Source: Blasia pusilla
Taxonomy: Eukaryota
DNA: 64,000 bases
Reading direction: 5' to 3'
Assembly: GCA_050084515.1 (NCBI GenBank)
Contig: CM114271.1
Coordinates: 5,022,001 to 5,086,000, forward strand
Below are positions 1 to 64,000 of the stretch, in pieces. The notes beneath the pieces were generated by a model. The model saw nothing but the letters and a program-made list of their open reading frames with translations. It made no database searches and was not told the origin of the DNA. Numbering within the stretch: position 1 is the first letter of the stretch; each line of letters opens with the position of its first letter. The position numbers and the translations under genes were made by a program.

Positions 1-1085
1 TGATGGCCAAAACTTGATAGCCTCAAGCGTATCGATCATGATTGGATCTCAACCCTTCAAGTATCAACATGTGTCTTAAGAATTCCACTTGAGGACCCCT
101 TGGACTATAAACTCACACTTGGAAGGCTTGGCAAACAACTTAACTTCCTCAACACCTCAAGATTCCTTTGAAAACACATTGCCTTCCACCTTGAGCTATA
201 AGTACATGCCCCATCTCTTGCAATCCATGTCCGTATATATGTCGGTACTTGTCCGTCCTAGGGATGGACTTGTTCATTTTTTTGAAACCATGTAGGGATA
301 TCATCAAAGAAAACCACGACTCTTGTATCTAAAATATCTTGAAAGATAGTATTCATGAGAGTAATAATATAATTGGTTTGCATATGTTGGTCAATCTGAA
401 TGGAATCACCAAGGAGTAGGTAGTAGGAACTCATAAGAACCGTACCTTATCCTGATCAAGGTCTTGTGTTTGTCTCCTTCTTATTCAAATTTGGTATTAC
501 CCTTGCCTTAGGTTCTAGCATTCCACATAATACATCATCTTCCAACCATAATGGATCTTTGTTATTCATGGTCTTCTTGTGATGTATGATGGTTTTCTTC
601 TAGATTGTGTGATATAATACACTAGAACATATATAATATCCTAGAATACACACACAATCATATTGACCCATCTTTCTTAGAGATGAAAAGGAAAAGAGCT
701 CAAAATACCAACTCACTTGGGCCAATGAACCCACTTTCATCCAATACCTTGAGTTCCCTTTCTTGAAGAGTCATATTCCAAGGGTTCCTAGCCTCATGAT
801 TGGAGCCGTCCCAAGTTCAAGTTCTATTTTGTGATCAACTTCTCACCTAGGTACTAATCCTTTCAAAAGTTCCATGACTAAGACATCCCCAAAACTTTTC
901 AATATTTTACTCATTGATATTCATATCCTAGACTTAGGCTTTTTTTTCTAGTTCTTTAAGTGATTCTTATTTTACCTTGGATTCCAGTATTTTAAACAAT
1001 ACACCTGAACATTGAAAACATCACTTGAGATCCCTCTCAAACTTCTTGGAGAAAATCAACTCTACAACAAGCTGTACATAATGAA
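1..1085 (-). mobile_element. Decayed Ty3/Gypsy pol fragment (RT region), interrupted by a MITE fragment
   Basis: Minus-strand translation gives EVDHKIELELGTAP (about 800-845) and VVFFDDI (about 298-318, RT YxDD-box equivalent), with many stops and frameshifts. Confidence 0.65.
179..292 (-). mobile_element. hAT-type MITE, partial copy
   Basis: Reverse-complement match to the left third of the 62071-62387 element, ending in the TIR remnant TGAAACCATG. Confidence 0.65.
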
Positions 1086-1205
1086 TCCTTAAAATTTGAG
1101 GGTGCAAATTTGTGTGTTAGATTTCAATAACCCTCATTGCATAACTATTGCTAAGAAGAACTTATAATATTCTTTTGGAAAATCGAATCACTTCAACATG
1201 CCTAT

Positions 1206-1425
1206 TGTAGTTACACAAAATGGACAAGTCCATCCCTAGGATGGATATGGATGGACAAGTTAGAAAAAAATTCCATGGACATGAATTGCAAGAGGTGGGA
1301 GTCACGCTTATAGCTTATGATGGAAGGCAAGGCAAGGGCGAGTTGGGCAATGAGGGGGGAAGGAATGGAGGTGGAGGGAGGAAGAAACGAGAGAGTATGG
1401 AATACGAAGGAAAGTGGGGGGAATG
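1206..1425 (+). mobile_element. hAT-type MITE, 3'-truncated copy
   Basis: Starts TGTAGTTACACAAAATGGACAAG and aligns by eye with 62071-62290 and 14606-14800. Confidence 0.7.
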
Positions 1426-4400
1426 AATTTTTGCCTACTTACAAGCATAAACAAGCATAAAGTCACAAAATCATATCTATGCCGCCTAATGTACATACTA
1501 GATAATTTCCCTAGCACCAAACTTCATGTCAAATCTTGAAATATCCATCTTGATGTTGAGCACTTGGTTCGAGGTCATTTTGACTTATTTATGAGTGTCT
1601 ATTTATATATGTCACAACTTAGGGTTACTCCATGTCAACTATCGAGTCTCGACATTCTTCACCTAAAATTGCATATCATTTTTTTTCCAAACCAACACCA
1701 ACAAAAATTTCCTTGGTAGTAGTAATTGCAATAGAAAACCCCTATTTTGCAAATGGAGCACTTAAGAAATGATGAGTGGAATTAATGGATTGGTGGTAGG
1801 AGGACACACCAATTTCCTCTTTTTAATTGCAATAGTAGAAATCAAGGTTTGATAGTTCTCCTTCGGTCATCTTATTTTTTATTGGAAAATGAAATTTAAA
1901 CATCTTGCAAAGTTATTATTTTTTTCAAGATTTCCTTTGAATTTCCAGATTCCTTTTCATAAGAGGTGAGGAAACGTACTAAAAATGGAATGGAAGAACT
2001 CGTTTAAAATCAAACAATCAAAACACGAGTGATGCTTATAGTTAAGGAGTCTCTATGGGGTCCATGACAATATCTTAAAAATACGAGCGGTTAGATTAAA
2101 TTTATCTCTTGTCAATTTTTAAACTCTTTGACTTTTTAAAGTCTTTCTTGGGGCCATACAAATTCTCCTTTGGAAAGGAAACGTTATCCCGTCGAAAAGT
2201 TGAAAAGGAGTGAAAACAATAAAAACGATTAAAAAAAATACAAGTACAGGCCCACCATGGTTGAAAAGGGCAGGGAAAATATCACAATAATAAACCAAAG
2301 AGACCCAAACAACCGAAAATAAATCCAAGACACGACAAAGGGCAGGGGTTTTTTGTTAGTTGGGAAAAAGAAGCCTCCTTATGAATGTAGTTATGGTTTG
2401 CATGGCCACACTGTCCCTGGAGGTTTCGTTTGTTGAGTGCCAAAAGTGATGGAATATACGACCTACTTGAAGCCAATGCAATCAAATCATGGCGAGCCGG
2501 CCGTCCTCACCTGTCTTACAATCCGATAATCGTGCAGCATCCGACCACTCCTTCAGTCCTTCGGACTCCTTCCTGCATTCACAACTGAAGCGCGCACCGA
2601 TGCGGTCCCTCTGACGGACCCCGTCGACTTACGTTACGGCATTTCCAAACGAGCAACGATCGTGATTCAGGGAATATGTCACGTTTCGGAACGTTTGAAC
2701 CATCGCTGATCACAATCTGATAGTATTTCTCGCTTGTGAACCATCGCACCTTTGAAAACCCGACTTGTGAGCCTACCGCTTGGTCGAATGGATATATTCT
2801 GCAACGGAGGAGGTCTTGCTTCGCTACTTTCGGTGGGCTAACATTGCAGGCAGCTCCTCTAGAATTGTCGCATGGCAGCCGGGTTAACCGTATGTCACAC
2901 AGGGAAAATCACACCGCAGCTGTTGGGTCGAGGGGATATGTCCCGCTATGGGAAAAGGCATACTTCGACTTTGTCGTGCGGCAAAAAATGCACGCATTTG
3001 CTCTAGAATTGTCGCATGGCAACTCTTTTTTTTTACCGTATCCTGTTTTCCACGCAATCAACGGTGTGAAGCGCTGTTCTCGCCCTCGCGCCGAACTTCT
3101 TTTTCCACTTTAAACCATCACTAAAGATTTTCCGAGCTTGTCGGTTTTTCTTCGATGGTCTGATCGGCAACATCCAAATACTTACCGGTTTTTCCCGGGT
3201 CGGATCCGTCCCGCAGGTTTGCTGGACAGATCGGCGATTCCTAAACTTTACCGGCTTCCGGGTACAAGTAGGTTTACTACTAGGGTGGTCACTCTCGACG
3301 CTCACACTGACCGGTTTCTTACGGTTTTCGCGACACGGTCCCGGACTCGCGGAATCTAACGGTTCGGGATTCAGACAACGCAAGGCGGGAGTCGCTCCTT
3401 GTATTAGTAGTAACGGAGGAAGGCCTTGAACGAGACTCCATCGCGTGCAAAATTCTTCGTCTGCATCCGGTGATCTCCCGGACCGGAACTGAAGTCGTTG
3501 GGACCCAATCCACATGGGACCCGGTCGTTAGCTTCATGTTGCGGCGAGAAACCACGTCGCATGGACGTACATGACGAGCAGGTATGCATACTGCAGGTGT
3601 GTGGAAATGCTTATATTTAATGAAGCCAACGACACTATCGTGAGCTCGCTGTTCAGTGTACTTCGTAACAACGTTGCAGGCCATTGCGGAGATCTTTCCA
3701 GTTCTGGCGTGGCTGCCGCGCAACGGCGTATGCTCTCATTCGAACGAGTTCAACGTCACTTCACCTACGTAGGATTATATTCTGGTGTGCACACACCCTG
3801 AGAGCTGTCTGCCATATCTGGGACTGTCGCTCATCCGAAATGGGATTCGGTTCCCGCGTTCACACTGTCTCATGGATTTCGTTGTTGTGAGAGCTGCTAC
3901 CACGTCTAGAAACGATGCTCGCGGCTCAGGATGATTCACAGTTAAGACCCTCGACGCATTCACGACATGCATTCATTGACGGAAGTTCACGTGGGCACCA
4001 AAGCCTATGGTACGTGGTGGACGGTGACTCCGATAATAAACAACTGAGGAGATTCATGAAGAGAAGACTATCCACGGAGCTCGTATCAACGACGCACTGA
4101 AAGGAACAATGTGGGATAGTGCGACAGCCCGAGATATTGAAGCTGCAACTCAAGTAATCTATAACTTTGAATCCATAATTTTATATCATCAAGTTCTACA
4201 AAGGTAGAGACTGGCTTCTCCACGTCGCATGAGTCTCGTGAGACATTGAAACCCATGTAAAGCATCAAAAGCCAGCGACCGCTACCCCCGCATCGTCTCC
4301 TGAAAATACACCTGACGCTGGCAACCTCATCATTTCGTCTACCATGCTCTGCACGACGAGCTACGGTCTGCATAGCCCGCCGATCTACGACAGCGTAACT

Positions 4401-4509
4401 CGGCCTCATGTGACGATTTTCGAAGCGAGATCACTGGAGTCCCGAGTAGTTACATACTTAGAGTCGTCCATGTCTCTGGGAGTCACGCAGCCTATGAAAT
4501 AACTGACGC

Positions 4510-5271
4510 TTACTTGACTGTGACGGCAACCTTCATGCCCTCGTTGCAGTGGTTGTCCCTACCGCAAATGAAGTAGTATGTTCCAGGATTGGACAGTTGG
4601 ATCTGGTCATATCCTGAGGCGTACGTAGCCATGGGCCTGCTGTCCTTGCAACTGTAGTAATCGGACTCGCTGACCATGAGCACATTGTGAGAGCTGGGGT
4701 CGTACTTGAAAACTGCATTGCATATTCCACATTCACAGGTGTTAGGGACCTCGAGAGGATAACGAAAGCTTCACAGCCACTCACTGCTCCGGTTTTGAGG
4801 TCGCTACAAGCTATCAACAATCCCTGGTACTTCTAAACTTATAACTAGGAGGTGTGTGCGACACAATGCATATTCCGAGTGTAGAAGTCGAATTACAACA
4901 CCCTTCTTTCCAATGAATCCGAGTCACAGAATCCAAGAATGTTCACGGCGGCAAGCCAAATTCTAGCGAAGATTCGAATCGCACGTCTAATCCTTGTCGC
5001 GGCCGAGCACAGCACGTTCTACGGCGCCGACGAAGTACAGCGTTGTAACACGTACCGAAAACATCGGAAAAGATAACTTACGCAGTGAATCCGCCGCTTG
5101 GACCTTGTTGCTACTCGACCAGCCCGACAAGTCTACTCCGAGAGTCCACCCGTTATTTCCTCCCACCGGAACAGTCGTGGCGATGGCGCACTCCGCCAAC
5201 ACCATCACGCACAGCAAGGCCAGAACCGCTCGTACTGCACTGCAGCTTCCCTGGTCCTCAAATCGACCCAT
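4510..5271 (-). CDS. Plantacyanin / basic blue copper protein (phytocyanin family), 130 aa, two exons: join(5082..5271, 4510..4712)
   Basis: Exon 1 encodes a hydrophobic signal peptide plus VGGNNGWT...ADSL and ends at a GTAAGT donor (5081). Exon 2 follows a TGCAG acceptor (4713) and reads LFKYDPSSHNVLMV..YYSC...GTYYFICGRDNHCNEGMKVAVTVK*. The type-1 Cu ligands His/Cys/His/Met and the disulfide Cys pair are intact. The phase-1 intron sits at the usual phytocyanin position. Total 393 nt, in frame. Confidence 0.95.
5235..5255 (-). promoter_or_regulatory. miR408-like target site in plantacyanin exon 1
   Basis: The plus strand reads CTGCACTGCAGCTTCCCTGGT versus miR408 (A/C)UGCACUGCCUCUUCCCUGGC. 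It lies just after the start codon, where plantacyanin miR408 sites normally occur. Confidence 0.8.
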
Positions 5272-8200
5272 TTCGACCAAATGAGAGAGAGATCGAAGTA
5301 CCGAGTCCTACGCTTCCCAAATTCCTCGTACGCGGGCAAGGGCAACGACCAGCTCTAGAATACAACCGAAACGAAAATTCGATGGACCACACCGGGTTTG
5401 AGTTGCACGTAAAATTAGAGAGAGCGCAAGACAGCAAACTGTGAGTCCCGCTGTGTTCGGGCAGGAAATAAGTAGTGAAAACACAAGGCAAAGACGGCGC
5501 GCAGATAGGACCCCACACGCGCGACAGAGATCGAGGTATTGACTTGTTCAACCCGTACTTGCACTTCCTACCGAAGTTCCTACGCCCTTCCCAGCCACCA
5601 GGATTCAATACCATACTTATTACCATCTACCCACTCAACTACGCAACCCGTTCCTGTGGGGACCAACGCTCGGGAAACTTTCAGCCGTAGATCGGTACAA
5701 AATACGGGTATCAAACCTGGGGTTCGGATGTCCCGATCTGGAAATTCTCCCTATGTGGATGGAGATGGCGGCACCCACGGCACCCATTTTCAACTCCCCG
5801 TTAAATCATATCATAGTAAATCGTTTGGCCTCACGGAGGAGGGGGTAGTTAACATGAAAAGGATAGTGGTCTCATAAATTATAAAAAGTACAAATCTCAT
5901 GATTTTTAAGTGTAAGTGGCATATTAGGAGATGGAGTAATTATTAGAATGGCTAGTGAGGTAGGGGAGGACTGGAGTAGCAAAGGAGAAAATATTATTGT
6001 AGGGGATTTAATAGGATATTTTGAATGAAGTTTAGGATAAAATAAATAAAATTTTGTACTCATGCCAGTTTTGAGTTTGCTGATTTTCATCCATTCCATT
6101 GGATATGTGTTCACTAAAAAAATATTTTATACGGGTGATTCATTTTAGTGTAGGAAAAAGAAATACCTCATGTTCATTAGAATATGGGCACCTCACCCCA
6201 TTTGAGGATGATAGTTGGTGGTAATAAAAAAAATCAAATGAATGAACTACTAGTATGAATGCAAAGGAGTCAAATGAATTTAGAATCCATGCCACGTCCT
6301 CCAAGTGATTCAATTTGAAAATGGATGCATATGAATTAAATATGCATTCTCATATAACTAGGTGAAAGGGAGAGCAAGGGAAAATTAATCATCCAATGTT
6401 ACATAGTGATTCAAGTGCTTTGGCAGAAAATATGGGAGCTCATGCATAGTACTAGTGATGGATATGGAATTCTGGATCCCATTACCATCACAATACACTT
6501 GAAATTCATATACATATTTTTTGGTTGTGGAGCGAAAGAAAAAAAACCTTGATATGGTGCTTGATGGACTTTGCATTGTATTTGACTACTAAGAAATGCC
6601 TAACATATGTGGATTTTTTATCTGATCCAATGGCATTTGATCCCATACTACAATGATACTACAAACAACAACTTAAAGTGTTATGGTATGAGCTTTGAGA
6701 AGATCCCTCACTTAGCATTATTTTCTAATAAGGGAATAGTTTTTGTAGTGCACACCTTTTCATTTTCATCTCTACTTATTATACTTGCTATATATATGTG
6801 TTTGGGAAGAGTTGGTGTATGGTTTGCCAATGTGTCCTTTAATATGAATATTTGGTGATCCCCATGTAAAATTCAATTTCAAGAGTCAAGACAACCTATG
6901 AACTCATCTTCAGATTCCAATGTTGTCACTTAGATCCAACATTATTTATAGCATTCTTGTTTTTTACGTTTTTGATGAATCTTATGTGTTTCTACTCTAA
7001 AATACTAGAAAATGTAAAATATAGTGAACACTCTCTCTTGCAAAACCTAATTGGGATGGGACAATAATCATGAAATTTTAAGCAGCTTGAATTATGATAA
7101 ATTTTGAAGTTGGTCCTTCTCACCACTTATCTTCATATTTCCATTTAAATGACCCATCAATCCATTATTTAGGAAATATGCACAATTTCTAGTTTTGGAT
7201 ATTCTTCTTGGACCATTTCTTCTAACCATTATGAACTTGCCTTACTTTCTCCATGTAAGTCATTTGTATTCCACTCCAACTTATAAGCCCTAAGAGAATT
7301 CTCTAACAAATTTGTGGATCCTATGGATTATTGGAAGGCTTCATTTGAGAAGGTTGGAGTGGATGGTAATTATTTTATCCTACTACCACGTTATTTTCCT
7401 CACCATTACAATCACACAATGAAGCAAAATTCTAGATTTCCTTTTTTGTGTGATCAAGACAAGTAAAATCTAACTATATCCACATTGGTGAGGAAATTAC
7501 AATTTTTGTCCATTTATAGATACTATATCCAATCAACATATGTGAGTCCATCAAGCAAGTTATCTTCATATAAAAATTAAGGCAAGGACGTACATAACCT
7601 TCACAACTTGGTGAGGAAATCGGTCAAGGAGGATATGAGCAAATTTTGAGTCTTTGGACTATATTTTTCTTGAGACTCAACCACCCATGAGTTCCTAATG
7701 GCTAACCTAGCATATGCAAGCCTTGAAGAGTCACATACTTGAACTCAATTGAAGTTGGGAAAAGTAACTTCTAACCAGTTTAGTTTTATGATTACCCTTC
7801 CTTACCTTTGTACTTTTTCATATTTCTATTATTGATGAAATATCTATTACCTACTACTCTTCCCATCCTCCCCAATTTTCCATATTTGAGAAAACACTTT
7901 AGATTGCACCTCTCCCCAATCCAATAGCAATTGGTTCAGAAAAATGCATGAAACTTTCATGGGTGTATGTGGTTATGGTTGAGACATGGGTCATGTAAAG
8001 GCTTGTGGTTGGTAGTTGAACGATTGAAACTTACCCTTTTAGCATACCTTTTCAACTAGATCATAGATATGCTTTTCTTTTGAGTTCTAGAAAACATAGG
8101 TCTCATACAAGAACTTGGGGTTCAAAGGAATTCACTCATACATTGGTTGAGCAACTTGAGTTTGCATTAAGTGAGTTAGAGAAAGTATTTTAACAGTGCA

Positions 8201-9003
8201 AGGATGTACAATTATCTTGTCCTTGTAACCCATAGTCCCTAAAACATGTTCCATATTAAGAGTGCACAAATATATTTCCAAGGTGGGCAAGATGGGGAAG
8301 ATAAATTATTTCATTGAAACATTGTTGACAAATCAAGATTGATAAGATCTTCATCATTACCATCCTCTCTAGCTTGCCCACGAGATCTAGGATCCATGTA
8401 TACATAAGAAGATTGGAATAGATCCAAGGTAGGTAGTAGCCCCCAATGCCATGAATTGAGCATGCTCTGCAAGGTCTATTTACATGAAAAGACTTTCTAA
8501 TGATCACGTGGTGTTGATTGATTAAAATAAAATAAATCATATGTAGGAAAATATATTATTAGCTACTAAAAAATCCATTGAAAAAGATGTTTTTCCATAT
8601 CATGCACCTCCACCTTTCATTTGGATAGAGATGACCTATCTCTAGTGAGAGGTGCTTGTTGCACTAGATTGGGAGGCATCTCATTGAACACAACTGAATC
8701 TGGTTTAGGAGATCCCCATGCTTTTTGGCCATCCTTGATCATCATTGGAGGAGCAAGAAAGCCGAGGGGGGTCAACATATTAACAAACATTAATTTGGTG
8801 ACATGGAAACATCACGTGGCTTCTTCCCTAGCCATTCTTTATGTAGCTCAACTATTTAGAGAAAGGGAGAGGTGCTCTATATGTCCCTTTTTGCAATACA
8901 CATCCAACGACACAAGATCAAAAAATGCTAGGGCCAAGCAAATCACACTTCACTCTTACCAAATCCTAATTATAATACAAATTTTAGAGCATATTTATAA
9001 AAA

Positions 9004-9041
<38 letters not shown>

Positions 9042-12000
9042 CTCCATTGAGATACATGAGTTTATATAAGAGATTCCTTCCTCATTCTTTTTTCACAACA
9101 TCAAATGGGGGATCCTATCACTTATGTCAGTTATAAAACTATGAATATATGAAGATATTAAATTTCAGGAGGAGATGGTTGCACACTTTTTCCCAAACTC
9201 CCAATGTTTGTATGGTGTCTTTTGATCTTGTGATCAATATTGGTAGATTGAAAGTACACAATAGTAAATACTTATGCAAGATCTCAAAACTCTTAGATTG
9301 GAAGTGGCTTTACTTGGACACTTGCAAAGGAACAATTCCTAAGAATGAAAGACATTTCCAACTCCAATACTCCATGCTCATTGTCCCATGCCTTGATATC
9401 TATGGTATCACACCAATGTATTCCATTTCCAATCCAAGATGTTGCAACATCCTTTGGTTTGTGTGGGTTTTTTTCCTTCATCCATGGGAAGGAAGAACTA
9501 AGGGGGTCCCCTCTTTGTACCTCTAGTAAGTTACCATCTCCATTTATGAAGGTCTTGTTTGATGTCTCATGAACTCTTGCAGTCACCTATCTATCCCCAT
9601 TTCCTTCACTTCCTCCCCTACATGGACCTTTTTGGTTTCGATGTTTATCTAATTTCATAACCATGTCTCCCATTTGGAATCCCAATTAATCTATATTATA
9701 ATGGGCTACCGGTCGCTACCCTATATGTACAATAAAAGAAAATAGCAAAGTTGTCCCTTGATTCACTTTTGATCCGAAGGGAAGATGAATATGGACAAAA
9801 GAGGAAATTTATTTTATTATTAATTAGTTAATATTAAAAACCCAATTGATTGATTTATTAGAATGGATGACCCTATGTGTACAATAAGACAAAATAATGG
9901 GATAATAGGACGAAATAGCAACAAGTTTGCAATTTAATCCCTTAATTCATATTTGATGGAAATGTGGAATTATTTAGGGGAGTGGAATATTATTTAAATT
10001 TCAATTGAGGATTGAAATTACTTAGAAGAGTATAATATTATTACCCTTTTAAGATTTAATAAAATAAAATATTAAATTAAATTATTATTATTGAAACTTT
10101 ATTTAAATAATAATAATTTCTATTCACATTTGATATTTTTGGAAAATAAAATGAATTTGAATGAGTAAGGGAAATTATTTGAATAATTAACTTAACTAAT
10201 GATTTGAATAGGGAATGTTACTTTTGTGAGAAAGGAAAGAGTACCTTTTCTTTAAACTTTCATATACTGAAATGATTCAGGATAGTGGGTATTGTTTCAA
10301 TTTTAATCCAAGAATGAAACTATTTCAAGAAATAAACCGTTCTTATTATTTAAGTATAAAAAAGTATTAATTTTCAAAATAGAATTATTATAAAAATCAT
10401 TTTCGTAGGCAATCACGAGCACGCTGGATAATATGGATAACGAGCACCAAGTTTATTGCAATCCACCTTTAGCCATTCGTTGCCTAGTTACAAAATATGC
10501 ATAACAAGCACCGAGTTTACTACAATGCCACCCGTTACTTCGTTACAAGGATAACGGCAATTTAATTTGGCGTTGCCGGCTCTTCGGTCCGGGGCGAGGT
10601 AAGATCACAAATCATCGTTCATGGTATAAACCTGCCGGTAAATTTTGAGGGTGGTTTATCCAAAAACATTAAAAAAAAACAGTACCTAAATAGACACAGG
10701 AAAGTACATGTTTGCCATAAAAACCCCAGGACCGGAGCGCCCTCATTGTTCCCTCCCGTCAGTTCCGTGCGTCCTTGAAATCTTGGGCTAGCCTCCTGGG
10801 CCAGGCACGTTCCACTCGCGGTGATTGGGCAAGTTCAAACTTCAAATCCCTGTCCTTGGACAAGTCCAAGTCCAGCCTCCAGCTCGTTACGGAAGTTCAA
10901 GTACACGTCTCCGGGGAAGTCCAAGCACCAGTCATCCTGTCTCGGAAGATTCCCGATTCCCGGTCAGTGGCGAAGCTCAAGTCCATGTGCGTATCGGGAA
11001 GTCCAAGCGGGGAGGGAAGGGAGCACACGTTCCACGCACAGCTGCAATGCAGCAGCAAATGTTCCGCCTTTCAAGACTTCAAGCGTTCGGCTGGGGCCGC
11101 TGGGCTGCTCGCATTGGTCGGCACTCGAAAGTCGTACGCCCGTCGGACATCAGTCAAACATTCATTCAAAGCCCCAAATCATCACGGAGGGCAATCCCAA
11201 TGCGACCGCCCCCCAGCAAGGACCGGACGGACGGGTCTTGCGATAATAATAAATAACACTTAACTCTTGACGAGAAAAATGCACGCCTAGACTTGCATGG
11301 CTACTGGGCCTATGATTTGAAGTTAGGGTAGGGTAGGAACCATAATTGGCCATGACTAGCACATGACTCATCAATGACGGTAGATGACATGCAGATTTTA
11401 GTCTCTCCGAACGAACCCATCGCTCCAATAAGTAAAAAAGAAAACCAAAAATTCGCGCCGGCACTTGCGGAATCCAAGACGGAAACAACTGAATCGACTG
11501 CAAAAGAAATACGATTTCGAGTTTGGAAGGAGGAATCTGGCGACGTGGAATTGATGTGGGAAAGGCATCTCGACATTCGAACTTTCCCATTAAACTACGG
11601 CTGAGAAGAACATGCGTTTTTCAAAACTCATAATTAGTGTGAACTATTTCAAAACGTGGGGCTAGTCTATAAGAGTTGTCTTATTCTACTTTCAATTTTC
11701 ACATCATACCTTTTGCATGCTGATGCGATGAGCACTTTACGCAATTTTCTATACCGATCGTATATTTCAATAGAAAGGGATGTTCTATGCATTTTTTAAT
11801 ATTATTTGGGGTGGGATCTCCTGATTTTTATTTTGTTTCCTTAGGTTACTTGTGTTAGCTTTCAAAAATAAGAAAAGAATTGTTCTTTATTATTTAAAGG
11901 AAAGGAAAGATATATTTCTTTTGCAAAAGAGAGATTTTCGACTTGAGGAGGGAAGGTTTTCAAGAGATATATTTTCAACAAGTGATGAATAAAAAATGAA

Positions 12001-12194
12001 AAGTTTGTCTTCCAATATATGAGGATAACTATGAAGTTCGAGTTTGGGAAAGATGGAGACTATTCATTTTTTAAAAACTTTAAGAGCTTTATTTTCATTA
12101 TATCATTGAACATGGTATAAATTTTGATTTTCAATAGGGAAGGGGAAAATAATATTTTAGGTTTCTTGTGGAGTACTCCCGATTTTAAATAAAA

Positions 12195-12271
12195 TAAATA
12201 AGTGAAGCCCCATAATAGAATGATGAGGCAATAGATACCTTGTCATTCTATTATGGGGCTTCACTTATTTA
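12195..12271. repeat. Perfect 29-bp inverted repeat (hairpin)
   Basis: TAAATAAGTGAAGCCCCATAATAGAATGA (12195-12223) and its exact reverse complement at 12243-12271, with a 19-nt spacer. Confidence 0.95.
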
Positions 12272-13062
12272 ATAATTTTTCCCCATATTTATGTTGCATG
12301 CATTAACCTCCATTCTTTCAATTACAAAATAAAGAAAAATTATTAAGTATTCCCTTTGTATACACCCATATGTAAGTAAGTGGCTCATTTCTTTCCTTCT
12401 TATAAAATAGAATCTCACATTTTTATAGAAACTACTAACTCAACAAGACCTAGGCTTATATAGATATGGACAAGGACTTAAGACGTGAACTTGCATAAAC
12501 AAGAATAGTAAGAATGAGCACAAAGAGAATAAGCAAGTCTCATCCATTCATCTAAATAAAAATGTAAGAATAAAGGAGTGCTTGCCCTATAATTCATACA
12601 ACAACTTATCACATTATCCTATACATAAACTTTTGGACATATTTTATGTTCTAACATGCAAATATATTGAAGTGCACAAGTTATCTTGGGTTAGGGAAAA
12701 TATGAAGATTTCCCTTTGAGTTCAACCTAATATATTGTACAAAAAAATGGAATATTGGGAAATAAAATTTATGTCTAAATAATTCTTCTTTGAAAATATC
12801 CAGAAATTTTTGGTTTCTATTCCCACATGTAAGCTCTATTTAATTTGGTAAGAAATCTTATCTAATGAAATGAGAATGCATCTTAATGAAAATCTGATGG
12901 ATAGTAGGGATTCATGTAAAAATAATATCAAATTTATTCTACAATGAGAAAAAGATATTGATATAAAAAATGTTAGATTAATCTTTTGCATGAGAACGGT
13001 TGTCGTGCACATATATATTGTATACATTGACCAAAATATCTCCAATGAATTCATATCTCTAA

Positions 13063-13116
<54 letters not shown>

Positions 13117-13752
13117 AACCTAACCAAATATCCTAATTAGAGGCTTGGATTACTCACAAGACAAGGAGGATCATAGTTGCCATGCCTCATTGAAGGAGGT
13201 TCAATATGAGAGAATGAGATCCCAAATTCTCTCCTTAATTATATCCCTTCCCTCTCCCCAACTTTCTCCTTAGGGACTTGTGCATGCAAGCCACCTTATC
13301 AAACCTAACCTATGATGTATAGTAGATCAAGGTCTATTTTCCCTAATTGGAAATCTAACTATATTGAAAATATGAAACTTACCCAAAATGGTAAGTTTCT
13401 CAATATAGCTTCAAACGAGCCTAGAATAGGAAATAACATGAAAATTTAATCGCAATAATCCTCAATTCATCATCCTAGATCTATTGAGTTTGAATGTTGA
13501 TATTTGATTGATCTAATCTCATCAAATACTTCATACACATATTGGTCATTCTAGTACAATAGACGTGATAGTTTTTGTGTGTATACACATTGCTACATAA
13601 CATACATTGGTGTAACCAATGTATGTTACATCGATATATAAACATTAGACATCATACTCACTCATGATATCTGCACATATATAAAATTTTGTACCAAAAA
13701 ATCTCCAATTTCCTCTCTAGCTACTCCTTGGGTTCCTTAGATTCAAGATAGT

Positions 13753-14530
13753 CAAGATTGCACGGAGATATGCATGCCGCTTGCCGCTTAGGTGCTAGCG
13801 ACCTGCATTTGAGCCCACCCTTGAGCCTAATGAGCCCGTTGTGTAGACTCGAGAGGGCCGAGCCCACACCCATTGTGTGGCCCATGTAGAGCTTGCAACA
13901 ACGTACGCTCTGTTGGATTCTCTACATCCACTTCTCTAAGCACCATAAATTTGACCGACCCCCTTGTATGAGGAGAAGCCTAGATTGATGGTTCCGACTT
14001 AGACGTCGAAGGAGTCATAGTAATATGACATGGTAATTTATGGAGTAGCATTACTAGGATTAGATAATCATATTTTTCTTATTTGCTATTAATAGAAATG
14101 AAGAAAAATAGGTAAAAAAACCCTAGTTTCCCAAGTAGTGAAATAGTAGAGCCGCAGCGATAGCGCATTCTTGTATGTCGAGTTATCTCCATGTGCAGGT
14201 TCCATCGAAGCTCTTCTGTGAGTGCACGGACAGACTAGGCCACTTTGTATCTCCAAGTTTTTGTAAAGATTTCACTGATTTCGTCACTTTATGTTTTCTC
14301 ACACGCTCAAGCACGGGCTCTGTGCAAGCTCTGTCGCGGCCTGGCCGTATGCTCCACGTGGGCCACAAAACGGGTGCGAGCTCAGCCCTCTTGGATCTGC
14401 GCAATGGCCTCGGCTTCATGGACGGGCTTGGATGTGGGCAGCATGAACCTGGGCCTACACATACATATTTGTCCTTAGGACAGACATAGACGTCGTCCGT
14501 GAACACGGACTTTGTCCGAATGCAACCTTG
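13753..14530. mobile_element. Non-autonomous hAT-like element (about 780 bp) sharing termini with the MITE family
   Basis: Termini are CAAGATTGCA...TGCAACCTTG. Flanks AAGATAGT/AAGATATC form a degenerate 8-bp TSD. Subterminal inverted motifs GTGTGGCCCATGTAGAGC and GCTCCACGTGGGCCACA are present. Confidence 0.65.
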
Positions 14531-14605
14531 AAGATATCCATCTATCTCTATCTACCATAACATTCATTACTATGATGCTAAAAGAGGTCTATGCACCTTT
14601 GTGCC

Positions 14606-14903
14606 CGTAGTTTTACAAAAATGGACAAGTGTGGATATCTCCACGGACGTGGATTGCAAGAGATGGGACCCATACTTATAGTTCATAATGGAATGCAAGG
14701 CAAGGGAAAATGGGGCAATAAGGGGGAAGGGAGTGGAGTTGGAGGGAGGAAGAAACAAGAGAGTGTGGAATGCGAAAGCAAGTAGGGAGAATGAAAAATA
14801 AGGGGAAGGTAGGGCTCCCATTGAAAAGCCTTCCACAAGATGGATATAAGTCCACGGATATGGACATGTCCGCGGACACAAACTTTATCCACATGCAACC
14901 TTA
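14606..14903 (+). mobile_element. hAT-type MITE, full-length copy
   Basis: Colinear with 62071-62387 and ends TGCAACCTTA. Flanks TTTGTGCC/TATGTGCT match at 6 of 8 positions. Confidence 0.8.
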
Positions 14904-17801
14904 TATGTGCTCTATTGTTAATTTCCTTACTATCATCCATATCACCAATGCAAATCTTGACCTATAATACCTAACCTATGAACCTTTTGGACATATCCAT
15001 CCTCCCCGAGGAATCCTAGTGAAAAGTGATATCATACGTGTTATGTGTCACCCTCTAAAGTATCCATGGTAGTTTAAAATATCGTATAACTCAAATAGAC
15101 CCACACAACACATAATATAAGTCTGCATGTACCACTCCCAAGAGTAGGTGAATTATCTCATCAATGTTAGAAAGATTACATAGCCTATAACTAAGTACAT
15201 GACCCTTCCAAATCATACCATCATGTATATTTGATAACAAAACACTCGATGGTAATACCTCCATAATTCTTAAGATAGCACGTCATGTTACAACATCCAA
15301 TATAAGTGAAAAATAGTTTCTCTGATGAAACCTTTGGATTGCATATTGATTAATCTCCTCCCCAAATAGCTTCATACCTCAACAAGTCTTCATGTTTTGG
15401 AATAGCAAAGTTCATGAATGACATATCTATGAATCTTCAAGCATCTTTGCCTATTGAGAGCATACATGCACCCTCATATCAAGGTTTTCGAAGCTCGACA
15501 CCTCACCAATATCATCACGAATGGCCATAGGTAAATCAAGGCATCTCATGTTCTTGTCCATAGATTAGAAAATAAGGTGAGAAGGATGCCTACATGCTAA
15601 ACCTATATCCCATTACCAACCACGACAACTATAGGCCCCAATCCCTTATGTGTATTCTCAAAGCCATACATACTTGCACAAACCATCTCCACCATCTGGA
15701 AAACTCTATCACATATATTATAGTGTGATGAAAAGTATTTATGAAGTGTATCCAAGAGGTCAAGGACGACTTGTTGAGGACTAGTGTAATTTAGGTATGC
15801 ACGTTGTCCCCTATCTTGAGGAACTTAAAATTTTGGGTAAGTTCCCTATTTTGACTATAGATGGAATTCCAATTAGGGATAGCGGCCCTTGATCACTAAA
15901 TATGTGTTTTCCATGATAAGCATATGCCTTTTAAGTTATTTGCCTTAATCAAATTTGTAACATTTCAAGTGGAATCGAGAATATTTTCTTGTCATCAAGG
16001 TGACAAGGACCGTTGCTACATGATCATACCTCCTCCTTTCAAGTACTTGAATCATCCCACGTCATAGTTTTCAATATGGTTAAACATACAACTTTTCAAA
16101 TCAATTATGTGGAACTTTGCAGTCTAGGTATCTACAATGTTTCTTATCTTTCCACAACAAGCACTGAGTCTAACTTGATCCCAACCTATGCATGTTTCTT
16201 AGCTAATCAACTCGATGATGGGTTTGCCAAGTGCTCTTTCATTTTCCTTTTCTCCTCCAAAATCTTGCTTACATTATATGCGCACGTCTTGTTCTCTAAC
16301 TTTTGATGTGTCAAGAAGCAACCTTTGGATTTTTTTAATTTATATTAACGATCCTTGTTAGTTTGAAATGAGTTATCTCATTTTTTCTCACACGGTTTTT
16401 TAAGGTTATTTATTTATTTATTCTCATAATATTCCCATGTAAAGCATAAACATGAATAATTGTACTCATTTTTCCTAAATAAAAAAAGTAGGACAAGAGA
16501 ATATTAAAAAAAGGGAGGTGAAATCTAAGAAGTTGTAACTCAACCCACCATCACCATATGGAAGAGGAAAAATAAGAGGTAGAGGATTGCGGTGAAGGGT
16601 ATCAAGCAACATAATGCCCAAATTTGACATAAGTGGTTGTGTTGGTGGGTGATGCTAGATTTCCATAAGTCTCTGATCTTAGATAGATATTGCACATAAG
16701 GAATCTAAAATGCTTTCGAGAATTTTATGAGGAAGTTGTTGGTGATAACAAAAAATACCGCTACATCTTTCAACAATGGGGAGAGATATCGTTGGTTGAT
16801 GGCCTCCCATGACGCATTTGCCTTGGGGTGTACCTTTTTGTAGTGGATTAAAGGAGATAATTTTACACGATGGATTGAATCCAACTTTGAGGATGGATTG
16901 GTGATTTGATTCCTCAAGCCAATCATGTAGAGACATCCTGGGCTTTTGGGAGATCAGTCAACCGAACAGGGTCCAAAGTAGACTTCTCCGACACACGAAA
17001 AAGCGTTGATTGGCCTGAGCGATAAAGCAGAGATGTATTAACAAGAGCGCGCAAAATTTCGGAAGTACGTGTACAGTTGTGTAGTTTCAACCGACCCAAT
17101 GACGTGCTACTCGCGACGAATAAGATCTTCAGCAGCACTTGGAGAGTGGTTTTGGACTATATCTTCATCTCTTTCTATTGATACCTGCTTTGATGCGCAC
17201 AATCTAAGCAAACCACGCCGACGATTTGGTGGTCCTCCATTCAAATCTGGGAATAGTCTAACAAGCCCGTGTGAAGATCGAACGACTACTTCAGCCGATG
17301 GGGCTGAAATGTTTGTCAATCGAGCTATAGAGTGGGAACATTGGTTTCATTCCCAAAAGATAAAACCTTTGGTTCAATCTGGTCGATTGTCCAAATATAT
17401 CTTAGAACCTATGAGTAAGAATACTATCCATTTCTTGGAGTGTATAGAAGAATTAGAAGGGATGAATGTTTTGTTGAATTTATTAGATCATATGATATGT
17501 ATACTTTCAATCAAACACAATAACTCAAAGATGCATTCACTTAGGCCACACAAGTTGGGTCTTCAACAAGAAGTGTCCCCTCCCCCCCTTAAAGAGTATT
17601 TATATCTTTTACTTCACTTCTCTTTACTTGGTCACAACAACATAAGCTCCATTTTTCAGTTTTTCAACCCCCTCTATACTGTGATTCCTCCTACATATAC
17701 TATCCTTTTTCCTCATGCTCCTCTTGTTGCAAGTTGGTGGTCATACCCTCTTCCGAGCCTAGGGCATTTTCAAGATATCTTTGCTTTTGCAGCCTTTTCT
17801 T

Positions 17802-18100
17802 TAAGATTTCATATGGACAAAGTCCATGCCTACAAACATGTCCATCTCCGTGGACTCATGTCCATTCTATTGAAGGACTTATCCATGTGAGCCCCACCTT
17901 GCCTTTATGTTCTATGCTTACTTGTTACTTCATCCCCCTAAATCCACTCCTTCCCCTCTTACTACTATGCCTGCCCCCGCACTACCTCCCACGATGAGCA
18001 ATAAGTGTAGGTCCCATCTCTCCCAATCCATGTCTGGGATATGTCCACACTTGTCCATCTGTATTTATCTTAGGGACTTGTCATCTTTTGTGCAACTATG
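17802..18100 (-). mobile_element. hAT-type MITE, full-length diverged copy
   Basis: TAAGATTTCATATGGACAAAG...TTTTGTGCAACTATG; reverse-complement homolog of 62071-62387. Confidence 0.75.
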
Positions 18101-18277
18101 GTCTTCATTGACTCAATAAGATCCTTCCTTTTATCCAATGGTATCAAATGGATCCATACAACAAATGATTGCTCCACATGTTTTTGTAATCATGTAGCCA
18201 CATGAAATATGTAATACTATGCGCCTATTTCCTAGTCTCAATCTGTTACACACATGTTTAGTGTCTCTTGGCACTTA

Positions 18278-18520
18278 AGGATCCGCATATATGTTGTCCA
18301 TTGATACATATGGATGAATTCTCTTTTAATATGTGGGGATCCAATGTCCATTGATATATGTGCATCTGGTATACATTGATACTTGCAAACTTGGTGTGGT
18401 TTAATACATACAGATATGATGTCCTTTGACTTGTGCAGATCCAGTGTCCATTAACACATGCGGATCCAACATCACTCAACATCAACGGATCTGATGTCTT
18501 TCGATACTTATGGATCCTTT
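18278..18520. repeat. Degenerate tandem array of a roughly 23-25 bp unit (GGATCCAATGTCCATTGATACATAT-like)
   Basis: Units such as GTCCATTGATACATATGGAT, GGATCCAATGTCCATTGATA, GATCCAGTGTCCATTAACAC and GATCTGATGTCTTTCGATAC recur. Confidence 0.65.
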
Positions 18521-21500
18521 TAGAGGTTTGATAAAGTCTAACTTATATCCTAACAATGAGTATGAGGTTACATTTAATTGTCGATGGGGTTGGAGGAGTT
18601 ATGTTTTGATACAAGTTCTTGAGACCGAAAATTACCCAATCGATGGGAGATAATTCTCATATGCCGCAAAGGTGTTTGAGGACTAGAGACGCAAAAATGG
18701 AGAAGTAGAACTTCGATCCGGGTTAAGTGAGTTGAAGAGGAAGATGATTGCATGGCATAGGGAGCATGCTGAAATCCTTTCATCCATTGCTATCCTTCTT
18801 GTTTTGAGTACTCTTATGCTTGTTCTCCTCTTTAGAATGGTGGGACTCTCAAGAAGATATTGGAGAGGATGGAGATGATAATGACTAGTGGAATTTGGCA
18901 AGATAATCCTTATTTTGAGCAATGTGAGGCATTTATGATGAGAAGGGCGAGCATTGCTTTCCCCTTTCTTGAGACTCTTGTGCATGCATATTTTCATACC
19001 CATGGTGCTTGGGGATCTCCATTCCCATAACAATTTGTTGTACTTTCCCGATTAGCATTTCAAGATTTTTGTAAATACTCTATCGTATTGAAACTCCATG
19101 TGCATTCATGTAGGATAATATTTGATCATGAGATATAGGAGGGTCTTGGAGGGATATAGTGAGATAAAATGCCTATCCACCAAATATTTATGGATTTTCT
19201 TCTATGGCTCGGAAAGTGGTTTGATGACTTAAATCTTGAAACAATATACTTCTAATTTCAACGTCCTCACTAATCTTAGAACTAAATAACATGATTTTTA
19301 GCTTTAACCTAAACGATACCCTTATCTTAACCTACAACTATGCAAATAAAAAGATTTAGGATTCACCATAATATAATTGTTATAATAACTTCAACTTCAT
19401 AGGTGAGGTTAAATATACTTCCTTACCCCATTACATACAAATTTTAAGATACATGTCAATACATGGATTATTATCCTATTTTATTTCCCTATATTAACAT
19501 GTTTTTATTATAATCATTAATGAAAATATCGACCCAAAATTTTGGGCTGTAGGCGTGGGCATGGGAGCACGGATGTAGAAAGCTTCTTTTTCCTAAGTGC
19601 CAACTTTTTTAACAAGATTGCCTAATTTAGTAATTTCAACCAATGAGATTTAACGATGGATAATTTCCAATTTTTGGTTGTACAATTAGGTAATGGCACA
19701 AAAGTTTTTGGGATCAGTTAAGGAGGGGAGTGTGGACTAGTTTAGTAATAAGTATAGTGAAGGAATTTGAGCATATGATAAAATGTTTTGTTTAACAGAA
19801 ACACTGATAAGAGTTTGTCATTCCTCACTGTAGTGGACAACTTAACGGGCTTTTACTTCATTTAATTGATAAAAAGAAGTCATGGTTTGGAGATAAGAAG
19901 GTTATGGATGATTTCTTAGAAGATGATGGGTTGGATGTGTTTGGCAATATATCCATTGTAAATGTGGTTTGAATTATTTGGCCTCCTAAGGTAGGGTTTG
20001 GTCATAATGCTTTTGCATAAGAACAATTCATATCCTTTCTGAGCCCCCTAGGTAATAGGAAGAGGGATATTGCCATTTGCAATTGGTGTCAAGGCCAATT
20101 CACTTATAATCTTACTTGGTTACAACAATATCTATTTGGACAAAAAATAGAAAGAAGCAATAGACTTTCGAGCTCTATAATGTGAGAGTTCTACAATGCG
20201 GGAGCTTGCTGGTTTTATAGGTTTGGGATTGTATTTCCTATTCATCTATTCATGAGAGTGCTTATGGGAGCAACAACCGCTTGTTTGTGTTGTTTGTTGT
20301 GCAAATTTTGATAAAGGAGAGAGGCACGCGGAAGCTTTGCTCAATTTTGGATAGGATTTGAGAATGAGGACAGAATTTTCCATTCTAGGGCTCTTAGGTA
20401 TATCCTTTAGCTTGTTGGATTTATATTGTATAGCTTTATGATTTTTTGCGGAAGCAGTGCCAATTTTTTTGAAGGAATTTAGGCCTTGGGTTGCATGAAA
20501 ATTGCTACTAATTTCATATGGAATTTTGTATAAAGAAGTTGATTTGACGATATTGTATGTTGAGAAATGGGGAAAAAAATTTAAAAATAATACACCATGT
20601 TGTCTTTTGAGCATGAAGTTGTGGGCAATTTTGCAGGCTACCATGAGTGAAAATTTGAAATTCCTTTAGTAACTCCTTATGTAAGAGGTAGAAAAAGTGA
20701 AAAAATAATTTTATTTAGAGGGCCTTCAAGTCACTATTTCTATTTAAGAGGGAAAGTGAGTGAAAATTAATCTATGGGGTGTTGACCCTAGATTTCAGGA
20801 AGGAGTTATTGAAAAATCTAAGTTGGGGCAATTTTGGGATATTTTGATTTGTAGTTGAGGAGGATATTTTAGTAAAAGTGAAAAAAAGAAGGAGGACGTG
20901 TGCCCTACCGGGCCGTGAGTTGTTGCAACTTGAATTGGGTGGGGTAGGCTTCTTTGATAGGCGGCCCTCTATCGAGAACTGCACCTACAATGGCGTTGTC
21001 GGTGCAACGCTTGTTGAACCCTAACCATACCCTTGTTGTGCACACCTTATGCATCCGTGCTATGTTTTCTCCAGCATGCATGTGTCATCAACTATAATGA
21101 TAGCCGTTTGTGTGTTTATGCTAGATGATAAACCCAGAATCAACACCCTTTATTGCTATGCATAATAAAGGTTGAAGTTTTGGGGGGGAGGGGTGAAGTA
21201 GGAGATTTCTTTAAACAATGTTATGAGTATGGTGGAAACTTTGGAAAGATAGCTAGATGGGTGGGCTCAAATTTGGAGGTTGTGGGATCAAGGCCGAGAT
21301 TTGATACATCTGTGGAATGGTTTCCACAAATTTCTTAGAAACAATTATGCAATTTCAACACTTCGAATTCCCTCCACCGAGGTGATCATTTGAGCATCAA
21401 TAATTGTTGTCACATCTGGGAATATTGTCCTCTACCTCACTTCCACCTATGTTGCATATTACGATCTGATTATAGTCTACATCCTACAAGCATCAGTGTA

Positions 21501-24500
21501 CTTTGATTGGCCTATCGTGGGCTACAATCAGATATCTCGCCCTCCGATTGACTTCTCGAGCTTCCAGGTGATTGTCACCATACACGACCAAGCATATACG
21601 TACCTACGGATTAACCGGCTACTGCCACACAATTGTGGCATTTTGAGTGACGATGTCACTTGCCCTTAAGCCATCTCGTTTAGGACTAGATTGCCACATT
21701 GGTGGGTACACCAAGGCAGCCCTTCACTAGAGGTCCATCTTATTCTTGACGGCTCGCATTCAGCTTATTCGTGCATTCAAAATTACAACGTCATGATTTT
21801 AGATACTGCTTGTTGTCATTTAGATTCTATTGAATACTTCCAATTTCCATTTATTTGCAACTATCAGACTTGATTTGTGATATCTATGACTTTGCAGAGT
21901 CAAAGTCCAAGCTTTAGTATTGAGTATCAATTGTCATTTCGTGCCATCCACTTAATATGGGCAGTGAGATGGCCAATGATGTCTTGATTAATGGATTCTC
22001 AATTTACTTTCTGTATCTCCATGCATGGTGATTGGTAGCCACTCATGACAATAGAGCATCATGCCGTGCCACCCATAGCCCCAACGCACTACCGATTGCT
22101 ACGTTGTGCGGCTTATGGCCGCACCGCACCGTCTTGATCACGGAGCCGCATAAAAAATGAGGAGCAATACATTATTTTCTACTAGAGGAGGGGATGCTGA
22201 TGATTGTTGCATTCCACCATCGAGTGCCGTGATGTTTGTTGTTGTTTAGTACAACCATTGTCACATTTTACTACCGTAACCCCACAACATATCGAGGAGG
22301 TTTGAGCATTGTCAACATTAGAGAGTATGACTTGATGACTTGAAGAATTTATCTTTATGATTGAGTGGGGGTCAAGATTGCACTTAATGAGCATCAACTT
22401 TGACATCATTTTCATGTTACTCATTCTAGTCTATGCCCTACGCATGTGAGGGCTTCTGAGTGTTTTGTAATTGGGATATTGAGGTTTGTATGGATGTTGA
22501 GAGTATCATGGATATATGTGGTTAGGGGATATAGACATGTGTCAGATGTATAGAGTTGTGGGTATGCTAGGTCAATGAGACGATAGACCAATAGCCAATT
22601 TGTCACACCATGATGCTTGTTGCTGCACTTCACACATCTCAATGAGAGGTAGTGTAGATTGAGTGCCACATGTTTTAGTTATGAGTGATTGAGGAATTAC
22701 TCGCGAGATTGAGAGTGATTATGTGAGGGAGAACAAGGGTCATCATGGGATCCCTTAAAGACTTTGAGAGGCAAAGTGGTTTGCCCAAAGGTAACCCTAA
22801 GGATTTTATGCGTAGTGGCGCAAGGTTTTCAAAGTCTCCACGTGAGGGACCGGCTTGAACTTATTTTGTGTCTTCTTTTGATAGAAGAGAGGGCATAAAA
22901 GAATATTATTTAAGTGCATCCCCACACACGTTGAATGATCGTACCATTTGGGCATATGAGATGGACGATTGGCGTAAAGGACAATGTAGGTTTTCAAGAG
23001 TTGTAGATACCATAGAGTTGCATAACTTCGTCGTGGAATTTAGGAGTTGGTGTGAATCCTAGAGGGCTAGGAACTCCAAAGAGTTCTCCCCCTTCACAAC
23101 ATAGAACATGATATTTCAGCACCTAGAGGGGGTATCCATGGACGATTATAATGAGTGTTCCCATAGGTTCACGCCCAAGATTCAGGTTTAGACTCTACAA
23201 TGATCCAAATTACGTGTCATGGATTGATCCATTTACAAATGAGGAGGAGGAGCTAGGGAAGGCTACTTCCTCTTCCAAAAGTGAGAGTTAAGAAGGGGTG
23301 AGTTGGACTAGAGGAGTTATATTGTCGATTCGGGTTTGTCTTGGGTTTAACCATGTGGTTGAATTCTTCATGAAGGTGTGAAGGAACAACTAGGGATGGA
23401 TCGAGAAGTTGCAGAGCATCCACGACCTCCATGGGCAAAATGGAGATTTCTTAGCAGGAATTTACTCATATGTATTTTTTTATTAGTATCACTCAGGAGA
23501 TGATAGAGGCCTTGGCCGTACAAGCATGGTATGGGATGGTTGAACGAGACTTGGGGAAACAGGTGAGGGATTTTATACTCATACTACAAACATCACCTAC
23601 ATTAAGAGATGTCTTTGAGATAGTGGAGTGCATTGAGTGCATCATGGCATAGGAGAGTGTAGCAACCATGAGTTACGCACGAGAGCAGACACGATTTCTT
23701 GCACTACCATTACAACAACCTATACCTTAAGGGAGGAGTGTGATATTGGGAGCTTAGAGAGGTTATCATGAGCATGTGCCACAACAATCTTTGCCATCAT
23801 ACGTGGATCAAGAGTAGCCAAAAATTAGTTATTGGACATGTGATGGAGCCCATCGCCAAGAAGATTCTACTTGTTATTGTAGTGGATGCATGCCCAAGCC
23901 TAGAGGAATGGATGGGGCCCCACCGAGAGTGTGACCATTATAAATGGTATGGTCATAAGAAAGCTAAATTTTTTAATCTTAGGCCTTGAGTTATGTCTAG
24001 ATCAAGGGCCAGATAGGTAGAGCAAGTACAACACTAGATAGGGCACCTGAGTGAGTTGGCGATTTGGATGGGCCCATAGGTCATGCACCAAGTAGTTATG
24101 TAGGAGGACGAGGTAAAGGTCTGCCTCCAAGATACATTGAAGAAGATGCAAGGCTTGAGGGTGTAGGGATAGCTGCCTTCTAGATGCATTGAAGAAAATG
24201 TAAGACATGAGGGTGTAGGGATGGCTGCTTACATAGAGTCGTTGCATCAACATATTGTCGAGATGGCGTTCAGGTTACCTAATGTCAAGTTAATGGCATC
24301 GACCTTATATGCACACATGGAGGTTGCCACTATCCTTATTTATGGAGCAACTGTAGAGTTGGATACACATAGAGGGAAAGTCACGAAACTAACTAGGCTT
24401 CCTCAATTGTTCACTCTATCTGAGGCAATGAGGACCCTATTGATAGGTCTTGATCAATGTTCCTGGAGGTTGGATGTTGGTGGTGTACAAGAAACATGGA

Positions 24501-25669
24501 TGATGGAAGAAGTGAGCATGATAACTCCTATTGTCGATGCTTAGGCGCAGCTTATGGCGAGTATGTTGTTAGGGGCGGCTAGGACTATGTACCGTATCTT
24601 ATGGTTTTCAACTGTTAATGTTAAAACATTGGGAGGTCCGTCCACCGAGGTCTTTCAGTTGACTGCTACACTATACATGTGAGCATGGAGATGGTGTTAC
24701 AACCTTGCGTTTAGAGACAGTTGCAAAGGAGATGGCGGACTTGCCCTTGGAGCCTATGCTCGCGTTGTCCATCTCAGATTCATGGTAGGTTGTGGCTACT
24801 AGGATGGCGGAGATGCTCACTAGACGCGGAATAGAATGTGTCATGGTTTCTCCAAGTATTGTCTTACTGGATGATTGGGGAGAGATATTCCAATTGATTA
24901 GTCTTGGAGATGGAGTGTTTAGTCCGTAACACATCTTATTGGATCTAGGAGCACAACCCCTGATGTTGGGGAAGATGGTGTTTATAAGATTGGGCCTAAT
25001 GAGGGCCGATATGGAGAGTTGACCATTCAAGATACAAAAGTCCTTAGGTGGAGCAAGTACAACACAATTTATCACTCAAGATGAGGTTGTGGTAAGGATT
25101 CAACCAAGACATTGGTCAAATGAGTCCGTGGTGCAATCCAAGCCAATGATAATCAATCTTGAGTCCTATGACGTAATGGTTGATAAAGTAATGTTGTACT
25201 CGATGGGATTTCCCTTGGATAACCGAGAGAAGTGTCCTAAAGACCTAGATAGCAGTAAGATGAAGGATGACTTAGCTTGTTACACATTTGATTCACAATT
25301 GGAGTGATTGAGCGACGACAAGGAGAGGTGGCAACTTGATAGCATTCAGAAGTGCCATCTATTAGCATGAGAATTTGACTGAGGGGCATGTCCATACAAA
25401 GGACACATCCATGATTAACACATTTATGGAGAGGAGTGTTATGATAGATTTATCCTTCTATGGAGGGGAGGTGCCTTTTTGGGGCTTGATTGAGGACCTT
25501 TGACACTAGCTTATCCATTAAGCACGTTCATAATCATTGTAGATGGCGTGGAATAAGACCTTTGCACCACAACCTTTGCACCTTTGGGTTAGAGGAGCAT
25601 CACGTAGTAAGGAGTGCTAAGATATCGCCCTTGGACATCACATTGATTGTATGGCGCATCCCAAAGAAG

Positions 25670-28620
25670 GATATTTGAGTATTGAATCTCTTTGCAGAGA
25701 TCAACACTTGGTTGGCTCTTGTTTTGCATGCAAAATTTTGTGTGAAGAAATATTTGTATGTGGAGCAAGATAAGGTTGCAAGGTGCATCTCACTCCATGT
25801 GGTGCAGTTGTATCTTCATTTTCCGGACTTGTTATATGGGAGTGTCCTATAGTGTTACCGGAGTTTATTGCAGAGGGACATTTCCTTGTTAGGGGTGGAT
25901 CAAATGGGAACCATTGATTTGGTTATTGCACATTGCACATGTTGAGGCTTGTCTAGTGTTGGATGGGTGGTAGTTTAGTTGACACTAAATCTAGGTTATT
26001 TTATGAGATGATAAGAATCTTGGAGTACTTGCAAGAACATCATTCTTGTTGGGCGCCTACTCCTCTTAAACGTCAATATTTAGTGTAAAGAAGCATAGGT
26101 TCAATAGGATACGCTCTCATTGCTAACCTACACCTAAACACACTCATGTTAGTCTGGTCTAGGTCAATCAGCCTTCAAACCCACCGAGTTCTCAACTTGG
26201 CATCTGATCAAGCTAAAACTTCCATATTCCTAGCTTCCCCAACACGGACAAGTCTTTTGAGATTTATGACAAACTTTCTGGTTAATTGAGGCACCTAAAA
26301 TGGCGTTCGCGCACTTAGCAGTCCCAACTGTCCAATGGACCTCGCATGAGGTTGATGCCCTCATCAACGCATACCTGCTAATGTCAAGTCTTTTTGGGAA
26401 GTCGATCCCTTGACATCAAATTGCGTTTTGATAGCTAACTCGTAATTCCTCATCTTAAGTTGTCGCCTGCAACACTTAGCATCATTTAGCATCTCCTCTT
26501 TGATAAGCCTAGATCAGTTTGTCGAAACTTATCTAACATATCAAATAAGGTAACTAGGTTTGCTACCTAAGACTTCTTTGGCTCACAACACGTAAATATC
26601 CCACATGTTTACAAGGTACACAAGTCATACTACTTTTGGGTCTCTCTCATATTCGACTTAGGTGTGTCACTAAGTTCACTCATGCTATCATGAGGAACAT
26701 CACCCCAAGCCCCAAAATAGAGTGATTTGCCTTATCAAAGCTAGGACGAGCACAAGTGTTAGTCATCCCACACTTGGTCTTGTTCTAGGTGCTTATCTAA
26801 ATACTAGCTCTCATCTCAAATACTCTTTATCTATCCTCTTGACTTACAGCCTAAGCATATGAGGAACTACTCATTGCCATGCACTACCATATATAAATTG
26901 CAATCAACACAAGCATCGAATCTCCAAATCCATGCATTCTTTTATTGCAACACTAGCCTGATCTAGTTACAACGGCCTTTGGCCAAAGATTCCCATCATC
27001 ACAAGTCCTATCCCTTGCTACTCCATATACTAACGCATGTGCTTTTCCTGCATCGGTTTGAAGTCTTGTAACACCTCTTGCGCGTGTTCAAAATCTGCCT
27101 CGGAAATCCAAGTCGCCTCTTTCATATGGAAGCCCTTCCTCTTGATCAAGTTGTTGTACTTGTTGGCCCAACGCCTCATACCCAAGATGTTTTCCACCTC
27201 AAACTCTGGTTCTTTGTTTATGATCACCGATTGTGGGCTCAATACCTCTCTCCGCTCGAAACACACATTATCTTGAAGACACTTCTTCAATAATGACACA
27301 TGGAAAGTTGGATGAATCTTGAACTCTTTTGGCATCTCCAATGTATACACATCCTTAAATGGGTTTGCCTTGATCACATACGGTCCAACATACTTAGCAA
27401 ATAGCTTCGCGGACAAGTCCTTTGGAAGAGTGAGATTCTTTACACTTAACCAAACTTGCTGCCCTACTTCAAATCTCACTTGGCTTAAACTCTTGTTAAC
27501 ATGCTTAACAAACCTTAGTTGAGCCTTTGCAAGACTTCCTCTTGCCCACTCCTCCCACTCTCGCATCTCTACAAACAAACCTTTTACCGTTACTAGTGGT
27601 GTCTATGTCAATGTAGTACCCTTCAAAAGGGCAAGGTCAAGAGGCCCTTATGGCTCACATCCATCGCAAAGAGAAATAGTGATTCTCCCATTGCAAAATT
27701 CTTGATCGAATTGTAGCAATACTTAACCATACTTAGCCACTTCGCACAATCTGGCTGATAGGCGCTCACATAATTCCTTAAGTATTGATTCACGATACAG
27801 TTTACCTTTTCCATTTGTCTGGGGATGGAAGGCAGTATTGAAACTCAATTTGGTCCTAAATCTTATATTTACCAATGCTTCCAAAAATAACTAGTAAACT
27901 TCAGATCCCAATCCGAAACAATTCTCCTAGGCAACCCATGACCGCACTACCAGCTATCCATGAACAATCAAGAAGTCGTATAGGCCGTTGTAGAGTCCAT
28001 TGTTAGCAAAAATCTCCTAATTTTTTGAACCGATCAACTATCACAAGTATCGTACATTATGGAGAATGTACCAATCTTGGGCGATCCGCAATTACGAGTG
28101 ATGAGTAGTGCACATCATGTGTGTGCATGGATTGGCCCAATAGTAGTTTAAGATGTGGCAAGTGGAAGTTCACAAGCACATTTCCCACCTCTATGGTGGA
28201 TCAACTTGGTGCCACACGAGGTGTTAGGAAATTTATGCACGAATGGAGCGACCCTCCCTTTTGTTGGTGAATTCCATTTTGGATCCAGGATGTTGATCAC
28301 ATGTAGTGAGGCACGATGATCGACCTTCGTTAAAAGTGGTCAACATGATTGGAAACATGATTGGCATGCCACGGGCAGCGTTTCCCACTTTTGTGAGTTT
28401 TCCCATCTCTTATGCATAAAGGAAGGTCTTCGGATGATCATGCACAATGGTTGGTGGATCCCATAATCGATGAGAGAGAGCGGGCAATGGGGTTCCCCAC
28501 ATGAGTGATGGTAGTATCCTTACTATCAGAGGCATCTTGACATCATGTCTTGGTTTTGGTGATGGATCTGAAGTGCTTGACATGGATTCTCAACTTAGGA
28601 ATAGCTAAGAAACATCAAAT
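25670..28620 (+). pseudogene. DNMT3-like C5 DNA cytosine methyltransferase domain inside the Gypsy pol, split into 25670-26046 and 28051-28620
   Basis: Motifs read: I VLNLFAEI (25679-25702); II YLYVEQD; III RDISLL; IV IDLVIAHCTC*GLS (about 25913-25954); V L.DTKSRLFYEMIRIL; VI YIMENV (28053-28070); VIII QAHFPPLWWINL (about 28173-28208); IX ERERAMGFP (28472-28498); X-like SEAS*HHVL..VMDL. The order is I-X, unpermuted. Confidence 0.88.
26047..28050 (-). mobile_element. Chromovirus (chromodomain Gypsy) 3' remnant: integrase, chromodomain and 3' LTR (26047-27003), inserted into the DNMT domain
   Basis: ORF 27030-27578 contains KYVGPY...IHPTFHVSLLK and the chromodomain EFEVENIL...KGF..KEATW. ILVIVDRF lies at about 28025-28050. 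The LTR is bounded by TG...CA, preceded by a purine tract, and homologous to 43663-45328. Confidence 0.9.
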
Positions 28621-31600
28621 GATGTTGCAAGAGGTCATTACTATTGCACTTGTTAGCCTTACGCCTAGTCGGACAATTGAGGCAATGGTTGGGGGTAAGA
28701 TCTAAAGCAATCAAGAGAGATAACCTTGGACTTCTTGGGATATGTTTTAGGCACTCCAAGAGATGGTATCTACAACATCAAGTGTGGTTCATGGTCTTAC
28801 ACACCGAGGAGCAAGGGGAGATGAGATGTTTGAGCTAGCTGCATGGGAGAACTCGAGTGCTTTTATTCAAGATGGGGTTGCACCATAGCAACCAAAACCA
28901 TTAGTGTGAGAGAGTCTTACAATAATCATGATGGAGACTTGGGAGCCACATATGGGCCCAGATAATAAGGAGTCACGTGAGTTGTTTTGCATTCAATATG
29001 TTGATTTGGGTACACTAAAGGATCTAGGGATCCACATTGAATTCTCTTGCGATACGCCAATCTTTGGACGACCCTATAGGTATAGTGATATGGAGATGGG
29101 TTTGATTTGAAGCAAGAGATAAGACTTGGCTAGGGCACGAGTAGTGGAGATGTCAAATGGAGAGTATACATCTGCCATTGTCATGCTAGCCAAGAAGGAT
29201 GTGCATGGCAACTAGACGGGAAGGCAAAGGTGTGAAGATTATCTGCCTATTAATCAACAAGAAGATAAAGTCCAATACAAATGCCATACCCACTCCTAAG
29301 GAGATATTTAAAGGTATTGAGCATGCAAAGGTTTCCAGTTTGTTGGATCTTTAATCCAAACATAATTAGCTCCCTATCAAATAAGAATACATATCAAATT
29401 CGGCGTTTGGGGCATCAATTCTCATGGGAAGGAGTATTTATACTAGTGGCAATTCTTACCATTTGGGTTTAAGAACACCCCAACAGAGTTTCTGAGGATT
29501 ATGGACAGAATCTTGGTAGGTCTGGATTTTGCTAGATCTTACATTGATTACATCCTAGCTCGCATCCTAGTCTTTAATGCCACGGTTGAGGAGCATGAGC
29601 GACATCTGGAGGAGATATTTCTACGATTAAAGTTACATGGTTAAAGCTTTATCGATGCAAGTGCAAGTTATTCTATGACCAGATTGAGAACTTGGGTCAT
29701 ACGATATACCTAAGAGACCTTGGTGTTCAACAGATGAAGGTAGAGGCTATCTCACGCATTCCTCATCCTATAGATGTAAGTCGAGTTCGCGAATTCATGG
29801 GATTGGTGAACCTCTATTGATGGGACACCAAGGGTTTCAATTTGATTGTGAACCCAAAAACCTAGTTGATTGAGGTGGATCATGAGTGGCACGTACTAGG
29901 GGGATGAGCAAGAGAGAGCATTTTAGTTGCTCAAAGACAAGTTGACCTCCGCGCGTATATTGAGGAGACCTATGGGAGGGGCTTCCTTTCCAGTTGCATA
30001 CAGATTGGAGTACATTGGAGCTTGGAGCACTACTCATCCAACATGATGATGAGGGTAGAGAGTTTTGGGTGGCTTACAATAATTACTTGAACAATGTTGC
30101 AAAGGAAAAATATAACTTGTATGAGGTTCAGTGCTTGGTTGCAATGTGTGATCATGGATTATTGCACATTCCAAATGTTACTTATTCAAAAATCCCCTTA
30201 CCATCCTTACTAATCACCAATAACTTGAGTGGATGAAAGAGTTTGACAAGCTTACATGGACGTTTGCTAGGTGGGCTCTATTGTTGCAAGAGTACCCTTT
30301 CCAGTTGGTACATTGATTTTGGACGCGCAACTAAGATGCATGTTCAAGTTAGCAAGATGCGACTAGAGCTCATTGGTATGGAGAGAGTGATGAGGGGATG
30401 GTGCATGGATGATACGAGTCCGTCTATTTGCATTTTTTGGCTATGGTGAGCCATGGTATTGGAATTTCAATGGTAAGATCCAATGGAGAGTCATTAGATC
30501 CAAAGGTTAGTGAGGAGATGATAAGTGGTCTGGATATCCATGAGAATGGGATAGTCTTGGACCACCTATGTATTGGAAACATTCCGCGCATAGGGGGTAC
30601 GTGCTAGAGAGAGAGAGAGATCGGATCCTACAACAAGCTATACGGTTCTAGTGGGAGGAGACAAATGTCTTATGAGTTTGGAAGGATTGTACAGTACATA
30701 CAGTGCCTTATCCTTGAGAGAGAGCACGATAGGTGCAACATGCCCATGAGGAGTGGGTACACTTTGGAGTGAAGCGGACATATAGCTTACTCGAGATATA
30801 ATATTGGTGGTGAGGCATGCAACCTAATGTTTAGCAATTTGTTGTCAGATGCAAGGTATATGTTCGAGTTTGAGCATCCTTCAACGCTCCAACTCCACAC
30901 ATGTATCCACTACCAATCATGAGTAAGGCTATAGACGGATTTTGGATTTTGTAGGATCTTTACCTTTAACAAAGTGCCATAGTTGTTATGTGATGATGAT
31001 GGTCAAGCACTTCTCGAAGTGGATAAATTTGGTTGCATTTCCTAAGAAATTGAGTGAGGGAGTAGCATATGAATTCCTAAATCAAGTGATGAATCATTAT
31101 GGTGCACTAGTTGAGGTGTTGACACAGTTTCATGGGGAGATCTAGGCCTTGTATGACCTAGCGTTGATCAAACACCACACTGATTCACGAGATGATCCTA
31201 AGGAAAATGGACTAGAAGAGAGAGTTTTTCATATGGTGAAGAGAGGTTTACGTAAGTATGGTATGAAGAGAGGTCACATAGGAGATTGGGACCTACAATT
31301 GCCATGGTTGGCAATGGGATATAGTTTGAGTAGACATGCATTCTTAGTGTCTTTCTTATCTTACTTGTTGCTTTATGGCCGGGAGTATGACAAATTTGCG
31401 TCCATTTGTCAGTGAGATGTTGAACTTTGATATCCCTTATGTATGGATGCAAATATGTTCCTAGAGGGCAGAGTTATTTCACAGAGTTATGCCCATGGCT
31501 ACTTTGAGGTATGCGCCTATTCAAGGAGGTGGTTATCGACTGACGATACATAGGTTTCATTAGGGAGACTATGTCTACTTGCATCAACTTATATCTACGA

Positions 31601-31788
31601 TGTTGGATGCGAGATAAGGACACACCATATTGAGAGTGTATGAGGTATTTCCAATAGGTGTTTTCTTATTGGATGGATGTAATGGTATGGTTTGGAAGGA
31701 CCATATGAATAATCATACGCCATATCATCTTCCTAACATTGATAGTACTTTTTATCCGAGTTTAGCAAGAGTTCCTATAGGCTTGCAT

Positions 31789-31905
31789 TATATGTTGTGT
31801 GGTTCTTCCCATAATATAGACACCATGCTAGTTTGTGATGGATGTTCGAGAGGATAGCACACGACATGTGTGATGCCATCCTCTCACTGGGATTCTTCTG
31901 GGAAA
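31789..31905 (+). pseudogene. PHD finger at the integrase C-terminus (copy 1)
   Basis: Reads YMLCGS...MLVCDGCSRG*HTTC. Copy 2 gives CMLCGS...RGRHLAC...WTCP and copy 3 gives IPRGGWICP, together a C4HC3 consensus. Confidence 0.8.
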
Positions 31906-32649
31906 ATTAATATGCTATATATATATAGTTAGTTAGTAGATACTAGGTAGTCATAGATCCAAACTTATGTTGGTAACATGGATAAAAAGAAGGTGGCTAA
32001 AAATCGGGCTTCACGAGCACGCGAAAGTTTTGCTATTAGCGTCGAAGATACGTTTATCATGGTAGATAGGGATAGATTGGCTATATATAGTTATAGGAAC
32101 CTAACCACCAGCTAAGGAAGAAATTGGAGATATTTTGATACATGATCATCTCAATGTTCAAATGCCATAAGTGAGTTATTGTGAGTATGGTATCTTGTGT
32201 GTTTTAAGTTTGTAGTTGGTGACAGTGATGTATGTTGTGTAGCAATGTGTATGTACACAACATACTTCTAGTACATCGTTGGCAAGTCTTATAGCCAGCG
32301 ATTAAATTACCACAACTTGTATATCGTTACCACACAACACAATAACAAACTAAATATAAGAGAAAGAGATGGTGGATTCTAATTCCATTTTGGGAAGAGG
32401 AGAATTGGGTTCATCACGAAAAAATCCAAATAATTAGAATATCCAATCTAAGTTTACCTTTATCTTTGTAATAGTTAGATGGTCGTTTCACTATAATTCT
32501 AGGAGGCTTGAAGGATGGTCGTTAGATATATTGGGGGTAGTATACCTTGGACCCATCCAGATTAGATGCATGTAAGGATCTAACTTCATGCAAGTCCCAT
32601 ATTAAAAAATATTAAAAAATTGATGGAGATAGGGAATAAACACACATAT

Positions 32650-33640
32650 ACAATTTTTAGCAAGGGATAAACCAATTTCTAGGAATGCCCCTTGTGAATA
32701 TTTTGGTAGTATACGTGGGAGGTGAATGCTTCATTAAGGCTATTAATGAGTGAGGCATGATGAAAAATGCAAGATGGATTGCACAAACCAATATTTGGCA
32801 TATCAACAAAATGGACCCAAAGAGTTTCATTCAATTATGATAGATAATGCCGTAATTTGTAAGTTGGAAAAATCTTTTATTATCACTAGAAGAAAACACC
32901 ATTTTTAATTATGATTGAAGCATGATTGACTTATATATTTTACATGATACGATGATGACTCATAAAAAAATAAGAATGAGTCACGTAGTCGTCATGTGGA
33001 TTTTTAGTTAGTAACTAGCTAGTAAAAAAGCATGACCCACGAGTCATAAAACCTTAAAAATTAGAATGGCTCACTTGAGTTACAAAATGTTAGACATCAT
33101 TACATAATGGTATGGCACATTGGTCTTAATCACTGAAGATACTATGTGTAAGCTCCAAGACTCATGCGTCCACTCTAGCTACTCTTTTGATTGACATGAT
33201 GGAGAAAGAACAAGAGATTACTAGAAATATGGAGGACCTTTGAAACCTAGACGTGTTGCTTCTTTGATCATTGTGATAATAGATCACGAATATGGCATCG
33301 GTGCAAAATTTGGGTGAAGGTGCGGAACTTAGGTGGAGTTTGGATGAAGTGGCAACATTTGTGTGAAAATAGTCGGATCAAAGATTGATAAAAATACAAG
33401 ATATTGTTATTTTCTCCAAATCAGGTGACATATACTCTCTTTGCCCTCACGAAGCTTATTATCGTTGGACAATTGTGGCTCAAAGTTTGACAAGAGTGAT
33501 GCCTAGTGGATGAGATATGGAATTTTTTGGAGTTAATACAAGTTCTATCGACCATGGTGATGTGCCCAACCTTGTATCTCTTCAAAGTGCTTATAGTGGA
33601 GATCTTCCAAGAAAGGTATGTCGAAGGTGGAAATTCTTGA
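32650..33640 (+). pseudogene. Possible hAT transposase remnant (may continue at about 38530-38760 beyond the LINE)
   Basis: Fragments resemble hAT/DUF659 segments (PLVNILV..FIKAIN, GPK...DNA.IC, FFG...VPNL) but are heavily disrupted. Confidence 0.35.
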
Positions 33641-33683
33641 CTCTCTCTCTCTCCTCCTCTCTCTCTCTCTCTCTCTCTCTCGA

Positions 33684-33716
<33 letters not shown>

Positions 33717-33723
33717 TCTCTCT

Positions 33724-33757
<34 letters not shown>

Positions 33758-33782
33758 CATCTCTCCTCTCTCTCTCTCTCTC
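33641..33782. repeat. Interrupted (CT)n microsatellite
   Basis: Directly visible. Confidence 0.95.
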
Positions 33783-33783
33783 A

Positions 33784-36700
33784 AGACTTGTTTAAAAAAA
33801 TTCCATATCTCATCCACTAGGCTCTCTCTCTCAAACTTTGCCCAATTTTCCAGCGATAATGGAACCTGTAGTGAGCTTGTGATGTCAAAGTTGGTAGGTG
33901 TGGATTAGTGTGTCATGTAATCCATGTGATATCTTGTATTTTTATCAATAAGGTGTCCACTGGACTTTTGGAGAAATGGAGACCTCTCCTTCTTTTGAAG
34001 TTCGGGATTCACGGGCCCTCTCTCGATGCCTTAATGCCAGTGATCTATTTCACCAATGATCAAAGAAGTGATGATCTACAGGGGGGTTTCAAGCGGGCTC
34101 TCTTTGGGCAATCTCTTGTTCTTTCTCCCTCATGTCAAAATAGTAGCTAGAGTCCTTGTCTGACTCTCTTGGAGCTTAAACATTCTCCCAATGATCCTAA
34201 ACAGTTGTTTGTCAAACCTCTACATATAATGCGGCCTTGAGCCCAACATATTCCGTCCTCCCAAGCTTGTGAGGAGTATCATTCACCTATCAAAAGGATA
34301 CCAAAGCCAAAGATCCCATGCGGGTGGGGAATACTAGCATGTTTATGTGAGACGCTCAAAAAAGTTCGGACTGGGCAGCCGTGACTCATTCTTATTGGTC
34401 TATAGGAGGAGACCACGGTTCCACATGATCATTTTCAATCATGCTTCCCCATAATTAAAACTTTGTCTCATTTAAGATCATAAAGACTTTGGGCTTTGAA
34501 TTCTGGCATTATTATCGGATGATGAACGGAAATCTTGTATCTTTGGCGTCTATTTGTTGAGGAGGCCAATACTTGGCTTGCCACAAAAACTTGCATTGTC
34601 TCAAGATCTCAGAATGCCTACAATCGAGGGCTATGGTAGTCGAGGGTGGTTACTGAAAAAGGCCCATTCCACAAAAAATTGGTTGGTGATCTACACACCT
34701 AATGTCTTTAGTGTTCTCCAAGGGACCAGCGATGAAGAGCATCAATTTTTAATGAAGAGGTTCCATGAAGTTAGACCACACCGATGCCTAAAAGCGTGGG
34801 CCGATCCCCAACCCACTTAGTGATGGTAATGACCGTTTGCATACCTGGAACCTGTGGATTACTCATGCAATGAAGCGACCGAGGTTCTGAAGTTTTGCTG
34901 AAAAATCAAATACATATATTGGGGTCTAGAAACTTGGGAAACCAAGTTAATGGAGATACCCTATTACCACACTATGCATGGTTTGGAAAGAATCCACCAT
35001 CTCTTTCTCTTATATTTAGGTATGAAGGGTGTTGGGTTCTTCATCGAGACTTCATGGTGGGGTAGGTGTGAGATCATCGGCTATAAGACAGGCTCGATGT
35101 ATGAACACGAAAGATATGGGTCAAAGTCCACATGAGTGCAACTCATGGGATATGTATATTGGGTGTATTTACATGCCTAAAACAAACAAGATGAATATGT
35201 TGTTGTAATAGAGGCATTTGATAGTGTGAAATGATTGCCTTGGGTTTCAAACAAAGGGGAACATAGTCTTCCTTGAGGAGACTTAGGTTCCTGGGTAACT
35301 ATAGCAAGGCACCGATCCCCTAGCGGTGATCGGGATGTTTGGAGATGTGAGAGTGAATGGCAATGGCACATGGTGATCACGATGTTGAGGGAACTTCAAC
35401 CGATGGCACTTAATGATAAGCATAAGGTGGGATCCCGGCTTGGACTAGGGTCAACTTCAAGGAGAATGAGAGCTCCATTTGGACTCCATAGTTGTGGATG
35501 AGGAACTCTCACACACGCAGTGGGAAGATCCATGGATGCAAACTAGACATTGGAAGATCAGATCATTCATTGAAGAACCGGACAACATATTGCAAGCAAA
35601 GGCTAAAATGCTTGACCAAACCGGATAAAGAGGGTGATCAAGAAATGGAGGTTAGAGGACTTCCAAGATGAGGGCAACAAGAAGGTGTACATTGGCAAGC
35701 TGGAAGAAAATCTCTTGGCATTTGACACTTTCCATTGAATCTACCGTCAAGACCTTTGGGTTCACAAGAACAACACTCTGGACATGGTGTTCATATCATG
35801 GTATCCAGCGTGGAGTAGATATAAGTTGATGCCGACATAGTCTCCCCCGAGAACCTTGTCGGCAGTGAAATTGATAATATGCGGCAGAGCCGTCAAATGG
35901 TGGTCCTTGGAACTCAAGGAAATAACCATTGCCAAACGAAGGGAAGCGTATGTCACAAGTGCCAAAGGGATATCGATGCATCCTCATTGACAAATGTGGC
36001 CCACGCAGGAAACCCGTCTTCTGCGCATGCACAAGAAGAAAATGAAGACAAGCCACATACTCATCCATCAATGAGAATTGCCAACCGAGAATGGAAAAAG
36101 TTGGATGGAAGTGCAGAAATTGAGCAAGGCCAGGGGACAAAAACGACGTAAAGGCCTTGAAGAGAAAAGACGGTGGAATGGTGACCCACGGCTAAACAGA
36201 TCCGACATGTGTTGGAAGGCCATTACAAGGAGTTAGGCGGGAAGCCCGCTCGGACATCCCTTGAAGAGCGAGAACCGAGAGGGTGGTGGAGGATTTTGTA
36301 AAGATACAACGGGAGAAGGCAGATGATGAGGTTGAGTTGGGCAACGATATAATGATTGGTTCTCCCTGGCCGAGGTGGGAGCAGCAATCAAAGAACTTGT
36401 GAACCATAAAGCGGCGGTGGTGATGAGCTTGTGAATGAGTTTGTTGAAGTATGGCGATCTTTGCTATGGCTCGTTCTCTAGTGAGTCTCTTCAACCTAGT
36501 CTGGCGGGCGTAAGTCATCCCACAAAGATGGCGGATGGGAGTCATCGTGAACCTCTTCAAGAAGGGTGGCGAGAAGACCATGGAAACTAGGGGTATTATA
36601 TTCTTGAGTGTAGTCGGGAAGCTCCTTTGCCGTATACTCAACAATAGGATCTCTATGCACCTGGAGGAGAATTTTGTCATCAAGGAAGGCCATGTGGCTT

Positions 36701-38466
36701 CCGGCAAGCCCGAGGATCGTGGACCACATCTTCACCTTCAGTCAGATCATCCAAGGTAGGAAAAAAGGGGAAACCCACCTATTGCTTCTTCTTGGACCTC
36801 AAGAAGGCATATGACATGTATGGCGTGACAGGCTTTCTTATAGCTTTGTGGAAGGCGGGGTGAGAGGGAAAATGTGGAGGATGGTGGAGAAGATGTACCG
36901 AACACAAGGAGTAGAGTTATGGTGAATGGCCAAAAGAGTGGGACATTCGACATCAAGCAAGGAGTGGCTCAAGGATGCCCGCTCTCCCCCACCCTCTTCA
37001 ACATTTTCATGAATTCCCTATTGGAAGAAATGGAGGATAGTGGACTAGGCATATGGGTGGGCAACAACTCTATTGTTGCCCTGATGTTTGTTGATGACTT
37101 TGGTGGCCTCGAGGAAACAGGAGAGAAACTCAAGAGATGATCTCCCGACCAAAATCTGGTGTGACATGTGGGGCATGGAGGCAAATGTCTTGAAGTGCGG
37201 TGTGATGATTTTCAATGGCAAGGAGGAGGACCAAGACCAACAGTGGTACTGGGGTGACCAAGAGATCCCCGTGTGGCTACATACACCTATCGTGCATAGA
37301 ATTCTCGGAAGATTGCATGTGGGATGCACACATTAAGAAGACTCTTGAGAAAGGCCACAAGAAGGTGAACGGGTGTCTAGATTCCTATAGTGCCGGGACA
37401 TCACATCGAAGTAAAGCGTTGTGTCATTTTGCATACCATTTGTCCTCGCTGGAATATGGGGCAGCGGTGTGGGATGCCAACACCAAACAAAGGGATAGGC
37501 TTGAAGTTTGTGCGGTGAAGGCGTTTGGGTATGATGTCAACTTCATCACGAACGACCAGCGTTGGTGTGAGATCAGAACTAGGTGTGGAACCCTTGGAGG
37601 ATAGACGTGACATCGCCAAGTTGAAATGGCGGAGGCAGTGGAGACAATGGACTCCCATCGCTATCCTAAAAAGAGGTGATTGGGAAAACTGGACCCAAAG
37701 AAGACCAGTAAAAAAGGCCAAATCTTGGGACGAAAAAGGTTCAAGAGATTGTGCAAGCATCCAAGCTCCCGGCAAGGCCTGAATGGGGAGCAAGATGAGA
37801 AAGCATTCGTGGATACCATAACCCAAGCGGTGGGCAAACGCTCACGCAGAATGAAAGAGCGGAGGAAGCCATGAAAATGTCGACCTCTCTCTTTTGACGG
37901 TATATCCCGAGAGGGCAGAATCAAGAACTATTTATGGGAATCCTTGCTTGGGAACCAGGCTCAAGTTCAAGTTAAGGGACGGGGCAATCCCCTTGAACCA
38001 TAAGAAAAGCAGGATGGGAACACAACTAAACTCTTGCGCCTTGTGTGACGATGGGGACGAAACCTCTAGTCATTACTTGGTCTCTGCGCCAAAATTCACA
38101 AGACACAGAGCAAGAGCATATCTCGATATTGCTAATTTGGTAGCACCGAATTGTTCAACACATTGTAGCCTTGATTCATTGCCCAAAGTTCTTTGACCTT
38201 TGGTAAGTAATGTCTATTGGGGATCCCAATCAGGTAAAGTAGATGGTGTGGTGAAGAGCTTCTTGGTTGACACTTGAAGCTCCGCACAAACACGTTGTTT
38301 GGTCAAAGCACTCACACTATATGAGAGTGTCTCCCTCCTCTCATATGGTACCTTCTTCACTTGCTTCTCTCTCTACACCCATCCCACTCTCAAGCACCGT
38401 CCAACCAGTATGCGGGGTCTATGGTGCAAGGCTCGCAAAGGCACTACTTAAGGCACTACTTCTCTG
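33784..38466 (+). mobile_element. LINE (APE-type non-LTR retrotransposon), near full length but frameshifted
   Basis: An endonuclease-like start (TWN at about 34845) is followed by RT motifs RGIIFLSVVGKLLCRILNNRI, FLDLKKAYD, GVAQGCPLSPTLFNIF and LMFVDD, then LEYGAAVW and a C-terminal CALC...E...H knuckle. The 3' end carries a tandem AAGGCACTACTT. Confidence 0.9.
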
Positions 38467-38470
38467 AGTA

Positions 38471-38472
<2 letters not shown>

Positions 38473-38526
<54 letters not shown>
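38473..38526. repeat. (CT)n microsatellite at the LINE 3' end
   Basis: Directly visible. Confidence 0.95.
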
Positions 38527-38528
<2 letters not shown>

Positions 38529-41500
38529 GATTTTTTCTCCAACATAGTTGAACAAGATGTTAGATTTATGGATTTAGGCTTTTAGAGACTCTGTAAATGT
38601 GTAGTTGGGACTAGTAGGTCTCTCAAAATCAATTTGATCTAATGTTAATTGAATATTGCTCTTGTTAATGGATTTTTTTTAAACTAAGTGGGAGTAATAT
38701 CAAATGTGGAAGCTTTGCAAAGAGCACAAGATGCAAACTTAGACCTCGTATGTTATTCTATCCCCTTCTTCTCAATAGTCTATTGATAGTCACAACATGG
38801 ATAAGACTTATCACACTTTTTAGTCGTAGAGTTAAAGGGTGGACAATTAAGGTATGATTTCAATTTGGAATATGTCAAGAGTACACTAATTTTCTTGGAA
38901 AGTTGGATAATTTTATGAAAGGGTTAGTTTGAAAACTTTGTAACATCTTTGAATGTATTCATTTTTTTAAATATTTTTTAAAATCAATACTTTCATATTT
39001 TTCCCATCTATCAAAGTGATTTTCTTGTTTTAATTGAGATGTGATGTTTTTCTAAGGAAATGACCATTTTCAATGATAAAATAGAAGTTTTTTACATTAT
39101 GTGCTAAGTAAATCATGGCCTTACACATACCTACATCTTAAATAAGAAATACAAATCCCAAAAATCAACTTTAAATCCTTAAAGATAGTATATGAAACTT
39201 AAAAAAATGGCAAGGAAGAAATGAAATCATACTAGTATGGAATACTATGGATGTCAATTGACCTGGCTCACGTCGAGGATCTATGAATGAATGCAATCTA
39301 CGAATTTTGTCCATGAAGCCAATTCACGAGCCTTCTCTAATTCTTTTCTCTTGTTTTGATTTAACTTTATAGTTAGTTAAAAATTAGAATGAGGGATGGC
39401 TTAACTAATCAAATTTAATTGTAAAAATTTTATTTTAAGATTTGAATTGATTCATTTTGAGTTTCAAGATTTAAATTGCATGAGTAGAAATAATTAATTC
39501 TGATATGATTAAAATTTTAAAATATGGAAAAAAAATTCACAGTAGAATTTTCCAAAGTGTGCTTGATAATTATTTCTTAAACCTTAAAATTAAAATTATT
39601 TTATAAAAATCCATGCTAATAAAAACTTCCAAGAAAATCAATTTTCAAGTTTAGTTTAAAGAAAAAAAATTAAAATTTAAACTCAATCTACCTCCCAAAA
39701 AAGAACGATGATTAAAATTTAGAAAAACAGAACATTCAAATTTATTTTCACAAAGAAAATAGGAAATACTTGGGAAAGGAAATTTTATTTAGAAATAATT
39801 TTTAGATAAAAAATATCAAATAAGAGGAAGACTTGGTAAAAAAATGAACTAAATCGTACTTTTTTTTTAATGATTTAAGGATAAAGACTTAAAACAAGAT
39901 TAAACAATTTTCCCTTTATTTCTCACTTTCTCGTTAGTCTGGAGATTTTTTGGAGATGTGGGTAGTTTATAATTGTCTTTGTTATTCTCGTATGGCCTTA
40001 AGTAAAAAGAATGAATAAATATATTCTTATATATATTTTACGACACACTCTCTTAGCAAATGCGTTTAAATGCCAAACCACATATTAAACCAGAAAAAAA
40101 TATATAGATATATTAGTATAAACGAAGAAACTAGGTCAAAACCCTAGTTTTCCAATAAGTTTCTCAAATAGTCGGGAGTTGCCATGGTAGGGCATTCTCA
40201 AATTTCTCATATGTCAAGTTATCGAAGCTCTATTGTTAGCGCACATATGGACTAGATAACTTAGAATTTGACATAGATTTCAGTGATTGGTTCGCATCGT
40301 TTTCCGTTATATATGTATACATACACACGCACACACACATAATTCTCTTTTTTTTTAGTATCTTTGTAGATTTTATTTCTTTTTATACTTGTTATTACAT
40401 ATATCCAAAATATATGAATTGTATATTTTTTTATTTCCATATTTCATTTGAATATTCTCAACATGTAGAAATGAAAAAAAATAGTGAGGTGTATTTATTA
40501 ATCAGAGAGCTAATTCAATTTATCAAAATAGTCCGTATCAAACCACATAACATTTGCACTACAAGAACTCTCATTGATTTTCTCTCCTAGCTACATTTGA
40601 AGAACGATCGAGTCCTAATTAGGCTATCACGTAGCACTAGTGGCATCATGTCTACATCTTGATGTTCACAATCGATCAATACACTATACCAATCATAGGA
40701 TTCCACTAATTGATAGGATGGTAGATCCTCCACATTTATATGTAAAGGGTGATACAACAAAGAACTACGAGTACCCAATCTATCTTTGTCTACATATTTG
40801 GAAAATTCTTCCTCTACCATACTGGAGAACTATATCCCTTTAGGAATAAAGGGGGGTGGCCCCTTTTGTTGTTTCTGGGCCGGTTCTGGCCTTCGCATAC
40901 TCAACTCTTTGAGTCCCCCCTTTTTTGTATTTCGCATAGATTTTCCATCACCCACTTTTTATTGAGACCTCGGATCTATTTAGCAAGTAGTTGGAAATAT
41001 GTTCCCCAAAGATACCCTAAACGTGGATTGGATATCGTGAGATCTTTCCTCCATCTTGACCCGAGTGATCCAAGTTTCTTCCATTCATCAATAAGGCTTA
41101 AAATATAAAGTTTCTTGTTCGCCCCCACTTGAAGGTTCTCTTCCTCTAATAGGCAATCTAATGCTGAAATTTTATGTTGTATATACAACAATGTATTCGA
41201 ATCCACCACATTTCCCTCCATATCTCCATTACGGATCTTCCTTTGTTCACTTAAGTATTCGTAGAAATTATTTGGGAATGGAATTTGGTTGTCGCACTTC
41301 AAAGATCAAGATGCATATTCCCACAAACAGTGAAGAAGAAACACACAAGAATATATGCAAAAACACTATATGGAACCAATCCAATCAACTCCATACATGC
41401 AATACATATCTTCCTCTTGGAATCTAGCGAGTTCCATGACTCAACCATAACAATCTTCCAATCGGATCTGAAATAGGTATCCATCTCTATTTGATCCACA

Positions 41501-41799
41501 ATCAAGATGGATTTATCCTACAATGTTACGGTGTTAAGATATCTATCAATCTTTCTTAAAAAATCAATCATATTTGCCATCATCCTCTTCGACTCTTAAA
41601 CTTTTGCCTCACCGCCTCACCACATTTATAACAATGGTCACCCCTCACGTCCTTAAGGATTTTCTTGTACTTGGGTTTAACTTACACATGCACTGTAGCC
41701 ATACTATCTCAACTTCAAGATAATTGTAACAATTTTCTCCATCATCTCCACATTAGATCTATTAATGAGTTGCTTTGCTTGCAATTTCATAAATTCCTC

Positions 41800-44700
41800 A
41801 AAGTGAGTTCCAAGGGAAATCCAAAATGACAAATCCTACAAGGAGGGTCCCTCTAAACGATGCACGAGTCAAACATGGCTCATAGATATTTATGATGTAG
41901 ACATTTTTTGATTGAATATATAGCACCGATGGGTTGGTGACGAAAGATTGCCATAGGGGCATGTGAGCGGGAAAAGGAAATGACGTTTTGAGAACCTCTC
42001 TAGTTGCTTCAACTTGACCATTTTGGGGTCATGGCCAAGTCAAATCAATGAGAATTTCTCTTGTAACCCTCATAACCAAAGGAGCACCAAGCAGAACATC
42101 AGAACTCATTGGGCTCACGCTAGGATGGTTGCGCGTTGGAGAGGTCTCTTGAAGGAGATACAAGATATGAGATGAGTACATGCCATCAGATACACAAGTC
42201 TTAAGAGCAATGTTCTCTAAGGAAACAGATATGGAGAGGAGGATTCGTGAAGGATACATGAAGGACACCCAAGCAAGAGAGTACCTAACAAAGTTGAAGC
42301 GGGTGAGAAGGAGGCCAACAGAAGTTTGAGCCATGGTTTGCTAAGGTTTAAGCAGAGCAGGATATATGTGGGTGAAGGCAAACAGCAGACAAAGGTGTTG
42401 GGAAAATGTCATGACGGACCCTTGGCAAGACATAAAGGGGAGAGATCCACACTGTCTATTCTGACTAAGAGGTTCTTTTGGCCCAACATGAAAAAGGATG
42501 TTTCTCAGTATGTAAGGACATGTGTAATTTGTTAAGCAAATTTGAATAGAGTTTATTTTGAGAAGAAGCAAGGCTTACTTGATCCTTTTTCGATTCCATA
42601 AGGACCCTTGAAGAGTAGAAGTATGGATTTTATTACGAGTCTTATTGAGTTTGAGGGATACAATGCTATACTTGTGATAGCTTTTCAGTTTAGCAAATTG
42701 GGGAGCTTCATTTTGACGATGGATCCCACAATCCTGACTGTTTGTGGATCGTTCACGGCAAACTCATGAGTTGCCTAGGAGTATTGTCTTATATCGAGAT
42801 CCAAAGCTTACCAATGTTTTTTTTGAAACATCTATTCATAACGTTTAGGAGCAAGCTGAGTTTTAGTACAGCCTTTCATCCTTATATAGATGGACAAACA
42901 GAAAAGGTAAACTCAACCATAAATCAGTATTTAAGGAAGTATGTAAGTGCAAACCAGCGATAGTGGGCTAGGTGGCTAAGTATGGTTCAGTATTGCTACA
43001 ACTCGACAAATCATTCTACAACTGGAGAATCTCTGTTTCTTTTGGCGTATGGATGTGAGCTAGAAGGGCCTCTTGACCTGGCCCTTTTGAAGGGTACTAC
43101 ATCAGCACATACTCAACCAAAAATTACAGAAAGTTTGTTAGTGGAGATGCAAGAATGGGAGGAGTGGGCAAGAAAGAGTTTTGTAAAGTCTCAACTAAGG
43201 TACGTTAAGCATGCTAACAAGAGTCCGCGCCAAGTGAGATTCCAAGTAGGGGAGCAGGTGTGATTGAGTGTCAAGAACCTCACTCTTCTGAAAGAGTTAT
43301 CTACAAAGTTGTCTGCCAACTATGTTAGACGATATGTGATCAAGGGAAACCTGTTTGAGAATGTTTATACATTGGAGCTTCCAGAAGAGTTCAAGATTCA
43401 CTCGACTTCCCATGTGTCATTATTGAAGAAGTGTCTTTAAGATAATGTGTGTTCCGAGTGAAGAAAAAGAAAAATTGGAGTTCGAGATAGAGACCATGCG
43501 TTGAGACATCAACATAAACCTTCTTAATGTCAAGTTGAGGAGCTACCATGTGACATCAAATTTCATTCAAGTAGATTTAATCAACAAAAGATGTTGCAAG
43601 ACTTCAACGGTTGCATGCAAAAATTAACATGTTTAGTACATGGAGTAGCTAGAGACATGACTTGTGACTATAGGAAGCTTAGGCCAAAGGTCTTTGTAAC
43701 TAGAACATGCTAGTTTTGTTATAAGGGAATGAGTGGATTGGGAGATTCGATGCTTAGGTTTTAATTGCAATTTGTATATGGTAGTGCATGGCAATGAGTG
43801 ATTCCTCATATGTTAGGATGTAAGTCAAGAGGAGAAACAATGAGTATTTGAGGTGAGCACTCGTCTTTGGATAAGTAGTGAGAATAGGAAAAAGCGTTGG
43901 ATGACTAACATTTGGGCTCGCCCAAACGTCGGCGGGGCATATCATTCTCTCTTGGGGCTTGGGATCATCTCACTTGTGATAGTATGAATGAACTTAGTGA
44001 CGCACTTAAGTCTAATACGAGAGCGACCCAAAAGTAGTATGACTTGTGGATCTTATAAACAAGTGGGATGTTTACATGTTGTGAGCAAGTGAAGTCTTTG
44101 GAAACATACTTAGTTAGCTTATCTGATAGGTTAGGTTAGTTCCAAGGAACAAATCCAAGCTTATCGAAGAGGAGAAGCTAAAAGATGTTAATTTTTGCAT
44201 GCAACAACCTAAGACTTACGCCAAAAGAGAAATTGTTGATTAGCTACTTGAATGAAATTTGATGTCAAGGAGCTGGCTTCCCAAAAGGACTTGACATTAG
44301 AAGGTTTATGTTGATGAGGGCATCCACTTATTAAGAGAGGTGAGCGTTATGACTCCCGTAGCCAAACAAGCGGCAAGGGAAATATCAAAACTCTACTAGG
44401 CTCATGCTATGATGGTTGTGCATTGGAGAGGTCTCTTGAATAAGACACAAGATATGAGACGCGACCAAGGTTGAGTGTTTCATGCATTTTTGGTCGCAAG
44501 TGAGGAAACCTGAACCAAACGTGAACCGAGACTTGAGACAAGTCGAATCTAGTTGAGAACCGGACTTGGAACTAGACTAGAGTTTGGGTTTTGAGTGTAT
44601 TGCAAACCATAAATGTTGTAGCCAAGATTCATTTTGGACAAGTAAGGTTGCATTGGAAATCTTATGCAAAGCATACTCCAAAGCACCAAAGATCTTAGCA

Positions 44701-45328
44701 AACTAACGAGCAGAGGTTAAGGAATTTCCCAAAAACAATTAAATGGGGATTTGGGTTGAGGGCCAAAAAGAAGGGCTTGAGAGTCTTTTCCCAAAGATTA
44801 GGGGGAAGGCAGAGAACCCCATCAGTATTATAAAGGGGGAGGGCCTCCAAGAGTGCTTGGAACCCAAACCCCACTTTGGGGCGCCACAAGGTAAACCAAG
44901 GGCACAGAATGGATCCAAAGGTTGGCGTTGGGATGGAAACCCAAGCCAAGTCTAATAGAGTGGATTTTGGAGGTCGTTCTTGGATTCCAACCCCGAATCA
45001 TTTAAGTGGATTTCCGTTAAGGTCTCATGCGAGGTCCTTTGGACAATTGGGATCGCCGGGTGTGAGAACATTGTTTTAGGTGTCTAGACTATGCGAAAAG
45101 TCTATCCCAAGTCTCAAAAGACTTGCATGTGCTAGGAAGTGAGGAACTAAGAAGGTTGAGCTTGTTGAATGGCTTGAGGCCAGGCATCGCGGAGGTGGAA
45201 GGCTGATTGACCCAGACGAGAGTAACGTAAGTATGTTTGAGTGCAGATCAGCAATGAGAGTGTATCCTACTGAATGTACGCTTCCGCAACACTAAAGATT
45301 GACGTTCAAGAGGAGTAGACGCACAAAA
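41800..45328 (+). mobile_element. Chromovirus Gypsy, internally deleted: LTR fragment, integrase-chromodomain (about 42180-43610) and 3' LTR (43663-45328)
   Basis: Contains HDGPLARHKG...FFWPNMKKDV..YVRTCVIC, SMDFIT, STAFHPYIDGQTE and FQVGEQV. Same family as 26047-28050. The segment 42112-42172 recurs at 44399-44460 inside the LTR. Confidence 0.88.
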
Positions 45329-45339
45329 ATTTCTCACGA

Positions 45340-46055
45340 AAGAAACATAACTTGCTATATAGGACATGGATCTGGGATCCTCTAACTAGGTGTTAGTGAT
45401 GTCGATCGTTCCTTGCGGTTCCTTGACCATGGGATTCGTCCAATATCACGTTTTATGACCTATCCTAGTCCTAATGACACAGTACTAAAATTCGCATTTC
45501 ATCTATTGACATTGAAACAACAACAGTTACATGAATATTCTATGCTCTTCCAAAAATGGTTAACTTTGATGATATAAATAACTTATCGTAGAGTGATAGA
45601 TAGGCCTTAATTCCATTAGTAGCCACTATACAAAGGTGGAAGGAATAACGATGAACGATATAACATAGCAAAGAAGAAAACAAAAACAAGGAGAAACAAA
45701 TTTGATTTCTCATATATTCATATTGTGTATGTCAATTTCCACAATAGCTACGTGGTATGGGTAAGGATGGAGAATGATCACCTTTATTGCAAAGTATGAA
45801 TCGTAGTACATAGATTTTTGGCTCCCTCGTGAACTCCATCAAAGTTGCAAAATGATGGTTCCCATCCCATATATAAAATTGCAAAACGTTTGTCTATTTG
45901 TTCTCTATGAACTCCACATCTTTCCGGAAATCGACATCCCATCTTCTCCAATTGTCATCCTTTTTGTTACGATCAACCCTTGTTATAAAATGATGGATCT
46001 TATTCTTGTTGTAAGGTTGCACATAAAATGGTGGGAAACTCTCAAATTTTATGCT
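45340..46055 (-). pseudogene. Decayed coding remnant with a ParB/Sulfiredoxin-like DGNH(R) motif (may continue at about 40560-41790)
   Basis: Reads ...WRRWDVDF...FYIWDGNHHFATLME..., then after a frameshift IKVIILHP...IHNMN. The final CAT codon of DGNHH could derive from CGT (Arg). Confidence 0.45.
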
Positions 46056-47422
46056 CATCGCAACAAAACATACATCGTTATCACTCAGTATAAGTACATA
46101 CAGATAAGATACCATACCCACTCATGGCATCTGAATATTAGAATAGTCGACATTGATCATATACCAAAATATCTCCAATAAATCAAGATCACTCCAATGG
46201 TGCATAAAATCTCAATCTCTCTCATGTGAAACCAAACCCACTCTCCTAATCAAAGGCTAGGGTTACTCATAAGGCTAGGACCATAGCGCGGCCGTATTAT
46301 TCTAAGAGAATTCAACAAAGAGAGAATCAGTTATAGCCCTCTCTCTCTATGGGTATATCCCTTTCCTCTCCCAAATTCTCTCCACGATAACTTATACTTG
46401 TAGGTAACCTCTTCGATGTTAACCTAATGTAGGGGATTAAGAGCCTGTTACCAAAGTGGAAAGTCAACTATGTTCATGATAAGAACTTACAAAAATAGAG
46501 TAAACTCCTCAACAAAACTCCAAATGAGCTAAAAAAATGAGAAATCTGCTCTCTTAGGTGAACTCGAGACCTCAACAAGTCATCTTTGAGGAGATCGAGG
46601 TACCTCTCAAAGATGTATCTCGATCTCCTCAAAGATGCCCAACGGATACTTATCGATCTATCCTAAAAGACGTGAGAACTACCGTGCGCATGCACATCTC
46701 TACACAACATATATTGTTGTTATTGACTATGACCACATACATAGAAGATATCATACTCACTCATGGCATCCAAATATCAAGACAATCTTGTACCAAAATA
46801 TCTCCAATCTCCTCCCTAGCTGATGGTTAGGTCCCTCTAACTCCATATTGCCATCTATCCCTATCTACCATGACACACATCTCCATGAAACTAAGAGCAA
46901 AAATTATGGGTGTTCATGTGACCCCATTATTAGTCGCCTTCTTGTCATCCATATCGTTAATCTAAGTTTAAATCTATGACTACCCAATACCTATGGGGCA
47001 TGTCCATTATCCCCTATGAAGCCTAGTGAGAGGTGACATTGGACATGCCAAGTGCCTCCCTCTTAAATATCTATCAGATACTAGCATAGTGGTTGCACCA
47101 TGAGCAGATCCACACAACATACAACACAAGCCTACAAGAACAACTACTAGGCTCGGATCAACGATACCATTGATGTTAGGGAGATGACATAGTGCATAGT
47201 TACACACATGATCCTTCAAACCATATCATCATGCCCCTCCAATAAGAGAATATTGGATGGCAATACCTCACACATTCTCAAAATTGTGTGTCCTTTTGTA
47301 ACATCCAATATCTTTTGCTGCAAGTGTACATAGTCTCGCTAATGAAACCTTCATATCGTCCATTGATAACCACCTTTGAATTTGTAAATAGTTGAATAAA
47401 TTATCCTTTGCTTAATTATGGT

Positions 47423-47630
47423 GTACCTCTCAAAGATGTATCTCGATCTCCTCAAAGATGCCCAACGGATACTTATCGATCTATCCTAAAAGACGTGAGA
47501 ACTACCGTGTGCATGCACATCTCTACACAACATATATTGTTGTTATTGACTATGACCACATACATAGAAGATACCATACTCACTCATGGCATCCAAATAT
47601 CAAGACAATCTTGTACCAAAATATCTCCAA
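47423..47630. repeat. 208-bp near-identical direct duplicate of 46600-46807 (LTR segment)
   Basis: Only two C/T differences seen by eye. Confidence 0.9.
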
Positions 47631-48289
47631 ATTGTGTGGGATGTTACTAATGACCAAGTCCTTGTATGGGATCCGTGAAAATATCACCAGGAAAATACTA
47701 TAACTTTAGTATGCATTCATGCAAGAGTAAAAGTAAAGGATAGTATCATTGTTCAATCCTAGTAGGCAAATTGTGATGATATCACCCAGAAAAATCACGA
47801 AAAGCATCCAAAATAAATTATTGTGTAGATATAATAATCCATCATCCTATTGTACGAGTGGATCCTTATGTTAATGTATCTAGAGAGAGACTTATTAATT
47901 GCTTAATTATGGTGTATCATTTAAATGTGTAAGTGTAGTAAAATTGTTCGCATGAGCTGGTGGAGCTATGGTCCTCCTTGCCTTGCGAGTAATCCAAGCC
48001 TCTAAATAGGAGAGTGGGATTGGTTTTACATACGAGAGAGTAAGAGGCTAGTGATTGACATGTGATTCCATAGTTTAGAGCATGATTTCTATCTCCTATA
48101 ACCTACTCTCCCTCCAAGAGGAGATGCAACGGGTTATCACGCAACCTCCTTGTATATTAAGTGCTTTCAGTCCAAAGATTAGGAAAATCTAGAATGAGCA
48201 TTTGCTTCAAGCACACGCCTTACCAACAAATCTTCCCACTTATTGTGCCAATCATGGGAGGCCTTCAATGTAACATTGCCTTTGACGTA

Positions 48290-48660
48290 GCCTATGACAA
48301 GATTCCCAAGATCCTTATCATCTCTCAAAATAACCTAGACCATGTGTAAGCTAAACCACTTCCTTGTCCACCACTTGATTGGACCTAACATGGCCAACCC
48401 TCAATGACCAAATCAACGGTCCCCACCTGATCCAAGTCCCACGCCCCCAACAAGGACATATCCTTCGGCAAGGAATTGTGGTACCCCTACACGACCAACG
48501 TAGATAACAAGTTGGGGAAACGAAGGAATAATTGCACCAGAAGTGATAAACCTAATTAAGGTGCAAAAAATACTTTTGCACACACACTCCTACATGCAAA
48601 AAAAACAAACAACCCATTTTTTATCCCTCTAAAGAGATCCAACACTCGAATATCCATCTC
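48290..48660 (-). pseudogene. C5 cytosine methyltransferase N-half (motifs I-V), copy 2
   Basis: Reads IRVLDLFRGIKNG (motif I), PKDMSLL (III), VDLVIEGWPC* (IV; catalytic Pro-Cys at 48388-48393, followed by TAG probably derived from CAG Gln) and GSGLAYTWSRLF*EMIRIL. Confidence 0.9.
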
Positions 48661-50440
48661 TAAGATGCGCCACATATTTGGTGTGGTATCCAAGGATAAC
48701 ATTATTATGTTGTTTGCTACCTTGGACTCCTCTGACCCATCACGTTCTGGTGCAAATATCTCACTCTACGCCATTGGCACGTGCTCATCGGCTAAGCGTA
48801 TAAGCTCCTCACTCAAGCCCCACAAAGGCAACTCATTTCCACGGAATGATGCTGCTATCATAATACTCCTCTCCATAAGGGTGTAAATCATGGGTGTGTC
48901 TTCTACATAGGCATGCCCCTCAATCAAATCCTCAAGTCAAGTGATGGTGTTATCAAATGTTGGTAGAGTCGCCATCTCTCCTAGTACTCGTTCATTCATT
49001 CCACTCATCAATCAAGCGGGTAACAAGCTAAGTCGCTCATCACATCACTTCCATCTTGGTCTACATGACGCTGACTCCACCTTATAATCCAGGGAAAATC
49101 CCATTGGGTACAACACTATTCCTCCAACCAAGATGTGGTAGGACTCGACATCGATCACAAATGCCTTGGTTGGCACCACGGACTCACCTAATAGATGTCT
49201 TGGTTGAATCCTCACCATGACCTCATGTCGAGTGATAAAATTCATCATGCTCACTCCAACCAATGATGTTTGTATCCTTAATAGGAAACGCTCCACATCG
49301 GCCCTCGTGCCTAATCCCCTTTCCCAACATCAGGGGTTGCGCTCCCAAATCCAACAAGACGTGCTATGGACTAGAGACTCTACCTCCTTGACTCACCAAA
49401 TAGAAGACCTCTTCCCTTGTTATCTAGCAAAACAACACATGGAGAAACCATGGCACTCTCTATCGTGGGTCTTGCGGGCATCTCCGCCATCCTAGCAGTC
49501 GCAACTTACCATGAATTTGAGTTGGACGGTTTGAGCAAACGCTCCAAAGTCAGGTCCACCAAGGCTCAAGCATATGCTTCAAAGGAACCTCCTCTATAAC
49601 CATCTTTGAATATGATGCAAAATCCCATCTCCATGCTCATATAGTGTAGCGGCTAGCCAAAAATCCTGGTACACATACCTCCCAATGTCGTTGAAAACCA
49701 TGGAATGTGGTACATAGCAGTGGCCACCCCCAACAACGTACATGGCTTATGCTTCACCTAAACATCAGCAATAGGAGTCATCGCATTTTCTTTTCCTATC
49801 GCCCATTATTCTTGCACACCACCAACATCCATTGAGAACTTTTATTATGAACCATCGATGGAGTCCTCATCACAAAGTAAACGAATAGGGAAGTCTGGTT
49901 TGTTTCTAGGCCTCCCCCTTCTATGGATCCAACTCTATTGCTACTCCATTTGTAACAACAAAAATTGCCTCGATTTGTACAACCTCACACATCCAACCTG
50001 AATCCTCCATATCTCTAGTTGTTCCATATGATGTTGATGCCATTGATCCAGCATCAGATAACCTCAATGTCATTGCGGTAATCTACTACTGCAAATGCTC
50101 TATCAAAGCAACCATCCTAGCCTCATGCCTAGAGTCTTCCTCATCTCGTCTAGGTGGCGGACCTCTACCTCCTCCCCACGATATCCAACTCCTCGTCACC
50201 CTACGCAACCACTTGATGCACAACCTTTGGGCCCACATGCACTACCAACTTGCGCTAGTACCCTCTTCGGCCTTCAATCCATATGTAACTCAAGGTGTAA
50301 GCTTGCACACCTAGCGTGCGTATGACCATACCGCTGAAAATGGTCACTCAAGTACATCCCAAGTGTACGCCTATGTACTCTTTCAGGTCAAGGCACACAT
50401 CCACTACCCTCACGGGTTGAGAATGGACTCCATCACATAC

Positions 50441-52300
50441 CACTAGTACAAAAACCCCTCTGGATGACTTAGAAAAATGACTAGATGTTACTCAAACCGG
50501 GCCTCTGTGACTAAGCAATTACTTAACCAGACTCTAGTAATAGAAATTTCTCCTAGTCGTATAAGTTGTTACTAAAATCGAGGGTAGTCATATCTGAGTC
50601 TCTTTTTTGTTACTCAACATAGTCACTAAATATAACTTCACCTAGTCATTTTGTATGACTAGGTTAAGTCATAAGAAATGACTTGTCTAATCAAAAAGAA
50701 TGACTAGAAAAGTAATAAAGAATGACGAGGAGTCATAAGGATTGACTAGACGCTTCATTAAGAATGACTAGATTAATTAAGAATTGACTAGACAAGTCAT
50801 TAATAATGACTACTCAAAGTAATAAATAATGACTTCATGCGTCATAAGAGAATGACTAAGTCATTAAAATGACTTGTCCATGTCATTTACAATCCTATTC
50901 ATTGACAATATCCAAATAACAACTATACCAGTCATTATGTATAACAGATTGCTTTATTGCTGACATAAATATGTACATGAAATTGGCATTTTAGTCCATT
51001 TTGTATCCATGAATATGAATTACTCCTTCCTACCTATCCTCCCTACACCTATCACTACTTCTCTTACATCCATGCAATGGAGATGCGATATGTATTTGTT
51101 GTACAGTCCTAATGCTACCAACATCGTATGAAAACATACAAGCACATTATTCATGTACCAACCCATCAATTTTGTAGCATCAGATCATATCAGTTTTTCA
51201 TAGTAAAAAATCCTTATCTATTGAAAGATACAACTAGCAAATTTTTCTTACATCCAATTGTGGGCATAAGTCCAAAGCTACAAAATATATCCATACACCC
51301 TGAAATGGAATATTTTCTTATGTCAGAAGAATGCCTAGTGAATTATAGTGAAAGATGATCATCAATGGAAGAACACAATATCTACTTCTCATTGCAAACT
51401 CCCCCTTCTCATATTCTCAAAATTGAGATATGAAAATCCAAGTACATCTCTATTGTCACACTGAAAACTGAAACACAAACATCAAATTCCTCTACTTATG
51501 AGTACAAAAATTACAAGTATATGGAGATTGCCACACTGAAGAGGGATGTCAAAGGGAAGGTTTACTCAAAAATTCCACACACAAAGCGAAGATGCCCCTA
51601 TTTTTGAGAAGGCATAACAAGATGAGATGGCTATAACACCACACTATCAATGGCATCTCCAACATAAATCTGCGGTGGATCGTCAGCCATATTTGGAAAT
51701 GGAAATACATATTTCTTCTTGCATACCTCTCTCTAATGGAGAATAGAATGCCCATCTAGAATGTCACGTCCATGGAAAGTCGAACAACCATCATGCAAGG
51801 TGCCATAACCTACAACCACAGAGGGGTTCGCACGTGATATCAACTGCTGCAACGGATGCACAATAGATTTCAACATCGGCCTTGACAGTTGAATCGACCG
51901 GGAAAGCCCTAAAAAATGCCTCCAAAGTTTATCCATTATCAAAGCTCCACTTGAAATCTGCACCCACTGAGATCTGAATAAAATTTCCTTCTCCCAAATT
52001 GAAAATTTTCCTTCTCTTGCCTCTCTTCTCTCTTCAAACACCAAGAATTTCAAGTGATGTTCTCCTCCCGTTGTGATATCATATGGAAAACTACTAAACA
52101 AGCATAACTTGTGGGAAACGGCTCTCACACACACACACCACCATGGAGAATGAAATTTGCAATGAGATAATGATTGGAGGCTGGTCCTCTTCTCAATTAT
52201 ATAGGGTATGTACAAGCAACCCTAACCCTATCCTTAACCATAGTCTCGAGTTAGCCTAACTGTGATTAACTAACCCTAGTTAAGATAATCGTGCTTAACT
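50441..52300. mobile_element. CACTA (En/Spm) transposon end with subterminal repeats; other end not found
   Basis: CACTAGTACAAAAA at 50441 coincides with the point where Gypsy homology stops. Many ATGACTAG/CTAGTCAT motifs follow in both orientations up to about 50940. The right boundary is a guess. Confidence 0.65.
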
Positions 52301-52392
52301 GACTAACCAAGATTAAGCTTCCCTACGTCGTGTGAGTGCCAAATATAGCAGTTCAGGTGTCTCATGAGCCTGATTGTAACTCAATCTTCAAT

Positions 52393-52512
52393 AGGGGGGA
52401 TGAGAAAAAGGGGGAGATGGGATCCATATGGACTAGTCTTTCCATAGAATATAGGTAACTCCATAGGCATAGACATGTCCACAGACACAGACTTTGTCCA
52501 TATACAATCTTG
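52393..52512 (+). mobile_element. hAT-type MITE, right-end fragment
   Basis: GACATGTCCACAGACACAGACTTTGTCCATATACAATCTTG matches the family's right terminus. Confidence 0.7.
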
Positions 52513-52689
52513 ATTATTACCAAATCCTACTACTTTGCCATCCTTACATATCACATGTGCACCCTTGCTTTCAACTCCCATCTATTATACCCTTATCCCT
52601 CCTCTTCTACTTCCTCCTCCTTCCCCAACCTACTTACCCCCTCATTGTCATCCATCATTATCACAAGCATCTCCCACATCCTCTCCTTG

Positions 52690-53092
52690 TAACCCTTCTA
52701 CTTCTACATTTGTGCCAAAGGTTTATTACATACCATATGGTAAGGAGTTTGCTCCTAATGCATGGGATCAAAATAAATCAATGGTCTTGTCAATCTAAGT
52801 ATGGGCCTTCAATCCCTAACCTAATGCCACCTCCTATTGAGCTCCCCACAACAACTACTTGGGCCTAGTTAAGCCAATGTGATCTCCTTTGTGCTTTCTT
52901 TCTTGCTCTTCCTCATCCTAAACCCTTCTACTTCTACATGTGTGCCAAATGTTCATTGCATACCATGTAGTAAGAAGTTTACTCCTAATGGGATCAAAAG
53001 ATATCAATGGTATTGTTGATCCATGCACGGGGCTTCAATCCCTAACTTGATACCAGCACTTATTGTGCTTCTCACAACAAGTGTTTGGACTT
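52690..53092. repeat. Two diverged tandem copies of a roughly 175-bp unit
   Basis: AACCCTTCTACTTCTACAT(T/G)TGTGCCAAA starts at 52691 and 52921, and the copies stay colinear to about 52866 and 53092. Confidence 0.85.
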
Positions 53093-53929
53093 GGTCCATT
53101 GCAAAAAAATTTGGGTTTTAGTACTCCCTCCAAGGGTCATTGTAAACCCTCCAGGCGGATTCGGCGCTTTTTGTTTGGGGATTGGAAGAATCTTCAAAAT
53201 GACTATTTACTTCAAGTATAGGCCTAAACAATAACTCATCCCACTTAACATGCTTATCATGGGAGGCCTTCAATACAACAAAGCCTTCAACAAAGTTTAC
53301 TTTTGAGGCAAGTTGGTGAGTTTTCACGTGTGGCTTGAGCATTAGGTCTTCTCTCTCTAAGGCTTCTAAGTGCAGACACAAGGGCACTCTTAGAAGCTCT
53401 TCACCTCCTTCAAGCCATGATGCATTATCTTTTGTGGGAGATTGTACAATATGTTTTGACTTGGAGGTTTTCACAAGGGTTTCTTTCCATACTCATATGT
53501 TATTAATAGGCAAGCTTTTAGGCATGGTTTTGAGCATCTCCACCATTTTTTTATCTGGACACATTGGCAAGATATTTTTTTATCTCTATATAAGTTGTGT
53601 GCACATATTGCCACATGTTGCCTCCCATAGTCTATCTATAGGCTCTTGGGTTCTTGTCATTCATTGGCTATGGCTAATCCTCTTTCTAGTATTCGCCTTT
53701 TGTCCATTGGAGAGTTTTTATATTGCTTGGTTGGTCGATCCTTTGTTTGCAATTTCATCCTCATTTTAGCGCCCACTTATTTATTTATTCTCCAATCAAC
53801 TTGGGGCATGCATTTTGGTTATCCCATAGATGGCCCACTCTTTGCTAGTGAACATTTTTTTACTTTTAAAGCATTATCCCAAGTATTTCCATCTTGTCTA
53901 CATCCTTCTATTACTAAGATGCCCACATT

Positions 53930-55420
53930 ATAGGTCCTCTTTTTGAAGTGGTTCCTACTTATACCCATTTTGTAAATCAATTCTCTAACTTAAATCTTAA
54001 AGTCCAACCTAGTAAATGTTCAATATGGTCTCCTTCATGCCTTCCCTCAACATTCATCCTGTTTACTCGTGATCTTCCCATTTATATTGAAGGGGTTTGA
54101 GTTCATGGGATTCCAATTGGCTTCATCGATTATGTCTCCAAGTTCTTATATAAGGCCCTTTTGAAAGCTGTAGAATGGGTTCATTTGTTACCTTATCTAG
54201 GGGATCCGTGAGTCGTTTATGGGATTCTCCCCCAATATTTTCTATGATTTTCCTCTTACCTTCTTCTTTCCTACTTCATTTTTCTTATATTAATTGGCCT
54301 CTTTTGACACTTCTAACACGGTAACTTTTTTTCAACTTCTTGGTTAGAATACATTTGAAGGAGATGATGACGTCTTGGCTTCACAATAAGTAATCTTGCA
54401 TATTTCTTTTGGAGGGATGGAGCTTTCCTCCATGGTAGCATATATATTCGCTTCAACAAATTTTATGGGGAATTGGAAGTTGGTAGCATCAATTATGACT
54501 TCAAGGTTTCTCCAAGGAGATGCATCTATCTTGATGGATCATGTTACCTATGTAGAGGAGGGGGATCTTTTCTTCCAGAGCGCTTGAGATGTGCTCAAGC
54601 TCTCTTTCCTCTTGCTACATAAGCAAGTATATCCCCTCTCAATCAATTGATTACGAAAGGGCTTGATTGACATCAAGAGCATATTTGTGAGAATTTGCAC
54701 CAAATAAAATTTTCGAACATTCTCTCTGAGGAATCCTTTGGCACTCATCGATTTTTTCTGCATTCGTATGCAGGTACACAAGCGGGGGCATGGCTTAGTA
54801 GTTATTTCAAATCCTCTTATTCTTCCAATTATTTTGTTCCTCGAAGTATATTCTCAAAAACTATGTTGTTATATCTTGGATTTCTCCATCCTTCTCTGTT
54901 AGGTAATGCAAAGGATATCCATATTCTTTGATGTGCACATAGTGAAGAAATTTAAGAATGAACAACTATATGTAATATTATTAGGGAAGAAATAGCATTG
55001 CTAGCTCGTATTGAAGGGTACATTATTGGCCAACTATAAAAACATGTTCTACTTTCAACTACACAAGCAACCTCTAGTCAGAGAGTTTATATTATTATGT
55101 CTCAAGGTGGATTTTGGATATTGGATGATGTCATGGTTTTTGATCCATCATGTTTTCACTTGGTATATCAAGCGGCACATACTAAAGGTTCGACCGTTAA
55201 AATAGTAGCAAGAATCAAGGAGTAAAGTTATGTTGTGAGACATGAAATTTATGGATTTATTCCTTTTGTAGATGAAGTATTTAGGCACTTACATGTGCCT
55301 TTTTATACTTTCCTAAAAAATGTGATCACCACTCCCTCGAGAATTATCACATTTCCCCTTCTTGTAATCCTTCTCTTTTTGTAGACACTACATAAAAAGG
55401 TTTGTTTGAGCTTTGATAAT
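53930..55420 (+). mobile_element. Old 5'-truncated CRE-like non-LTR element
   Basis: Fragments LKVQPSKCSIWS, GV*VHGIPIG, GDP*VVYGIL, ISFGGMEL, FMGNW, AGTQAGAWL and FIPF are colinear with the RT-thumb/RLE half of the adjacent 56.4-59.8 kb element. Confidence 0.7.
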
Positions 55421-56379
55421 ATGATAAAATGGATTTCTTCTCCTTCCCTCTTAAGATTAGACATGAAAAAAATATTTTTGAAATCTTCCTTTTTGAAAAC
55501 ACGCCAATTTTTCTCTTCCAATTTATTGCCTCTTTTTTATTTCATTCAATATAGATATTAGATTAAATAAGAAAATTTCATAAGTTATGAAACTATAATT
55601 AAAACATTCACCATGTTAAGAAAAACCCCAAATGCACTTGCAAATGTACATTTCATGTTCTATTCATGGTACAATTAAGAGTTCGGGTAGTTTTTTATGA
55701 CAACTAGTACATTTCCGGTTGATACAAAATTGCACGGTAAATTTCTGAATTTTTCGTAATCCGATCGACTAAACACATACAAGTACAAAGGAAAACCTAC
55801 CTATACCGTCGGTTTTTGGCCGATTATTGAAAAACCAGATTGGAAATTTCTGAATTCTTCCCCGCAGCTCAACATGTAACCCGATTCATACCCAATGGTT
55901 TAGGGACGGGACGGAGGGAGGGCGCAGCGGAGCTCTGAGGGATGGCGGCAGGGATGGAAAGGACTTTGATGGTGGGATGGAGGATGGAGGGGGGTCATGT
56001 GTTATATCAAAACGGAGCTATCGACTTCCTCTACGTTTTGATCCGTAGCGTCAATCTTATAGTGAAGTATTTTTCATTTTATTTTATTTTATAGATTTCA
56101 TTTTCTTAGGGTTTCTCATATAGGTATTCGGGTCCTCTTTGTTGTCTCGTTTCGTTGTCATGCCTTGAATGTTTCCAAGACAACCCATGTTGTTATTCCA
56201 CACCATTTTTTTTTTTCTCTATGTCCTTATCCTGTAGCCACACACGTTTCTCATTCACGTTTGACCCATGTTTTTCTCCCTTATCCCACTCTATTCCCAT
56301 CTCTTTTTTCCATCTATTCTTTTTCCATATCATTAGTATCTCCATACTATCTCTACATTGTTTTGGGAAGGGGTTGGGC

Positions 56380-59300
56380 CATAGGTCCTAGGTGAAGATG
56401 GTAGATGAGAGTTCATACTAGGGAGAGCATTTCCGTGGACGGGAAGAGAGCCGATTACCATTAGGGCTACTTTGATGGGGGTTGTGGGGCGGATTTTGGC
56501 GGGGTTTGTCTCTCGAGTTTGACGGAGGGGGTCATGTTCTCTTCTTGGTGAGAGGTATCCATGCCTCGACCCGCATCGTCCCCTCGTGTAGGGGCTCGTG
56601 GGTCGTCTAGCCGAGATACGAAATGCCCTTGTTGTCTCGAATTCTTCACTCGTTCAGGAATTCGGAACCATTTAGCCACTAAACATCCTGACTTTGATAG
56701 ATTCGGATGGGTGGTTCCTCTAGTCGATCATGGATGCTCACCGGTGCTTCATGCATCATCGCCCCTCCCGAGGCATGGGAGTGGTTGAGGTCCCATCTTG
56801 GCAGCATCACAGGTCTTTTTGAGACTCGTTTTCCCTGCCCGAGGTTATTTCAAAGGATCCCCCGTGCTATTCGGGATGAGCTTTGCCAGTCTTTCCTCCT
56901 TCCCTTATCTAGGATTGCACTTGATCCTATGGATGAGCTCTCGTGGTATCTACTACTTCTCCTTCCACAATGGTGTCTTTGCTATATCCGAGGAGGGAAG
57001 GTTGGCCATAGAGAGGTTGTGGCCGGATTGCGGCGCTTTCGAAGAGGTGATTGGGAGTCTCTGCGAGCGAGTTCGTGGCATATGCCAGAGGTAGCATTCC
57101 ACGTGTTTTCCCAGCGGAAGATCTTGTAGTTGCTAGATTGCGACGATGTAGGAGACTTGGGCGAGCCAGGGAGTACTCGCGAGTGGCTCGGGCGCTCCGC
57201 CCTATGGATATGGCTCCTCCTTCCGCTGTTACCATCTACGCCCTCTGGAGGCTACACCCTTGTCCAATGGTTGACATCCCTGCATTTGTACGTGACTTCC
57301 ATCATGACACGACCTTATGCCTAGACCCGTCCCTCTTTGCACGGGCACTCGGGCGTTCCCCTAGGATAGCAGCTGGAGGGTTGTCCGGTATGATGTACAA
57401 ACACCTTCGTGATTGCTTTCCCCCCGAGGACTCTGCTAGCGACTTTTCCGAGTTGATTCATGTTGCCTCTCACCTAGCTCAGGGGAGAGTGCCAACAGCA
57501 ATAGCCCAGGTATTGGGGGCGGGGCGACTTTTGGCGTTATCGAAGGAGGGTGGAGGGATCCATTTGATTTCCATAGGGGAGGTGCTCTTACGGTTGGTGA
57601 GTCGCACTATCGCTTTGCAATTCCGTGAGGCTTTCCAGTCACATCTGAGTCCGCACCAATTCGGAGTTGCCACGCCAGCCGGTTGTGAGGATGTAGCCTT
57701 AGGTTTGAGGGCTTGTTTAGATATACATCCCGAGTGGGTGGTTCTCCAAGTTGATGTGGAGAACGCCTTTAACTCAGTGTCTCGGGCAGCTATCTTCACG
57801 GAGCTGAGAGACGCAGGGGGTCCCATAGCGAGTCTGATTCCCTTCGTGCATGCCTTTTATGGGGTCCCCTTGGCTCTCTATTTCACTACAATAGGTTCGA
57901 GGAGGAGGTCACGGTCTTGGAGTCTGCTACCGGGACGCGTCAGAGTGATCCCTTGGGTGGTGCATTGTTTCTTTGGCTCATTATCGAGCGGTTCTTTCTA
58001 TGGTGGAGGCTTTCCCGAGTTGCATTTTCCCTTCGTTGGCAGATGATACTCACATTTTTGGCCCTGGAAACTTGGTTGTTCCTGCATTTCAGCACTTTTC
58101 AACACAGTTGCCACACGTCGGCCTCGCGGTGAAGGTGGGAAAGTGCAAGGCTTGGTCTTCATTAGGCTTGTCAGCGGATATTCATTTACCCGGCGGTTTT
58201 TTGACACCTGTTGGAGGGCTTCGCGTCTTGGGAGTCCCACTCGGGAGCCAGGACTTTGTATCGAGTTTTGTGGCGGCGGCTCTTACCGAGGATCTTCTTC
58301 ATGTCGACGATCTCACGAGGATTGATGACCCTCAAGTAGCTTATGGAATCCTCTCGTCATGTTTTTCCCGTAGACCTGGTTATCTGTGTAGAACCGTGTG
58401 GGCAACTAGCCATATTTCTTCCTTGTATAGATCCTTTGATAGAAAGATTATGCAGGGGTTTGGGGATCTTCTAGGACCCGGCTCATTAGAGTGCCCCGCG
58501 GGGGAGTTAGCTCATAGTCAGGCTTCTTGGCCGATTGCCTTTGGTGGAGTAGGTCTCATAGCGACTGAGTTAGTAGCGTCTTCAGCCTTTTTAGGGAGTT
58601 GGGTCAGTGTAGCACCTCTCCTTTGCTCCCGATTTTTTGTTACGGATAGACCGCTACTTTTACAGACGTTTCCCATGTTGAGGATGGTCTTCTCCCACTC
58701 AATCTTCACTCACAACTTGTAGAGACTCCCTTCTTCTTGAGGCTAGAGCAGTTCTTCCCGCTTTCTCTTCCCTAGTTACCTCTGGAGAGTGTAGGCTCCA
58801 ATCTTCTTTGATGGAAGCCCACTTTTGATGCATTGTTTAGAGCTACTATGTCGGACGGGAATATCCCCATGGAGGTTCGGGCCCGTATTCGCTCTTGCTC
58901 TGAAAAGGGGGCAAGCTCATGGGTAGGGGCTCGTTCCCTCATCCCGGCTTTCCGCATCACACCACTTACCTACACTACAGCGATGAGGTTCCGACTGGGC
59001 CTGCCCCAACGAACGGTGGTTGGTTCGACACATTGCGAGTGTCGCCGGAGCCTGGATCCACTTAGTGTGCATTTGGCACGGTGTTCAGTTGGGGGTGAGA
59101 GGATAGCCACTCACGATGCAGTGCCGGATATTATGTTCTCTATTGCTCGAGAGAGTGGATTCCATGTACAAAGAGAGAGTCACTACTCCATACGGGATTC
59201 CCTCATCCGTGCTGATCTCTACATGACGAGGGAGTCTGAGGTGGTGGTAGCGGATGTTGTAGTGACGGATCCTACGCGGGAGGCGGTGCGAGCCCAAGTG

Positions 59301-59775
59301 GTAGCACAAGGGAGATTTCTACAAGGAGCGGCGGCGGCGGCCCACATTTCTAGTCGACTTCATGACGGACATCGATTTATCCCCCTAGCCATTGAGATGT
59401 GTGGGGCGATGGGGGAGAGGTTTGACTCGTTCCTTACGGATTGCGCCCATCATCTCCAGTCGAGAAATGGTTTGTCCTTAGCCACTGCGGTACTTTGTTG
59501 TAGGCAACGGGTCTCCATAACTTTGCAACGCGCCCTGGCAAATGGGCTTCTGCGGCGGACCCAACCGCCGCCAATGCTAGAGGCCCACTTAATAGTAGTC
59601 ATATTTTTCTAGGTGTTGCTGATATTTTCTCTGCTGGTGATGATTTTGGTGGTTAGGGGAAAACCCCTTCTTTCTCATCGGGACCGATTATGACCTCTTG
59701 AGGTCTATTTTTTAGCCCTCTATGCCCCCTCTTTTGTATAGTGATGGGTTTCTCATCCTTTTTCTAATATAATTT
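56380..59775 (+). mobile_element. CRE-like (RLE-bearing, single-ORF) non-LTR retrotransposon, near full length with a few frameshifts
   Basis: N-terminal C2H2 finger CPCC...IRNHLATKH. RT motifs AAGGLSG, RLLALSKEGGGIHLISIGEVLLRL, HQFGV..PAGCE, QVDVENAFNSVSR, GTRQSDPLG, LADD and VLGVPLG. Then CEC...HLARC..GGERIATHD and RADL..DV...FIPLAIE..G, a restriction-like endonuclease. Confidence 0.9.
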
Positions 59776-62070
59776 ATTGCTTTTCCCTAAAACCCCCACA
59801 TGTGATTCTTGTGAATGAACATGGACTCCCCAAGAAAGCCTAAGGAGAAGTTGTCCTTTCAATAACGGTCTGAATGGAAAGCACGAGAAACGTTTGATGT
59901 TTATGTCCCAAATAAATTTCGAGGTCAACACACGTACCATTCAACCAGCAATAAAACATCGATCCTGCTTTTCCAACATCCGAATGTTCCTCGTTCCAAG
60001 ATAATAATACCACCAATTCATGCTATATCATTTATTTCAATGTAGATACTTTCTGCCAACAAAAGTGTACATTATACCCAAGTATAGGGACTACTTTTTA
60101 CTATGCATTTGGGACCACAAGTAGTCGTTATTTATCACTTTCATAGAATACTTGAAAGAAGAAAAAACAAGTCCTCTCCTCCCTTAAAGAAAAGAAAAAG
60201 AAAATAATTATTGGTTTTTCTTATCGGGAACCCTTTTCGTTCCCTATTGAACCAGAAATCGCTCCCAATACTCTTCGGACCATAGCAGAACGTGCCTCCT
60301 GTAACGGGTAGGGTCCTCGTGCAAGGACAGAAATTGTGCAGGTGTTATTGCTGTCTACAGTGACTCCACGGAGAGAAAAGTTCTGTCACAGGACACGGAC
60401 GGTCTGTGTCCGTGGACTGGACGGATGGAAGCCGAGTTTCAGCCGTCCGATAGGTATTTCGTTAATCATCGTAGAGGCGTTGGGATGACACTTGTCCTCC
60501 TCTAATGGAGAAGATCCAACTACTTCCACCGAAAAAAGTTCGGTCCGATGTCACTTTATGGGGCGCTATTACTCTCTAGCACGATGTTGGTGCGCATGGC
60601 AAGTTTTTTCCCCTTTGAAAAGGGAAATAATGTATAAAAACAATAATATTAACAATTAAATGGAGGAGCCCCTTTCAAGGTTTCAAAAAGTCGTCATATG
60701 TAAGTTTGACAAGGAAAAACATGTGAGAAAACATTATTTACGGTTTCTAGTTTGTTTGGGCATGATTTTGGGTTTGTGTGATTTTTTCCATGGTAGAATA
60801 AATGTTTGTGTCGAGATTTTTTTTATCCACGAGAGGTTAATTGGATTCGTGTGACCTTGCTTATTAGTAGGAGAGATTATCCAAAAATGATAGATAACTT
60901 CTTTTTAATCGGTGAGAGCTTAATAGGATTCGTGTGATCTTAATTGTTCCACTCGTATGACTTTAATTGTTCCACTCATGACATTCTAATCTCACCAATC
61001 AAATTTCATTCAATACTAAACTTGAATCAATCTGAATTGTATAGGTTCGTGTGTGCTTGGATTTGAGCTTTTGCATTCCATTCACCTGTGTGATCTACAT
61101 TTGAATTCTAACAATCCAATCCCTCTAGATAAAGGGCCGCACCCTGGTTGTCATCCTTCACTTGAATAAATCTGCAGAAAAAGTCATGGTTTTAAAGGCA
61201 TAGGACTATATTATGAATGAAATACATGAGAACCTGATCAAAAAATACACCTGACAATATCCAAAACCCATATAAGAATACAATTAGCCTCCTCAAGGCC
61301 TTTTGCGGCCATTTCATAGATGGTCGAAGGAATTATTCAACAATTCATACTTGTTGATCATAAATATGGGTATTATATAGCATGCAAACTAGTGTGACAG
61401 TTGGGCTTCCAACCATTTCTACCACTAAGGTATCACGATTATGCATGCAAAATCCCTCGTTTAATAAATCTAAGCTTTTTTCATATTAAAATCGGTCACA
61501 ATGTCAAAATGCATTTGTGGGTGAATAAGGAAAAACATTGGAAAAAAAAAACTCTCCAACTATAATGTAGATGATTGCAAGTCTTACAAGCAAATCATAA
61601 ATTTTGATAGAAAAGGAGTTTATAATTTTACTTTAGATTAGATCCTCATTTCATGTCAACCAGAATTCCAAGCCAATGACCAATTCTTATGATCACTCTA
61701 TACATTTATTAGTAAACATCCCAAAATAAAAGAGGACAATTTGACCTCTCACTCGTTGAAGTCAATTGATAAGTATAAAAATCCAATTTGAAAGAATCCT
61801 ATGTTGAAGAACTAGGAATATGGCAAAAAGGTTTCCTAATTCCTTGAGATCCAATCATACGACGGAACATCATTACAAACATTTTCTAACCCTTGTGTTC
61901 GTATTTGACACCACAAACTTATCTTGCAACCCATTTTTATTCAATCATGATCTTGAGAGACCTACCGAGTATGCTAGTATTCAAACAAAAAGTGGGAACT
62001 ATGCTGGTATCAAAACTAAAATGGTTACTTTCTGCATATAGGTAGGGTTGACTAGAAACATATGTGACAT

Positions 62071-62387
62071 TATGGTTGCACAAAAACGGACAAGTTTGTC
62101 CCTAGGACAGATACGGAAAAACAAATTTGGACATGTCCATAGACATGGATTGGAAAATACGGGGACCACACTTATAGTTCATGATGGAAGGCAACGCAAG
62201 GGAGGGCAACGCAATAAGGAGGTAGGAGGAGGAAGAAACGAGAAAGTGCAGATCATGAAAGCAAGTGGGGGGACTAAGAAAGAAGGGGGAGATAAGGCCC
62301 ACACGGACAATCCATTCTATAGCACCGATGTAAGTCCACGGACATGGAAATGTCCACGGACACGTAATTTGTCCATATGCAACCTTG
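62071..62387 (+). mobile_element. hAT-type MITE with perfect 8-bp TSD
   Basis: TIRs TATGGTTGCA...TGCAACCTTG; TSD TGTGACAT at 62063-62070 and 62388-62395. Confidence 0.92.
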
Positions 62388-63223
62388 TGTGACATGGTTA
62401 TGAAAAAAGTGGTATAATTTATATACTTGAGTGTAAAGTGAGGGCTATTAAGAAGTTATGGAAAATTTGAGCAAGGGAATTTAAGGGTTCTCTTCCATAG
62501 TGGTAAGTTTGCTTGCTAAGCTCCTGATTATAATTCTAAACATAGATCCAATAGCTTTATGCATACTTACAAACACGAAACAATTTACCAACAACAACAA
62601 TAGCCACATATAACTATGACCATATGCATTTTATTTTATCAAATTATTTAACCTTATGCATATGCATATTAACAACTTTAGATTTGGCCCCTCCCTACTC
62701 CACACTCGTGACTACTTATTATATAATTTTAGAGATTAATTCAAAATCAACTCCATACTCACACTCTATAAGATTACAATCACCAAACATACTATTTGGC
62801 TTGACAATAACTTATAAAATATGAATTTTTGGAAAATTCATATTTTCTTACTTTTAAAAAAATCCTTCTTTAACTAAAAAATAATTTTTATTCTAAGAGT
62901 GAGATTACAAATAATTTAAACTTGAGAAAAAAAAATCATCTATGTGCTAAAAGTTTTGGGGCTCTAAGCCTCTTCACACGAGTGGTTTACATTCAACCCT
63001 TAGTCTATTAATACACTTTTGTTATCTCTTTTTAATTTTTTTGGTCTCACCCCTCTCCTTGTCCCCTTTCTTTTTTATTGTATGGGTAAGTTGGACCCCT
63101 ACTTTCCCCATGCCAAATGTTAAAGTTAGCGGTTCGTGTATACAACAAAGGCCCTGCATCCACTGCGTATATTTTCGGAAAAAAATTTCTTCCTTCTTTT
63201 CATATGTGAGATTTGTATTTCTC

Positions 63224-63553
63224 CAAGGTTGCAAGTGGACAAAGTTTGTGTCCGCGGACATATCCATGTTCGGGGTCTTACATTCGTGCTATTGAAGAAT
63301 TTGTCCATGTGGACCCCACCTTCCCCTTCTTTTTCATTCCCTCCACTTGCCTTCAAGTTCCATACTTCCCCGTTTCTTCCTCCCTCGATATCCAGTCCCT
63401 CCCTCCTTATTGCCTCACTCGTCCTTACCCTACCTTCCATCATAAGCTATAAGTGTGGGGCCCACCTCTTGTAATTCATATTTGTGGACATGTCCAAACT
63501 TGCCCGTGCATGTCTATCCCAAGGACAAACTTGCCCATTTCTATACATCCATG
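63224..63553 (-). mobile_element. hAT-type MITE with perfect 8-bp TSD
   Basis: Termini CAAGGTTGCA...TACATCCATG; TSD TATTTCTC at 63216-63223 and 63554-63561. Confidence 0.92.
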
Positions 63554-64000
63554 TATTTCTCTAAACCAAAGTCTTATTTCGTTAACATAATGTGTTGTCT
63601 TTACGTCGATTTGGATAATGGTGGATCCTCCTTAAAGGGTCTGGACGGAACTGGTGGTCTGTTCACAAGTTCGCTTAAGGGGGTCTTGCTCTACCCATAG
63701 GGGACTTGGGAATCCATTCAATCTATACACGCCAATAACATGGACATATACATGAAAAAGTGTGGCCTCTAACACCTATCATAACAAAATGAGTGTTATG
63801 TCATAGTTGATAATTTGGGGGGTTGGAAATATGAAACTAAGGATTGTAAATATCCGTGCATATGCCTCACCTATACCCATACCCATAAGTTATTCCTTAC
63901 TCTATTTATTTCCATTGCAATATCCACTATCTATCCAACCCATCTATTTCTCCACCACCATATCTACTATCGTATTCCATATCCGCAACATACTCTAAAA

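Follow-up and report, generated by a model that had tools for sequence, protein, structure and literature searches.

Among described elements, one of the nearest counterparts is KnitGypsy-Dnmt3 of Klebsormidium nitens, an LTR Gypsy element for which the main text of de Mendoza et al. (2018; PMC5890265) describes an unrearranged Dnmt3-like domain in the pol open reading frame (ORF), with its key catalytic residues kept. The same text assigns the capture to the K. nitens lineage and proposes self-methylation of new cDNA; the term "PHD" has no occurrence in it, this count leaving aside Fig. 4c and the supplements. Chromoviruses carry another chromatin-related addition, a C-terminal chromodomain on the Gypsy integrase that is regarded as an integration tether (Gao et al., 2008, as cited in PMC6673714). 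PHD fingers have been reported in retrotransposons as well, including Gypsy elements of Chlamydomonas, in passages of PMC6673714, PMC8557442 and PMC9940879: the second of these calls the PHD a common accessory domain in C. reinhardtii, and the legend for Gypsy-7a_cRei in the third places it between RNase H (RH) and integrase (INT), with no methyltransferase (DNMT) named there. More generally, according to the text of 10.1101/2021.11.30.470311, fusions between chromatin domains and transposon domains most often involve PHD and Chromo. Finally, the EpiLTRs of Cymbomonas and Euglena are described as combining a chromodomain with a DAM adenine methylase and a DNMT4-related DNMT, in a text that keeps the streptophyte Gypsy-DNMT3 apart, as a case of its own from earlier work (10.64898/2026.05.21.726589). 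Since both Gypsy-Dnmt3 (PMC5890265) and PHD fingers in Gypsy elements (PMC6673714, PMC9940879, PMC8557442) have thus been published, as far as these texts go, the idea pursued here is not new in kind.

The window, i.e., the whole 64,000-nucleotide stretch of Blasia pusilla DNA analysed here, has a G+C content of 40%, contains no N and is rich in decayed repeats. The family represented in it is, like KnitGypsy-Dnmt3, a Gypsy family with a Dnmt3-type domain in pol, and both hosts are streptophytes; Klebsormidium also has an integrase with a PHD tail (P0033, comprising integrase and PHD only). However, the window relics stand beside Marchantia sequences, with relatives in Calypogeia and volvocine algae, and the connection of P0033 to KnitGypsy-Dnmt3 is an indirect one. 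With the chromoviruses the family shares a small histone reader a few dozen residues past the integrase C-terminal domain, and a tether role has been proposed for both, but the reader is a PHD finger and the family belongs to a clade of its own without chromodomain-tailed members. The Pfam domain SH3_Tf2-1 was found in the window's chromovirus and in none of the PHD-tailed relatives scanned.

Chlamydomonas provides other green-lineage Gypsy elements with an accessory PHD, compared here by description only: REM1, reportedly described as PHD-bearing by Perez-Alegre in 2005, and Gypsy-7a_cRei, in which the PHD lies between RH and INT, whereas that of the window family is at the integrase end and is accompanied by a DNMT. 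The EpiLTRs, as described, also join a histone reader and a DNA methyltransferase in one LTR retrotransposon, although the window family pairs a PHD reader with a Dnmt3-like writer. In animal DNMT3, the ADD domain, a PHD-type reader of the H3 tail, is adjacent to the catalytic domain and interacts with it within one enzyme. The window family similarly encodes a PHD-type reader along with a Dnmt3-type catalytic domain, but at opposite ends of the polyprotein, and there was no DNMT3 ADD among the best 60 PDB matches of its PHD, the matches being of the CHD4, BHC80 and KDM5 type. A literature search of running text, exclusive of figures and supplements, found no text pairing a PHD with DNMT3 in one Gypsy element, and nothing on PHD-tailed Gypsy elements in lycophytes. 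The REXdb clade Chlamyvir was considered as a PHD carrier and rejected, as the REXdb paper and a 2012 chromodomain paper both call it chromodomain-bearing and neither contains "PHD"; "methyltransferase" and "liverwort" are likewise absent from the REXdb paper.

Three relic copies in the window

Judged by self-comparison and by a family profile, the three PHD sites in the window are homologous relics of one Ty3/gypsy family, the integrase of which ended in a C4HC3 PHD finger. In self-BLASTN, 31519-32176 (+) aligned with 47381-46755 at 71% over 662 nt, and 14905-15334 with 46916-47351 at 66% over 444 nt. The integrase tails of 119 relatives were combined into a profile, which, when searched against the six-frame translation of the whole window, matched copy 1 with 103 bits (E 2.6e-33), copy 2 with 51 and 24 bits (E 3.9e-17 and 7.8e-9) and copy 3 with 19 bits (E 2.8e-7; the PHD half of this last match alone has 0 bits, E 0.21), and gave no significant match in any of the six frames beyond these sites. 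Three homologous copies lie where an earlier note on this DNA, made from its letters alone, had placed them.

That note had also reported a canonical C4HC3 consensus. We did not use a consensus of the copies; instead, PHD spans and ligand states were read codon by codon and copy by copy, with X at stops (Table 1). The motif was correctly recognised, and the eight zinc ligands are invariant in all ten close relatives aligned, but the last Cys is lost from every window copy, its codon now being TAT, GGT and GGT in copies 1, 2 and 3, respectively. Seven of the eight ligand positions are retained in at least one of the three copies; given the missing eighth, the full C4HC3 pattern is not obtainable from the window alone. 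Copy 1 has one stop, where the TGG (Trp) before the His has become TAG, and one +1 frameshift before C7, beyond which the last two ligand codons lie, slightly past position 31905, where the earlier note had ended the finger. Copy 2 also has one stop (a TAA ahead of W-x-C), and copy 3 has a frameshift and stops. No copy has all eight ligands, thus there is no functional PHD in the window: these are relics of a PHD and not PHD fingers.

The Pfam model PF00628, proposed in the earlier note for a three-copy consensus and applied here to each copy, put copy 1 alone above its cut-off, and this in the short stretch but not in a long read-through. With the gathering cut-off at 24 bits, the short stretch of copy 1 scored 28.5 bits (E 1.6e-6), that of copy 2 fell below the cut-off (16.8 bits, E 0.0068) and that of copy 3 gave no match. 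In long read-through translations, copy 1 reached just 20 bits, and copies 2 and 3 had no match at E 0.05.

Copy 1 (22976-32262, +) is, from its collinearity with relatives, a near full-length dead element with the order gag-protease-DNMT-RT-RNase H-integrase-PHD. Metagenome element L005 is collinear with it by tblastx from gag to the start of the LTR (2116-9343 of L005), and the relatives used in tblastn are collinear with plus-strand 28925-31878 across RT, RNase H, integrase and PHD. The order protease, RT, RNase H, integrase, collinear in copy 1 and in the relatives, is that of Ty3/gypsy. From RT to PHD, the copy carries 37 in-frame stops and five frame changes along the track of P0008. Pfam found neither a gag nor a protease match upstream of the DNMT in copy 1 or in L005; both were placed by tblastx and by eye, the protease with a motif that reads LLDSGA in the L005 translation and LLDLGA in that of the window. 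At the 3′ end, the stretch beyond the PHD is 76% identical to 46993-46755 in copy 2, and 32224-32262 is matched by L005 9305-9343 (tblastx), just ahead of the LTR repeat of L005 at 9346. A 5′ LTR partner of this 3′ flank was sought in the window and not found.

The earlier note had placed a DNMT in the same element as the PHD, and this is borne out by same-strand remnants lying, as the profile and tblastx matches read, between the protease and RT of copy 1. They were located with an HMM of the DNMT-like domains of 32 relatives, run against all six frames of the window. The domain is, on these matches, complete but split by a nested chromovirus fragment (Table 1). ENV and a D-E-R-E-R-A-M-G stretch are still legible in copy 1 and the motif IV Pro-Cys in copy 2, with stops in both copies. 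DNMT motif matches on the minus strand at 50001-60001 were rejected as chance, and Pfam found nothing there. The plus-strand Pfam scan covered the window outside 1-22000 and 34002-64000 (40001-45501 of the latter being included), and the minus-strand scan covered 13001-16998, 27033-27602 and 44001-60001.

The nested fragment has an ORF at 27033-27602 (-) with matches to SH3_Tf2-1 (E 2.1e-14) and Chromo (E 2.9e-5; 24.3 bits, just below the cut-off of 25.1). This is the chromodomain that lies nearby, on an opposite-strand element; the C-terminus of the copy 1 integrase itself has a PHD and no chromodomain. With about 2 kb of chromovirus inside copy 1, a chromodomain tail and a PHD tail are neighbours in the window. 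The insert (26046-27941) is 73-75% identical to 45329-42764 in self-BLASTN.

Table 1. Features of the three element copies in the window.
Feature	Position	Strand	Evidence or remark
Copy 1, gag-like region, decayed	22976-23865	+	tblastx, L005 2116-2982, three collinear pieces
Copy 1, aspartic-protease-like region, decayed	24732-25220	+	tblastx, L005 3802-4293
Copy 1, Dnmt3-like C5-methyltransferase, N-terminal half (motifs I-IV region)	25622-26049	+	DNMT HMM positions 3-109 at 25664-25960, E 1.7e-8, and 117-139 at 25981-26049, weak, E 0.68; tblastx, L005 4690-4884 at 25622-25816
Nested 3′ fragment of chromodomain-bearing Gypsy (chromovirus)	26050-28034	-	interrupts copy 1 DNMT
Copy 1, Dnmt3-like methyltransferase, C-terminal half (ENV, motif VIII and IX region)	28029-28699	+	DNMT HMM positions 138-207, 205-266 and 274-333 at 28035-28612, E 4.6e-7, 1.5e-9 and 6e-7; tblastn, P0020 130-249; tblastx, L005 5116-5787
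Copy 1, reverse transcriptase (RT), decayed	28913-29890	+	tblastn, P0008 15-339; Pfam RVT_1 E 9.9e-4; tblastx, L005
Copy 1, RNase H, decayed	29900-30340	+	Pfam RT_RNaseH E 1.9e-5, RT_RNaseH_2 E 2.4e-6; tblastn
Copy 1, integrase	30571-31491	+	H2C2 zinc finger 30718-30870 (Pfam Integrase_H2C2 E 9.5e-9), catalytic core 30927-31385; tblastn, P0005 and P0008 at 52-55% identity
Copy 1, integrase C-terminal stretch before PHD	31495-31788	+	56-60% identity to Marchantia P0001, P0002-P0004; tail HMM
Copy 1, PHD relic	31789-31924	+	C1-C8 = Y C C C H C C Y, 6/8 ligands kept; tblastx, L005 match around 31825-31860
Copy 1, 3′ untranslated stretch and probable start of 3′ LTR	31937-32262	+	LTR ends not placed
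Copy 2, 5′ part: protease-like region and DNMT N-terminal half	50345-48286	-	tblastx, L005 3046-5103 at 50345-48307; DNMT HMM 49-137 at 48540-48286, E 8.7e-12
Copy 2, integrase C-terminal stretch and PHD relic	47377-46989	-	tail HMM, codons, Pfam PHD 16.8 bits
Copy 2, PHD relic	47123-46989	-	C1-C8 = C C S Y H C C G, 5/8 ligands kept
Copy 2, 3′ untranslated stretch and LTR start	46988-46674	-	self-BLASTN, tblastx
Copy 3, integrase C-terminal part and PHD relic, 5′-truncated within integrase	15652-14982	-	tblastn, P0005 496-724; tail HMM; tblastx, L005 8367-9047
Copy 3, PHD relic	15114-14982	-	C1-C8 = Y C Y Y H R C G, 3/8 ligands kept

Copies 2 and 3 are truncated. In copy 2, everything between the 5′ part (50345-48286) and the 3′ part (47377-46674) is missing, and 46600-46807 is duplicated at 47423-47630. 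Its DNMT homology ends at profile position 137, which is the break point of the DNMT in copy 1, and the chromovirus sequences homologous to the copy 1 insert are located at 45329-42764; the breakpoint common to both copies could stem from an old duplication that took place after the nesting. Every copy in the window is dead and has no function of its own.

Intact relatives and the lineage

Unlike the window copies, some of the relatives are intact. A read-through translation of 31495-31911 matched four proteins (among 24 candidates) with E values of 1.9e-35 to 5.4e-41 and 56-60% identity; all four carry PF00628 and end in a complete C4HC3 finger straight after the integrase C-terminal region, and one of them is a Marchantia polymorpha hypothetical protein. 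A protein search with P0003 gave 205 proteins at E<=1e-10, and PF00628 was combined with rve, H2C2, RVT or RNase H in 117 of the 120 matches listed in the result table. Named sources of relatives are Marchantia, Calypogeia, Klebsormidium, Haematococcus, Pleodorina and Tetrabaena. In five relatives scanned with Pfam, RT, RNase H, integrase and a C-terminal PHD were found in a single ORF, save that the shorter P0005 is without RT; the PHD scored E 2e-9 to 4e-8 in P0005, P0008 and P0020, and PF00628 scores across the relatives scanned were 31.9-50.4 bits. The claim that a PHD occupies the integrase end, where chromoviruses have their chromodomain, is supported by these ORFs. Together, the family-profile matches and intact ORFs show that the PHD is real and is part of the integrase, with which it shares a frame in every unbroken ORF. 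The earlier note had named missing zinc ligands, or a PHD out of frame with integrase, as what would speak against its reading; at the family level the ligands are present and the frame is shared.

A metagenome contig scan with alignment A1 yielded three loci of the window's clade (L001, L002 and L005), and a scan with P0020 alone yielded no match. L005 has a 307-nt terminal repeat pair of 94.5% identity, clipped by the locus end, with gag-like and protease-like stretches upstream in translation; its DNMT is an ORF piece of its own (449 aa) before RT, matching PF00145 with 36 bits (E 7e-9). Among 80 metagenome Gypsy loci, 30 have a chromodomain-like tail, two a PHD tail and three a DNMT. A protein atlas lookup with P0020 returned scores that were all <0.9 and serve as leads only. 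In a search of sequencing runs for the element, no RNA run was listed, and the DNA runs had small shares.

A DNMT-like domain was recognised in 51 out of 127 relatives. In 47 of these it stands between RNase H and integrase, in three (P0020, P0023 and P0079) it lies upstream of RT, in one ORF with RT-to-PHD, and the remaining one is a gene model from Marchantia that contains part of the DNMT together with a PHD. Residues 1-345 of P0020 are closest in the PDB to DNMT3B, 3A and 3C (E 1e-6), before M.HaeIII and plant DRM; as a protein query, the DNMT region of P0020 found just three further proteins. Catalytic residues are largely kept among the 32 relatives compared (motif IV Cys in 30, motif VI E-N in 30 and R-x-R of motif VIII in 30), with the Pro of the Pro-Cys motif kept in just 8 of 32. 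Pfam left the DNMT of two of five clade II proteins unmatched and placed that of another two under the cut-off. A weak D12 adenine methylase match after the PHD of P0063 (E 0.0035) was set aside, being absent in all five other clade II proteins.

Trees were built with FastTree, with local (SH-like) support and midpoint rooting. The RT-to-PHD tree (46 rows) splits into clade I (21), which includes window copy 1, P0020 and P0023, and clade II (25). DNMT lies upstream of RT in all clade I sequences that are long enough (P0020, P0023, L001, L002, L005 and the window). In 18 clade I rows no DNMT is visible; the sequence ahead of RT in these rows is no longer than 226 residues, which is too short for one. 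In clade II, 22 rows have the order RH-DNMT-integrase, two (P0090 and P0104) lack DNMT, and P0079, with its DNMT ahead of RT, is sister to the other 24. DNMT placement differs by clade, with protease/RT in the clade to which the liverwort sequences belong versus RNase H/integrase in that of the volvocine ones. The integrase-PHD tree (128 rows) puts the three window copies and two Marchantia proteins in a 10-row clade with SH-like support of 97. In the RT-integrase tree (113 rows), 53 PHD-tailed sequences and copy 1 form one clade (SH-like 100), separate from 25 chromodomain-tailed and 34 untailed Gypsy loci and with no chromodomain-tailed row inside it. Because the root is a midpoint root, the tree gives no direction, be it a PHD replacing a chromodomain or one joining a tail-less ancestor.

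Type and possible role of the PHD finger

The best 60 PDB matches of the PHD are headed by CHD4 PHD2 (4e-14) and PHF21A/BHC80 (1e-11), and include PHF12, KDM5A/B, ATXR5, BAZ2A/B, UHRF1 and AIRE; ING, BPTF, TAF3 and PYGO are not among these 60. We take CHD4, BHC80, KDM5 and the other listed fingers to be readers of the unmodified H3 tail, with H3K4 unmethylated. A G-W-H is invariant in the ten aligned relatives, hence it is Gly and no aromatic residue that stands two before the His, presumably the site of the cage Trp in H3K4me3 readers. Acidic residues of the AIRE, CHD4 and BHC80 fingers contact K4; such residues were not evident in the Marchantia-type tail sequences inspected.

By analogy to the chromovirus chromodomain and to the nearest solved PHD fingers, we propose that the PHD of active elements would tether the integrase and cDNA complex to nucleosomes via the H3 N-terminal tail. 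We put the chances that the PHD is such a chromatin tether for integration slightly short of even. A preference for unmethylated H3K4, suggested by the same fingers, is rather more doubtful; under it, tethering would most likely take place at unmethylated H3K4, and new copies would thus come to lie away from active promoters. The DNMT, for its part, would methylate the new DNA of the element or the DNA surrounding it, in line with the proposal made for Gypsy-Dnmt3. The earlier note had proposed that the PHD guides integration and forms a targeting module with the DNMT; that reading is supported in part, namely for the PHD tail and for the DNMT in the same element. The distance between the two domains in the window's clade exceeds 1100 residues, protease, RT, RNase H and integrase being placed around them, and processing could leave them on separate mature proteins.

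The presence of reader and writer in one polyprotein also allows an arrangement in which the PHD serves the DNMT in the manner of an ADD domain, sensing unmethylated H3K4 and licensing or directing methylation, so that the two would form one reader-writer module and integration sites would be unaffected. DNMT and PHD do occur together throughout the lineage (51 of 127 relatives; 22 of 24 clade II RT-to-PHD rows), with a DNMT in all clade I sequences of sufficient upstream length; in 47 relatives it lies immediately ahead of the integrase-PHD part, and it is Dnmt3-like. We nevertheless hold this to be unlikely: the DNMT of the window's clade precedes RT, at the distance from the PHD given above, the PHD is joined to the integrase C-terminus, which is the site of other Gypsy targeting domains, and P0090 and P0104 in clade II have a PHD without a DNMT. 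PHD fingers as a class include H3K4me3 readers, and the finger could instead read an active mark such as H3K4me3, by which insertions would be steered to promoters or open regions, as in some retroelements. This is very unlikely for a finger whose best 60 PDB matches include no ING, BPTF, TAF3 or PYGO chain, whose top matches are readers of the unmodified tail, and whose G-W-H leaves no aromatic residue two before the His. What does speak for it is that cnidarian retrotransposon PHDs are described, in the text of 10.1101/2021.11.30.470311, as related to that of the H3K4me reader PYGO.

The PHD pattern itself could in principle be a chance arrangement of Cys and His, or a piece of a host PHD gene beside transposon debris. 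Copy 3 has no Pfam PHD match, copy 2 is under the cut-off, and the annotation of two Marchantia relatives is that of ordinary genes, hypothetical or PHD-type, all of which such an origin would accommodate. Yet the family profile reaches E values down to 2.6e-33, over 100 proteins have PHD and integrase in one frame, the LTR-flanked element L005 is collinear with the stretch, and one Marchantia gene model, P0007, contains the element's DNMT fragment along with a PHD. An origin by chance or from a host gene is already contradicted by the profile, the in-frame relatives and the collinearity with L005, and is close to untenable. The reading that we favour, of the window sites as pseudogenised copies of one old Ty3/gypsy family with a PHD tether and a DNMT acting as set out above, is reasonably probable as a whole. 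Taken separately, the identity of the family and its architecture, as read from the sequences, are very likely to be right.

Implications for the Gypsy lineage

The Dnmt3-carrying Gypsy type is not peculiar to Klebsormidium, as it extends to the Marchantia-grouping relics in the window, to another liverwort and to volvocine algae. In this lineage the DNMT accompanies a PHD-tailed and not a chromodomain-tailed integrase, providing a second, independent type of histone-reader tail on Gypsy integrases that is relevant to integration targeting. The DNMT domain is too divergent for Pfam-based surveys, which overlook much of it. Two Marchantia gene models, of PHD-type or hypothetical annotation, look like remains of the element.

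A broader proposition is that this Gypsy lineage is old and green-plant-wide (volvocine algae, Klebsormidium and liverworts) and nearly always joins a writer of the Dnmt3 type to an integrase with a PHD that reads the H3 tail, and that the two would co-operate, with insertion at unmethylated H3K4 and methylation of the element's own copy. We consider this fairly unlikely. If such lineage-wide coupling were true, capture of the DNMT would be far older and wider than the one event in Klebsormidium that was reported in 2018, and the element would be a transposon-borne counterpart of the ADD-DNMT3 logic. The wider interest lies in the lineage and not in the dead copies of the window, and its members offer a natural pairing of reader and writer for questions about how the two may co-operate.

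A breakpoint common to two of the relics

The Dnmt3-like DNMT of copy 1, the plus-strand relic of the PHD-tailed Gypsy family, is broken at position 137-139 of the DNMT profile, an HMM built from the DNMT-like domains of 32 protein relatives (window positions 25981-26049 / 28035, +), and the gap is filled by chromovirus sequence at 26046-27941. In copy 2, a relic on the opposite strand, DNMT homology stops at 48286 (-), which is the same profile position. Within the region of copy 2, positions 45329-42764 hold a homologue of the chromovirus filler, approximately 3 kb from the copy 2 breakpoint. It is possible that the common breakpoint reflects an old inverted duplication of the nested structure, followed by rearrangement.

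Repeats and neighbouring Gypsy elements

A pair of nearly identical direct repeats lies either side of the copy 2 relic of the integrase tail and PHD. The arrangement looks like 1.25 tandem copies of an 823 nt unit, and further copies of the 208-nt sequence diverge by approximately 30%. Old, dead sequence thus seems to have been duplicated locally in recent times.

Repeats and chromodomain-type Gypsy copies in the window
Feature	Position	Strand or orientation	Details
Direct repeat, 208 nt	46600-46807, 47423-47630		99% identity
Dispersed repeat, ~280 nt	1204-1427, 14621-14903, 17802-18099, 62069-62387, 63224-63552	both	68-82% identity
(CT)n microsatellite	33641-33782		~73 units, 86% matches
Chromodomain-type Gypsy, 27-kb copy	27033-27602	-	open 190-aa ORF
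Chromodomain-type Gypsy, 42-44 kb copy	42302-44327	+

One copy of the dispersed repeat, a candidate solo LTR, SINE or MITE, directly follows the PHD relic of copy 3, which is 5'-truncated. Tracts resembling the (CT)n microsatellite were also seen near 9010, 13065 and 38470. Pfam identified Integrase_H2C2 and SH3_Tf2-1 in the 42-44 kb chromodomain-type copy; the ORF of the other also gave SH3_Tf2-1, together with a chromodomain that scored close to the threshold (24.3 bits). As these two copies stand beside PHD-tailed relics, both Gypsy tail types are therefore present in one window.

The family in other genomes

The family profile detected a DNMT-like domain in 51 of 127 relatives, whereas precomputed Pfam assigned the DNA_methylase label to only 8 of the 120 relatives listed. 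In the alignment of 32 such domains, Cys, E-N and R-x-R are retained in 30, while the catalytic Pro-Cys motif has its Pro in eight and, in most members, Glu, Ser or Ala at that site. In clade II relatives with the RH-DNMT-integrase order (P0125, P0063, P0064 and others), the protein continues beyond the PHD for approximately 300-360 residues, a stretch that matches no assigned family. P0089, a DNMT-integrase-PHD protein of this eukaryotic transposon family, is labelled as coming from a bacterial (Spirochaetia) metagenome-assembled genome; its source is probably a eukaryotic contig wrongly binned into that genome.

Two relatives from Marchantia polymorpha are annotated as genes, encoding a hypothetical protein and a PHD-type domain protein (P0001 and P0007). 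The latter has a DNMT-like fragment at residues 169-333 and a PHD at its C-terminal end. Both look like remains of the PHD-tailed Gypsy retrotransposon family.

Follow-up and report, generated by a model that had tools for sequence, protein, structure and literature searches.

The window, a stretch of 64,000 nucleotides of Blasia pusilla contig CM114271.1, consists of TE-rich eukaryotic DNA of about 40% G+C. Two decayed retrotransposon copies, A and B, lie in it on opposite strands, each with a region related to cytosine-5 DNA methyltransferases (Table 1). A long LINE-like open reading frame is also found at 57051–58043 and has no protein match at E ≤ 1e-10.

Table 1 Features of the two retrotransposon copies and of the fragment nested in copy A.
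Feature	Position in window	Strand	Basis and remarks
Copy B gag C-terminal remnant	49873–50124	−	tblastn to P0081 395–479
Copy B retroviral-type aspartic protease	49090–49526	−	active-site stretch LLDLGAQPLMLGK; tblastn to P0081 580–705 and to P0107
Copy B linker, protease to methyltransferase	48701–49089	−	in frame with both neighbours
Copy B methyltransferase, N-terminal 40%	48289–48687	−	Dnmt3-type C5 as judged by homology; profile positions 3–141 of 342
Copy B motif I (SAM-binding)	48610–48654	−	reads DIRVLDLFRGIKNGL; relatives ..VLDLFGGISTGL; first Gly of the pair replaced by Arg
Copy B motif IV	48385–48420	−	TVDLVIEGWPC (GTVDLVIEGWPC) followed by TAG; Gln at that place in relatives (PCQGH)
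Sequence adjoining the copy B methyltransferase end	48196–48295	−	resembles 53201–53300; not detectably methyltransferase
Copy B integrase C-terminus and PHD-finger remnant	46995–47371	−	tblastn to P0064 816–945; blastn to A 31519–32176, 71%
Copy A, whole	22976–31885	+	gag-protease-Dnmt3-RT-RNaseH-integrase-PHD, all present, split by nested fragment
Copy A gag	22976–24436	+	tblastn to P0081 9–485
Copy A protease	24678–25220	+	tblastn to P0081 553–731, E 4e-27
Copy A methyltransferase, N-terminal part	about 25616–26046	+	profile positions 2–142; motif I VLNLFAEINTWL; motif IV DLVIAHCTC followed by TGA
Nested chromovirus fragment, 5'-truncated	26047–28028	−	integrase SH3 domain and chromodomain; interrupts the copy A methyltransferase
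Copy A methyltransferase, C-terminal part	about 28029–28744	+	profile positions 138–338; motif VI YIMENVP, DERERAMGFP; stops and frameshifts
Copy A reverse transcriptase	28967–29856	+	tblastn to P0090/P0064; Pfam RVT_1
Copy A RNaseH	29903–30616	+	tblastn to P0090/P0064; Pfam RT_RNaseH
Copy A integrase	30607–31385	+	tblastn to P0090/P0064; Pfam Integrase_H2C2 1.3e-8
Copy A integrase C-terminus and PHD finger	31408 to about 31885	+	tblastn to P0064 764–932

Copy B is an old, truncated and rearranged insertion that is now inert. A single minus-strand frame, read from 48765 downward, gives ...LDTTPNMWRILEMDIRVLDLFRGIKNGL... with motif I at 48654–48610, and the region 49305–48307 contains no frameshift; one tblastn match of 351 columns there spans residues 658–1001 of P0081, a polyprotein of Marchantia polymorpha (Mp_4g09160). 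The methyltransferase of copy B is thus encoded in the Pol frame, though with stops: ten were counted across the protease, linker and methyltransferase, and four in the methyltransferase segment 48307–48700. The motif I and motif IV letters quoted in the original prediction, the latter followed by TAG, proved correct and stand in one frame. Beyond this TAG the frame continues with GLAYTWSRLF, a TGA and EMIRILGIL, and motif IV together with the next helix occupies 48420–48298. In P0107, to which the protease of copy B aligns by tblastn, Pfam places Asp_protease_2 at residues 763–849. The N-terminal part of gag was looked for in copy B by tblastn with P0081 and was not found, and nothing of the reverse transcriptase, RNaseH or integrase core is left between 48289 and the integrase-tail remnant.

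Contigs of four public sequencing runs (two studies, same organism) were aligned to copy B at a likeness of at least 80%, yielding 492 to 1040 contigs per run. In three runs, contigs with at most two differences bridge the junction at about 48290, which is therefore not an assembly artefact. Several candidates for the sequence beyond this junction were rejected. The methyltransferase does not detectably continue past 48289, since the family profile scored no better than on shuffled sequence in five of the six reading frames of this sequence and of 53201–53300 together; the exception, the third frame of copy B, reached 2.0 bits where the best shuffle had 0.1, and a positive control from copy A gave 61.4 bits. 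A single tblastn match (P0068) extends to 48196 with a weak tail. Positions 53201–53300 are unsupported as a third methyltransferase fragment, their profile score being at shuffle level, and local DNA alignment of either the post-break sequence or 53201–53300 with the C-terminal methyltransferase of copy A was no better than with shuffles. Nor does the post-break sequence correspond to the chromovirus end that splits copy A, the score being 29.5 against 26.1 ± 3.3 for shuffles.

Copy A is an old insertion of full order, split by the nested chromovirus fragment and now inert. The nested fragment, the end of which begins TGTTGG at 26047, matches Pfam SH3_Tf2-1 (E 2.3e-13) and Chromo (E 3.6e-4) and aligns to window positions 45329–42764. 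The Ty3/gypsy Pol order of protease, reverse transcriptase, RNaseH and integrase is found in copy A; in copy B, the protease and the integrase tail are all that remains of it. The PHD finger of copy A lies under the Pfam cut-off of 24 (19.5 bits, E 1e-3); that of P0064 scores 43.3 bits.

The original prediction described a diverged copy on the opposite strand, and the alignment bears this out: by blastn, B 48306–49949 matches A 26023–24342 in opposite orientation with 68.0% identity over 1727 columns (E 2e-173), and a MAFFT alignment of the two copies gave 1178 matches, 485 mismatches and 22 gaps. A second blastn block joins B 47381–46755 to A 31519–32176 at 71%. The same protease-linker-methyltransferase junction was also correctly predicted for both copies, each of which is colinear with P0081 (B 49526–48307 with residues 580–1001, A 24678–26046 with residues 553–1009).

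Identity of the methyltransferase domain

Copy B was read through its stops as a sequence of 194 amino acids (P0001, stops written X). An exhaustive phmmer search of the protein library with P0001 found 72 proteins with E ≤ 1e-3, six of them with E ≤ 1e-10, the best being P0003 (E 1.4e-23, 38% identity). Of 20 matches among these 72 that were scanned with Pfam, 18 passed the cut-off of PF00145 DNA_methylase, one scored 21.1 bits and one had no match. The library homology, with its best E value and its PF00145-bearing matches, settles the identity of the domain as a methyltransferase. A family profile of 342 positions, built from the domains of 32 relatives, matches copy B with 83.1 bits (E 5.4e-27) at positions 3–141 and copy A in five colinear pieces (25631–25963, 25969–26043, 28023–28232, 28207–28425 and 28430–28621) at positions 2–338. 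The direct Pfam signal is faint. Copy B itself reaches 17.9 bits for PF00145 (E 0.0022), under the gathering score of 22; Pfam returned no match for the N-terminal methyltransferase piece of copy A alone (P0002); and 67 stop-to-stop pieces from both copies gave chance-level matches only, none of them on protease pieces.

Among solved structures, P0001 weakly matches DNMT3C, DNMT3A, DNMT3B and DRM2 (E 0.6–1.7). For P0006, an intact relative, the best match is DNMT3A (1.5e-8), followed by DNMT3B and DNMT3C, the DRM enzymes of tobacco and Arabidopsis (1.5e-6), M.HaeIII (8e-6) and M.HhaI. The host enzymes DNMT3A, DNMT3B, DNMT3C and DRM2, which are thus the best structural matches, share with the family the F-x-G-I-x-T-G, Pro-Cys, ENV and AHR-R-W-NL motifs. 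In contrast to them, the retrotransposon domain is without PWWP, ADD and UBA domains, lies between protease and reverse transcriptase, and is intron-less and multi-copy.

Motif I is present but mutated in both window copies, reading LDLFRGIKNGL in B and LNLFAEINTWL in A against LDLFGGISTGL in the relatives. The catalytic Pro-Cys of motif IV was predicted to be kept in copy B, and it is, with GWPC before the TAG; in copy A, Pro is replaced by Thr and the segment ends ...AHCTC and a TGA stop. Motif VI and the C-terminal motifs are present in copy A at 28029–28621, including YIMENVP. Motifs VI (ENV), VIII, IX and X are absent from copy B, in which homology stops at profile position 141 of 342. 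The suggestion of catalytic competence does not carry over to copy B, which ends after motif IV and has none of these four motifs. As judged from its sequence, the minus-strand region 48289–48687 is what remains, in pseudogenised form, of the N-terminal part of a cytosine-5 DNA methyltransferase, probably of Dnmt3 type.

Decay of the two copies and the codon-level test

Read in the frame of copy B, copy B has 10 stops and copy A has 15. The two copies had been described as damaged at different positions; this applies to some of the stops, but 7 positions are common to both, one of them the codon that follows the catalytic Cys, TAG in B and TGA in A. Six of the seven shared positions are occupied by Gln, Arg or Trp in the Marchantia guides (P0081, P0090, P0003) or in other copies of the organism, and the Gln, Arg and Trp codons at these positions are one transition away from a stop. 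Susceptible codons in the guide segment number about 30 (Gln 15, Trp 9 and part of the 38 Arg); for this number, 5 shared stops are expected and the probability of at least 7 is 0.12. In three of the four runs, most other copies have CAG where the shared stop 49366 lies (X1 394.6 of 408.2). Given the number of susceptible codons, this probability and the CAG at 49366, the shared stops are compatible with parallel hits. The ratio of observed to expected CpG is 0.41–0.54 and that of TpG plus CpA is 1.27–1.30, and transitions and transversions between A and B number 64:48 in the methyltransferase and 65:32 in the protease. The excess of transitions, the depletion of CpG and the placement of stops at Gln, Arg and Trp codons together form the signature of methyl-cytosine deamination.

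Codon-level constraint was compared between the methyltransferase and the protease. Differences between A and B at the three codon positions are 0.252/0.323/0.302 in the methyltransferase, with no excess at the third (p 0.44, NG86 dN/dS 0.53), 0.283/0.183/0.299 in the protease (p 0.07, dN/dS 0.51) and 0.297/0.336/0.242 in the linker (p 0.25, dN/dS 1.16). Neutral expectations were taken from 1000 simulations with the observed transition-rich spectrum, which gave mean dN/dS values of 0.66–0.70 with standard deviations of 0.18–0.20. For the methyltransferase, 24.8% of simulations were as low as the observed value (0.53 against a neutral 0.66 ± 0.18), and for the protease 16.4% were as low (0.51 against 0.68 ± 0.18), so that constraint was detected in neither. 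The divergence between A and B is essentially neutral decay, and the window itself gives no sign of past selection on the domain in this genome. Since the protease, without which no autonomous lineage can manage, gives just as null a result, the codon test is uninformative, and the check put forward with the original prediction speaks neither for nor against it.

These observations bear on whether the domain had a function in this genome at all. The lineage may have multiplied here with an already dead methyltransferase, or a non-autonomous deletion derivative may have been moved in trans, the domain being inherited baggage in either case. The stop after the catalytic Cys in both copies and the absence of codon-level constraint between them are what such a history would leave. 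Among the contig variants listed (40 of 240), none falls at 48385–48387, and no sense codon was seen there in other copies; moreover, the arrangement of copy B, with its protease, half a methyltransferase and an integrase tail, fits an internally deleted derivative. We nevertheless consider this history unlikely. The two stop codons differ, TAG in one copy and TGA in the other, the protease is just as free of signal in a test that such decay renders uninformative, copy A keeps all motif regions in order, and in other species the relatives have the whole domain in an open frame.

Separate insertion and local duplication

Copies A and B are likely independent insertions. LTRs, direct repeats, primer-binding sites and target-site duplications were looked for on the flanks of A and B and none was found; decay or truncation may have erased them. 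The element boundaries and the insertion events are accordingly putative.

The alternative is that A and B arose by local segmental duplication, inverted and later rearranged, of one insertion that was already damaged, and that the second copy is uninformative on the family. Seven of the ten stop positions of B coincide with stops of A, and the homology of B ends at profile position 141, within about two codons of the split in A (138–142), a coincidence that is unexplained. A relative of the nested chromovirus fragment lies near B (45329–42764) in the same relative orientation, the chromovirus pair is 73–75% identical, similar to the 68–72% between A and B, and the differences between A and B look wholly neutral. 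However, the order of the blocks differs, the chromovirus sequence being inside the methyltransferase in A and beyond the integrase-PHD remnant in B, and the post-break sequence of B is unlike the chromovirus end. The shared stops stand at Gln, Arg and Trp positions, for which 5 are expected and at least 7 have the probability given above, five of the seven use different stop codons in the two copies, and 49366 is mostly CAG in other copies in three of the four runs. Shared flanking host DNA, which the original prediction had named as the mark of a segmental duplication, was not seen: outside the element-internal parts there is no other collinear similarity between A and B. We regard a duplication as quite improbable, and even if it had occurred, the family trait would stand on relatives elsewhere. 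Two decayed copies alone cannot show selection or independence.

The element family and its relatives

Among the database relatives are polyproteins from other plants with the same order as the window copies. P0081 contains gag with zinc knuckles, protease and methyltransferase; P0090 (MARPO_0091s0058) contains DNA_methylase, RVT_1 and RT_RNaseH by Pfam and aligns to the window protease as well; P0064 contains DNA_methylase, integrase and PHD by Pfam; P0107 contains Asp_protease_2 at 763–849 and DNA_methylase at 1061–1134; and P0037 contains an aspartic protease followed by DNA_methylase. By tblastn, P0081, P0090 and P0064 are colinear with copy A through gag, protease, methyltransferase, reverse transcriptase, RNaseH, integrase and PHD, and in P0081, P0090 and P0107 the methyltransferase lies within one open frame. 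A search with P0003 for longer proteins gave 38 relatives, those named being from Marchantia polymorpha (many), Sphagnum troendelagicum, S. fallax and Calypogeia fissa, and a search with P0008 gave 90 more, those named being from Marchantia, Calypogeia and Sphagnum tenellum. That the methyltransferase likeness is due to chance, or to a stray host DNMT3 or DRM fragment beside a retrotransposon protease, can practically be dismissed: the Pfam score of copy B is sub-threshold and its PDB matches have E values of about 1, but it matches PF00145-bearing library proteins at E 1.4e-23, one frame runs through protease, linker and methyltransferase in B with 351 columns aligned to a Marchantia polyprotein, and the same order recurs in copy A, in P0037 and P0107, where the protease precedes the methylase, and, by alignment, in P0090.

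The contigs extend the family within the same organism. One variant at 48383 in motif IV, present in 20–29 distinct contigs per run, changes the Val of copy B to the Gly of PC-x-G. At 48417, 15–40 contigs read Ile, as in copy A, and at 48656, beside motif I, one variant is present in 17–31 distinct contigs per run. The methyltransferase segment thus exists in tens of distinct versions in the same organism; contig depth is not copy number, and the claim is limited to tens of distinct sequence versions.

The proposal that the domain was spread by retrotransposition as a family trait is upheld by the polyproteins of the same order in other plants and by these tens of contigs. Its core inference, that the methyltransferase was propagated by retrotransposition and is no local insertion, holds, and since it rests on relatives in other plants and on contigs of the same organism, it would hold even if A and B were a duplication. 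The Dnmt3 domain is very probably an integral Pol module of a Ty3/gypsy lineage with the order gag-aspartic protease-Dnmt3-RT-RNaseH-integrase-PHD, of which A and B are dead copies.

The window element belongs to a kind already described in streptophytes (Klebsormidium), here as a dead and truncated copy. In the gypsy element KnitGypsy-Dnmt3 of Klebsormidium nitens, a Dnmt3 domain lies inside the Pol open reading frame (de Mendoza et al. 2018, PMC5890265). Like the window family, this is a Dnmt3-type domain in the Pol polyprotein of a streptophyte LTR gypsy element, and it is not rearranged as in DRM. The KnitGypsy-Dnmt3 copies are reported to have conserved key residues and Ka/Ks < 0.2 (PMC5890265), whereas both window copies are dead, without constraint that could be measured. 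KnitGypsy-Dnmt3 is also reported with a DIRS-like repeat structure (PMC5890265), whereas no terminal repeats were found here; the two are likened by their description. Other retrotransposons that have likewise captured a C5-methyltransferase are SymbioDIRS-Dnmt3 and SymbioLINE-Dnmt of Symbiodinium and the EpiLTRs of Cymbomonas and Euglena (PMC5890265; bioRxiv 10.64898/2026.05.21.726589). According to these sources, they differ in belonging to other classes (DIRS, LINE) or in carrying another methyltransferase clade (sister to DNMT4), and in the site within Pol. TE-borne DNMT3 in streptophytes is treated as known in PMC12344493, and a streptophyte 'Gypsy-DNMT3' is named as a known kind in bioRxiv 10.64898/2026.05.21.726589.

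The polyproteins of Marchantia polymorpha (P0081, P0090), Sphagnum and Calypogeia have the gag-protease-methyltransferase-RT-RNaseH order in common with the window family and are colinear with both window copies at 35–48% identity. These relatives are open frames annotated as hypothetical proteins, whereas both window copies are interrupted by many stops and copy B is truncated as well. P0059 (RVT, RNaseH, DNA_methylase and integrase) and P0064 are likewise gypsy-type Pol proteins with a related methyltransferase, and the integrase-PHD tail of P0064 aligns to both A and B. They differ from the window family in the position of the methyltransferase, between RNaseH and integrase instead of between protease and reverse transcriptase, which constitutes a second placement. 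The literature search found no paper naming the Marchantia, Sphagnum or Calypogeia elements or the association with PHD, and 'PHD' has 0 occurrences in the main text of PMC5890265; supplements may bear on both points. On balance, we lean towards Gypsy-Dnmt3 being an old land-plant (bryophyte-type) lineage that is not confined to Klebsormidium, is multi-copy at least here, has a fixed order that includes PHD, and has a second placement of the domain in other relatives.

A mechanism can be proposed for active ancestors, drawn from the family and not from the window copies, which add little in this respect because both are dead. The ancestral domain would have been translated within Gag-Pol and released by the protease. 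Once released, it may have acted as a de novo C5 methyltransferase, with motif I binding SAM, the Pro-Cys of motif IV supplying the nucleophile and motif VI contributing ENV. The likely substrate would be the cDNA of the element itself or the integration site, and the PHD finger attached to the integrase probably steers integration to particular chromatin. Enzymatic activity of the lineage is thus presumed. The SymbioDIRS-Dnmt3 domains are reported to carry out de novo CG methylation in yeast (PMC5890265). For KnitGypsy-Dnmt3, no methylation was detected in the yeast assay, a result that the authors call inconclusive (PMC5890265), and methylation of cDNA upon reverse transcription was proposed by the same authors (PMC5890265).

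The gypsy-Dnmt3 design occurs in Marchantia, Sphagnum, Calypogeia and the present genome, and it comes with an integrase-linked PHD finger. An element of this kind would combine, in a single mobile unit, a de novo methyltransferase and a PHD finger that reads histones, and public databases already contain open-frame relatives on which activity could be assayed. It is rare, and puzzling, for a retrotransposon to encode the enzyme by which it is normally silenced, a parasite thereby borrowing epigenetic machinery from its host. If this reading is true and active copies exist, the lineage would supply early-diverging land plants with de novo methyltransferase activity from a mobile, multi-copy source.

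Breakpoints within the methyltransferase

The methyltransferase is interrupted at nearly the same place in both gypsy-Dnmt3 elements of the window. In copy B, the truncated minus-strand relative, homology ends at 48289, corresponding to position 141 of the 342-position family profile, while in copy A, the decayed plus-strand Ty3/gypsy element, a chromovirus fragment nested at 26043/28023 divides the domain (profile positions 138-142), so that the two points lie at most ~2 codons apart. Past these breaks the sequences are unrelated to each other. The copy A methyltransferase continues beyond the chromovirus with nothing lost, despite the 5' truncation of that insert, which shares 73-75% identity with the second chromovirus copy.

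The sequence adjoining the truncated copy B methyltransferase (48196-48295, minus strand) shares ~100 nt with the 124-aa ORF, at 76% nucleotide and 56% amino acid identity. The ORF gave no Pfam match. Contigs assembled from public runs of the same organism revealed that this ~100-nt stretch is repeated in the genome with different flanks.

Features located in the window
Feature	Position	Strand	Remarks
Protease active-site triplet, copy A	about 24940-24950	+	Asp-Leu-Gly
Protease active-site triplet, copy B	49346-49351	-	Asp-Leu-Gly
Chromovirus family copy, inside copy A	26047-28028	-	5'-truncated
Chromovirus family copy	42380-45344	+	Same family as the copy inside copy A; family domains Integrase_H2C2, SH3_Tf2-1 and chromodomain
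PHD finger region, copy A	31795-31885	+	Pfam PHD E 1e-3, below cut-off
PHD finger region, copy B	46995-47225	-	Alignment to PHD of P0064
Stop-free ORF, 124 aa	53118-53492	-	Open frame
Open reading frames of 331, 257 and 266 aa	57051-59612	+	G+C-rich stretch, about 50%

Integrase-PHD tail, protease and gag

The gypsy-Dnmt3 family carries a PHD finger at the integrase C-terminal end, where chromoviruses have a chromodomain. The PHD finger of the database polyprotein P0064 is clear (43.3 bits) and aligns to both copies. A 208-nt direct repeat (46600-46807 and 47423-47630, 99% identity) flanks the copy B integrase-PHD remnant on both sides and is far younger than all surrounding sequence. Weak DNA similarity to this remnant (65.5%) was observed at 14905-15334 (+). 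None of the protein guides matched this stretch, which could represent a third family fragment, decayed further than the other two.

Both proteases read LLDLGAQ, whereas relatives have Asp-Ser/Thr-Gly at the triplet; the Leu codon differs between the copies (TTG versus CTA). The copy A gag contains a 52-nt tandem duplication at 24121-24224 (+) with 85% identity.

Other elements

A CT-rich microsatellite array occupies 33634-33782. A separate RVT_1 match (E 2.9e-8, about 36916-37100, plus strand) lies in another G+C-rich block (36000-38000). The first of the three long open frames had no match at E<=1e-10 in a protein search, and together the frames look like a younger non-LTR retrotransposon.
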